64,000 nucleotides of DNA from Amphiscolops sp. MND2022 (GCA_964187785.1 OZ076409.1:23996001-24060000); one strand, 5' to 3'. Shown: positions 1 through 64,000, numbered from the stretch's first letter. Program-made: numbers and translations. The notes: generated by a model not told the origin, from the sequence alone.

Positions 1-278
1 GCTATAACTGCTGACGTTCCGGGTACTCCTAGCACGATAAAACGGTGGTACTTCTCAAGCTCCATCTTCCTCCCTGCTTGTCCGTATCCTTTTGTTTGTT
101 TAGTGTAAGCAATCTTCTTCGTAGGCTGGCTTACGTAGAGTAGCACAGCTTGCATCATAGATAATCGAGGCGTTGTCGGTGCCGGGCATAGTAAGTCTTC
201 AAGTGCAATTAATGCGAAGTTCACGAGTAGAGCTCGAGCTTGAGCGATCGTGAGAGAAGCTTTGAAAAAGCCAGGCAT
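1..278 (-). CDS. Partial ORF of unknown function running off the window (MPGFFKASLTIAQARALLVNF...YHRFIVLGVPGTSAVI)
   Basis: 92 open codons from the ATG at 278 to the window edge; absent from the ORF track because it has no stop in the window. Preceded by a TTTGCAG acceptor (CAG at 286-288). Same strand as the other element ORFs. Confidence 0.55.
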   Translation of the reverse strand, partial: MPGFFKASLTIAQARALLVNFALIALEDLLCPAPTTPRLSMMQAVLLYVSQPTKKIAYTKQTKGYGQAGRKMELEKYHRFIVLGVPGTSAVI

Positions 279-382
279 GCTTAATCTGCAAAAGCTATAC
301 AAAAGGTTAGACAATTGCAGGAAGGAATTTCCAGGACGACCGTTACAACTGTACACTATATACAAATACAGAATTAAAGACT

Positions 383-560
383 GATAAAACTAAGTTACTA
401 CTGGATTGAAGATAAATCTTTGATAAAGCTAATTTACTACTGGATTCAGAATAAATCTTTGATAAAGCTAATTTACTACTAGATTCAAGATAAATTTTTG
501 ATAAAGCTAATTTACTACTGGATTCGAGATAAATCATTTATAAAGCTAATTTGCTACTAA
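383..560. repeat. 39-bp minisatellite, ~4.5 copies
   Basis: GATAAAGCTAATTTACTACTGGATTCAGAATAAATCTTT-like units start at 383, 422, 461, 500 and 539. Confidence 0.92.
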
Positions 561-1358
561 AGGAAATGAATATTAAAAGCTAACTATCTTCAGCTCAACT
601 GTACAGATTCTAACTACTTGCAGGCAAACAGTATTTACATTAAGGTCCCTTCAGCTAAACAAAAGGAAAAGAATGAACAAGAAATTCCAATGAAATCTGA
701 TCGGATTTTTGATTATACTGGACTGAATTTTGACATTGATAACAAATATTAAAAACAAATACGATTGGATCTGAAATCGCAATTTAATAAAGTTATACGT
801 TGAATAAAAATTACAGACAATTTTAGAAAAATTCCAATTTTTGGAAAAATTTTTTTGAATGCGTAATTAGATTTCTGTCATTCTTTTCGTTTTGTTGAGC
901 TGAAAGGTTTAATTTTTTTGGTTTTTTTGTATTTTATATTTTTTTTGGTTTTTTAGGAGGGGTTTTAAATTTTTTTTTGCTTTTTCGGGGAACTTTTGTA
1001 ATTTTTTTGAGAATTTGTGTTTTCTGTTTCAACCACAAAGGCGCGCAAATTGTGAGACAGCTGCAGTAGAAGACGAAATGAGCGCAAGAAGTACACGAAG
1101 TAATGGCAAGCAGAACATCCCGAAATCAACTGACAGCTGGCAATCCTGTTTCCAGGCCAAATGTCCTCTTGTCGATCTCCGTGCTTCCACAGCCTGAAAA
1201 GAACCGTTCTAACAAGAATAAAGGAAACAAAAAAAACGACAAAGAGGACGGGGGGTCAGTTTAAGCCACTAAAGGGCTTAAACTGACAGAAAAGCGAAAA
1301 ATGGCAAAAAGAGCGAAAATGATTGAAATTGAGGTTGAAATGCATGAAGAAAGGCATT

Positions 1359-1979
1359 TTAGCCGTAAAATTTCACGATTTTTCCTATCGACATTTTCAG
1401 TGAGTCCGCGGTCTGATGTGCTGGATCAAAGGGCACGAAGGAGGAGTTTGACAAGTTCAAATCAAAATACTCGAAATTCTGTTTTATCATATCATTTATC
1501 TCTTTGTCTAGATTGCTTGAGAAGAGTCGCTCAGGGTCCCCTTTTTTTCTGTTTGTATTGTGAGGTAATTTGAAAGCATCTTCTTTTTTCCTGCGACATA
1601 GAACGACAACAAATCGACCGGGACAATTTCTCTGCATACGTAGTAACTTTCTTATAACAACGCGAGGGGTAAGAGGTAAACAATTCGGGGGTGCATGAGG
1701 CGGTAAAGTGAGGGAATTCATTATTGCATCGAAGTATATGACTAGAGTATGGGGTCTGAATTTCAAAGCATCTGTAAACAACTTCTCCAAATTCTTCTCG
1801 TTATTGGGGTGATTGAATCGAGCTCCTCCTTCGGCGAAATTTTTATAAACTATGTGATGTGGAACTTGGGGACAATGGGCCCGGATGTTGCAGGGCCCCT
1901 CGCAGTTGCAAGACTCCCACGGCTGCCTCTCAAAAGAGACGAGGTTGCTAGCTCCTACGAGGGCGACTCTTGAAACCAT
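1359..1979 (-). CDS. SGNH/GDSL-hydrolase-fold protein carried by the element
   Basis: Block I VALVGASN, block II AEGGA, block III DAIMNSL, block V DPAH. A splice-acceptor-like CTCTTCAG lies 9 nt upstream of the ATG. Confidence 0.75.
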   Translation of the reverse strand: MVSRVALVGASNLVSFERQPWESCNCEGPCNIRAHCPQVPHHIVYKNFAEGGARFNHPNNEKNLEKLFTDALKFRPHTLVIYFDAIMNSLTLPPHAPPNCLPLTPRVVIRKLLRMQRNCPGRFVVVLCRRKKEDAFKLPHNTNRKKGDPERLFSSNLDKEINDMIKQNFEYFDLNLSNSSFVPFDPAHQTADSLKMSIGKIVKFYG

Positions 1980-2254
1980 ACTTTCAACCTGAAGAGCAGG
2001 TACTGAATGAAGTTTCCATAATGTGATTCACAGATTTCGCTAACTTTAGGAGCCGATAGGCGGCAGAAATTAATGATCTATCTATATCCTATTCTAATCC
2101 TACAACCTTTCAAAAAACGTGAAGTACAAAAAACAATTGAGGTTTACTAGAATCATTTCCCAAATCTTCTTTTCGTGTTCTGGACCGTCTGCATCTTCTT
2201 TTCTTCTTTGTTTGATCGTTCTATTATATATGTTACTGAAATAGATATTAAATA

Positions 2255-2977
2255 ATCTCATCCGTTCTTCTTTTCTTCTTCATCTCGACGCAACTACTAT
2301 AAATATTACTATTATGAATATCAATTACTCTCATCTTCCGAATCTTCTTTCTTCTTCATCTGGACGCAACTACTATAAATATTACTATTATAGATATTAA
2401 TTATTCTCATCTTCCGAATCTTCTTTTCTTCTTCATCTGGACGCAACTACTATAAATATTACCATTATAAATATCAATTACTCTTATCTTCCGAATCTTC
2501 TTTCTTCTTCATCTGGACGCACCTACTATAAATATTACTATTATAAATATCAATTACTCTCATCTTCCGAATCTTCTTTCTTCTTCATCTGGACGCACCT
2601 ACTATAAATATTACTATTATAAATATCAATTACTCTCATCTTCCGAATCTTCTTTCTTCTTCATCTGGACGCACCTACTATAAATATTACTATTATAAAT
2701 ATCAATTACTCTCGTCTTTCGAATCTTCTTTCTTCTTCATCTGGACGCCACTACTATAAATATTACTATTATAGATACTATTTATTCTCTACTTCCGAAT
2801 CTTCTTTCTTCTTCATCTGGACGCACCTACTATAAATATTACTATTATAAATAAAAATTATTCTCATCTTCCGAATCTTCTTTCTTCTTCATCTGGACGC
2901 AACTACTATAAATATTACTACTATACATATTAATTATTCTCATCTTCCGAATCTTCTTTCTTCTTCATCTGGACGCT
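2255..2977. repeat. 76-bp minisatellite, ~9.5 copies
   Basis: CATCTGGACGC (first copy CATCTCGACGC) recurs at 2281, 2357, 2434, 2510, 2586, 2662, 2738, 2814, 2890 and 2966. Confidence 0.95.
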
Positions 2978-3421
2978 CTGGTATAAACACTAGTTTGAAT
3001 GTATCCAAAAACGTCTCAAAGCTCAACTCCACTCATTCTCACTACGTAAGGCAAAAGAATGGTTAAGTTTTATAAGAAAGTCAATTAAAGTCTGAGTCTT
3101 AGAGTTTTAGTCAAAAAGTCGAAGTCGAAAAAGTCAGTTTTGGGAAAGTCCGGTTTTGGTCTGAGAATTCGCATTTTAGAATTTCACGTTCTTTATTTAA
3201 TAAGAGTGTGTCAGCGTGGAAGGCACTAAGGGCTACACGTGCTGCTACACTGGTTAGAAGTGATTAGTCTTTTTTTCAATATGAAATGTGTATAAGCTTG
3301 GAAGGCTCAAAGGGGCTACACAAGCTCATACACTGTAAGTCTGTATTGTCGTCTCCTGCTGTTCTGCTCCTCGTGTCGTCTGCTTCTGCTCTCGGGGTGT
3401 TTCGTTGACTTTTTTTACAAA

Positions 3422-3958
3422 ACAAGTGACTGGAGGCACTCAGGTCTCCCAAGTCACTTGCAAACCAATACCAACACACTTTTTACATTTTAAGATGTTT
3501 CATTTTACATTTTAAAGACAAGTGACAGAAGGCACTCTGGTCTCCCATGCCACTTGCCAACACCTAACCTTTTTAAACGAAGTTTTACTTTAAGACAAGT
3601 GACAGAAGGCACTCTGGTCTCCCATGCCACTTGCCAACACCTAACCTTTTTAAACACAGTTTTACATTAAGACAAGTGACAGAAGGCACTCTGGTCTCCC
3701 ATGCCACTTGCCAACACCTAACCTGTTTAAACGAATTTTACATTAAGACAAGTGACAGAAGGCACTCTGGTCTCCCATGCCACTTGCCAACACCTAACCT
3801 GTTTAAACGAATTTTACATTAAGACAAGTGACAGAAGGCACTCTGGTCTCCCATGCCACTTGCCAACACCTAACTTTTTTAAACGCTGTTTTACATTAAG
3901 ACAAGTGACAGAAGGCACTCTGGTCTCCCATGCCACTTGCCAACCACTAACCTTTTAA
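3422..3958. repeat. 76-77-bp minisatellite, ~6 copies plus one degenerate copy
   Basis: GACAAGTGACAGAAGGCACTCTGG recurs at 3517, 3594, 3671, 3747, 3823 and 3900. Each unit has an internal inverted repeat CAAGTGACA/TGCCACTTG. Confidence 0.95.
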
Positions 3959-4046
3959 CCTGTTGCTTTACAATGACAACTTTAATGAGGCAGATGGCTC
4001 AAAAGGGCAACATACCTCGATGGTGAATTATCAAAAATTAAAAATT

Positions 4047-7000
4047 TTAGGTGGATCGAAATTCCCCGCACACGCAAAAATGCAAGCCGCAGTTTTTATC
4101 GTTTACAAGTTCTTGAATCAAAGCAAACATATCTTTCAAGGTTTTGAGACGATCGCGGCGTTCGAACATTTCATTGTGAATGGCGCTCTCAAAATCACGG
4201 CGCGAAAACATTGACGCAAAATTGCACACGAAACCAGCGACAGCCCAAGGCAAACGATGCGATGGCTTGGTAAAATTAGATCCGTTGCCGCTGTTGTGTT
4301 CCGACAGCCGTGTCAAAAGAGCGCGTTCTGTCTGTCCTACATAAAAACATTCAGGCGACGCCGGGTTAAGGCTTACTAAAAGATACACAAAACCGCCAGG
4401 TGTTCTAGGAATGTTTTTGTTGAATGGTACAAAAGCCATTTCCGAGATGTTAATTGACTGAACAATGCCACCTAATCGCGAGTTGGTTCTGATTTTGTCT
4501 AACAGACTGAAAAGACGTTCTTCGCGCAAATCTCTATTTTCAAAAATTGACTTGATCGCGCCTAACGTAGCTGGCTTATCTCCGACAAAAGTGAGGTTTT
4601 TCAACTGTTTCACTCGACTCACTATGACGAAGACCTGAGACGTCATCCACAACGCATAGCTACTGTCAGTTGCGGAAATGGACGTCGCCAGCTTGTCGAA
4701 CGTGTCACCCATGAGTTTGTGTGTTGTCATGGCCACATTGTTCATCAACGGTATCTGGATCCTTCTGACTGAGTTCTTCTTGAAGGACTGCACGAAACCG
4801 GTTTGCTTCGAAAGAGTCACTGAGCGCCAGTTCAGGTAGTCCTCGTGATCCAGCATCGCCTGAGTGATGTCAACGTCACCACCACTAGTGTCAGGGATGA
4901 AAACTGTGACCGAGTCACCGGTAGGGACCTCATGGACTACACCAACCTGTCCTTGAGACAACTGCTCACTTTCCATATTAACAGTGACCCTTACCAAAGC
5001 CTTTGAGTAAACAATGAGGTGCTTGGGCTCGTTCACTTTGTCGCTCAGGTGGTTACCTACTTGACGAGAGTCGGTCTGATTCCACACTGAGCTCTTGGAC
5101 AAACAGATTTCGTCAGTAGCCTCGAAGATCCTGAAAGCAGTTCCGGACTCGCGTACTCGCTGAATGTGGCTTTCGAATTCTTTTTGCTCAGCTTTCCGCT
5201 TTCCGAAAACACGCATGACACACGGGTCGTCCAGATCAGCCCAACTTTCCTTGAAAGTGCACTTTGCTTCCAGAATTGCCAGGATCTCGGCAACTGCAGG
5301 GGCATCGATGGGACGTCTCCACATGTGTCGAAGAACTGTTTGGCCTGCTTCATCTGTCATGCGAACGAAGTGCCCGAGAAAAAACAACGCGAAGTTGGTC
5401 AACAAAACAGGCGAGAGAAAGATGTCATTGCCTTCGATGGATGGCAGTTGCATTTGGTCACCGCTTGCAATCACCAGAACGCCACCGAAAGGCAAGGTGG
5501 TCTGTTTCAACTCCTGAAGCACAATGTCCATTGCAGACCACTGTTCGGCGCTGATCAAGCTGACTTCTTCCACGAACAGCACTTCCAGGGCCAGGAGGAG
5601 CATCTTCTTCTCATTCCTGTGATCCAGCTTGTTTAACGCTTGTTCAGCCATCTTGATCGGAGAGCCAGAGGATGAGGGTGGCAAGCAGAACAATTTGTGG
5701 ATGTGCTCACCACCGAAATGCATAGACCTCCTCGAAGCTAAACTTGTAACCAAACAAAACAAACCTTTCGAAAGCGCATACCCTAACGCCATTGTTAGTA
5801 CGTAAGTTTTACCTGTACCAGGAGGACCTAAAATCAACTGATGTCTGTTAAACCTGTGACCAGAAAACAAACTTTCGATGATTAAATTTTTCAGAGTTTC
5901 TAAAATTTGGGACTGCTCCTGCAAAGACTCAGCTGACTGGAAAACATTTGCAATGAGGTCAGCAGACCAGTTCGAAGGTGTTTCTTTGGTCACTGTTTCA
6001 AAATCGTTAGAAGATGGAAAATTTGGTAAATTTTTTTGCGTCAACGACTTAATGATGTTAACTTGTGACTGACGAAGCATCTTCTTGGCCTTTTCCTCTA
6101 GTGCTTCAGTCAAAGTGTCCATCGTCGTGATTGGCAAGCCTTCATTGTAGATGTCGTTGTCAATTAACATACCTTTGAAGGCAGATTTTGCAGCAAGAAG
6201 ATTAGAATCAAAAGACCTGGTACCACCTGGTAAGTACCTGAGCTGTTCTAACACGTACTTTTTCAAAATTTCATTAACATCGTTCTCGTCATATGTTTGC
6301 TTGTCAGGGACAATTCCTCCTTTTACATAAGCGTCTTTTAGCGTCGGAACGTCAAAAAGTTCTAATTCCGTTTCAAATTGCGCGTTGGAAAGTAGAAAAT
6401 GAATCAAAAAGTTAGCGGGATTTCGAGGGTAAACTTTAGAAAAAACAACTTCAGCAGGAGTGTTCGACAAATTGGGGTCCGCAGAAACAAAATTCGACCT
6501 ATTCGGGTGGGCTGCAACGTTGAGAACCTCTGAAACTACAAGTGAGGCATCAAGCAAGCTGTTATCAGATGGTCTTCGACTCAAACAATCTTGAACAAAA
6601 CATGAAAATTCAGTTACAGCACAAGGTCTTAATCGAATGGCGTAACTTTCACCATCAACCCATGTTGATTCCCTGACATCACTTTTCAGAAACCTAACAT
6701 TGACAGTCTCTCTTTTACCTGCCAATTTTTCACGCTTGAACCACCTGTAATACAGTTTAAGTGTGTTAACAAAAAGCAACTCTGGAGGCCTTAATGAGAA
6801 AACAGTGACCTTGTCGGTGCTAAAGGGCGTTTTATTAACACTTTCTAAAACGATTTTTTGTCCTCTGGTGAAAAGTCTATGCGATGGAAAATTCAGATGA
6901 TGTTGTCTGATTTCTGCTGGACCTTCATTCGCAACACCTGGTACATTACTCCTGGACTGAGTGTTGTTCTTCCTCTTCAAAATCACTCCGCCGCGGTTTT

Positions 7001-10000
7001 CTAATGCAACAGTTGGTACAGAAACAAAATCCAACGTTGTTATGACGGTCGGAAGTTGCAGCATCCACGAAACACATTCTGTACTGGCTATGGTGGTGGA
7101 ATCAATTAAACCCTGATTTTTTTCCTCAAGTTTTTGTCGAGCTAAAATTTTTCTGACACCTGCTAATTTTTTGTTTTCAGTTTTCAAAACTTTTACATCA
7201 AGTACATTGTGGGCATTGTCAGGATTTATGGCTACCTCAACGTGTTCCTCTTTACCGGCAGCGTAAGATGTTAAATACCTGGAAGCCACAGACTTGCATA
7301 CCTTCAAAACGTTTAGGCTTGACTTACAGATACTCCACAAAGCAACATTTAATGGTGACATGTGTTCTCCACTGGTGGCCGCGTACATGTACTTACCTGC
7401 CTTCAACGTCGACGTAACCTGTAAACAATCGTAGACGCCAGGCCTCGGCTCAGCCAATTGGATCTCTTGCAACGCTTCCAAGGCTTCTTCCGAATGCGGC
7501 TGATGGAATTCTTTATACCAGGGAACATGGCTTTGTGGGTATGGAGGAAAGCGACATTTTCTTTCCCCATTGAACCTAACCTTTTTCATACAATGACCTT
7601 TTTCGCAGTCATGGGTCTGAACACGGACACAGTCGTCGAACAACTTACCTGCTTGTTCAGCACTATCGACTGTTCCGAAGTTTGCATGAAACAACTTTTT
7701 AAATTCAGCTAGTACATGTTTTTGAGCACAAGCAATTTTATCTATCACATCTTCGTCAACATTTTTTAACCAGAACAGAATGTGGTAGTGTTGCAAATTA
7801 GCAGCAGCACTCTGAAACTCGGCCCTACCCCAAACTTTCAAAATTTCTCCTAAAATGTGTTCTTCTGAATACCTCAAATAATCTATAAGTAATTCAATTG
7901 TTCTGGTCCAGCATCTTACAATGATGACCATGTAAGCCTGGAGCACTTCTTTTAGTTCCGCAGTGGTGGCATTACCGTAAACTTCGTAAATTGCCTGAAC
8001 TACTTCAGCAACCCCTGGATGTTCTTTTTGGTTGCAAGTGAATGTTACAAAAAGGTCTGGTGTTTCAGACGCACAAGCAGTTCCTAGGCGATTTACATGA
8101 ACGTCGCTGTCGACGCTATCCATTTTAAGTACAGACTCAGTTGATGTTAGTTGGTGAGGTCTATACTTACCTATTGAAATTGTTTGCAATCCACGTTTGA
8201 ACAACTGGTTAGTATGACATTTTGTTAGAGATAAATTTAAAACACTGTCGAATGCATACATGATGTAAGCCAAGTTTGAGGAAGTTAATAATGTACTATC
8301 TTTTAGTCTTAGACGCATGTGTTCGTGAAGACCGTCAAAGTCAAACTTAGAATTAGCATTTCGGTCGTCATACAGAAAAAAGGGCAGCGCACCAGGAAAA
8401 GAACCATCTTCCAATTGTTTAAAGAAAATGCTGGGGAAAAGGCATGCTTCAGGCTGCAGGAGTGGTATCGATCGACCTGGCAGAGTAGAAATGAAATTCT
8501 GGAAAAATCGCTGAAATTTTTTACCTACATGTTTTGGATACCTTAGCCGTTTTAAAAGTTGGCACTCGCCATTTAGAAGTACATGCATTGGGACAAACTT
8601 AGAATCATTTGACAAGTACACGGGCTCACAGCCAGAGTCCGTGGCAAAAGCATCAGTTTCTTGGAACCCGGCATCAACTATTAATTGAGGGCAGTCAAAT
8701 TCATCCATGTTAGCCTCTGTATCATCAGTTCTTTGTGGTTGGTCCAGCACAAAGCTGGGCCCTGGCAGGTTGTCATCAGGCTGCTGTTCTGCTTCTTCGT
8801 TCAAAGTTGGCTCATCGTCACTGCTATCTTGGATGGCCTCATTTGAAGGCGTATTGTCGACCAAAACCTTATCGACGGTGTCAGAGTACTCGCGGAAATG
8901 AGTCTTACATACCGACGCAAAGCATTCTTTTTCGGGACAACGCCAAGCAGATTTTCTGGTACATATTTCATTTTCACTGTTGTTTTTCGGTACACTACAT
9001 TTTCTGTTAGATTTAAAGTAGTCAGTAGACAAGGGCAGGTTGTGTTCACGACAGAAAAAAATTCCCTGTCCTCCCATGTATTTTAGGTATCGTAGTTTTG
9101 TTTCCTCATTTAAATCAGTTTTTGAAACGTAAATTAAAAATTTCCATGTTCTGTTATATTGGAATTCTAAGGTTGGGTCTTTCTTAGCACGGCTTCCGTC
9201 ATTGATTAGAGTCCAAAAACTTAAAAAAGAATCGCCGTGCCTCAAACTTACTTTACCGTCTGCTGCAATCAAGTTTAATTGAAAATCTTTACCACTGGGT
9301 GATGTTAAATTGAAAGGAATCTGACGATCCCTGGCTGGAGCTTCAGTTGCAACGACAACAACCACATCATTTCGTGAACAATCAATTATGATATTTTCAA
9401 CAGATCCTCTTTGACAATGAACAACTTGACAACCTTCCAGCATTTCACATAAAGAGTTCAACGGTTCTACTTGAGATGGAAACAGTTCATTGAAGATCCT
9501 ATGTAAATTAGTCACTACTGAATTAATGGTGTTATGATATTTTAAGCTTCTGTTTCCCCTTAAACAATTCAAAAGTTTACAAAGTTCAGCCAGCAGATCT
9601 GTCTCTCCTGAACAACTACAGAGTTTAGACCACAATGAATCATTGTACAAGAGGGAATAAGAAAAAGTGAATAAACTCCAGTCCTGAGAGAAAAGTTTGG
9701 GAAAAGCAGACGGCTCAAAACCATAGTCGTCCAATTTATGCGCATAAACTAAAGGTTTCTTGAAATCATCGCGGAGTGTTACATCTTCTGGACAAGTTTC
9801 TACATAATCTTTCATGCCCATTAATGATCTCATATTGAAGACTACAGCGTTTTTACAATGTTCTTCTATGAGTGAAAACGAAAGTGGAGACTCAAAAGAT
9901 AAAAATTCCTCAGCTAAACGTGCACTGATTTCTTGATTTTGGCAACATGTCCTAATGACTTCCTTAACATCACTCCTACAATTAATCATAAGTCTTTCAA

Positions 10001-11168
10001 TGTCTTGATGAAGGTCAGGATATGGAGGTTCAAAATTCCTGTACTTGTGCAGAACGGTCGAGCTAACGCCACTGATGCGTCCACTATCCACTCGACACAT
10101 AGTGAAAGTAGCACTTTTAACTCCTATTTTTAGAGGTCTTACTGTTCTTACGCTCGAAACCATCAACGCTAATCTGTCGACATTTTTTGGACTGATATTG
10201 CCTGAGACTGGATTTGTCGGAACGTGCACATAATTTAGCAAAACACCGTTTTTATGGTCAGAGCATGTTACTAACTGGAGCCCTTTTTCATTAGTTATTA
10301 CACAAGGTGATACGTTGAATTTTTCCAAAAGAGTTTTAGGTTTCAAGAAATCTTCTCTTGCTCCCTTCAAAAATTTCCTACTGTTTGCATTAAAACTTGT
10401 AAAAGAAGGATAGAGCCAGTTGAGGAAATGGGCAAAAGAAATTCCACTACTTTTTTCAACGAACTCGAAACACCCTGCAGGACACCTGATGTTGGGGAAG
10501 CAATGAACAGTTAGAGCTTTTACTAAAGTTTTAGCAGTTTTAGTATTAATTAGAGTCCAAAAGTCTTCCTTTTCGTAGGTTATATCCCTAAATACAGATT
10601 CAGTAATAGTAGTCGCTAACGAAGGATGAACAGTGTTCATGTTTTGTTTATAGGACTCTTTAAGTTCATTAGGTAGTAGTTTATAAAGTTTTTCAGCGTT
10701 AGAGTTAAACCTATGAGTGTCAAACAGTAAAGTATACATAACGCTTGGCCAAGCATTAGGCCAGTCCAAGTGTCGTTTGTCGTTGAAGTTGTACGCAGAG
10801 CACTGCTGACAAAGTTTCACAGTCCCGTCTTGTATCTCAGTAGTCGATTTTCCGAACATTGTTCTATGTAGTGAGTCGGTTTGAATGGGTTGGAAATTCA
10901 GTCTGTAATTGTTTGTACTAGTTCGGCAACATTTGCCACACATCTCCTCTTCTGCTGTCGTCTCCACAACGTTGGGGGCATCTGGGGGAATTGGGGGATT
11001 GTTATCTGTAACGGCTTCTCCTCGCATCTGTTGCTGCTCTTCAAACTGCTGTATCTCCTGACATCTTCTGCAAACTTCACCAGATAGAAAGATATTGTGA
11101 ATTGAACATCGCTGCTGATTGGCACGCCTGCCTCTACCTTTGCTTCCACTTGGTCGACCACGCGACAT
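4047..11168 (-). CDS. Rep-helicase transposase: Cys/His Zn-finger N-terminus, HUH Y2 Rep domain, Pif1-family SF1B helicase, C-terminal GIY-YIG endonuclease
   Basis: Uninterrupted ORF; first ATG is at 11168 (the track start at 11174 is TTG). Rep motif I PDLFVTFTCN (~8030-8060), motif II RAEFQ..LQHYHILFW (HUH at 7782-7790), motif III RYLTSY (~7263-7280). Walker A GPPGTGKT (~5805-5828), Walker B LFVEE, PFGG..GDQMQLP, TTHKLMG, FVIVSRV. GIY-YIG: GFVYLL..FYVGQT..RLSEHN..PW..E (~4170-4400). Confidence 0.93.
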   Translation of the reverse strand: MSRGRPSGSKGRGRRANQQRCSIHNIFLSGEVCRRCQEIQQFEEQQQMRGEAVTDNNPPIPPDAPNVVETTAEEEMCGKCCRTSTNNYRLNFQPIQTDSLHRTMFGKSTTEIQDGTVKLCQQCSAYNFNDKRHLDWPNAWPSVMYTLLFDTHRFNSNAEKLYKLLPNELKESYKQNMNTVHPSLATTITESVFRDITYEKEDFWTLINTKTAKTLVKALTVHCFPNIRCPAGCFEFVEKSSGISFAHFLNWLYPSFTSFNANSRKFLKGAREDFLKPKTLLEKFNVSPCVITNEKGLQLVTCSDHKNGVLLNYVHVPTNPVSGNISPKNVDRLALMVSSVRTVRPLKIGVKSATFTMCRVDSGRISGVSSTVLHKYRNFEPPYPDLHQDIERLMINCRSDVKEVIRTCCQNQEISARLAEEFLSFESPLSFSLIEEHCKNAVVFNMRSLMGMKDYVETCPEDVTLRDDFKKPLVYAHKLDDYGFEPSAFPKLFSQDWSLFTFSYSLLYNDSLWSKLCSCSGETDLLAELCKLLNCLRGNRSLKYHNTINSVVTNLHRIFNELFPSQVEPLNSLCEMLEGCQVVHCQRGSVENIIIDCSRNDVVVVVATEAPARDRQIPFNLTSPSGKDFQLNLIAADGKVSLRHGDSFLSFWTLINDGSRAKKDPTLEFQYNRTWKFLIYVSKTDLNEETKLRYLKYMGGQGIFFCREHNLPLSTDYFKSNRKCSVPKNNSENEICTRKSAWRCPEKECFASVCKTHFREYSDTVDKVLVDNTPSNEAIQDSSDDEPTLNEEAEQQPDDNLPGPSFVLDQPQRTDDTEANMDEFDCPQLIVDAGFQETDAFATDSGCEPVYLSNDSKFVPMHVLLNGECQLLKRLRYPKHVGKKFQRFFQNFISTLPGRSIPLLQPEACLFPSIFFKQLEDGSFPGALPFFLYDDRNANSKFDFDGLHEHMRLRLKDSTLLTSSNLAYIMYAFDSVLNLSLTKCHTNQLFKRGLQTISIGKYRPHQLTSTESVLKMDSVDSDVHVNRLGTACASETPDLFVTFTCNQKEHPGVAEVVQAIYEVYGNATTAELKEVLQAYMVIIVRCWTRTIELLIDYLRYSEEHILGEILKVWGRAEFQSAAANLQHYHILFWLKNVDEDVIDKIACAQKHVLAEFKKLFHANFGTVDSAEQAGKLFDDCVRVQTHDCEKGHCMKKVRFNGERKCRFPPYPQSHVPWYKEFHQPHSEEALEALQEIQLAEPRPGVYDCLQVTSTLKAGKYMYAATSGEHMSPLNVALWSICKSSLNVLKVCKSVASRYLTSYAAGKEEHVEVAINPDNAHNVLDVKVLKTENKKLAGVRKILARQKLEEKNQGLIDSTTIASTECVSWMLQLPTVITTLDFVSVPTVALENRGGVILKRKNNTQSRSNVPGVANEGPAEIRQHHLNFPSHRLFTRGQKIVLESVNKTPFSTDKVTVFSLRPPELLFVNTLKLYYRWFKREKLAGKRETVNVRFLKSDVRESTWVDGESYAIRLRPCAVTEFSCFVQDCLSRRPSDNSLLDASLVVSEVLNVAAHPNRSNFVSADPNLSNTPAEVVFSKVYPRNPANFLIHFLLSNAQFETELELFDVPTLKDAYVKGGIVPDKQTYDENDVNEILKKYVLEQLRYLPGGTRSFDSNLLAAKSAFKGMLIDNDIYNEGLPITTMDTLTEALEEKAKKMLRQSQVNIIKSLTQKNLPNFPSSNDFETVTKETPSNWSADLIANVFQSAESLQEQSQILETLKNLIIESLFSGHRFNRHQLILGPPGTGKTYVLTMALGYALSKGLFCLVTSLASRRSMHFGGEHIHKLFCLPPSSSGSPIKMAEQALNKLDHRNEKKMLLLALEVLFVEEVSLISAEQWSAMDIVLQELKQTTLPFGGVLVIASGDQMQLPSIEGNDIFLSPVLLTNFALFFLGHFVRMTDEAGQTVLRHMWRRPIDAPAVAEILAILEAKCTFKESWADLDDPCVMRVFGKRKAEQKEFESHIQRVRESGTAFRIFEATDEICLSKSSVWNQTDSRQVGNHLSDKVNEPKHLIVYSKALVRVTVNMESEQLSQGQVGVVHEVPTGDSVTVFIPDTSGGDVDITQAMLDHEDYLNWRSVTLSKQTGFVQSFKKNSVRRIQIPLMNNVAMTTHKLMGDTFDKLATSISATDSSYALWMTSQVFVIVSRVKQLKNLTFVGDKPATLGAIKSIFENRDLREERLFSLLDKIRTNSRLGGIVQSINISEMAFVPFNKNIPRTPGGFVYLLVSLNPASPECFYVGQTERALLTRLSEHNSGNGSNFTKPSHRLPWAVAGFVCNFASMFSRRDFESAIHNEMFERRDRLKTLKDMFALIQELVNDKNCGLHFCVCGEFRST

Positions 11169-11419
11169 TATCAATGCAAATCAAATCTTAAAAAACGCTG
11201 TTGTGTTAGACATCACCAGAGAGAAGAACCAGTTCATGACTAAAATTAAGTTTAACTGGAAATGCAATTAAACACCACTCGATGATTACCAAATTACCAT
11301 TAACTTACCAGACGTAACCTGTTACCAAATACTACCTGTATGCAGAAATAGTAAACTCCGGCACCTGGAAAAAGGAAAAAAATAGTTTAACTACCATGAA
11401 TTCAAAACTACCTATATTC

Positions 11420-11563
11420 AAATTGTCATAAGTCAACGTCAGGTTGAGCTACAGAGGTTTATAATAGCTCATTTTTCTCGTCTATTCGAGCACTTTCCAC
11501 ATGCATTCACTTGCAATACTAGTTGTGTGGACGTTTCTTGACTTTGGGAGGCCTGAAGTTGAA
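11420..11563. repeat. ~140-bp block present three times in the element 5' region (also ~21619-21760 and ~22906-23050); 11420-12300 resembles 21619-22495
   Basis: GTCATAAGTCAACGTCA...TTTGGGAGGCCTGAAGTTGA is seen at all three positions. Confidence 0.88.
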
Positions 11564-12225
11564 AAAAAAATTTTGAAAATTTTTCGAAAAAATTCTAAGT
11601 CATTTTACTTTTACCCGGGGATTGCTGGAACGCTGAAACTCCGTATTTAGGGCCAAATGGTTCTTCTGGGAGGTAAACCGGCCAGGGGAGGCCTTTAGGA
11701 GAGTGTCTGGAAAAAAATCTGGGCAAAAAACGGCAGAGATAGACTGGGATTTCAAAAAATTTCGAAAAATGCAAATCAAAGTTTTTTATTACTAAGTCAA
11801 TTTTCATCCGATTTGGACGAAATTTTGTCTACGGACAGTTCATGAAGTGCCTAACAAACGAACAATTGTACACTTTCTGATCCGGGGCCTGTGGGACGAG
11901 ATATTGGCTCTTAAAAAAAAATTTTCCAAAAAAACGCCATTTTTTGACCAAAAAACTAAGATTTTGACCCACAAAAAAATTTTTTTGGGCAAAATGCCAG
12001 TAGGAAATAGTTCTTAGGATTGTTATAGGAAGCCGTATGCAAAATTTGAGCAAAATCTGACGGGCCGTTTTCGAAATCGATATTACACTGTAGCATCCGC
12101 CTTACGTTGAAAGTCTAAAGCCTTATGTTCGGGCTGGGGGCCCTACCCCGCCCTCAAAGAGTTGGGTTGCTGGTCAAAGCTTGGCACCTAGCTGAGGACT
12201 GCGGGCGTCGTTGGAGTGGATTCGT

Positions 12226-15200
12226 CATACGTCGTCGAAGGGCATGCCTCGGCATGCCCACAGACGGTGGGCGTTGGTATGAATGTGTGGCGTTGACTAA
12301 GACGGTCTTTTGTTAATTTAAATAATGTAATTTCAAAACTACACTAGCCTGTGTAACGCTTCGCTGCTCCAGCTATAACATGGGCTAAATATTGATTTCA
12401 ACTAACGGCCATGTATATGTCTCAAGAATGTTTGAGGAAAAACAACAGAAAAAAAACCGAGAGCAACAATGTACTTTGTTGTTCATTTTCAGAATCGATA
12501 GCCTCCAAAGTTGACGCAAGGTCAACTTCGAAGGCTATCGGGGGTGATAGATTTGACCAATTTCCATAACTTCAGCAAAACCAGCCATTACGCTAGTTTT
12601 GGGATTGAAAATGTTCAACGAAGTGGTCTTGAACTGTGAAAGAATTAACTTTATAATGATCTTTGGACCATTTCCGGTCACATTGGGTAACTTCCGGTCG
12701 TGGGGGGTAACTTCCGATACATGCTAAGATCTTCCGCGACTTCAGTTGTCTAACATTCTATCTTTGTACAGATTTGAATGCGTCATTAGGCCTAAAGTTG
12801 TTGGCATTTTGTTGCACAAGGTCAAAAAGCGGTCACAAAAGCGGTTTGACCCCACTTCCGGTCATTATTGTACCTCCAAGTGGCCAACATGTTGTCACTG
12901 GGTTGTGATCAGGTTGTATTTCAATTTCGATATCCTGCTAGGAGTCCCTAAAACGACTGCCTAATAATGAAAAAGGCTAAATTCTGCCAAAAAAACACAA
13001 AAAAGTGTCATTTCCGGTCCAAGGGGGGGTTGGGGGTGAAAACCACACATGTCGTCAGATTGACCCCAATACGTACAACAAAACATCAGGAGGGTGCGGG
13101 TACGCTAAATCCTCTGCTTCATGCTCAAAATTGGCTATTTTGCAAATTTGGGGGGTAAAACTGGAGGGGGGAACCCTTCTATCTCGGTGGGGGGTGATCC
13201 GAATGCAACCAAAATTTTCCACCAGTTGTATTTTGAGATGCTGCAACTAAGTGTAGGAGTGAACGAGAACGCTAGCATGCCCTGGAAAAAAGTTATGACG
13301 ACACTTCGGATATAACGTCTAAAAAGGACGTTATTTCCGGTTTTTCGGCCATAAGTCAACAAAAAACAATTTGCGGGGAAAATGACAGTAGGAAAAAGTT
13401 CTTAGAATTTTGAGTTATGGCCGCATGCAAAAAATTATCCAAATCCTACGGTTAGATTCCAAAATCGCTTCTAAAACACCCATGTAGGATACTAGTATTA
13501 TATGAAATTATTCTACGTCGGCGCAGGACCCTCCCCGCGCCTCCTTGTGCGTTCTGGGGACCGCCCCAACCACCTAGCAAATAGGGGCGCCCTGTGGCGC
13601 TATTTGGCATACGTCGTCGAAGGGCATGCCTCGGCATGCCCACGGACGGTGGGCGTTGGTAATTGTGTGTGATGTTGTCTAATACTACCCTCATATGTTT
13701 ACTTCAACTTGAAATGGTATTCGTGTGTGTGACACCTCTGGACAAGTTTCAGATCACTCAGGTGAACAAAAGCCTTATTTAACATATTGACTTTATGGAA
13801 AAAATTACAACAAAAAGGAGAAACCCAATTTCCACAATTTTTCGTTTTCTGAACTGATAGCCTTCAAGATTGACCCAAGGTCAACTTGGAAGGCTATCGG
13901 GGGTGATAAAGGTAATCCCTTTCCAGAACTTTAGCCAAACAAGCTACAAAGTATGTTTTTCAGTAGGAAAAAAACAATAAGAAAGAAAAAAAGTAATAAC
14001 TTGACCTTAAAAACCAGTGAGAAATTGATTTATCGCTACTTTTTGGACCATTTCTGGTCAAAATTGACAACTTCCGGTCAGGGGGGTTACTTCCGGTATA
14101 TGGCAGTGTCAGGTACGTCTACTCAATAAATATGTAGTTTATGTTCACACTGGTTTGATGTGCATTGCGACTTGAACGTGGAAAAAACTCTGGTCAAACT
14201 GATAAAAAAACGACCAAAAGGGGGGTTTTGACCCCATTTCCGGTCTTAGCGGAACCCATGACTGGACAACACGTGGTCATTAAGTTGACCCTGGGTTATA
14301 CTTCAATTTTGATATCCTGCTAGTTGGTCGTACAAGGCCTCCTTACCGGTGAAAATGGAGACATCCGGTCTGAAAGTGCACAAAAACGTTCATTTCCGGT
14401 CAAGGGGGTGATGGGGGGTGAACTGAACACATGTCATTGGGTCTCTCTCAAAATGTTTAACAAAACTTCAGCAGGGGGCGGACACGCTAAATCTACGGCT
14501 TCATTACAAAAATTAGCAGTTTACCTAATTTAGGGGGTCAAAAATAACCGGAAGTACCCCTCTAGCTCTGTGGGGGGTAACCCGACGGCAACCAAATTTT
14601 CTCAGCATACGCACTTGGAGATGCTGCAACTTTTCGTGCTCCACACTTGATGCGCTAGGAACAAAGCATCCATGAGTTTTTTGCTTGAAAAGTCGAAAAT
14701 GACATAAAAAACGCAACAATCAGACAAAAATTGCGCAAAAAGTGCAACAAGGACCATTTTTTCAGCGACCTTCACTCCTACACTTTTTCATTACTCATTA
14801 ATTCTGAGCCACATGCAAAATTTCAGAGAATTCTAACGGCTACTTTTTGAGATCTCGCATTTTAGTGCCAGATTTCTACATGTGGCGATTTTCGGAACAG
14901 GCTCGGCACGGGGCCCTCCCCAAAGCCTCGCAAACGCCATCTACGAGTAAAAAAAATACCCAACCACCCAGAAGCGAGTGGCGCCGTTGTATTGTTTTTG
15001 GCGCGCGTCGTCGAAAGGCATGCCTCGGCATGCCTACGGACGGTGGGCGTTGATTAACAGTTGAAGGTGTTATTGGTTTCATTACGTACATGCTATAGTT
15101 GAGTCAGAGGGGGTAAAAAATAACTTTGCACGAGAGAAAAGTTACATACAGATTGTTTTTGACCCGGCAGTTGACTTTTTTCCACGAGTACAGATTAGTA

Positions 15201-18200
15201 AACTATTGTTGCCTTATCCAAGAGAGTCGAGCAAAGTTAGATTAGTTGTTCTTAAAAATTTGAAAGATGTAACTGATAACTGAGTGGCAGCTGATCTCAC
15301 AAATACGGAAACCTGATTAAATTTATTCCGGAAGTTTTCAATGTTACTACTTTTGCTTTTCGTTCAGTGGAAATGCAAGTTAGTTTCCCAAACTGCTTTG
15401 TACGCTCGACACACTAAATCAAAGGAAAAAACAGAAACAATCATTTCTGCGATTTCTCTTTGCCAAATTTAGTATCAACACTGGTGTGTCAATCCCAAGC
15501 GACGCCAAAATCAAACGTTCCAATTTCTGTCAAGTTGAAACGCTATACGGGGTAGCGTGGCATGAAGGGAGGTGTGGGGTTTTTCTTTATTTGAAAGGTT
15601 GGTTCAGCTGGCACTTCGAGCCACCTGAAACCAACCTGATTCGAACGTTAGGACTCAAACATTTTCTGATCGAAAGTGTCTGAGAATAAATTTCGACTAC
15701 TTAAGTCCAATCGTTTAAAGAGCAACAGGTATTTTATTGAGACGACCTGCTTTCAGATTTCCGTTGTAACTTATCTCGCAAACCCAAGAAAACAGCACAT
15801 CAACTTTGGAACCCAACAGGGTTCTCACCATATATCTTGAGGAATCAAATAGGATTTTCAAAGAAATTGGTTGTTGTGCAAGAATTTTGAGAATGTGGTT
15901 GTGCCTGCGTTCGTTTTGCTGGTATGAAACCACATTGAAAGCACTGTTTTTTGAAAACGATGCTGCCCTGTGAGACATTTGAAACGCATGCTTGATTAGA
16001 AACTCTTGGATATTTAAAAACTTCATTCATGTTTTGGACTATTGAACAATACAAATACTTGATGTTTCGTACGTGGTTATCATTGTTTTGACAGGAAAAC
16101 TCATTTTTCTTCCCTTTCCGGAGGCATTATTTTTAAAATTGTTCGATGTTTTTAACCTTGCTAACACCCTTTATCACTTTTGCGACATAAAAAGAGTCCG
16201 GAGTGATAGAATTAAATTGAAACCCAGACTTGAAATGCTTAGTTGCATCTCCATAACTCAATAGATCGATTTGCGTTTTCAGGCTGCTTTCGAAGTAGCA
16301 ATTAAAACGAGAAATTCATTGTTTGTCACGACCGATTTGAAGCGATATGTTAAAAACTTCCAACAAATCATGCTTGTCTTTGTTCGCAAGAAAACGATGT
16401 CAAACGCTATGTATTAAACGATGTATCGCACTGGTTACTTATTCAACCAATTCAACCTGTTCTAATGGCCACAAAAGAGTATCTTTAACGAAAGAGAAAT
16501 TATTAAAACATTTATTGTTCAATTGAAAATTTTCAATTGTTCTAAATTGTATGATCAATTAGTTTTGAATTACCATGTGAAACAACCCAATAAATGTCAC
16601 ATACACAATGAAATGCCCGTTTTGCAGAGAACGTGAAAACTATCATCTCAACTCAATAGTCGCGGAAGCCTGAAAATTGAAACTAGAAACTTAAATTATT
16701 TCGGGTGTGCGGAACACCAGTAGGACTTCAAAATGGTTGATTTGAAAAATCTTTATTGCGGCGAATATCACGTATGTATTACTATTAAAAAGCAATATTT
16801 GTATCTCCCACAATACAGCACTTCAAAACAAGCAGATGTTATTGCTTAGATATAACCTGAGCAACAGTTGTGGAATAAAATAATTTGCGGATTTTAACAA
16901 TTTATCATTCAAAGGTCATAAAGGAGGCAATTACTCCCATTTCCGGTAATCTGGAATTGGTTGGGATTTCTGAAATACATTTCTAGGGAGCAGTCAGCTA
17001 GTTTTGAAATAGACCTAAAGCATCCGACGAGCAATTCCTACACTAATATTGTGGAAAAACTTGTTAAAAATCAAGCTGAAGAAATTTCCGATTCAAAAAT
17101 GGCCATTTCCGGTCCTATGGATATTATGGACGAAAAATTATCAACCACTTGATGTGCTACGTAATGCTGTATGCATTCTTGCTGAACAATGGCACTTTCA
17201 ACTGCAACAAGCGTACCACGAATTATGCTTTTTGCCTAAAAATTGCACCAAAAGTGTCTATTTTTTATTGAAAAAGTCCTTTTTTGACCATTTCCGGTCC
17301 AAGGATGTCATTTCCGGTGAAACTTCCGGTCACTTCCGGTAGCGTGTGGGATAGGTGCTTAGAAAGTATAAGGGTCCCACAGTGCTCCGGGGCTTCGGAG
17401 TTGGACAAATGTGCACATGTCACTTTTGCAACACAGAAAAAGGAGGCGTGACCCCTATTTCCGGTGAGGGGGTGATAGGTACGGGCTTACATTACTTTTT
17501 TCCTAATAGGACTTTGTCTAAACCTACTTTTAGTATATTGGGGTCGAAGCGCTCAACCCACTCCTTCACACCGGAAATGGGTTTTGACTCCATCCAAAAA
17601 AGTCAAAAATTGCGACCGGAAGTGACAAATTGGGCATTTCCGGCGTGGGGGGTGATGTGGGCGGAAATCAAATAACGTGATCAGCAAGGTACTTGGTATT
17701 CTTACAATTCCATACCCCACACCCGTATCGCTAGTACCAACCCAACGCGAGTTATTAGCTAGTCAAGCAAAAAATACGCAAAAAAGGCCATTTTTGGCCC
17801 TATATGACAAAAAAAATGCAACAAAATCAATTTTGCCAAACATAGCGTTATAACCCATCCTAATCATTTGCAATGCACTAGCTACATGCCAAATTTCAGC
17901 TCATTCTGACGGTAGGGATTTGAGCACTGAGGTTTTTTCCCGCTTTTTTGTATAAGAAAGCTGTTACCTGAAAAATGACCGGCCTCAGAGGGGCCCTCCC
18001 CCACGGCCGGAAAAAAATGAACGCAACAGCACTGACCACCCAGAAGCGGGTGGCGCCGTTAGATTGTTTCCGGCGCGCGTCGTCGAAAGGCATGCCTCGG
18101 CATGCCTACGGACGGTGGGCGTTGATAGTTGAAGGTGTTATTGGTTTCATTACATACATGTTATAGTTGAGTCACATGGTGTGAAAAAAAGCTTTGCACG

Positions 18201-21200
18201 GAATAAACCAAAGATATATAGATTGTTTTTGGACCTGCCGTTGATTTTTTTCTCACGAGTACAGATCAGTAAACGATTGTTGCATTATTCAAGAGAGTCG
18301 AGCAGAGTTAGGTTAGTTGTTCCTAAAATTTTTTAAAAAAGTAATTGATAATTAAGTGACAGCTGATCTCACAAATAGCAAAACCTGATTCAATTTCTTC
18401 CAGGAGTTTGCAAGGCTACTACTTTTTTTCGTTCAGTGGAAATGCAAGTTAGTTTCCCAAACTGCTTTGTACGCTCGACAGACTAAATCAAAGGGAAAAA
18501 AAGAAACAATCATTTCTGCGATTTCTCTTTGCCAAATTTAGTATCAACACTGGTGTGTCAATCCCAAGCGACGCCAAAATCAAACGTTCCAACTTCTGTC
18601 AAGTTGAAACGCTATACGGGGTAGCGTGGCATGAAGGGAGATGTGGGGTTTTTCTTTATTTGAAAGGTTGGTTCAGCTGGCACTTCGAGCCACCTGAAAC
18701 CAACCTGATTCGAACGTTAGGACTCAAACATTCTCTAATCGAAAGTGTCTGAGAAAAAATTTCGACTACTAAAGTCCATTTGTTTAAAGAGCAACAGGTA
18801 TTTTATTGAGATGACTTGCTTTCAGATTCCCGATGTCTTTTATCTCGCGAACCCAAGAAATCAGCTTTTCATTTTTGGAATCCAACAGGGTTTCACCATA
18901 TACCCTGTGAAATCAATTAGGATTTTCAAAGAAATCGGCTGTTTTGCAAAAAATTTGAGAATCTGGTTGTGCCTACGTTCGTTTTGCTGGTATCAAACCA
19001 CATTGAAAGCAATGTTTTTTGAGAACGATGCTGCCCTGTCAGACATTTGAAACGCATGCTTGATTAGAAACGCTTGGATATTTAAAAACTTCATTCACGT
19101 TTTGGACTATTGAACAATACAAAAACTTGATGTTTCGTGCGTGGTTATCATAGTTTTGACAGGAAAACTCATTTTTTCTCCCCTTTCCGGAGGCTTTATT
19201 ATTAAAATTGTTCGATGTGTTTAACCTTGCTAACACGCTTTATCACTCTTGCGACATAAAAATAGACCGGAGTGATAGAATTAAATTGAAATCCAGACTT
19301 GAAATGCTTAGTTTCATCTCGATAATTCAATAGATCGATTTGCGTTTTCAGGTTGCTTTCGGAGTAGCACATAAAACGAGAAATTCCTTGTTTGTCACAC
19401 CCGATTTGAAGCGATATGGTAAAAACTTTCAACAAATCATGCTTGTCTTTGTTCGCAAAAAAACCGATGTCAAACGCTATGTATTAAACGATGTATCGCA
19501 CTGGCTACTTATTCAACTAATTCAACCTGTTCTAATGGCCACAAAATAGTATCTTCAACGAAAGAGAAACTATTAAAACATTTAATGTTCAATTGAAAAT
19601 TTTCAATTGTTCCAAATTGTATGATCAATTAGTTTTGAATTACAATGTGAAACAGCCCAATAAATGTCAAAAACACAATGAAATGCACGTTTTGCAGAGA
19701 ACGTGAAAACTATCATCTCAACTAAATAGTCGCGGAAGCCTTAAAATCGAAACTAGAAACTTGAATTGTTTCGGGTGTGCGGACAATCTATAGGACTTCA
19801 AAAGTGGTTGTTTTAAAAAATCTTTATTACGGCGGATATTCACGTATGTAATACTCTTAAATAGCAATATTCGTAACTCCCACATTACAGCACTTCATGA
19901 CAAGCACATGTTATTGCTTAGATATAATCTCAGCAACAAGTGTGGAAAAAAATAATATGCGGATTTTAACAATTTATTATTCAAAGGTCATAAAGGAGGC
20001 AATTACTCTTATTTCCGGTATTCTGGAATTGGTTGGGACTTCTGAAATACATTTCTAAGAAGCAGTTAGCTAGTTTTAAAATAGACCTACAGCATCCGAC
20101 GAGCAATTCCTACGCTAATATTGCGGAAAAACCTGTTAAAAATCAAGCTGAAGAAGTTTCCGATTCAAAAATGGCCATTTCCGGTCCTAAGGATATTATG
20201 GACGAAAAAGTATCAACTACTTGATGTGCTACGTAATGCTGTACGCATCCTTGCTGAACAATGGCCCTTCCAACTGCAACAAGCGTTTCACGAACTATGC
20301 TTTTTGCCTAAAAATCGCACCAAATGTGTCTATTTTGCATTGAAAAGTCATTTTTTGACCATTTCCGGTCCAAGGATGTCATTTCCGGTGAAACTTCCGG
20401 TCACTTCCGGTAGCGTGTGGGATAGGTGTTTAGAAAGTATAAGGGTCCCACGGTGCTCCGGGGCTTCGGAGTTGGACAAATGTGCACATGTCACTTTTGC
20501 AACACAGAAAAAGGAGGCGTGACCCCTATTTCCGGTGAGCGGGTGATAGGTACGGGCTCATATTACTTTTTTCTTGATAGGACTTTGTCTAAACCTACTT
20601 TTAGTAAATCGTGGTTGGAGCGCTCAACCTACTCCTTCACACCGGAAATGGGTTTTAACTCCATCCAAAAAAGTCAAAAATAGCGACCGGAAGTGACAAA
20701 TTGGGCATTTTCGGCGTGGGGGGTGATGTGAGCGGAAATCAAATAACGTCATCAGCAAGGTACTTGGTAATCTTTCAATTCCATACCCCACACCCGTATC
20801 GCTAGTACCAACCCAACGCGAGTTATTAGCTAGTCAAGCAAAAAATACGCAAAAAAGGCCATTTTTGGCCCTATATGACAAAAAAAATGCAACAAAACCA
20901 ATTTTGCCAAACATAGCGTTATAACCCATCCTAATCATTTGCAATGCACTAGCTACATGCCAAATTTCAGCTCATTCTGACGGTTGGGATTTGAGCACTG
21001 AGGTTTTTTCCCGCTTTTTTGTATAAGAAAGCTGTTACCTGAAAAATGACCGGCCTCAGAGGGGCCCTCCCCCACGGCCGGAAAAAAATGAACGCAACAG
21101 CACTGACCACCTAGGGGAGCGCGGGCGTCGCTGGAAGGTATTTGGCATACGTCGTCGAAGGGCATGCCTCGGCATGCCCACGGACGGTGGGCGTTGGTAA

Positions 21201-22472
21201 CAGTATGTGGCGTTGACATTAGTCATGTGTATGTTGTTGTAAGGACCAAACGTTTAGCATATGTCATAGCAAAGTTTAGGCAACATTAAGTCGATAGATT
21301 AGTTGTTATGTGCAATAGCATAGAATGGTTTCGCATAAATACAAAAATTGGCTGTAGTACCTGTTCTTTAGCGAGTACATTCTCATCTCCCCCGAAAGGG
21401 AGATGGAATGTACTCAACTGCTTTGTGCTCTCGGATGAATAATACAATATCAAAACTAATATAAAGGGGTCCAATGGTCTTAAATAGTGTTGCTGCAGTC
21501 TCTAGCTGGAAGTAAACCGCTTTGGAATGGATTGAACGTATTCCGATGAGTTTTGGATGAGACTTAGCTTCGATTTTCAATTTTTGAAATTTTTTCTCAC
21601 ATAGCAAGCTCACACTAAAATTGTCATAAGTCAACGTCAGGTTAAGCTACAGAGTTTTATAATAGCTCATTTTCCTCGTCTATTCAAGCACTTTCCACAT
21701 GCATTCACTTGCAATCCTAGTTGTGTGGAAGTTCCTTGACTTTGGGAGGCCTGAAGTTGACTTTACACATTTTGCGTTTTCAAAAAAATTTTTCTAAGTC
21801 CCACAACTTTTCGCCCGAGAATGCTAGAACGCTGAAACTTCGTATTTAGGGCCAAATGGTTTTGCTGGGAGGTAATCCGGCCAGGGGAGGCCTTTAGGAG
21901 GGGTCCTGGAAAAAAATCTTGGCTAAAAACGGCAGAGATAGACTAGGTTTTCGAAAATTTTCGAAAAATTGCGGTAAAATTCCGGCTATTACTCAGTCAA
22001 TTTTGATCCGATCTGAACGAAAATTTGTCTACGGACAGCTCTTGAAGTGCCCAACAAATCGTCAGCAAGGTAATTTTTGCGCTGGACCCACCAGTTTCGA
22101 GTATTTGTCTTTGAAAATTTTTTTTTCGAAATAATTGAATTTTTTTGACATTAAAAACGCAACTTTGACCCAATTTTTGATTTTTGACAGCAAAACGCCA
22201 GTAGGGTTTAGTTCTTAGAACTGTTGTAGGAAGCCGTATGCAAAATTTCAGCCAAATCCAACGGCTAGTTTAGAAGTTGACCATATCCCGCACCCTCTCC
22301 GGATAGACTATTTTTGGTCATATAGGCTCGCAGCAGGACCCGTCTCCCGCGCTCGCAAATTAGGTGGGGAGATCGCCCCGACCACCTAGAGAATGTAGGG
22401 GCGCCCTGTTGTGACAACGGGCATACGTCGTCGAAGGGCATGCCTCGGCATGCCCACGGACGGTGGGCGTTG
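12226..22472. repeat. Array of six conserved ~47-bp hairpin motifs (CGTCGTCGAA-RGGCATGCCTCGGCATGCCY-ACRGACGGTGGGCGTTG)
   Basis: Copies begin at ~12230, 13612, 15006, 18078, 21150 and 22426; spacings are 1382, 1394, 3072, 3072 and 1276 bp. Confidence 0.95.
14963..21105. repeat. ~3.07-kb tandem duplication (14963-18034 / 18035-21105)
   Basis: Collinear sequence at an offset of ~3,072 bp. Short ORFs in the track repeat at the same offset (15486/18555, 16961/20033, 17355/20426). Confidence 0.93.
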
Positions 22473-23796
22473 ATGCGAGTATGTGGCGTTGACGTTACAG
22501 ATGTGTCGTTGAGCTGCTGGTGGTGTGTAAGGTGGTTAGTACGGACGGAATGTTTGGAGTGAAAGAGAAAGAAACCAGTGTAAATATTAGTGGGCTTGCG
22601 CGAAAGCCTAGAAAACGTCGCATAAAGGTAAAAATTAGGCCATGGTGCGTGTCATTTAGCGGGTACATTCTCATCTCCCCCGAAAGGGAGATGGAATGTA
22701 CCCAACTGTTTTGTGCTCTCGGATGAATAATACAATGTCAAAACTAGTAAAATTGTGTCAAATGGTCTTGAATAGTGTTGCTGCACTATATAGCTGGAAT
22801 TAATCCGCTTTGGGATGGATTGAACGTATTTCGATGAGTTTTGGATGAGACTTAGCTTTGATTTTCAATTTTGAATTTTTCTCTCACATAGCAAGCTCAC
22901 ACTCAAAATGTCATAAGTCAACGTCAAGTTAAGCTACAGAGTCGTTCTATAGCTCATTTTTCTCGTCTATCCGAGTACTTTCCACAGGCATTCACTTGCA
23001 ATACTAGTTGTGTGGAAGTTTCTCACCTTTGGGAGGCCTGAAGTTGAAAAATAAATTGAATGGCAGAGACAGTAGGGGGGGTATAGGTATAACTTTTTAC
23101 CAACTTTTCCAATTTCAACAACCAGCACCTCTATACAACGCTCCGCACACGGGCAACAAAAAAGCACCCCACACACGTTGCGCTAAACCCACTCCTTCAC
23201 ATTGAAAATGGCGAAAAACCTGCCTTCAGGGGCAACATATACCTCCCGGATGTTTGTTTGAAACGTTAATTTCTCAAAAGTGGTTGAAGGTACTGGGATC
23301 AAAACCCATCTATCCTACCCGCTCACCAAAGCTCTTGCTTAATGTGGTCCACGACCGTACCCCTAAATCCAAAGGTTCAAAAGTTGTGATCATATTTTTA
23401 CACCTCATGTGATTTTGCCCATGTTGGGGGGGAACACTATTTTGGCCAAAAGTCAACATACAATATTTACCCGAACAAGTCGCCTCCTACACTTCTTATT
23501 TTTTCCCCAATTGGGAGCCTCATGCCAAATTTCAGGCAATTCTGATGGGCCAATTTCGAGATCTCTGAAAAAAATACCACTTTTTGGGTATGGGGGCCCC
23601 ACACTACACACGCCGGCAAACGGGTCCCTCCCCGGCCGGCAACGACAAAAGATTCGACAAGATACGCAAGAAACCATGGTCGTGGCCACCCAGGCAAGGT
23701 TTCAGAAATGTGGATGACTGATGTTCATGATTTCCCGACCATTTTTTGATGAATATCTCTCAAATATGATGAGCTTGAAGTATGAGTTGTGTTCAG

Positions 23797-25033
23797 GTCG
23801 ATTTACGTGGGCAACGTGGACTACAGTTCAACTGCAGAAGAGTTGGAGCAGCACTTCAACGGGTGCGGGGCCATCAACCGCGTCACCATTCTGTGCGACA
23901 GGTACACTGGCCAACCCAAGGGCTTCGCCTACATAGAGTTCAGCGAGAAAGACTCGGTCGAAACAGCACAGGCTCTCAACGACTCCCTCTTCAAGGCAGT
24001 GCATTGCACGCAATGTATGAATCGTCGTTTGCTATTCTCCGGTCGTCTATCTAAAATTTAAGCTTTTAGTATGAAAAAAGCCGGGAACCGCATAAGTCGG
24101 CGCCATATCTAAGTCTCAAAAATAGCAAAAGGATTTCAAAGTGTCAAGGATTCTCTTCTACAGTACCAGAGAAACTCAAAAGATGGACCGAACTGGCGCG
24201 GTAAAAGGGGGACCCTTCCAGATTTTTGTAACATCCATTCTGTTGCAAAATATCAAAGTGAGGGGACCTTTTGGAGACATTGAAAAATTTTCGAGAAAAC
24301 GCCGAAAAAGTGTGACAATGCTGAAAAAATTGAAAGGACCTCGTTCGGCATTGTATGTTACGCTGAAAAAAAGGAACAACCTCTATAATTCAGTTCCCTG
24401 GGCCAAATGGTCCAATTTGACTCCTTAAAATTTCGTAGAACTTTGTAGATTTTTATTGGTCAGTTCATGTGGTTTGAAAAAAGTCACTCGTATAGTCGTG
24501 TTTCACTTCATGAAGCGCCGACTAACAAGAAAATTGAAGCCACTGTTTGTCTCATTTGAAATACATCAAGTTTTAAAAAGTTAATCTGAAACGCGGAGTT
24601 CTGTTTTTTTTTGCGCAAAACAAATGTTACGTATCAATTAGGAAATATATCAGGAAGCTATTTTTTGAAATTTTGAAACTACTAACCAAAATTTTCATGA
24701 ATTGGTTTTGTTCTGTTGTGCACAGCTTCGAATCTGTGTAGTGAATTATTTAATTCATCAATTTGATAGTAGTTTCTAGTTATTTGAATTAATGTGACAT
24801 TATAATACAGATTGAAATAGCAATGTACTGCTTCCTTGAAGGGAAGGGCAATAAAAGTGATCGCTAAGCGCTTCAACGTGCCTGGGGTGACCAACTCCAA
24901 CCGAGGCTACAGAGGCAGAGGCCGCGGTATGTACCGGGGAGGCGGCTACAGAGGAGGCTTCGGGGGGTATCGCCCCGTGTACCGCGGACGAGGAGGGTTT
25001 CGACCCCGCAGAAACTGGTACTCGCCCTATTAA
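23797..25033 (+). CDS. PABPN1: Nuclear poly(A)-binding protein 2 / PABPN1, last two exons (23797-23995, 24842-25033); upstream exons not in window
   Basis: RRM (R)SIYVGNVDY...[16 protein letters not shown]...[22 protein letters not shown] and an RG-rich tail ending WYSPY, characteristic of PABPN1. Confidence 0.93.
24077..24524 (-). mobile_element. Non-autonomous Helentron-associated element (HINE/DINE-like family)
   Basis: Ends read AAGCCGGGAAC..AAGTCGGCGCC and GCGCCGACTAA on the + strand (subterminal IR AGTCGGCGC/GCGCCGACT plus terminal hairpins). The family recurs across the window. Strand follows the DINE-1 convention. Confidence 0.75.
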
Positions 25034-27060
25034 TTACAAACTGGAGCAATATGTTCTTCCTATTTTGTTTTTGGTTTTAATTGTTGCAAACAGTTAAGTG
25101 TCGTATCGTATTATAATACCTTCTTTCGCCTGATTTATTTTATCACTGGGTTTATGCGCTTTCGCATTTTTTCTAGGGCTACAATTGTTTTTTGATATGT
25201 CTTGAAAAATGACTTTTCACCATTTGATAACCCTGGCTGCGTCTTGTTTTTGATGACGATGTCTTGATGTCGAATCCGAGTCTCTCGATAAATTTAACAT
25301 CAAATGTCAACTCTTCTAAGATTCTCAAATTGAACTAAAGGAATTAAGCGCCTACTTTTTCGTTGGAAATAGTTCAGTTCTGAGTACTCACCCAGACCTG
25401 AATTGATAAAACTTGGATATGATTGTATGCTTGAACCAGTGGCTTGACCTCTAAGCGTAATTCAGCTATCGCTACCGTTAATGATCAAAAGCGGCAGCTA
25501 GCTGTAACTGAATATCAAAATGGACAGCTAAATTTCCATTTATCTTTTTCGTCTGAAAATTTTCTGATGGTTTGGAAGAAAATGAAGCGTTCGCAGTTCA
25601 GTTTTTTGCCCGATTTCTTTGCCGTACTTCCAAGATTTTTCTTCTTACTTACCTAGTACTTTTAATCAGAATAGAAATGATAAACGTTGACTGTTGTTTC
25701 AAAAACAGGTTACCTTTATCAGCTGCAGACGTTGTCTTGGAGAAATGTTTCGAAAAGTTTCCGGATTCGACATGACACGTTCTCGTCTATTTGTAGTAGC
25801 TGGCATTCAGTTTCTAATTGCAACATTCTTGCATGACGTCACGTGAGAACATCTCTTGTTACTGATACTGGCCAGACTACAAATTAGATGACAGTGTCTG
25901 ACTGACATCAATCTTTCTTGAAAAAAAAATATTTTAGATGAATGTTTTATATGCACAAAGTAAATTGAACACATTTGATTTAGTCTTCCAAGATTGAAAA
26001 AATACTGAGAAAAAACACTGAAGAAAAAAAACGAAACTGAAAAGAAAAGGTCAAAAGACACAAAACTTTCAAAAGACAAGAAGAAACAGAAAAGCCAAAG
26101 TAAAGTTAATTGAAAATTTTCTCTAGTGATTTGTTTTTTATCCGAGTTAGCAGAAAGATTTCATAATATTTTCAATGAAAGCGAGTTGAAATGAGTCCAG
26201 CAGTAGAGAATTTCGTATTGCAAGTGTTTTTCCCATTGTAACGCACGCCTTATATTCCGCAATATGCCAAATTAGGATGTCTAACCATTGGCGGTGGGAG
26301 GGGGGTAGTTCCTTCACTTTCCTTAATTCACAAATTTTGCCCACACTTAAACCATTGTCGACAACTTTAGCGACATTTGAGTTTCTGGAACTATAGACGA
26401 TAGAAAATCAGTGGAGAAGAGCTCATGGAATAACTCAGTTCATTCTCTCTCAATGCTCCATGCTTTTGATAATGATAGAATATAACGCCTGACAGTGATG
26501 TCCACTTGAATGAAAATTCATTATTTTACCAAAAACTCAGTAATTTTTGACCAATTCGCACCATTTTTTTTCACGCTTAAAGTATCCGATTACGCCCATG
26601 GTAGAGTGATTTAAAAATCGAAAAGGTGAAGAAACATGGAGAATAAGTAGATGATACTTCTTGAGGAAATTCCGATATTGAAGTCACCTAATTTATGCCT
26701 TGGGATCATTTTTGTCATGGATTTTTGTCATGAAGTATTCTAAAGGCATCGCTTGCTTGAACATTTAATCACATGGCGCGCACATGAATACCCGCCCACA
26801 GAATTTGTACGTCATATTTAATCGACGTTTCAACATTCAGTTATGAAAAAGCTTTTTGCAAAAACATCTAAATTTTACCGCTCGACATATGGGATGTTTA
26901 TCGTAAGTGAATTCAAAATATCAGTGGGTTTGCTGAAGTTTAATGAAACCTGAATGATGGATTTATATCCGCGTGTATAAATTATTAAAATGCCAGAAGG
27001 CACCCTCTTATATATACCTTCAACTTATTAGCTTGACAATTTTATAACTCTAATAATTAA

Positions 27061-27296
27061 AACTAGCCTAGAACGGCCCAAGTCGGCGCCATATCTAAGG
27101 CTCAAAATAGCAAAAGGACTTCAGAGTGTCTCAAGTATTATCCTCTACAGGACCCGAAAAGCCCAAGTTGGACCGAATTGGCGCGCCCTTTCATCCATTC
27201 TGTTGCAAAATATCAAAAAAATTAAAAGGGGATCCTTCGCAGGCATCAAAAAGTTTTCCAAAAAAGTCTCACAAAGCCGAAACAAGGTAGAAAAGT
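27061..27296 (-). mobile_element. Truncated HINE-like copy
   Basis: GAACGGCCCAAGTCGGCGCCATATCTAAGGCTC end is present; the other end is missing. Confidence 0.65.
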
Positions 27297-27399
27297 GTAC
27301 CCGGGGGTTACGCTTTACACGGTTTCAGTATCACTTGTTGAATAAAAATTTTTCGAAAATCCAAAAAAAAGTCATAACCTCTATATTGCGTACTTGCCC

Positions 27400-28700
27400 C
27401 GAACCCGTAGCAATACCAAAAAAAACTTTCCACATGTCAATTCATTATTCAGAATTAAAGAATTCCATTATACTGCTTTGTGAAACAGACTCAGTAGCGT
27501 TAAGAGCAATTGTTTCAACAAGTTTCTCTGAGATCAAGCTGGTTTTCTTGATTTGTCCCCTGGAAGTATAATCGCAATGTTTCGCTTGCTTTAAAGGCTT
27601 TTCTGGTAGGGACAATGGCTATGATTTCCTTCAGTTCTTGTTCTTCTATGTTCATTTCATTAGAATGACTTGATTTCACAACAAATGTCGCTTCATCATC
27701 ATCTTCACGGTTACTCTCAACGGAAATCATGGGTTCTGACGTTGGCTCCAAGTCGTCGTCATATGAATCCTGAACATCAATTTCAATTACTTCTTCATTA
27801 AGAGGTTCTGTGACATCCATAGCGAATCCAGCTTTCTTGAACAGTTAACAATGGTTGAACTCGAAACATTTTCCCACGATTTTTCAATTAGTGACACAGC
27901 ATCAAGTACAGTAAGAGTAATGGACTCTACATCACAATTTAGCGCCTGTATTTGCCTTCGCTGAACACCAGTTTTATAGTTTTGTTTCAGTGCGCTAATA
28001 ACTCCCATGTCCATTGACTGGCATTTAGCAACACCATTTGGTGGGAAAAAGTTGATTCCAATAAAGTTGTTAAGTTTGCGCGGAACAGTTATCAACAAAC
28101 AACAGAACTTTTTTTCTGACAAAAATTTCTCATTAAGTTTTTGAAGAATTTTATCAAATGTACCTGCATCCATCCATGCCTTGGTATTTTGATTATAGTA
28201 ATCGTTGGGCTACGCAAACCAGTCTTCAACAATACCTGAATCTACCTCTCCTCTTTGGCCATGTATTTTTTTTGAAATGGTTGTTTTATCGATTTCTGAA
28301 TTTCCTCAAATATCCAAAAATCTTTTCTTGAAGAGCCGACTGAAAACTGGATAAGACCAAAAAGTCCCTATGCGTTTTTGGAAATAGACAAGTTTTCGAG
28401 AAAATTCTCAACAAAAGGCATCGTTTCATTTTTCAGTTTGGAAAGCCTGTTTTCGGCACTGAGTTTTTCAGATTTTTTAAAAAAATTCCCGGGCTCATTC
28501 AAAAAGTTCGAACTACAGCGGCGTCGATGTGGGTTGCCGTGTTGTCTGTTTATACTAACTGCTTTGGAATTCGTATCGCTAGGGACCGAATGAAACATTA
28601 CGAATAAGGAGAAATTCGAATTAACCGCATGATATTATTTATCTCTTGGTTTCAGATATATCCCATTTAAACGAAGATCAGAATTGACCGGAGTTTACTG
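27400..28700 (-). pseudogene. Degraded Tigger/pogo (DDE_1) DNA transposon
   Basis: AWMD..F....LN, FFPPN...CQSMDMGVISALK.NY and LDAV..I..SW..VS..TIVNC are DDE_1 motifs, with frameshifts. One TIR-like end reads TA|CAGTAAACTCCGGTCAATTC at 28681-28700 (minus). Confidence 0.8.
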
Positions 28701-29335
28701 TAATTTTCAACAGTACTTTGCAAGTTGCAATACTCAAAAATCTTCAAAACTACTATTTCTTAATTCCCAAGAATTTTTTCTGGAAATTTGCCAAGGAAAT
28801 ATTTGAAGGCACATGTTTCCATCATTAATATGGACCGTCAATTTTTTAAAATTCAGTTTTGAGTTTTTTGTGGCCTGGTATCTCGGACTGCTTAGAAATG
28901 GTTATTTTCAAAATAAAATGGACAGTTTCTGGAATGGAGGCCAACATTAAATTTTCTGTCGCTAGCTGGGATATCATTAAAACACTGGAAGCCTACTTCT
29001 CTGTTAGAAGTAGCATTCTTCCAGAATTTCTTTGAATAAACAAATGAACTTCGATTGCATAAAGAAGTGTTATTTCAACACTTCGGTAATACTTGATCGA
29101 ATGGGTGATGAAAGTTTTTGAAAGATACTGTAGACTGCCGGAGTATTATACATGTTATACGTATTTACATTGAGTTTTGAAAATTATCAAAAGCCGTTTT
29201 CGACGAGTTTTGATAGGAACCGTTTTGACCATTTCAGATGAGAATGGTTTCTGGGTTTGTTACTAAACTTGTGACGTGAACTCGGCATTAGCTGCAATGG
29301 AAACTGAAATCTTGCCGTAAATCGCTCACAGAACC

Positions 29336-31440
29336 ATGGCCCCGCCGGAGTCTCCTGGTTCAAATGCTAGCAAGAGTAGAAACAAGTCTAAAGGCGGCAT
29401 GAACAACGATAAGACACCTAAGAGATCCGTTCCCACAAGTCTGAAAGTGTCGAACCTGCTGAAGAAGCACTGCAAACAGGTGAAAACAGACGCGTATTCG
29501 GGAATCTCATCTAAAGATGTGCACGTGATCAACGGAGTTGGTCTAATTGCAGCCAAGTGCAATCAGTACCTGGTCGTACAGTCTTCGCTCTCGCCCAATC
29601 TGAGCGACATCTTGAAAAACGATTTAGTATTGCCCTATCTCATACAATATTTACAAGTTAGCAAGTCTTTTGTGCTTCTTCTGAATACCACTTTGTTGGT
29701 GTTTTGTGGGCGAATTCTTTGTCTATTGCTCTGATTTAGATTCTCTGTACTCATGATTGAGAATATAGACGTTCAATCTTTTCAAGACTCGTTCTTGCTT
29801 TTGAAATTTTGTTTTTGATTCGCAGCTGAGGTTTCAAAATCAAAACACAGTTCCAAATTTCAAAATATTCTTCGGAGGTCACATTTTCACATGAAAATTC
29901 GTTGCAGAAAATATATGTGAGTATAAGTTTCTTTCCGTTTCAGGAAAAAGGCAAAGCGCAGTTAGTTTACTTTTGGTTGGCGGCTGAAACATTTCGACTG
30001 GCTGACCAGACACAAACAGGACCCAGTGACGATTCATGTATTTTGACCAGCGACAAAAGTGCTGTAGAAAAATCTGCCACTGCAGTAGTTGACCCCGACC
30101 AGTCGAATCTTGACCGCAAAGATGATGACTTGCTTGACCTCGTGGACAAAGATGAGAATCCTTTCAACAAGGAGGCTGAGCTGTTTGACGAGATCTCTGA
30201 CGAGGAGAACCTGGAGGCGGACTTTGGAAATTTTCAGCTATCTTCCGACCGTAACTCAGTTTCAATGTTGCCTGACTTCCGAGCAAGTATATCATCGGAA
30301 AGTGGCGCCGTTCTCTCTGAGTGCCAAATATCTCGTGCCGAGTTCTTGAAGCAGAATGCTGTCAATATATTCACTAGATACATTTGCAAAGACTCAGCCC
30401 AACCTGTAGACGTGCCAGAAAAGGTCAGGGCCGAGACCCTGGAAAAGATTTGCTGCACTGACGGTGTTGACTCCACGTGCTTTTCAAGTGCACAAACATT
30501 TGTTTATTCTATTCTTCTTAATAGTTACTACGAACGTTTTCTATCCAGCTCTTACTTTGTTAGTTACCAACTTGACCGAGTCACTTGTAGAAACTTGACC
30601 TTAGCCGATGTTCTCTATTCCGATATTACTATTTCTCATTTCATGGAATTCATCGAAGCTGCTTCGTTAACTAACCTCTTTAAATGTTTCTTATCCATTC
30701 AAAACTTCAAGTTAAATTATGAGCCCAAGTCCTCGAGTTCTGACACCTCTATTATTTTCAACCAATTCTTCAACTTGGAGTCTCCTCAGTTTCTAATGTT
30801 TCCTGAAAAGTTGATTAACAACATCGAGCTTTCTCTGGTCAATGCCAAAAAACGCTACCTTGCATCATCTGAAAGCAGTTCAGGTCCTAGTTACATAATC
30901 GTGGGCGCTGACGTGTTTGACATTCCTTTCTTCATTCTGGGCAATGCCCTGAAGTTTGACATTTTCCCGCATTTTTTGAGAAGCCGCTTCTACCGCCAAC
31001 TGAAGCGGGAGCTGGAATTATCCTACTTCACTTTACAAAATCAGAGCGGCGCTGCCTGCAAAGGTGGTCAGAGTGAAAGTTTCTCATCTGAATGTCAGAC
31101 GTTGTTGCAGGATAAGGAAAGATTGGATTACGTCCCTCCGCCCATTCTGAGGGAAATTCCGGGAGAGAGCAAGGAAGATGAACGTGGGGGTGTAACTGCT
31201 TTAGGGCATGTTAATGCCATCGGAGAGTATGTGCCGCAATACGAATCACTTCCTGACAAGAAACCGGAGAGAGTGTCAGTCAAGTCTAAAATTAAGAATT
31301 TACTTTCAAGGAAGGAAAATTCAGAAGTAGAGTATGAAGCATGGGTTACTGCGCATAAAATTGTGAACGATGTCAACAGAGAAACTCTGTACAACGCATC
31401 CGGTGCTGTCAAGAGGTCACAATCTCCGTCCGAAATATGA
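29336..31440 (+). CDS. AKAP10: A-kinase anchor protein 10 (RGS domains + PKA-binding helix); exons 29336-29656 and 29944-31440
   Basis: LSPNLSDILKNDLVLPYLIQYLQ|EKGKAQLVYFWLAAETF, a second RGS (LADVLYSDITISHFMEF) and C-terminal EAWVTAHKIVNDV match AKAP10. The intron is GT-AG, phase 0. Confidence 0.88.
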
Positions 31441-33313
31441 ACAGAACTTAACCTTAGCCGATGTTCTCAATTCCGATATTACTGTTTCTCATTTCAGGAG
31501 GATATAAAAAACTCGAATCAATCGTCACATTACAGTCATGGCCATCTTGTCACAATTCGTGCAATAGACTGCGAGAATTTTGTTTCAAAAACTTCTCATT
31601 CAAACTCATTTCTGTAATTTTGTTATCTACGTTCCCGAACGTAAAAATGAATCACTGATATTTCAGTTGTGCTTGGAGTACTGAAAGCAATTTGATCTGA
31701 GCTGAATATTCATCTAAAAATGAAAAATAGTTCGCAAATTTTCATCGGTAAAACGATTTTTTGAAGTTAACTGAAATTCCGCTCCAAATTACAAATACTT
31801 TCACATCTTAATGAATAAATCTCCATTTGTCTATATTAATTTGTGCATTGAAATCAATTCTCATTTAATGTGTATATTTTGAAGTATATATACTGACACC
31901 GCAGAAATTCGCTGCCACATTTCATGCGGAAATTCTTCACGCCATTTTACGCTAATCTACTAAAAATGTATTTGGAATCGAATGTCAGTTTCGTGAAATG
32001 ATTCCAAGAATGAAAACAATTCTTGAACCAATTTTCTTTCACTGCAATACACGAAAACCGGGTTTTAAACGAAATTTTTTCCAGATAGCGTGTCCCATTT
32101 TTTCGAATTTTTAAAACTGCCTGAGAATTGTTTTTGAGTTTTTTTGCTCGCTAATTTCTGCGGCTAAGGTGTCATACCTTTCAAATGCAGTTATCATTTA
32201 GTTATATGTTGAGGAGCCCTGGTGGCTTCCTTGAATCAAGCAACAAACGCGCAATTGAGTATTAATCTGTAAATAATATTACCAGTAGACTAGTTTCCTG
32301 ATATACAATGAACTTCCCGATAGTTATAATTTTCAATAATCAAATCATCTTCCCTTTTAATTGAAAATAGAAATTTTTATGAAGTGTCTGTGCTTCGTGT
32401 TCTGTTGATAGCCTTCCAGATCCTGACAGGATTTTTTGCCGCCTTCCACGGAGACGCATTTATAATCGGTTGTTTGTTAACAAAAAAGAGCTGAGATTAT
32501 AATGGCTTTTTGTGGGGTTTTTCAATCCACGCAAAGACCAAAATTGTTTGCAAAGACTTATACTTTTTAATATTCCATCGTAATGGAATTTCATTCAAAA
32601 ACTAAAGTATTATCGAGTGAATGCAAAAGGTTCATTGCTATTATCACTTACTAGGAGTATTCAAGTGCAGAGTTTAATTCATTCTCCTTCAGTTAACTAA
32701 CGAAACTCATAGCGCAAAATTTACGAAGTTTTTTTTGTAAAATTAAAATTAGCATTGTTCCGAAAAACTGTGCGCTTGAAATATATACTCCCAGAAATTT
32801 TAAACACAAAAAATTGATATGGAAATCATTTATATACTTTTTGAAATTGATATAGTATTTTTTGCAGAAAAAGGACCCAGGCTGAAGTGATAGTTGAAGA
32901 AAGTTGCGACCAAATCATTTTCTACTTACCGAAATATTACTGAGTCCTATTCTAAATTGGCCTATTTCAAAAAACGCGTTTTTTTATTTTAATGAATTCT
33001 GGTTCCAACATACGAAGTGAACTTACCTCATTCGACGTGAAAATGCTCCAATTATTAATTTCCTTGAAAAAATTGGAAGTCGATGTCCGGGAAATTCTTT
33101 TCAACACAGTAGGAAAAAAACCAAAACAAGCATTTTAGTGGTTGCATTTTTGGGAGCGCGCTCGCAGTCAGATATGACAGCGATTGTTGCAAGTCAATTT
33201 TTGGAGTAATTTGAAAAATTTGAATTTTCAGAAATGTGATGTTTTGTAGTCTCCGCTGCGTGGAGGGTTATTTGCGGGGATTTGGGGTTGTTTATACGTG
33301 CTGTTAAGTGTAA

Positions 33314-36300
33314 ATGGAGGTGATTTTGCTCTCTGACCACCAGGGGGAGAAGCTAGTTAGTGTGAATGGGCACCTGTACGTACATCACTCGACCTCGGGA
33401 CAGGCTATTGTGTGGAGATGCAAGGAGAGGGCCTCCAAGGGATGCCCCGCCAGACTGCGCACTTCTGTGCAGCTGACCAATCCTGTTACTGTCAATTCAC
33501 ACACACACGACCCCAATGAAGTTGATACTGCTGCCATCTTGAGGGTAAGTTTTGTAAACATGTTCAACTATCAACAAGCCGTGAACGGCCCAAACCGTCG
33601 CGCCCCGCTCAAGGTTCAAAACAGTAAAGTTTTTTGAATATGCAACAAGACGGGAACGTCTAAAGTCTAAAGTCTAAGGCTCAAAAAGCGCAATTTTTTT
33701 TTTTTAATTTTTGAATATTTTTTCTTTCAGAAAATGTCGCACAGTGCCGAAAAATGTAAAAGGGGGGACCCTTTGGGCTTTATCAACATATATTCTGTTG
33801 CAAAATATCAAAAAACTCGAAAGGGGGACTCTTTTGATACATTAAAAAATTTTTGAAAAAAAGTCACACAATGCCGAAAAAAAAATTGAAAGGGGGGACC
33901 CTTTAGTCTCGTCCGGTTTTGTCGGCTACGGTAAAATAGTAAAATATGAAAGGGGGGACCCTTTTGCACTAATTTCCGCTGACCGGACTTGGCCTTATGC
34001 TAGTAGTTTTAGTAGTTTCGATTGTAAGAAAAGTGGCCCAATCAGAGTGAGATTGTAGTCTGACGAAAAAAAAAAGAAAAAAAAACTAGCCACTGTAAGA
34101 GTCGGGCACTTTTCCTTAGAAAAGCGCCGACTAAAAAGACACTCTTGTTATAATTTTATCAGTTTTACAGTGCCGAAAACTTCCCGAAAGGATACGCAAG
34201 ACTCGAAAACCACTTTTTCCCCGGCTGGAAACAAAAAAACAAACATTTTTTGAAAGATATTTTTTGAAAACTTTCTTCGGAAAAAGTCTCCGAAAAGAAG
34301 CTTTGAGCTCGCAAAACGCTTTTTTGAAGCCGAAAACATTCATTATTGTTTCTGCTATAGCAGGAATAATATTGAAATCTGAATTATTGATCTTTTTTCA
34401 GTTCAATTTCTGTCGTGATTACGAGTGCCTACTGAAAAATTCAGATATTTTGTTCAGTGACTGTAAGCGTGAGAATTAAATTTCTCAAGCTGCCGACGAC
34501 AATTCAATTCTCGTGCGATGGAACGAGCGAGTGGTAATTATGCATTCGTACGCTGACGTCATTGAGATGAAGCGAACGAATGTTCGTAATTGTGCTTTCG
34601 TACGCCGAGTTATTGAGATAAAGCGAATGAGTGTTAAGTATTCGTTCGCCGAGAGCTTCGCCTGCATTCAAATGCGAATGCGAAACTTCGTCTACGCTTA
34701 GTAGTCATATTTTCTTTAGTCCGAGAAGAATTAAGGGCGGTGTAAACTGGTAGAGTGATTAATTGTGCGCTATATAAATGATTAAGATATGTTTCTATGA
34801 TTGAACATGAAAGCCTAAAAGGAGAAATAAAAATTTGACCCGCAGGGGCCAATCTTTTCCAATTTGTTTTAACGAAGCCCCCCCCCCCCGATTTTTACCA
34901 GAAACGCAACGTTTCGCGAGCATAGAGGACTCCATAGGGTTTTTGGCGCTATGTGACTTACGGGACTTTTTTGGGGAAAAATTTAAACTAAATTTTTTCC
35001 CTCAATTTTCCGCTTTTTGAAAGCCTCCTGTTGGGAAGTGGTTTTCGAGTCTTATGTGTATCCCTTGGAGTGTTTTTAGCACTGTAAAATAGATGAAGTT
35101 TAAACAAAAGTGTTCTTTTGCATATTCAAAAAACCTTACTTTTTTGAACCTTGAGCTGGGCACTATTTAAAAATTTTTATCTAATTTAAAGTGCCGAAAA
35201 ATAGCCGAAGGGAAGCGCATAAGACTCGAAAACCCTTTTTCCCCACTGGAAATCACAAAAAAGTAATGTTTTGATAAAAATTCGGGTTTTTCCTTTTTCC
35301 CATTACATCCGCAAAACGCTTTTTCCAAGCCAAAAGCCCATTTCTACTCTTTGTTCATCTTCGGATCCCATATCTGTAGCCACTGGGATATTCGGAGGTT
35401 GTTTCTTGGACAAAATTTTCATCTGACAATTGTGATATCGCTAAATTTTCATAGCATAAAACTTGATCTTCAAAATTAACTCCCTTGAGGTTCTTCAACA
35501 ATGCATTCTTCGGTATGCTGGATATACGTTACAGATAATACTTTTCAATTGTGGTTTCTGACTATATGGTTCATGAGCTTGGGGTGCATTCGTGTTTCCT
35601 TCGGATCGGAACATTCCATCAGATTCTGCCCTTGTTCAATGTAAGAAGCGCATCCCAACGAGGATCCTAATTGTCTCGGTTGTCCCTTTGTTTGACCTTT
35701 GACAATTTATGAATTTAAAAAGTAGGCAGTCGAATATGAGAACTTGAATTTGAGTTTTCGATACCACAAAAACTATGAAATCTTTGCCCTTGTCGTTTAG
35801 CTCACTCAGAATTACGTGGGAGGTAAGCAAGAACTCAAAAGTGGGGAAGATGAGCTGATTTCTTACTCTGCGACAGGGGCTGCTAATATAGAACCCAATA
35901 CCTTGTCAACCTCTGCATCTGGTGCTACCGCCTCTCACACTTTGACTGTCTCTGATGACGCCGTGCCGAAATACTTTTCCGACTACAGTATATCCGATAA
36001 CGAGCTCATTAACTCCGGCTACGTATCAGGTAGATATTTCATCAAATGAATATAATGACAGTGATATTCAAGATTATAGTTTCCAGTTTTTGAAAGTTAA
36101 CACCTGACGAAGTTAATGAAGGGTTGTCGGAGAACAAGTTAGCGGAGGAAAAACTTGAATCGGTGCCCTCTTGGAAGCTGAGCAGCGTAAGTTACTGAAA
36201 GCATTGAGAATGGTTGATGTTGGAATATGGTACCTATTTCGATGCATTAGAAAAATTCTGAACTTTTATAGGGCCGACAAACAATAGGCTACATTTAAAA

Positions 36301-39300
36301 TTGAAATTTGACATTGTAATCAGAGGAGCATCTCATATCTGGCTCATTTCAAGTTTTGATATCAAGTTTTGTAAATCAGTTTTAAAAACTTCAAGGCTGA
36401 TCTTGAAATGAGGCTATGATTGTTAAATGTCTGCAGGAGAATACGGGGGTGCTTTGGACCCTGATTACGAGAACGACTACATTGATCCAAATGACCCTCC
36501 TTACGAAGAGGAAGAACACGTACCTGCTAGGAAGAGAACTAGTGAGGAGCCGAGAAGGAAAAGACGCATAAAGAAAGTTACGGTGGGTCTTTCCAAGCCA
36601 CAGTCCGCAGATGAGTCAGAGACTTCAAAGCCTCAGGAATTCAGTTTGCTGTCTGGCTTGTTCGGAGGCGAGGCAAAGAAGAAAAGGAAGAAGAAACCGA
36701 ACACTCTTAAAGGACCAACAAGCAAGGACATGCCTCCCGAGCCCAGATATGTGAGCGATATTCGCCTGGAAGGTAATTGAAAGAGCTCATTGTTTGAGTT
36801 TTCCCACTATAATTAACCATGTGAAGTGCTAGTGTGGATAAATTCGAGAATTTTTTAAAAATGACTTCAGTCAAATGTGTTTGAGTAGTCTTCACTGCGG
36901 TAGTCATATTGCATCGTATTATTTTGTGTTCCGTGTGGTTTCCGGACATTACGCCCTGCCATTATGGAGAAGATAAAAAATGTCCGAAATACCCCAAACA
37001 CAGGAGCAACGTATTATTACCTGTCTAGTGCCTGGTTTTGACGAAGGCCAATCTGGACGGGCACGAAGCGCCCCGGAAGGAGGAAGACCGAGTCGTACGG
37101 TTTTTTCCAAATTATTGGGCGTAATATCTGCTTTGCGAGTAATGTCCGTTTTGGGCGTAATGTCCTAGAACAGTTCAGTGTATTATCGAAATTGAAGTGT
37201 TGGTAATGAAATGGATTGCTTAGGAATCTGGACGGTGACAGATAGCACTAACCCGCAGAGGTTTCTGCTGTACGACAACCACGAGGACAATCCCGAACGG
37301 AGGGTGGTTCTGTTCATGACGGACGACCACCTTCGCATCCTCATGACCACCAACCGTGTCCACATGGAGTCTTCCGCCCCTGTGCCTCCGACCATCTTTG
37401 CCCAACTCTACTTAATTCAGGTAACACCACATCTTGAAACCATTCAAAAACGGGTTTTATAATCCCATTTTTCATAAGTCAATTTTCTTGACTAAATCAA
37501 ACTTTATTTTCATTTGCTTTAAACGGGTCGAAATCGAAAACGCTTGATATAAGTTATGAAAACCTGAATCCTGTGTTCCTCCTGAATCAACTCTTTCACG
37601 ACAAAGTATGTTCTTGAGTATTCGGAAAAGGGCACAGATTTAAAAAAGCGGAACTGCTTATTCGGCGTGCACTCCCCGGGTAATGGGAAAATTTTTCTTC
37701 TTTCCTGATGAACCTAAAATGTTAATTTTTGTTTCAGGCTTCCTTAGTTGATAGTAACCACATCGTGACTTTGGGCTACGCTTTCATGGGATCTAGACTG
37801 GAACAGTCTTATGTGGAAGTGTTCCAAGCTATCCTCAGCAAAGCCAAAGACCTCAATCTACCTCCTATGTCCTTCCAGACAGGAACTGTCTTTTTGGACT
37901 ATGAAAAGCCGGCTATCAACGCCTTGAAGCGAGTTTTTGGAAGTAACATCAGAATTGAAGGTCGCTTCTTCCACTTGAACCGCATTGTGTGGAAGAAGAT
38001 TCAAAATTTAGATTTAGTGGTGGCCTGTCAAGTCTCAGAAGACTTCAAATTATACGTCGCCCAACTTGTGTGTCTCGCCTTTTTGCCTACTGAGGATGTG
38101 CGCCAGGGTTAGTTGCATTTTTTTTGAAACGAAAACGAATTTTAACGAAGTACACCGTGTTACCGTCTCTTCCCCGCTTGGTCCTAACCTTTTTCGATAT
38201 TCATCATCGCTGACTTTCAACTTAATTTGACCGTTTCGTCTTGTGAAAAGTAGCGTGATCGCCGATGGTTTTCTGTTGTAATCATCAGTTGTAAAACTTA
38301 ATCCTTCGACGGTAAAATCTTTAAATCGTATTGAATTTTTACACGATTTTGATTTTTTTTTCGAACAATATCTTTCCAATTCGCTGGATTTCCATTTGTA
38401 TAGCTTTTTTGGAAGACAGAATGGTGAAAAGCTGTCAATGCAAGTTATACTGGCACGCATAAAAGTGTGACGTATTTGTTACATAGAAACGCTTTTTCTA
38501 GAAAGTGGGAAGCTTTGCGGGTGGTTCGTGAATAAATTTCTTCCAATTTAATATCTGCATGTATGTTGTGCAGTGTATGATGGACAAGTTTTGTATCATT
38601 TCATGCGTTTGTATGATTCAGGCATGCTGCATTTGAAGCAGACAGCTCCAGGCGGCTCGGAAACAGCCAAGATAGATTTGTTGCTCGACTGGTTTGACTC
38701 CACTTTCGTCTCAGGGGCAGTAAAGGCAACGAGAATAACACACTCCGCCAAGTCAAAGGTAAGTAAATACAGCAATTCATCCAGCGAAAAATATTTTGAA
38801 CACAACCTGTTCCTCGAGAATTTCAGTTTTTAGTCGGCGCTTTTCGTAGAAAAACGCAGACTATAGTAGTGACTTTTTTTTAATCGGCGCTTTTCGTAGA
38901 AAGACGCAGACTATAGTAGTGACTTTTCTTTTTTTTAAGACCAACGAAGTGACAGATTTTATAAGCTTTATAAGCTGGCTTCCACTAACTGCATAAAGAC
39001 TACTGGCACTTGGCATAGAGTTTAATTAGGCTTTTTTGAGGTCTGCCGAGCAGAAGGACATGGGTTCGAGTCCCGCCCATGACCAAAAATTTTTTTGTGC
39101 AGGTTTTTTCGGCATGGTGAGACTTTTTTCGCAATTTTTTTTAATATCTCCAAAGGGTCCCCCTTCACTTTTTTTCTATTTTGCAAAAGAATGGATGTTC
39201 AAAAACTCTCAAAGGCCCCTTTTTACCTTTTTCGGCACTATGCGACTTACCGGAGACCAAAAAAAATTCGGAAATATTTTCAATTTTTTTCTCACGCGGG

Positions 39301-41194
39301 TACTGTAGAAGAGAATACTTGACACTTTGAAGTCCTTTTGCTATTTTTGAGCCTTAGATATGGGGCCGACTTGGGCCGTTCCCTGCTTGTTTGAAGTAGG
39401 TCTTTGTTCAAGTATCGGAACCTTTCAAAGGGTATCAACTAACTCATCAGCAAAACTAAGAAATTTCACCATTTTGAGTCGAGTGGTGTATTACTGAATT
39501 ACTTTTGTGTTTGTCGATATCAATGAAATAACCATTCCTAGGATTGTATTATGTTTCTGATATATCTCTAATTTCTGCCGTCTTTCCGAAACTTCTGTAT
39601 AACTTTGAAAATGAAGGGTTTGTTGGGTATGTTGAAGGGAATCTCCAAGATGCTTGCCAGCCATATCACAACAGGCGCTGCTGCGGCCACTGAGACTATA
39701 GAGCTACACCAGAACAATGCACCGTTTCCTCCAGAGAAGTGGAACTTTCACGACGCCATCGTGTCTGCCAGCACAAGGAGTGATAACCTCTTAGAGGGCT
39801 CCTATTGGACCATTAAACATCTCATTGGCAAGTGCTGCTACATTCATTCCTACATTAAAATGCTTGTTCATTTGTTCTATTGCGACCCAAATTTCTATGA
39901 TACTGTCAATAGATGAAGGTATAAACTTGATATATTAGGAGAATCGAAAAATTCATGTCTAACTTCGTTCACGAACAATATTGTGTTCAGCTATTGTTAT
40001 ACACCGTTCAAATGTCGAATTTGGCTCATTGAATCACATGGCTTATTAGCGTGGTCATCTTATAAATTGTATATTTTTATTATTTCTGCGATAGCAGGAA
40101 TATTAGTGAAATCTGAAGATGTCTACTTTTTTTCAGTAAAATTCTCGCACGATACTGAATAATTCAGATATTTTGTTCGGCAGTGTTTGTAAGCGTGAGA
40201 ATTAAATTTCTCATGCTGCCGACGGCAATTCAATTCTTGTGCGATGGAACGAGCGAGTGGTAATTATGCATTCGTACGCTGACGTCATTGAGATGAAGCG
40301 AACGAATGTTCGTAATTGTGCTTTCTTTGCGCCGAGTTATTGAGATGAAGCGAATGAGTGTCAATTATTGGTTCGCGGAGAGCTTCGCGTGCATTCAAAT
40401 ATATATTTGCTTTAGTCCGAGATTTACTACTATTACTACTAAAAGACTGAATTGATTCTAGTCAGAAATGGATTCTAGAAAGAAATACTTGATGATATTT
40501 ACATGTACAGATTTTTTTAACAGATTTAAAGGCGGCATAAACTGTTACAGTAATTAATTGTGCGCTAAATAATGATTAAACAGGAGTGTATTGGTATTCT
40601 AGATATGATTCTATTATTAATGAAAGATTAAAGCAGAAATAATAGTGTGCCCCGGAGGGGCCTATTTTTATATTGAGAGCAGTAGACTCTACTGCTTGCA
40701 GCGGATTGACACTGAGAAACTTTCCGACGAGCCCTCCCTTCAACATTGGCAAATGCAACATTTTTCATCTTTTCAGCTTAGGTTCTCGATACGTACTGTC
40801 CCTTTCTCTTTTTTAAACTGTTAAGATAATAGTTCTGATAATGTAGTCAAAAGCCACATCTACTGGTAAAATTGATTTTTCTTGGTTTCTAAAAAAAATA
40901 ATTTTAACTTGACCGCTGTGTTAATTATGTTGAAACATCTTCATCGTCTCAGGTCACAACAGGCCCTCGTTCTACCGCGCAATCAAGTACTTGCGCATGG
41001 AAGAGAACTGGGCGACTAAGCGTATCGAGGATCATGAGCACGGGAGACTTCTGCTGCCTCGCATCACGAGGAAGAATCTTCTGCAGATGCAAGACAAGAT
41101 CTCCAGGTACTGTGTGTCCTACAGGGAAGGAGACATTGACATGAGCACCTTTCTCATGGCCGTGGCCAAGACCATCCGTCTGGGAGAAATGTAA
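33314..41194 (+). CDS. FLYWCH zinc finger + MULE (Mutator) transposase-derived gene; exons 33314-33544, 35801-36029, 36437-36772, 37224-37420, 37738-38107, 38622-38758, ~39638-39827, 40953-41194
   Basis: FLYWCH: WRC..R....CPA...HTH. MULE motifs: FLLYD, FAQLY, DYEK.AINA, GRFFHL, LAFLP, FPPEKWN, RSDNLLEG. All exon phases are compatible. The exon-7 acceptor and exons 2-3 are less certain. Confidence 0.78.
33572..34136 (-). mobile_element. HINE-like copy (intronic)
   Basis: AACAAGCCGTGAACGGCCC and AACAAGACGGGAACG heads plus an AAAAGCGCCGACTAAAA end. Confidence 0.72.
34352..34850 (+). repeat. Dispersed repeat family A (copies also ~40083-40668, ~44357-44649, ~54523-54966)
   Basis: Shared GAGATGAAGCGAACGA, GAGAGCTTCGC..GCATTC, AATTGTGCGC and GGGGCC(T/A)AT segments; most copies also share GCGTGAG..TTAAATTTC. 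Class not assigned. Confidence 0.8.
38828..39392 (+). mobile_element. HINE-like copy in the opposite orientation, with a duplicated end and a tRNA-like internal segment
   Basis: Runs TTTTAGTCGGCGCTTTTCGTAGAAAAACGCAGACTA to GACTTGGGCCGTTCCCTGCTTGTT. Confidence 0.75.
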
Positions 41195-42964
41195 ATTATT
41201 TTGTATTCTACAGTAGTCTACTCTTGTTCACTTTTATTTTTCTTGCTTTTGTACTTCTTTATGTTCAATTCCAATTCAATTTTGATCAAGCTATTTTTCA
41301 TATCTGTAGACTAGAATTGTTGCTTCCGTGTCTTACAAGGATGATTGGGGAGCTTGCGTTTCAGCTAGAAAACGTGATTTTGCCTTGCCAAAATCATTGC
41401 AACAATAAATGGCCCCAAAGAGATAATTGTTTTCTGAAACAATTATATGTAGCCAAATTCTACGGACGCTGGACCATTTTTGAAGCGTTGAAATCCCATT
41501 GTTTTTTAACGAAATGTTTACCTATTTACGAAATGCATTTACTTCAACTCTCAGCACGTAGTATAACTTTCTTATCAGCTAGAGGATACATTTATCGACA
41601 TTAAGTAATCGAGTGTTCACTAATTGATCATTCGCTGAAAGCTTCACCCGTTTTAAATTAAGGAATCAAAGGGTCATAACAGCCTAATAAAAATATACCG
41701 TACAAGATTCGGATCCTTTCATCCTAAATTATTTTGCAGCAAAGTTGAAATTTTTCTGAGAAATCTATTTGAAATTGAAGTTCTACTTCTGAGATTTTTG
41801 AAGGAAATAATTTCATCACGAATGAAAATTTATGAGGAAAAGATAAAGTTCTCAGATTTTATTGGGAACTTTTACATTAGCAGAAATATTACTGCGCCTG
41901 TGCCCCAAAGGGGTTCATTGTTTTACTCGATTTCTTTTGTATTGTTTTTCATCGAAAAATAACTGCCTTAAGAGTGATATAAATGGTACCGATTATTTCG
42001 AGGAGTACTTGACAGAAATGAGAAAAATTTTTAAATTAAAGATAGTTTTCCCAGACTTTTCAAACGTTCTGATCTGTCGATTCTTAGTCGAAAGTGAGCT
42101 AGTTTCGCGCGGTCCTTATCTTTGACATATCTTGATCGGAAAAAAGCAGAACATTTTTTTCCTAATTCTTTCTCATTCGCCGCAAATCAACTCTAATCCC
42201 AAACCTATGGTATGTGTGAATCAACTGAACCCTAATCATACAATTTTGTTAAACTTCAAAAGTTTCTCTTGAATTCCTGAGAGCCTATGGTTGCTCAAAA
42301 AGAAAAATGGGATTTTTTGAAAAGCATTTTTAAGGCAATAATTGGTTAGTAGTGAATTCATTTTACAGTTTCACAGTTAACACTTTTTATTCAGTTTCAC
42401 GATAACATTCTTCTTCGGTTCTCTAACTTGATTCTTCAATTTTGAAGGTTAACTACCCTAAGATTAATTTCAATTGAGTTTTTTTGAGATTTTTTCGAGG
42501 AAAGTAGTGGTAAAAGTAATTTTTGAACGATTTCAAATTTTCGATCGTTTCCCTCAAAATCGTTTAACTCAAAGCCTTCCGTACCGAGCCTAATGAAAGG
42601 GTTTCGATTCTAGATTCAATCAGGTAAACAAATATCCAGCTTTTTGATTTCATTTTGTGTTCTGTTTTAAGTTCCCGAGAAACTACAGTCAGTCAAAAGA
42701 AATAAATTTCGAAAGTTTTCAAAGCCAAAATTCATTTGGTTAACAGTAAATTCGTTTGCCAATAATCAATTGCCAACAAAAAACAGTTCTCTGTGTCACA
42801 TGCTGCCAAGACATTTTGTCTATAGTCTTGATATGAGTTTATTAAAAACTTGAACTCAACTGAGGAAAGTACGGAGAAGACTTGCTGACAATCTGAAAGA
42901 AATATTGTAGCAAACTATTTTGAACTAATACAACACGTGTTAATATAATCAAGAAATATGAAAG

Positions 42965-45900
42965 TCAAAAATCCCAAAGTGAGCTGAAACGACGAAACTG
43001 GCGAATAGCTTTCTTGCCTGAACGATTCCAGAGGAAAAGAGCTGTAGCCACGAATGTTACGGAACACCACACAGCCAACACTATCCCCCATGGAAAAGAC
43101 TCTTTCTTCCTCAGGCACCTACAAGATGTATGCACTATAAATAAAGGTTGTTTCGAAAATTTTAATTTTCAGCAACACCTTGATGAATTATGTTTACCCA
43201 GTAGTTTGAAACAGTTTTCGAGTTACTGAATATTTCGGGTTACTGAGAAATTCTCAAGTTCTTTTTGCTACGAAAACAAGCAACATGATTTCCAATGCAA
43301 AAGATATAGACTTCAAGGGTTACTTATCCCCGTGTCATGATGAAATCCGTTCAAAGGAATGACGAAGGTGTTGAATGCCTTAATTTTGTTTATAACTTAT
43401 GATCATCTGCCTTTGATGAAGTTTATAAAACTGGCTACTCCTGACCTGTAGCTGGAATGAGATGAGTCACACTGACATTGTACTAGAGAGGGGCCATCTG
43501 GAAGACAGACGCTGTTGTCGCCAGGACAACTCTTGGACTCACAAGCGTCGATCTGGTCCTCACAAGTTGTCTTTTTCTCACCATCTGTGATGTACTTCCA
43601 CGTCGTGAACCCATTCCCTGGACATAAATGCCCACCGGGCATCTCCAACTTGTATAGATTGTAAAGACCTCGGAAATCGTCGGTTTGTTCTTCTGAATTG
43701 TCAACGAAGCAAAATTACCCTAGGTTGAAAAAAATGTAATTCTTGAAAATATCTTGCAAGATGTCTTGCAAGATCTTGCAAGTCAGTGCATTATTCTTGC
43801 AAAATGTCTTGCAAGATTTTTGCTAGAAATGAATTGACATTGTGTTATACTTGCTGGGGAAGTGTCGAACTTTCAAGATATTTGCATGCTTCGACTGAAA
43901 ATTGATCATAGGCGTACATTTTTGGAAAAAAACGCACAAAAACAAGAGAAAAATCATCTTTTTTGACAATTGGTGAAGCTGTTGACTACGTTATCATAAC
44001 ACAGTTGTTATCTTGCAAGATTTGCATGGTCTTGCAAGATTCTTGCACGACTGGCATTCTAATTTATTATCTTGCAAGATTTGCATTGTCTTGCAAGACT
44101 GGCATCGGCTTGCAAGAATACCATGTTTTGTAAGAAACTTGCAAGATAAGTGCAAGATTTCAATTTCTTCCAAACTAGGGTAGTATGATTTCTTCAAACA
44201 GTATGAGATGAACAAGTATTAATTGTGCGTAAGTTGAAATGTTGTAGAAGCCGTAGATGTGATCTTTTCCAAACTTCTATCGTCTCACTTTCGTCGACGA
44301 TTCTGGTCGTTGTGAGGCAGCGCTACTCCAAGTCTTCAACTAGTTTATTTGATTCTCGTAATTGCGAGGAAAGGCTTTCATTAAGATGAAGCGAACGAGT
44401 GTTAATTATTCGTACGTCGAGAGCTTCGCATGCATTCGAATGCGAAACGCGATATGCGCTTCGTACTTTCATTATCTTCAGTCCGAGAAGAATCAAAGCC
44501 GTTGTAAACTCGCTGGTGCAGTGATAAATTGTGCGCCATATAATGAATTAACAGAAGTTATTTCAGATGTTTTTATTATTGGACGTTGAAGTTAATGGTG
44601 GTTGTAAACTCAAGCAGAAATATTACTGTGCCCCAAGGGGGCCTATTTTTGAAAAATGCTGTCAGCAAGTTTCAATCAGGTAAGGGCCAGGTGCTTTTTT
44701 CTACTGAAAGGTCTTCCTGAAACCTTACAATTCTATGTCGTTGCAGATGTCCTATCTTTATATTATGTACAAAAACACAAATTAAAAACATTTGATTCGA
44801 CGGAAGGTCATGTGTGTGTGTGAAAAATGTCGAATACTTTTCTACTTCTGCTTCGCCATGCAGTGGAAAGTTCACTTCACAAGTTGGATGTAACAGACTA
44901 ACTAACCAAAGTTGTTTTCTTGAAGAGAAAGAACTTGGATAGAATTCAAGACATTGCCCAGTCTTTGCAAACATGTGGCGTCAGTGATTTCACAGCTACG
45001 CAGATCCAGTCCAATAAGTGCCATGCTTGTGCCGTTGAAACAACACCTATCTTCTTCTATGCCCTGAACAATTCAAATGCCAAATAGTCTGAATTTTTCC
45101 AGGTCTGTGGACTTATAATTACAAGCGGATCGGAAATCTTTTCACTTGGACGCCACAAAACGATCGATTTCAAAGCGTAACAAAATAACCGATTTTTGAA
45201 ACGTAGCAAAAGGACCTGATCAGCTACGAAGACACACATAGTGCCCTATGTACAGGAGCGAAGCGGAGTGACGTGCCATTACCGGTATTCTAGTGGCTAG
45301 TTTTGACGAAGGCCGACTCGGAGGGCACAAACCGCTCCGTAAGGAGGAACGCAGAGTTATAATAACTTTATCAAAAGATGCTAAATTGGTCATTTTGCTA
45401 CATCCGAAATTTTGTTACGTTTCCAAATGCGGCCATTTTGTTACACTTTAGAAATAAGCCCTTTTGGTATGTGATGATTGGCCATTTATTTTGTGGTGCT
45501 TTCATTTCCACGCATTTCAGATTCATTAAAAACTTCTTGCAAAATGTACAATTTTTTTAGAAGCTGAAAAATTGATGAATCTAGCCGTGCTTACTTTTTA
45601 AGTCGTACTACCGCTGAACTATTCTTTAGTTTTGCTCAACTAGCGCACGCTCATAGCAGCTTGTAAGATAAATTATAGGCAGGAACGATTATTGGCTATA
45701 TGATAAATAGCTGGGAGGTTTTTCACAGGAGGACTGCTCAAACTCATCACTGAACAGTATTCGCTTTACTCCGGTGAACAAAATCTATTCTCTTTTAAAG
45801 TACTAAAGCTTATATTTCAAGATTTGGATTCTAAGTGGTTTTGATGCACAAGGCCGTTGTGTAAAGGTACAGGGTTGCCGTTTTTTATGGGTCAAGAAAT

Positions 45901-48900
45901 TTTAAGAAAATTGGATTTGGCCAAAAACGGAATTTTGGAAAAATCTTATCTTTATTTGCTAGAATTCACCTTTACTAATGCTTGTGCCGTTCAAAGCAAA
46001 CACGGTACCAACAAAATAGGAATTTGCCAACAAACAGTGCTAAAGAATATGGGCAATTAGCAAAATGAATCAGAAGCTGAAAAAAGGTAGGCTGCTTTAA
46101 AATGTCTAGGTTATTTAAGGTAATATTAAGCTTGTGGAAATAAAAGTTTGTGGAGATGATGTCAATTCTTTTTTGCAAATTTACAGATTTCGCGTATTGG
46201 GCTTATTCGTGAAAAGAGCATTCAAATTGTTTGATAAACTGGTGTTTCCAAGGCATTCCTGATATCTTTGCACTTCAGGGCCTTGTGACAGCATATCTAG
46301 CAATGATACGAATATTCAACAAACTTTTTATTGTAAATTTTATAGTGAGTGAGTGCTGTCATCAAGTTTTTTTGACAAAACCATGAGATTTTTCAGAGCT
46401 AGTTGTTTTCTGTGTCATTTAAGTTTGCTGATTTCATCAATCGACCCATGTCTCTGGATGTTTATTGAGCCTAGCAGGTCTCCAAACATCCAATCTTTCG
46501 TTTTTTCGTCAGTTTTTTCTATTAGGGTTTGCTTCTCGATACGTACTGCAACTTCTGTGAGTTAATAAATGACTGGACTACTTTTTGAGTTTCATCTCAG
46601 AGTTTCGGCTAATTTTTCCAAGTAATAAAACGAAAAAATATATTTCATGATGATTTCTAAAGTTCAAGGTCTTGGAATACAGATAAACAAGCCGGGATCG
46701 GCCCAAGTCGGCGCCATATCTAAGGCTCAAAAAACCAAAAGGACTTCAAAATGTCAAAGTATTGGTGAATTGGGGACCCTTTTATGGATTTTTTTTCGAA
46801 AAAAGTCTCACAATGCCGAAAAAAACTGAAAGGGGGGACCATTTAGGATTTTTCAAAATCCATTCTGTCCAAAAATATGAAAAAATTGAAGGTGGGACCC
46901 TTCGGTGAAAAAAAAATTTCGAAAAAAATGTCTCACAGAGCCGAAAATACTCTTTGGCCGGGAAATGGACGATTGAGTCCCAAATGCAAAAAGCGACAAT
47001 TGAGTCTCGAAACAAATTGAGTCCCAAAATAAATTAAATTTAGGGGGTCGACAATTGAGTCCCGCGACAATTGAGTCCCAAATAATTCAGAAATGAAATA
47101 TTATAACGTAGTCAGATATGTTCACATACCCCTAGTGCCCTAAATGCAGGAGCGAAGCGAAGCGGAGCGACGTGCCATATGGCCATGCCTCAATATTGCT
47201 ACTTGGCGAAGGGAGCGAAGCGACCGAGCCATACAAAAAATATGCAACCTTTTCAATTGTCGCTATTTACATTTGGGACTCAACTGTCGGCATTTGGTAA
47301 GTTCGTCAAAGTAATTTGTTTGGGACTCAATTGTCGCGGGACTCAATTGACGCTTTTTGCATTTGGGACTCAATTTGTATTGGGACTCAATTTGTTTTGG
47401 GACTCAATCGTTGCCTCACCCTTTGGCCCCGTTGAGTTTCTTAAATGATATAAAAATACTACTTCGTAAGCTAAGAATTGTAAGAAATTGTAAGATTGTA
47501 AGAATTGTAAGAAAAGTGGACCATTCAGAGTGAGATTGTCAGTTGAAAAAAAAGGATCTCTTTCACTATGTCCCCCCTATATCACTCGTTACACTATGTC
47601 CCCCCCGTAGAGAGAAAGAATGTTTGTGGCTCATTTATATTCATCTCCTATTGGCTAATCTCTCATGCTATTCTGTCAATCAATTGATCTCGTCATAACT
47701 AACGACACTTTTCATTGGTTCTTATTATCAAAATCCCCACTCAGCCAATCAGAAGCGTTGTTATATAAGAGCAGATCTGCGCTATTAGAATGTGCAATAC
47801 ATGTATTTAATAGCGTTTCACTATGTCCCCCCTTTTTGCTGTAGGGGGGGATATAGTGAAAGAGATCCGAAAAAAACTACCCACTGTAATAGTCGGGCTT
47901 TTTTCCTTAAGGGAAAAGGCGCCGACTAAAAATGGTAGGCGAAAATCAAAAAGGGTTTCATGTTAGTTTTATTGCGAAGCGCTTATTGTGGATTAGTGTT
48001 CAAGACTTGTTTTTGGCAATTTGTTTTCGACCAGTTGTTTTTGGTGAGTAGATTCATCATAATTACTTTGGTTTTTGGCAAAAAAATTACGAAATCGTTG
48101 AAAAATGTGCTTTTTTGCCTTTTAGATTTGAGCGTCATTATCTCATCACTTAGACTAAGTGTTGGAGCGAGAGGTTTCACGATTCACTATCATTTCACCC
48201 CACATGCAGTATACTCCAAATTTCAATTATTCAAATGCGTCTTAGATTACTTAATAGTGTCACAATTTCAATCCAAGTGACCAATTATCCAATTAGACAA
48301 TCCAACGATGCCCACTATGCGAACCACGATAATAGGACAAGAATATTAGGCTTTTCAAGGGCAGCTCAAGTATTTGATGATCAAAATTTGATATGAACAT
48401 ACATCGTTCAATAAACGTCTCCCAGCCTGTTATTGAAAAAACAGTTGAAACTTTGAAAATCAACAAAGCTACAAGATGAAGTGCAAAATTTTAATTTTTA
48501 AATCAATCTAGTTAAACGTGTGATTGGGAGCGGCTCACTATGCAGACGGTTCACTAAGCCGATCAAATAAATTCATTCTCAGCGCGTGATTAAATTATTC
48601 TGAACGCGGGATTAAATTCATTCTCAAATTTGGTTGGACAAATACACAATCCAAATAATAGTACATGTAAACAAGAGAGCGTCAATCGAACATTACGATA
48701 ACGTAGTCAGCTTTGGTCACATGCCTTTAATGCCCTAAATGCAGGAACGAAGTGAAGTGGAGTTGCTACTTGGCGAAGGAAGCGAAGCGACCGAGCCATA
48801 CAACATATGCTAACCTCTTTAAAGAAATAAATTTGTTTAATGAATTTTCTTGGTCGGCTTAGTGAACCGTCGGCTTAGTGCACAGCTGTCTGATTAGATC

Positions 48901-51900
48901 AGGACATTTGATTATATTTAATAAACTTATTTCGTATTTCAATTTTAATAATACAATGAAATTCAAGAAAATTTGAAGAACCAGCTTTTTTACCTCCTTT
49001 GGAAATACGGAATCCTGAATTGCATATGTTTCCCTGGGCTACATATACAATAAGATCGTTTATTCATCAAGTTGGATAAGTGGTCACCACCCGAGTTGAC
49101 CCTCTTACTAGCATCTTGGCTGTCTTGGCAAGATTATGCCAAATTCTTACTACATCTCAGCAACCATGGATCCCATTGGAAATTTAATACATTGCTAACA
49201 GAAAATTGACGTCTAACAATGTAAATCTCGCCAAATAGAATTTTACAATAAAAATTTTTCTTGTGAACATGGATCTCTTGATAAGATCTTACCATGGCAA
49301 CATGAACAAGCCGGGAACGGCCCAAGTCGGCGCCATATCTAAGGCTCAAAAACAGCAAAAGGACTTCCAAGTATTCTCTTCTACGGTACCAGAAAAACCC
49401 AAAAGTTGAACCGAATTGGCACACCAGAGGCGACACTTTGAAATTTTTCATCCATTCTGTCGCAAATCATCAAAAAAAATTGGAGGAGGGGCACTTTTGG
49501 TGAAATTTTCTTAAAAAAGTCTCACAATGCCGAAAAAACTGAAAGGGGGGACCCTTTGGGATTTTTCAACATCCGTTCTGTCGGAAAACTCCAAAAAATT
49601 GAAGGGGGGACCCTTTGGGGAAATTTTTTTTTTCGAAAAAAAGTCTCACAGAGCCGAAAATACTCTAAGTCCCTTTGGTCCCTTTGAGTTTCTTAGATGA
49701 TGTAAAAATACTACTTCGCAAGCTTTTAAAGTATTTTATTTAAATTTGCTAAGTAAGAATTGTAAGATTTTAAGATTGTAAGAATTGTAAGAAAAGTGGA
49801 CCGATCAGTGTGAGGATTGTTGTCTGAAGAAAAAAAAGGTCACTGCTATAGGCGGGCATTTTTCCTTAAAAGGATAAAGCGCCGACTAAAAACAATGGCA
49901 AGATCTTAGCCAAGATTGTTCCATGATCTTGCCAAGATCTTACTAAGATATCCATGGAGGGTCAACCCGGGCAAGATTGAAATTGTGTCAGTGTTAATTG
50001 ATATTAGACGAAGTTGGATAATTAAAATGTGGGATGAGATGAAGGCACACCAGGTGTTACGATGACAATGAAACCTTCATGTAACGGCAATTGCGCCGCT
50101 GTTTCCCATTGTGTTTTCTACTAACATTACATTTTACTGAAAGTTCTTTGTTCAGTTGTTTTTTGTCAAAGACATTGTGATTCTGTTTCGATTCACGTTT
50201 TTTGAAACAGCAAGCCGGGAACGGCCCAAGTCGGCGCCATATGTAAGGCTCGAAAATAGCAAAAGGACTTCAAAGTGGCTAGAAGTCTCTTCTACAGTAC
50301 CGTAAAACCCAAAAAGGACGAATTGGCGCACCCTTTCAGATTTTTCATTATCCATTCTGTTGCAAAGTATCAAAAAATTGAATGGTGACCCTTTAAAGAC
50401 ATTAAAAATTTGTCGAAGACGTCACATCCGAACTTTGAAGACGTTATATCCGAAGTTTGAAAACGTTATATCCGAACTTTGAAAACGTTACATGCGAACT
50501 TTGAAAACGTTATATCCGAACTTTGAAAACTTTATATCCGAACTTTGAAAACGCTATATCCGAACTTTGAAAACGCTATATCCGAACTTTGAAAGCATTT
50601 TATCCGAACTTTGAAAACTTTATATCCGCCTTCGAAAACGCTATATCCGAACTTTGAAAACGCTATATCCGAACTTTGAAACGTTACATGAAGTTGAACA
50701 AATGAACAAAAACGTGGACCGTTCAGATTGAACAGAAAAGAAAAACAAGCCTGGAACGGCCCAAGTCGGCGCCATATCTAAGGCTCCGAAATGGCAAAAG
50801 GACTTCAAAGTGTCAAGTATTCTCTTCTACAGTACCCGCGTGAGGACCCTTTGGAGACATTTAAAAAATTTGCGAAAAAAAGTATCACAAAGCAGAAAAA
50901 AACCTGCACAAAAAATTTTTGGTCAAGGGTGGGACTCGAACCCACGTCCTTCTGCTTGGCAGACCTCAAAAAAGCCGTAACCTCTATGCCAAGTGCCAGT
51001 AGAAGTATTGTGGCACAGCTTATTGTTAGTGCAAGTCAGCTTATAAAGCTTATAAAATCTGTCAGTTCGTTGGTCTTAAAAGAAGTCACTACTATAGTCT
51101 GCGTTTTTCTACGAAAAGGCGCCGACCAAAAACACTAGTCCGTGAAACGCTTCCATAATGAACTTGAGTGTAGGTTGATAGTCAATGGAACATTTTTAAT
51201 TGTAATATCCTTATAGAAAAAATTTCTAGCGCGAAAATTATTCTAAATGCACAAGCTGTTTTTTGATAACTTTAGATTTCTCGACATCGATGAACTGTTT
51301 TCTCAAGTGATTCCTTCCATTAGAGTGACCAGTTTTGTTCTAAACACTTAAATGTCCTGTTTTTGTGCCTTTCCCATTGGAGCAAATCTAAAAGGTATCC
51401 AAGTGTAACCTTTGACTAAAGTAAACTTTTACGCTATTCACAGCAGTGTTGTACATATTAACCAATCATTTAAATGATCATTTATATGATCATATAAATA
51501 TTAATATATATAAACCCAATTCATTTAAATGAAAATCATTTAAATGATTAATATAAATGAAAGGTTCTCATTTAAATGATTTTTAACCTTTATCTCGACA
51601 AAACAAATTCCGGTGAAAAACAAAATAGTAATTTGAGTCGAAACAAAATCAAATTGAATTGCTTTGCAAGCGAGCAGCAAATCAAACTGTAACTACCAAT
51701 CATTTCAATTTCCATTTAGCCCCAACAGGGCCAGGCAATTTCCGGATCCATCCAAAAATCTGGTGTTTAAACTTTAAACTACAATATCTACATGCTAAGC
51801 TGTTAATAGGGTTACCATTTAAATGAATCATATAAATATTGTTTATATGATTTCCATATTTTCAATCGTATTTTGACAGTTTATATGTACAACACTGATT

Positions 51901-52165
51901 CACAGTGTATAAGAGTTTATCATAATTTAGGAAGTCAACTTGGATTGTTTTTGACGTTTTTTTCTCAAATACTTGCTGTACTCACGTTTACAGCCGAACA
52001 GTGTTTGGCAACTAGACTGCCTGCCATTATTTCTTCTTTGCAGCTGGAACTCACAATTTCTGTGAAATGGCATTTAGTGTCATTTTTCTCATAATTAGCC
52101 ATTTCAGAAGCTAGAAGCACTTTGAAGTGCAGTATAAAAACTGAGAGTAAAATAAAGGGAATCAT
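42965..52165 (-). CDS. ATRAID: All-trans retinoic acid-induced differentiation factor (APR3); exons 52165-51986, 45063-44907, 43692-43446, 43118-42965 (245 aa)
   Basis: Manual splicing gives signal peptide, SLVAKHCS, RCC..LIGLDLRSC, DFRGL, CPGN, EGF-like CLPDGPSLVQCQC..HSSYRCLR and a TM helix before LWNRSGKK, matching ATRAID architecture. All introns are GT-AG with consistent phases. Confidence 0.88.
43718..44180. mobile_element. MITE with CCCTAG-start TIRs, TA flanks and internal TCTTGCAAGA palindromic repeats
   Basis: TA|CCCTAGGTTGAAAAAAAT ... ATTTCTTCCAAACTAGGG|TA. Confidence 0.75.
46960..47421. mobile_element. Foldback MITE with subterminal TTGAGTCCC/GGGACTCAA repeats
   Basis: Inverted arrays of CAATTGAGTCCC at both ends; flanked by a TTTGGCC duplication. 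Confidence 0.7.
47104..47250 (+). repeat. Dispersed repeat family B (also ~48697-48817, ~53673-53826 on minus, partial ~45230-45350)
   Basis: ATAACGTAGTCAG...GCCCTAAATGCAGGA...TACTTGGCGAAGG.AGCGAAGCGACCGAGCCATAC is shared among copies. Confidence 0.8.
47554..47868. mobile_element. MITE with ~26-bp TIRs (GGATCTCTTTCACTATGTCCCCCC) and 8-9-bp A-rich TSD
   Basis: The right end reads GGGGGGATATAGTGAAAGAGATCC; both flanks read GAAAAAAA. Confidence 0.85.
49090..49971. mobile_element. MITE (TIR CCCG.GTTGACCCTC) with a nested HINE-like copy (49304-49891)
   Basis: CCCGAGTTGACCCTC ... GAGGGTCAACCCGGG; HINE ends lie inside. Confidence 0.72.
50211..51132 (-). mobile_element. Two adjacent HINE-like copies (heads at ~50211 and ~50744) containing a 22-bp tandem repeat (50428-50690)
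   Basis: CAAGCC.GGAACGGCCCAAGTCGGCGCC occurs twice; CCGAACTTTGAAAACGTTATAT-like unit about 11 times; end GGCGCCGACCAAAA. Confidence 0.75.
51444..51897. mobile_element. hAT-type MITE, 15-bp TIR CAGTGTTGTACATAT, perfect 8-bp TSD ATTCACAG
   Basis: ATTCACAG|CAGTGTTGTACATAT ... ATATGTACAACACTG|ATTCACAG. Confidence 0.92.
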
Positions 52166-55100
52166 TTTACGCGAGTAAGGTTTAGTTTAGTCTCTGATAA
52201 TTGACTGAATTTGGTAGAATTTCTACTTGTTTACAATTTGAAGGTTAAACAGCTTGTTCAATTTGGTGCTAAAACACAAATTTCATGTTTCACAATCACT
52301 GAAACTACAATCATCCTTTTGTTTCAATGACTACATTAAACTAATATCGGTGAAATGAGTCCACTCCTAAATTATCAGATGTTTAAGGAATAAATCTGTT
52401 TCATTTATTTGGGTTGCTTCCAAAACATTATGTTGGATCTTTTCTATTCATTATCATCCGCAGTAGGCATTGAAAAGTTAACCCTTACCTCCTCATTGAT
52501 GATGCATCGTTCAATATACTGACCGAGGGGCTATGAGCTCAAATTGCAGTTTGATTATAAGTTTCCAATCCAATGAAGTGATTCGCTAAAGTTATAAGTC
52601 AAATATGTGTGGTGGTATTAATTGTATTCAAAAACAGACTCAATACTTCGAAAATATTTCGAAATAGCCCTCGTAGATCACTGGCCGCTTTTCCGGATAG
52701 ATAGAAGTTGACACTGCGCAATTTTCCGTGACCGGGAAAAACAAAAGGAGAAATATCAAAGAAGGTGACGTTTTTCTTAGCTGTGGCGAGACGCCGGTGT
52801 TGGAATAACTTAAACCATTCGATCAGTTTTTGTTGCCAGGCTCAAAGATTTGAAGAAAACGGCTGAGAAAAATTGAATTCGGATAACCGAAATTATTCGG
52901 AGAAACGCTTTCGATCACAGGTTCGACAGAACAAGTTGTTTAAATTTTGAAATTATTGTTAGACAAAGATACGATTGAATCAGATTTTTCAGCACAGCCG
53001 CTTCGAAACAAGAAATAATATGCTTGTTCCTGTATAATTGAACTAGCTGGCCATTCAACCAGGTGAGAGCTGCGACCAATATCACAATAACTAATTTATC
53101 TGAAATTAGTCAGCCGCGTTTTTCTGTTTCAACTTTTTACCCAAATGATAGAGGTTCTAAAAATTAAACTACAACAACGTAGTTTCGAAGCATATGTAAT
53201 TGTCTAAGTTGTAACGAAAAAGCGCCCCACAAGGACCCCAAATTGCTATAACGTTAGAATTTTCCCGTTTTTGACAGTTTTGTGTTTTGGAACAATTTTT
53301 GAAAGCTTTCGTTGGTAAGGATATCACAGACACTCTTGTATAGAATAATATGAACTTTTTCGAAAAGGAATAAAATGAACACATAAGTGTCAAATTTAAT
53401 AAAAATAACTATACAGCATGGTACCAAAAAGCCTAGTACAGCCAATATTGCAGGTAAAAGTACTGAAAGAGTTTTTTCAAGACATTTTTCAAACAAAAAA
53501 GTCCCAAGAGCAGAAGTTTGAGATTTTGTTCAAAATTACGACGAGAGTTTTTGTTTTGAAACTGAATGAAAATTTTGAAACAATTTACAGTTCCATTATT
53601 CCGAAAATAAATTTACCGTTCCATTATTCCGAAAATAAATATACCGTTCCATCATTCCGAAAAGTTATTTGAAGAGGTTAGCATATTTGTTGTATGGCTC
53701 GGTCGCTTCGCTCCCTTCGCCAAGTAGCAACATTGAGGCATGGCCATATGGCACGTCGCTCCGCTTCGCTTCGCTCCTGCATTTAGGGCACTAGGGGTAT
53801 GTGAGCATAGCTGATTACATTATCGTAATTAGTAAACCGCTTGTGCTGTATTCATTTTATTGGAATGTGATTGGTTGATTGAATGAAATTTTATCGCGTG
53901 ACTCTGACGCGCAGTATTTACTGCGTGTAAACTTTTTCGGAATTTTGGAACTCAATATTTATTTTCGGAATAATGGAACGTAAATTTATTTTTACAGCAT
54001 GCGGCAACGTTCTGGATACGTTTTTTTGCGGAAAATGATATATACAGCTTTCATTTTTCCCGAAAATGTATCGACGAAACAATATATTTACAAAATAAAA
54101 GTGGAAGAATTCTCATTGCGTTGTCTTTTGCGGTATAAGTTTTACGGAGGGTGTTTTCAGTAAAAAAATGTTTGTCAAAAATTAAAGATCTGAATCAATC
54201 GTTTTTTTTTGCTTGCTATATGTGTTATGAATAGCTGTCTTCGATATATTGCATGATAATTTTCGCAAAATGCCAAAATTAAAAAAAAGACTAAGTGCTG
54301 TAATATTTGTAATTTTTGTTTGATTTCGAATTGAAAAATATTTCTGTAATCTCGATCAAAATTTTTAATCGTTGAAAACTTTTGCTTCTGGGAGTTTAAT
54401 GTCGGTTGATTGAGGAAAAATTAAATGCGATTTGGAATTTTTCGTCAGCGAAATGAAGTGTCATAGATTTTTTGTACCCTAGTGTTTATGATGATCGCAA
54501 AAACTGGTTTAATTATTATTATTTTTGCAATAGCAGGAATTTTATCCAAATCTGAATTATTGAACCGTTTTTCAGTTTTTGTCACCGAATTTTTGTCGTG
54601 GTTTCGAGTACCTGGTTTCTGAAAAATTCAGATTCTGTTCGGCAGTGAGTATAAGCGTGAGGTTTAAATTTCGTTTCTCGTGCGATGGAACGAGTGATTG
54701 GTAATTATGCAACCGTACGCCGAGATATTGAGATGAAGCGAACGAGTGTTAAATATTCGTTCGCCGAGAGCTTCGCCTGCATTCAAATGCAAATGCGAAA
54801 ATTCGTCTACGCTTAGTAGTTATATTTACGTTAGTCTGAGAATTAAAGGCGGTGTTAACTGTTAGAGTGATTAATTGTGCGCTATTTAAATGAATAAGAT
54901 ATGCTTCTATTAATGAATATGAACGCCTAAAAGCAGAAACAATACTCTGCCCTCAGGGGCCTATTTTCCAAAGATTGTTCCAAACCTCGTTATTCCAAAC
55001 GTATTCCAGCACATCACCGATTGTCAGTCAGCACTACATAAAACTGGTCAAGCAAAGGGTGAGATGAGTGGAAACGGATCTACAGTAGTGATTCTAGAAG

Positions 55101-55873
55101 AAGCAACATAGAACGCGGAAAGAAAGTAAATAAACAAAGATCATTGGCTAATCAAGGTCTCACGCGCTCATTTCATTGGTCGAGAGCGATTTCCAAAACA
55201 TCATTTTTTAGTTTTTTGAATATTTGACCCACTTACAATTTTTTGATTTCAAAATAATTTCGACAGAAAAATTCTGCCGAACATTTCGAATCTGACAATA
55301 TAATTTTTTCTCGAAAATATTCTAAATTGCATTAATATGGGCTTGTTTTAAGTTGTTAATCTTCAAAATCATATCTTAATACATGTATTTTCGAAAAAGT
55401 CTACTTTTACAGCGCATTTTTTATACAATTTTAAGGTGATTTCTAAATCAAAACATATCAGGGGCTTCAGTTAAATCAGGGGGGTCAATTGAACAAAAAA
55501 TACTTTGAACATTTTGAGCAAAAGTAGACCAAAAGTGAGAAAAGCCTCAATTTTGACCTAAGTTTGGCTAAAAATGGCCTATCGTAACTTCTACAATTCT
55601 CATGGCATAACCTTCAAATAAACATATTTGTAAACTAGATAAAAATCTAAGAAACTTTCACTTTTATCATTTTTCAAAAATCGCTGCTGTTTTAGAGATA
55701 TTCGATTTTGAGATTTGTCTTTTGGTGCTTTTAGAAATATCACTACTGTAAATCAGAATAGGCAGTGTTGAAAAGCAAATGTTGTCCTTACTTGATCAAT
55801 GTTTTTTTTCCATATTACATTTGAGGAGGATAATTCTAAATACAAACACAGTCATCATTCACCGCTAGGTATC

Positions 55874-57596
55874 TGTCGCAGGCTGCCGCCTGTGACGGAA
55901 CTAGAATTTCAACAACAGCTGTTGGCCAAGATGTGGCTCCCGGGACCCTACCCATTTATTAAAAGTAAACTGAAACTTTTCTTTAAACTTTTTCATTGTT
56001 TATGTACCTTGTTGCCTTGATATTTTAAAAACCACCCGAAAGGGCCGTACTGGGACATGTTCCCTATTCCCGAACCAAAATGTGCTTGTTATTTATTTAC
56101 AGACAACTTTAGTTTGAATGTCAATTGTATATTAGTCCGTTAACATGGATTGTGCTGTGCTGTTGCTTTGTAAATGCAATGAAGTATTAATCGGAGATAA
56201 ATAGCAATCAACTTAGAGAAAGTACGGAAACGAGTTCAAATGGTCCTCTGTGCCTTCTTGCTAGCGTCACTTGCGCTCACTCTATTAGCCAATCAGGTGC
56301 TTTCATTTTGTACGCTTTATTCTCTTTTGCCGATTATGGCCTTTGTACAATATGGACGAGTGTGCTATTAATGCCGTTCAGGCGAACGGCCTATTCCGGC
56401 TATTTAGTCTCCAATGAGTGAAGCACTTGTAATTGATGCTAATTTCATGTAGTAGTATTTATTTAGTAGTAGGCTTTGTTGATCACGAAATACCAATTTG
56501 AAGTGCTATTTAGTGCTTTGTTGTGTTACTAACAAATAATTGCCCGATTCTGCTTTAATATAACCCTGTTGCATGAAATTTGATGTTATTGCCTTAACAG
56601 GCCTTTTGCCATTGTACCTATGATAGGTATTTAGACCAAACATATTTGTTGTGCTGTCACGTGCTAAAGAACGCGTACCTGTATCAACAAATACCTGTTC
56701 GATGGAAATATTTTGCCAAATATGTAAACGATGCTAACGGTTGAATGTTTGTTCCTTTGATGTATAATATTTGGAATGGATGGCGTTCATCCCGTGACCA
56801 TCAGAAATGCAGTCATATGATATTGTCTTAGTCAAGGAATGTAAAGAATGTGAGTGTCACTCTTTCGGGGGTATAAATACCTGTGCCTTTGAGAGAGGAG
56901 ACACTTCTTAATTTGCTCTCTTCTGAAAAAGACTATCATATTAGTACAAACGGTTTCACTGTTATTTTCGAGTTATAATCTAATTTAGTTTTATACTCGA
57001 AGTTTTCCTCATGCCTACTACAAGAAAACAAAAGAAGGCTAGAAAATCTAGAGGACTAGAGATCCTTTCTGATATCGAAAATCTAGATGTAATGTTAGGA
57101 GGAAATTGCTACAATGCAACTGAAAGGGAAAGGAGTTTGGACAGTAACTCTGTTAGAAGGAGAGAGAGTGTTACAAGCAATAATTTAGACAACGAAGGCG
57201 AAAGCTTGTTTTCAAACGTTAGAAATGATGAACCTAGGACAAGCGCCGATCTTGGCCGAAACTCAGCTGAAGCAAACTCGTTAGCTGAAATAAACAGGTT
57301 GTCAAGTGAATTAAACTCTAGGATATCCCGTGAGATGGATGAAATGATGAATAACGTTGGTACGCAGATCCAGAGGGCCATTAACGAGGCTATTAACAAT
57401 CAAGTATTACCTCAAATACAGAATGTCATAATGGCCGGATCGGGCCGAGAGACCAGAAGGGGGTGGGAAGTCCCCGTTGAGAGACCGGAAGTAAATGCCG
57501 AGGAACAGCGGATTCCAAACGCTAAGGCCGACTGTAGGAATGAACAACATGATGGATACCGACCAAGTGGTCAATCAAGCCGTCATGCTCATGACA
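55874..57596 (+). mobile_element. Solo LTR (1,723 bp) with TGTC...GACA ends and 5-bp TSD GTATC
   Basis: GTATC|TGTCGCAG ... CATGACA|GTATC; TATA-like TATAAATA at ~56872. Confidence 0.8.
57011..57596 (+). CDS. N-terminal part of a probable gag-like ORF that starts inside the LTR (truncated at the LTR end)
   Basis: Open from ATG 57011 to the LTR end, with a basic N-terminus and a coiled-coil-like middle. Residues after 57596 come from flanking DNA. Gag identity is inferred from position only. Confidence 0.55.
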
Positions 57597-58339
57597 GTAT
57601 CTATCTTTCGGCTCATAATATATGACAGAGCGTGTGTTGTTTCCCATGTAACTGTTTTAAAATCGTGATTTTGAGATCTCAATTAGATACATAACAACAG
57701 AATTTTTAAAAAATAATAATTAAAAATCTTCAAAAATGAATCAAATGAGCTTGAGGTATTAAATAACATCTTGGGATTAAATCGTTCTCTTATGCTTCCA
57801 CAGTAAAGACAGAGAAAACGGTTATTTTTTATTTGCAACTGTTTGGCCTTTTTCTTTCAGAAGTTTCAATTTTCTCACTGGTTTCCCCGAAGAGCACTCG
57901 GTCAACTTTGTTGTATTTGCAGTTGTTGTATTTCTGCCCTGACACATAAAAAAATTCAAACAACTTAGTTTTCATCGTAACATCTAATCAATCTATGTAT
58001 TTTTATGTTTTTCGTTCATCTCAATTTCATCGTTTAATTTATTCAAAGGTTCTTCCATCAATAAGGTTTCCCTTGAAGCAAAGAAAATGTAATCCAAATG
58101 ATGGCTTGCTTATACACGGCGTACATTGTGTAAAAACTGTATCACGTTTTATCACTGTGTTGTGATTTCGAATGATTTCTGCACGTGCCTCAAACGGTAC
58201 AAAAACACGTTGATATTCTTATACAAGTGTACTGATAGCGTGTGGTTACACAATTTACATTTTCCAGTTCAAGTTTTATCTTGAATATCACTCCAAAATA
58301 CGAATATAAATATAGATACTTGAATATATTTGTATTACC

Positions 58340-61300
58340 ATGCCGGGCAGCATATCGAGTGACATCTTATCCCAGATGGACTGGGACGAAGGAATTACAG
58401 GGATGACTAATCAATAAAAAAATTCCCAATAATGAACAAAAATTATACTGCTTCAACAATAGACTTTCGAAGGCGGCAGAACTAGTTTTTTCTTCGGTAG
58501 AATTTCATTTTCTGCTACTTAGATGGGTTGGATATACAAGATTGAAGCTAGTTTTTCTTGGTTCTTTAGATTGAATTTCGCTGTTGTTCCATGAAATGCG
58601 TAATGATTGAAATCCATGAACAGATAGATCCATTAACTGCTAAAATCTTACCAATTTTTAAGGCTCATTTCCGCCATGAAGGGTCGTCATAAATTGTTTT
58701 CAAACATGGTTCTGACGAACTTTTGTGGGGTGTGATTCATTAGTCATCCTTGGGGTGTGAATTCGGTAACAGTGCCGGTGGCGAATGCGGAGAACAAGGG
58801 ACTGGAGGCGGACATAGATGGCAAGACCAAGCTGGTCACGCGTCTGAGGGGAGAGCTCACTGAGAACGAGGACAGGGTGTACGCCATCCAGGAGCACATG
58901 AAGAACGTCAGACAGGAATTCACTCACACCAACGCACTCACTAACGCAAGAGGTCAGTGACCTTTGTAATAACTACACAATTGATAATCAATTTTCATGG
59001 ATTTTGAGCTATAAGGTGTCGAAGATGGGTTTGATTTGATTGTTTCTCTCAGGGCGTAGAGAGCCCGTTTCTCTCAGCCGAATGGCTCATTTTTCGTACT
59101 TTTTGATGTTCAATATTCATTTTTTAATGGACACTCAATAAAAGTTGATTAATATAACATCGAATAAATGAATTATTATTGTTATTATTATAATTTTAAA
59201 ATCTAAAATTTCTTAGAGTTAAAATTCATGGAAAAACAGGAAAATTGTCTCTGTTGCTATTATCGATGGCATCTCTCTCGGAAAAACTCTCACGAGATAT
59301 TTGACAGTGGAATGACGAATTTTAACGTTTCTGATTTCTTTATTATTGCCATTCTTGGCTTTCCAATTGCTGATCGCTATCGAAAGAACATTCATAAACC
59401 AGCAATGGTTTTTGATGGATCGCTATGGAACCTCAATACTATAAGATTCAATAGGCAAATGTTTCATATTTTGGGAACGAAAATATATATTTTTTCATTT
59501 TTCTTCCACATGATTGAACGGCGAGAAAATAGGTTTCGTAACATACGTAGTAATGATGATATCTTGAAACATTCCCAGAATTGAAAAACCAAAACTAAAG
59601 AAATGTCAATTTTATGGTGCAGTTGATGCTTTTTTCTTCCATTCTATGGATTGTTTGTACAACTTTTCATTGTTTTGTTGACATGAACAGAGTTCAACGA
59701 CAAAAAAAGCTCCTTTACATACAGATGATGAGCTCCGGGATACTCTCCGACGCAAACTACATTAACGAGATATTTTCAGGACTCGACCGTATCCAATAAA
59801 TTACAGACTTGCAGAAAAACGTACCAAAATTTTCAGTTTCTCTTATCTTTTGGCTTAATTGATGCCATTTTTAGTCGGCGCTTCATGAAGTGAAACGCGA
59901 CTATTATAGTGACTCTTTTAAATTTTTTTTCAATCCACACGAACAGACCAAAATAGTTCTACAAAATGTGCTCTGTGAAAATTTATGACCAGGAAATCAT
60001 CTAAAAATTGTACTAAAGTGGCATGAATTTCGAAATTCTGCATTTTGCTCTTTTTTGTGCATTTTGGGGCTCTTCAAATGATTATACTTCAGACTTCGTT
60101 TTTGAAGTTGCTATATATGAAATTTTTGTCATCGAATTCTGGATTTTGAATTATAGCCACAAAGATTTTCGAAAGTTGAAAAAAAATTCAACACGGTTAA
60201 AAACTGAAAAAGGGTTGGGGTGCTGATGTTTTGATTTTCAAAATTAAACCTTCTCTTCGAAATACCCTACTGGTCAGTTAATTGTTGCGTTGTTGAATTT
60301 AGGTTACCATAACGCTCGCTAATTTTGAAAAACTTCATAAGTTGCATGAAAAGGTTTAAAATTCGGAAGTTAAAAAGTTTTGAAAATTTTTTGTGATGGC
60401 GCACTTTTTTCAAAAAAGTCCATGTTTCCACAGATACATATGCTACGAACCTTTTTTCAATGGTAGTTGAATTCCGCGGGTTTTCAAACTTCTATCATTT
60501 GGGTAGTAAGCTTGGCAAAGTTGGGTAGAAAATTGCAGCTGTCATTGATTCTCACTTACAGAATTTTGTGCGAGAAATGAAAATTTTCAACGGGGTGGAG
60601 GCATCTGATTTTATTATTTATGTCTCTTCAACAGGGAACGAGGCCGACACAGAAGAACATCTCAAGAACATTGCGACTAGGGAAAAAGGACGTCTGGCGT
60701 CGGAGCTCCAGCGTCTGGACAACGAACTGGCTGACCTGAAGGACAAGAAAAACACTCTGGAAAACAACATCTTCCGCAAAACCCAGATGATAGACGACAT
60801 GAAGACCCAGATGAACTGGGATCAACAAGCTCTGGAAGCCTGGCTGGAGGAAGCCGCCCGGAAAGACGAAGATTTTATGACCCTTCAGAAATACACGCGA
60901 CAAGATGAGTCCAAAATCAAAGAGACGTCTCTGAAGATCGAGAAACTCACGGATGAAGTTGCAGCTAAAAGAAGAACTCTGGAAAACGAAACTACCGAAA
61001 CTCTGACTGCACAATTGGCGTTGGACAAAACGGCCGAGGAGTTCAGAAAAGCGCATTCTGAAAGACAGACTCTGATTGGACAATGGGAGCAGACGATTGA
61101 ATTGATGAAACGGAGAGATAAAGAAATTAATGAGCTGTCGATTCATTTGGCCGAAGCTAAGAACTCGGTTTACGAAAATGAGCAACTGGTTAAGGAGAAA
61201 GAAACTTTCAGCCAACAGGAACAGGAAAATAATGAGGAAAAAGAGAAACAGATTGCCTTGAAAGACCGCGCCATTGGAAAATCTAGAGGCGATTATAGTG

Positions 61301-63255
61301 GTCTTGAAAAAAGCAGAAAAGAATTCAGCGATGAGCTGGAATCTCTAAAAAACATCGTGGAAAAAACTGGCTCCCAGTTAGAAAACACAAGAGCAACTAT
61401 CTCTAGTTTGAAGAAAGAAATCGAGTCAATGACTCAAAAACTGAACGGGGTCAAAGAGGAAAGAAAAGCGCTGCAGGATAAGTTGCAACTAGCAGTAGAG
61501 GGAAATTTATCAGCTGAACAAAAAGCAAACATGATGGACCAACTTTTGGAAAAACAGGAAACAAATGTCTCCGAGTTGAGTAAAATCATTCACACGCTGC
61601 ATGAAAACTTGTTCCGCAAGCAACAGGAGTTGTTCAAGATGAACAATCTGGAAAAAGACTTGGAGGCTGAAATTTCCGGTGGAAAAACGGCGGCTAAAAA
61701 CTTGGCAGCCAGAATTGCCAAACTAGATGCGGATACCCTTAAACAACAGGAGTTAATTTACAATCAAGATTTCACGTTGCAGACTTTAGAACGCAGACTA
61801 TGGAGAATGCAAGGAGAAGTTAAGTCTAATGCCGAGGAAAAAGCTTTGCTTGCAAAAGTTGAAGAACTGAACGAAATTTTGGTTGAGAAAAATCAACGTC
61901 ATTCGCTGCTTTCCAACCAATTAAAACAACTAAATGAAGATATGAGACGCTTGAAGAAAGAATACGAAGCCGGAAATCGAGAGAAAATCGATTTAACTGA
62001 TAAAATTGACGAATTGGATCTCCATAATGATACTTCCGCGAAGGTATACAAAAACATGCACAAGAGGCGTCAGGACAAAATGGTCGAGGTTGGTTTGCTA
62101 CAGCTGGAGGTCAAACGTTTACGTGACCTTTTGAACGCGAAAGCTGATGACGTGATGACCTTGGAGAAACGAAGACTTTGGGTGGACACCGCTCTGAAAG
62201 AACGTCTGGAGGAAATTAATGTTCATCAAGGAATGTTGAAGGCCCAAATAAAAGCGGGCGAAGATGAAAGACAGACTATATCTGTGGAGCTGCATGAAAG
62301 AATAGCAAAAATAGACAAACTGAGAAAGCGTTACGAAATTTTGATGACGTCAATGGCACCGCCCGAAGGCGAAGAGGAGAGATCGGCAGCTTATTACGTC
62401 ATCAAAGCGGCCCAGGAGAAAGAAGAGCTGCAACGAAAAGGTGACATGTTGGATGCCAAAATCCGAAAAGCCGAGAAAGAGATCCGAGCGCTGGAAAATA
62501 CACTTCGGCTTCTGAATGGAAGAAACGAGACTTACAGGAAGAGTTTCAACAGTGTTAAGGATACGAGTGAAGTCGTTGAAGATAAGGAAAAACTTGAGCA
62601 GCAAAGAAGAACTGTTCTGGATAAAGTGAAGTATAAAAGACGCCAGCTTAGGGAGATTCAAGACGATCTTCATATGATGCAGACAAGTTTAGCTAGAGTT
62701 CAGCAAGAAGATAGCGGCTTGAAGGGATTGAATGAGGAAAAAATCAAAAGGATACAAATGGTACAACAGGAAATAGTCGAACAGCAGGAAAAGATATCCA
62801 GGGCCCAGAAAACTGTATCCAGGGAAGCAAGATCATTGCGACAGTCTAAACAGTCTAGCTCTCAGACGATTGAAGAACGAGATTTCGAGTTACGTGAGCT
62901 CAGAGACTTCAATCGCAACGTTATGAAGCAGATTGCTGACATAATGGTCACAAATGCTTCCGCTGCTCCAGACATTTTGGTCATGTTCCGGCAAGCTGGT
63001 CTGGATGCCCCGCCGGGCTCTGCTACCAGCAGCAGAGCCTCTTCCCAGCTCAGTTCGGCCCGATCAGATCAGATACCCACAGGACGATCAGGCGCCGGCT
63101 CCGGACCAGGAACCCCAAAGGCCGTCATGTCACCCAAAACAGTCCAGATTGGACTGGGAGATGGACCGATGGGGAGCCCCAGCGGTTCCAGACCACCTGC
63201 CAAAGGAAGCGGAAGTCGGACTTCTTCTAGAGCAAGCGGAGGAAGCAAACGATGA
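58340..63255 (+). CDS. CCDC39: Coiled-coil domain-containing protein 39 (axonemal ruler); exons 58340-58400, 58773-58952, 60635-63255
   Basis: DILSQMDWDEGIT|VPVANAENK, EHMKNVRQE, QMNWDQQALEAWLEE, YVIKAAQEKEELQRKGD.LDAKI.KAEKEI.ALENTL match CCDC39. Intron 1 needs a non-canonical donor. Confidence 0.92.
59868..59960 (+). mobile_element. HINE-like terminal fragment
   Basis: TTTTAGTCGGCGCTTCATGAAGTGAAACGCGACTA is the near-exact reverse complement of the 24490-24524 end. Confidence 0.6.
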
Positions 63256-64000
63256 GGGGCTGATAACTAGCAGATTTGCATCCCTAGAAATAACAGCACT
63301 AAAATTGTTCCAACCTGAACAACTCAAAATTTGATCTATTCTGACAATTAATATGGTATTGAGATGAAGCTTCATTGAAAAATTAAAAGTTTTCAAAAAA
63401 GGTTTGGTGAGATTGCATTTCCTTAGTTGCGTCCTAAACTTCATTGGAGAAGCTGCAGCAAGTTAAGAGCAGTTCAGAAAATGTAGAAATTTAGTGCTCC
63501 TTCTGAATTGCTCTTAACGTGTTTTGAATGTGGAATGCTTTACATATTTGAATGCAACGTAAAAGGTTATTTCAACGCTGGGTACTCAGACAAACTATTT
63601 GAATTTCCAGGAGCTTGTCAATTCCACAGGTTGGATGCAGAATTAGCAAAACGCTTTCTTCTGAGAGTAATCTCAATTAAGTGAAGTATGGTAGCACATC
63701 TGCAGCTAAGTGATTGCGAAATAGTCCATCTGAAGCTTTGGTTCCAAAATGATTTCCTCAAGGTCATGGAGGTCTGACTGACTGCTCGCCGTTGCTTTTT
63801 AGTTGAGCGACGCGTAAGCGGAGGGAAGTCTTTGCCGCGATCTGCGCTGAAATTTAAACGAATTGATCTGTTTTTTTATCATCCCGTCTGAAAATTCGAC
63901 ATCCTTCTCCGTTGTTTTTCTTCGAAACGTTATAACTCGAACCACGTTAATCGCAACGCTCTACTTTTTTTGAAAAAAACTCAGCGAGTTCGCAATTGGT

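Follow-up and report, generated by a model that had tools for sequence, protein, structure and literature searches.

The question raised by this locus is what kind of rolling-circle element carries a GIY-YIG nuclease domain behind its Rep and helicase domains, and what that nuclease does. The window analyzed here is a stretch of 64,000 nt of the Amphiscolops sp. MND2022 genome (GCA_964187785.1 OZ076409.1:23996001-24060000), given as one strand. A sequence-only reading had claimed an intact ORF of about 2,370 aa with HUH/Y2 Rep, Pif1 and GIY-YIG motifs; the frame proved to have 2,373 aa, and all of these motifs were located in it by motif search and Pfam.

Domain organization of ORF1

The features of the frame, in window coordinates, are:

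4047..11168, minus strand: ORF1, Rep-helicase-GIY-YIG transposase, single open frame, 2,373 aa (ORF call and Pfam)
8619..10961, minus strand: N-terminal region of ORF1, about aa 70-850, Cys/His-rich, no Pfam match (Pfam, alignment of relatives)
7263..8054, minus strand: HUH Rep domain with motif I, HYH and the Y2 motif YLTSY (Pfam, motif search)
4611..5828, minus strand: Pif1-like SF1B helicase, Walker A to motif VI (Pfam, motif search, model)
4179..4394, minus strand: SLX1-like GIY-YIG core with Tyr, Tyr-x-Gly, Arg, His-Asn and Glu (Pfam, HMM, profile)

A single protein in which an HUH Y2 Rep precedes a Pif1-like SF1B helicase is the helitron-like hallmark, and ORF1 shows it. The HMM scan matched Pfam Helitron_like_N (aa 1034-1131, E 5e-10) and PIF1 (aa 1774-1911, E 6e-11); GIY-YIG (aa 2260-2330, E 4e-4) scored 21.1 bits, slightly below the 22.6 cut-off, and is backed by a profile and by the relatives described below. 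In the Rep domain motif I lies at aa 1039, EFQ..HYH at aa 1117-1129 and YLTSY at aa 1298, and in the helicase Walker A lies at aa 1781, FVEEVS at aa 1865 and TTHKLMG at aa 2148. The C-terminal motifs are GFVYLL (aa 2259), FYVGQT (aa 2275), RLSEHN (aa 2287) and PW (aa 2307), with the helix Glu within RRDFESAI (aa 2323-2330). Neither DUF6570 nor Exo_endo_phos (AP endonuclease) was found in ORF1 by the Pfam scan at E<=0.1.

Relatives of ORF1 and their phylogenetic placement

A search with the 1,200-aa Rep-to-helicase part as query gave 341 clusters (50% identity, E<=1e-30), the best 150 of which were examined: 30 lacked any match to the helicase end, another 15 ended within 120 aa of the helicase and 105 extended further. 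The GIY-YIG fusion was present in 104 of the 105 relatives long enough to tell among these best 150 of 341 clusters (103 by our own HMM, plus P0195 by Pfam), and the same domain order, which the earlier reading had proposed to look for elsewhere, is therefore lineage-wide. Pfam GIY-YIG matched in 17 of the 18 relatives scanned, 16 of them over the cut-off; DUF6570 and AP endonuclease were found in none of these 18, and an OTU domain was found in four. A genome-wide DUF6570 search likewise returned no GIY-type locus among those listed.

The complete proteins, 106 in number, mostly have the Y2 motif as YxxKY (80) or YxxSY (19), and the first part of the N-terminal region was present in 70 of them. 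Both helicase motifs of ORF1 had been called divergent. T-x-H-x-x-M-G is the common form of motif V in the group, but Walker B EE is not a lineage-wide trait (DE in 43, EE in 36, unparsed in 27). One named relative is a protein of the tunicate Styela clava (XP_039257388.1). In the Atlas a PIF1+GIY-YIG cluster is linked to diatoms through four members with known phylum, a weak lead that the lineage extends that far. No match was found to viral contigs with relative P0087 or to metagenome contigs with relatives P0022 and P0024, phage and plasmid records gave weak Pif1 matches only (1 and 3 records), and the DNA context of relatives gave an alignment query without a conserved stretch.

Trees were built with HLE1 and HLE2 references from the same genome and their relatives, the HLE2 set including the Danio rerio replicase/helicase/endonuclease. 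In the Rep tree (36 rows, IQ-TREE mixture model, after removal of 41 unparsed rows, mostly HLE2, and 6 by thinning) the GIY group was supported at 100/100, HLE1 at 99/97 and HLE2 at 99/96. In the helicase tree (73 rows, 11 prokaryotic Pif1-like outgroups, FastTree, after removal of 7 rows for short matches and 14 by thinning) support was 100 for GIY, 100 for HLE1 and 99 for HLE2, the order of the three being left open by a tree that carries a long-branch warning. HLE2 is represented by 22 rows in the helicase tree and by only 6 parsed rows in the Rep tree. References were chosen by similarity to the genome's own HLE1 and HLE2, and rare HLE2 subgroups, HELIANO unclassified clusters, the Paramecium HLE and HelenSM92 lie outside the trees. 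In both trees the ORF1 transposase fell outside the HLE1 clade and outside the HLE2 clade, as sampled with incomplete HLE2 subgroups. The claim of a distinct rolling-circle lineage thus gained the support of the Rep tree (100/100) and the helicase tree (100), and by these sequence comparisons it is highly probable that the lineage is distinct from HLE1 and HLE2.

The GIY-YIG domain

A profile made from 8 copies of the same genome placed SLX1 at the top among solved structures (E 4.9e-11), with UPF0213 proteins next; the best solved-structure matches were SLX1 entries PDB 7wme, 4xlg and 7cq2 (E 5e-11 to 2e-8). The Tyr, Gly, Arg, His-Asn, Pro-Trp and Glu of SLX1 align with the C-terminal domain of ORF1. 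The match is confined to the nuclease core, and the ORF1 domain differs in being fused to a transposase and in that its nuclease activity is predicted from sequence. Holliday junctions and flaps are substrates of SLX1. The last 634 aa of ORF1 were modelled (pLDDT 83.5), and the model matched Pif1 helicases; its GIY-YIG part had the expected strands and helices at pLDDT 75-92, and the fold search with the whole model listed helicases only.

Active-site residues are largely kept among the 106 complete proteins (Tyr in 98, second Tyr in 89, Gly in 95, Arg in 87 and Glu in 84). Against four diverged intact copies, dN was far below dS in every ORF1 domain, the GIY-YIG part included (dN 0.17-0.19, dS at least 2.7 or saturated). 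The catalytic Arg and/or Glu is absent in some multicopy family members of the genome (L063, L064, P0014), which may mean that an element can do without the nuclease or use one provided in trans.

The genome yielded 255 candidate GIY-YIG matches; among the 150 that were scored, 37 lay within open frames of at least 2,300 aa, and such frames cluster at C1:73-76 Mb, C2:102-104 Mb and C3:2.4-3.8 Mb. Frames of 188-204 aa had been candidates for stand-alone GIY-YIG genes. In both loci fetched they come after a helicase, following a short break with intron-like ends, and they are therefore read as last exons.

The autonomous element

ORF1 lies in an element with the following features, the two minisatellites, ORF2 and ORF3 being downstream of ORF1:

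1..12187, minus strand: autonomous element, 13,675 bp, 5' end GTGCC at 12187, 3' end left of the window at G000:C1:23994513 (four sister copies)
3515..3956, no strand assigned: 77-bp minisatellite, 5.8 copies, inside the element and common to the sister copies (repeat search)
2266..2976, no strand assigned: 76-bp minisatellite, 9.3 copies, inside the element (repeat search)
1359..1979, minus strand: ORF2, 206 aa, likely SGNH/GDSL-fold (Atlas feature score 0.95 to GDSL clusters, alignment)
1..278, minus strand: start of ORF3, 352 aa in full, continuing past the window edge, likely RPA-like OB-fold (weak model)

The 3' end, about 1.5 kb left of the window, reads ...CACGTCTAG, and the termini are 5'-GTG…CTAG-3'. 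Four sister copies on C1, C2, C6 and C8 measure 13,675-13,750 bp, are 94-99% identical and have exactly the same ends (GTGCC … CACGTCTAG) with different neighbours. They are mosaic, with 77-93% identity over the first 4 kb and about 99% beyond. The element is intact and recently copied. The rolling-circle reading of the locus was in this way extended by both ends, two extra ORFs and the arrays described below, none of which it had included.

ORF2 had no Pfam match, and its similarity to GDSL clusters suggests that it is likely an SGNH/GDSL-fold protein. ORF3 is likely an RPA-like OB-fold ssDNA-binding protein, as suggested by a low-confidence model (pLDDT 52) whose top Foldseek matches were RPA entries (E 2e-4; best Z 7.3). 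Family members whose ORF1 is only about 35% identical also carry homologues of ORF2 and ORF3.

Arrays, units and junctions

Upstream of the autonomous element the window contains six gene-less units of 1.3-3 kb, which form with it a head-to-tail array, all in one orientation:

12188..13573, minus strand: non-autonomous unit, 1,386 bp, GTG...CTAG, with a hairpin at about 12240-12259, close to the 3' end (junction reading)
13574..14967, minus strand: non-autonomous unit, 1,394 bp, GTG...CTAG (junction reading)
14968..18039, minus strand: non-autonomous unit, 3,072 bp, GTG...CTGG (junction reading)
18040..21110, minus strand: non-autonomous unit, 3,071 bp, GTG...CTGG, 92% like the preceding unit (junction reading)
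21111..22385, minus strand: non-autonomous unit, 1,275 bp, GTG...CTAG (junction reading)
22386..23689, minus strand: first (5'-most) array unit, 1,304 bp, GTG...CTAG (junction reading)
23690..23693, minus strand: host tetranucleotide CTGG adjoining the array on its 5' side, which forms the upstream half of the target site (flank reading)

The 300 bp beyond the host CTGG had no match to the array sequences compared. Units of opposite orientation left of the window lie across a 200-N assembly gap and therefore do not count as evidence for an inversion.

In the array stretches examined, 126 junctions were read as CTAG (101), CTGG (21), CTTG (3) or CTCG (1) followed by GTG, the GTG start being the selection criterion for these junctions; the sister copies also begin with GTG. 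The junctions comprise 40 head types and 47 tail types, and the tetranucleotide follows the tail type of the upstream unit. Pairs with the same head shared their own tail in 104 of 274 cases and pairs with the same tail shared the next head in 25 of 225, against a background of about 4%. Tail types seen at least four times had 2-6 different successors, and adjacent units shared a head type in 24 of 115 cases. Since heads stay with their own tails more than tails with the next head, units are mostly shuffled at junctions; the alike neighbours and the mosaic sister copies indicate that tandem duplication and recombination also shape the arrays. Family members at about 35% protein identity have identical junctions and share one array.

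For one tail type counted genome-wide, 1,874 of 1,942 ends were followed by GTG, the start of the next unit, and 68 were not; some of the 1,874 may be host GTG. Among dispersed ends, 28 of 40 fetched had no recognizable 5' end within 4.5 kb. Clustering had led to a guess of site-specific insertion into rRNA/tRNA/snRNA clusters, and the flanks proved to be the element's own relatives.

Each 5' head has a conserved G-rich core between pairing arms, a hairpin about 40-60 nt inside the 5' end. The arms covary: the mean stem was 4.9 bp over the 40 head types against 3.8 with arms swapped, none of 2,000 swaps reaching as high, and the head search pattern contained the core, not the arms. The evidence for this hairpin is covariation, as six end regions that were folded gave no z-score below -1.9. 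One hairpin motif, which many units have close to their 3' end, had 4,008 exact genome matches (control 0); a 3' hairpin is strong in many short units and not evident at the 3' end of the autonomous copy.

Target site

Insertions were compared with empty paralogous sites in three cases, and no target duplication or deletion was found. In the C8 array one unit is interrupted by others at two positions 13 bases apart, and the uninterrupted paralogues read CTTG^GT and CTGG^GT, with no base gained or lost; for a solitary unit (L115) the empty paralogue is CTTG^AT, again with no base gained or lost. The 68 ends of the counted tail type not before GTG were followed by A or T in 43 cases, never by C, and by G-N-H in 25, all GT (G-V-G was left uncounted). 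The second base after the end was T in 27 of the 30 A/T-followed ends that were fetched and in all 25 of the G-N-H ends. Of nine first units flanked by host DNA, seven follow CTNG (CTAG 3, CTTG 2, CTGG 1, CTCG 1), one follows GTCC and one is unclear; this count leaves out L127 and L142, whose flanks match array DNA, and L116, L136 and L139, whose farthest head is still after a tail. These data support with good confidence a CTNG^DT target without duplication in the Amphiscolops sp. MND2022 genome, the one genome in which ends and target were examined, with the cut position uncertain by one base.

The element's 3' end recreates this target, which is the likely reason why copies sit end to end in long mixed chains. 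The motif itself is common: host DNA has 4 per kb, and arrays totalling 313 kb with 115 junctions contain 328 sites that are unused. The proportion of counted ends abutting a head (about 96%) thus exceeds what the motif explains.

Proposed mechanism

We consider it fairly probable, from the analysis as a whole, that this is a rolling-circle transposon independent of HLE1 and HLE2 in which the HUH domain peels off a strand and cuts the target and the SLX1-like domain resolves branched DNA. By analogy with Helraiser and IS91, the HUH domain would nick at CTNG^GT and the helicase would unwind one strand, which ORF3 would coat. Termination at the next CTNG would give a circle with the junction CTAG^GT. 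In Helraiser, precise end-to-end junctions are reported to be formed and cut again by the HUH domain, with circles as intermediates (PMC4778049, PMC5876387). The HUH domain would then join the circle into a target resembling the circle junction, leaving CTNG^G on the 5' side and CTAG^D on the 3' side, so that each insertion would recreate targets. Binding of the transposase to the conserved 5' hairpin would favour resident junctions, which is probably why junctions are used far beyond the motif expectation. Gene-less 1-3 kb units with matching ends would be mobilized in trans, and the GIY-YIG domain would cut the flap or four-way junction left after one-strand exchange.

Comparison with known systems

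The element shares with HLE2/Helentron a fused HUH Y2 Rep and Pif1 helicase, a C-terminal nuclease, an optional OTU domain, an accessory ssDNA-binding gene and gene-less derivatives, as HLE2 is described in PMC11417382. On the other hand, HLE2 has an AP endonuclease where the element has an SLX1-like GIY-YIG domain, has DUF6570 where the element has none, inserts at T^T rather than CTNG^DT and forms a separate branch in both trees. When the ends were read by eye, no short asymmetric terminal inverted repeats of the HLE2 kind were evident.

With HLE1/Helraiser, as published (PMC4778049, PMC5876387), the element has in common the lack of target duplication and the occurrence of head-to-tail junctions; its 3' CTAG end and the 3' hairpin of many units resemble the HLE1 CTRR end and hairpin in part. 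HLE1 differs in its 5' TC (GTG here) and A^T target and in lacking the extra nuclease, and head-to-tail joins that are described as occasional in HLE1 (PMC2267711) are the rule in the element's arrays. Examined for the HLE1-type 3' CTRR, the 126 ends included 101 CTAG and also 21 CTGG, 3 CTTG and 1 CTCG. The match of Helraiser to ORF1 was limited to the N-terminal part of the helicase (E 9e-7).

The Paramecium HLE, a third class, is also placed outside HLE1 and HLE2 and, in the account given in PMC13085455, has a terminal tetranucleotide (CCAA) equal to the target repeat, strict orientation, minisatellites and gene-less derivatives. It differs in its CCAA ends and telomeric-repeat target. By eye, two of its ORFs end about 80-85 codons past helicase motif VI, leaving no room for a GIY-YIG domain, and have T-I-H-x-x-Q-G; the term GIY is absent from the accessible text of that paper. 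IS91, as presented in PMC13181058, targets CTTG/GTTC/GTCC/CTCG through its HUH transposase alone, with terIS cut at CTCG. It resembles the element in its Y2 HUH, a tetranucleotide target (CTTG, also GTCC and CTCG), a terminal cut site like the target, the lack of duplication and subterminal palindromes. It is, however, small and bacterial, without helicase or GIY-YIG, and GTTC, one of its major targets, was unseen here; the likeness is one of target rule. Replitrons have a Y1 Rep without helicase (PMC10288648), whereas ORF1 has Y2 and a helicase.

Alternative explanations

The trees and the absence of DUF6570 bear directly on whether the element could be a divergent HLE2/Helentron subgroup with a swapped endonuclease, related to HelenSM92 of Sphagnum magellanicum, which is described as one HLE2 family with a captured GIY-YIG domain, short TIRs and T^T sites (Li et al. 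2024, PMC11417382). Compared by published description only, HelenSM92 is like our element in having a GIY-YIG domain inside a Helitron-like element. OTU, found in four of the 18 relatives, also occurs in HLE2, and SGNH (PF13472) was found in two HLE2 proteins among those listed. We regard such an origin as very unlikely, since the HLE2 marker DUF6570 is missing from ORF1 and the 18 relatives, no T^T target was seen for the element and no terminal inverted repeats were evident on reading its ends, and in both trees HLE2 forms one side of a branch that excludes the GIY group. The arrays raise a different alternative, in which their main sources would be concatemers made by rolling-circle read-through, unequal crossing-over and the purging of dispersed copies, and insertion would prefer only a short motif, not junctions. 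Tandem Helitron arrays formed by rolling-circle amplification have been described (PMC5876387), 24 of 115 neighbours are alike, the two 3-kb units of the window are tandem relatives and copies are mosaic. Concatemers would yield identical neighbours, however, and most neighbours differ, the recurrent tail types being followed by several successors; the four near-identical 13.7-kb copies sit at exact junctions beside neighbours that differ on either side, and a single array contains families only 35% alike in protein. As the main source of the arrays this explanation is possible but doubtful.

What remains is the task of the second nuclease, which had been proposed to nick the target or to resolve branched intermediates. 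Target nicking that sets or assists site choice, as is thought for the Helentron AP endonuclease, or in the manner of a Penelope endonuclease, would fit the position of the domain, which is exactly that of the Helentron endonuclease and is kept across the lineage, and an opposite-strand nick could open a double-stranded target for the HUH domain. It is the less supported half of the proposal and in our judgement unlikely: the target mirrors the element's terminal tetranucleotide and resembles the target of IS91, picked according to PMC13181058 by the HUH transposase alone, which points to the HUH domain for target cutting. The nearest structures are moreover those of the structure-specific SLX1, not homing endonucleases, the three empty-site comparisons show neither duplication nor deletion, and members without the catalytic Arg occupy the same junctions. 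Resolution of branched intermediates is therefore the likelier role of the GIY-YIG domain.

Novelty and implications

In the full-text literature searched, which included few subscription papers and did not extend to Repbase/Dfam, no description was found of a Rep-Pif1-GIY-YIG lineage, of GTG/CTAG ends or of a CTNG^DT target. The sequence-only reading could not confirm that the architecture is unreported; a GIY-YIG domain in a Helitron does have one published precedent, the Sphagnum HLE2 family of Li et al. 2024. That paper also mentions unclassified HLE clusters (PMC11417382), among which the GIY group may be included. What is new are the element ends, the CTNG^DT target and the self-chaining arrays, shown in one genome.

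HLEs have been classed as two groups plus the recent Paramecium class; to these the GIY group adds another large lineage, of 341 clusters (50% identity), that is weakly seen by Pfam. A more far-reaching proposal, which we put forward only tentatively, is that the group is an ancient separate eukaryotic class, from animals to diatoms, in which the HUH domain exchanges strands junction to junction and the element's own SLX1-like domain resolves the four-way intermediate. Its megabase cassette arrays of dozens of families would be a self-made safe harbour, and the group would be the first case in eukaryotes of target selection like that of IS91, with a resolvase built into the transposase.

The self-chaining of units accounts for large mixed tandem arrays that repeat pipelines would label unclassified satellite. 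A 4-6-base target, the lack of duplication, a 13.7-kb unit and the preference for its own junctions make the element of interest for genome engineering. Since intact, recently copied members with defined ends are at hand, two questions become testable: the reason for a second nuclease in some rolling-circle transposases, and the way in which an HUH transposase selects its target.

Host DNA beside the array and an assembly gap within it

The head-to-tail array of the element and its gene-less units has its 5' edge about 100 bp before the start of an RRM exon, which is listed here with some other features of the window.

23792-24022, + strand: RRM exon, Pfam match to RRM_1 (E 3e-16)
29830-31440, + strand: RGS domain encoded in an open frame of 536 aa
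50415-50686: tandem repeat, 22-bp period, 12.5 copies
60529-63255, + strand: CCDC39, single 908-aa open frame (E 2e-123), apparently intronless

The RRM exon presumably resembles that of a nuclear poly(A)-binding protein. A search for an exon upstream of it found none, and the array may lie in an intron of the RRM gene. To the left of the window the array is interrupted by a gap of 200 N (contig C1 of this assembly, G000, 23978673-23978872), across which the units have opposite orientation; this gap is probably a mis-oriented assembly join.

Genomic distribution and transposase variants

Array units and intact transposase frames form large clusters on C1 (70.4-76.5, 38.04-38.17 and 3.48-3.63 Mb), C2 (102-103.9 Mb) and C3 (2.4-3.9 Mb), these being coordinate ranges that span the listed matches. 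It is possible that they represent centromeric or subtelomeric compartments. A solitary unit on C2 (L112, 16.31 Mb) was apparently inserted at CTAG^AT within tRNA-like or SINE-like sequence, as judged by eye.

Intact-looking frames of the two main Helitron-like groups, HLE1 and HLE2, were also present (loci L045-L056), indicating that three Helitron-like lineages, including the GIY-YIG lineage, coexist in this genome. Two of these loci, L055 and L056, are on small contigs of foreign-looking composition and may derive from a co-sequenced organism.

In the family members L063 (C2, 102.43 Mb) and L064 (C3, 3.64 Mb) the GIY-YIG part forms its own frame behind an intron-like break and is devoid of the catalytic Arg; each type has several equal-scoring copies among the GIY-YIG matches listed genome-wide. 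Comparison of the window copy with its sister elements on C2, C6 and C8 revealed a mosaic, the first 4 kb being diverged and the sequence from the Rep domain onward nearly identical, a pattern suggesting that N-terminal regions have been exchanged between families.
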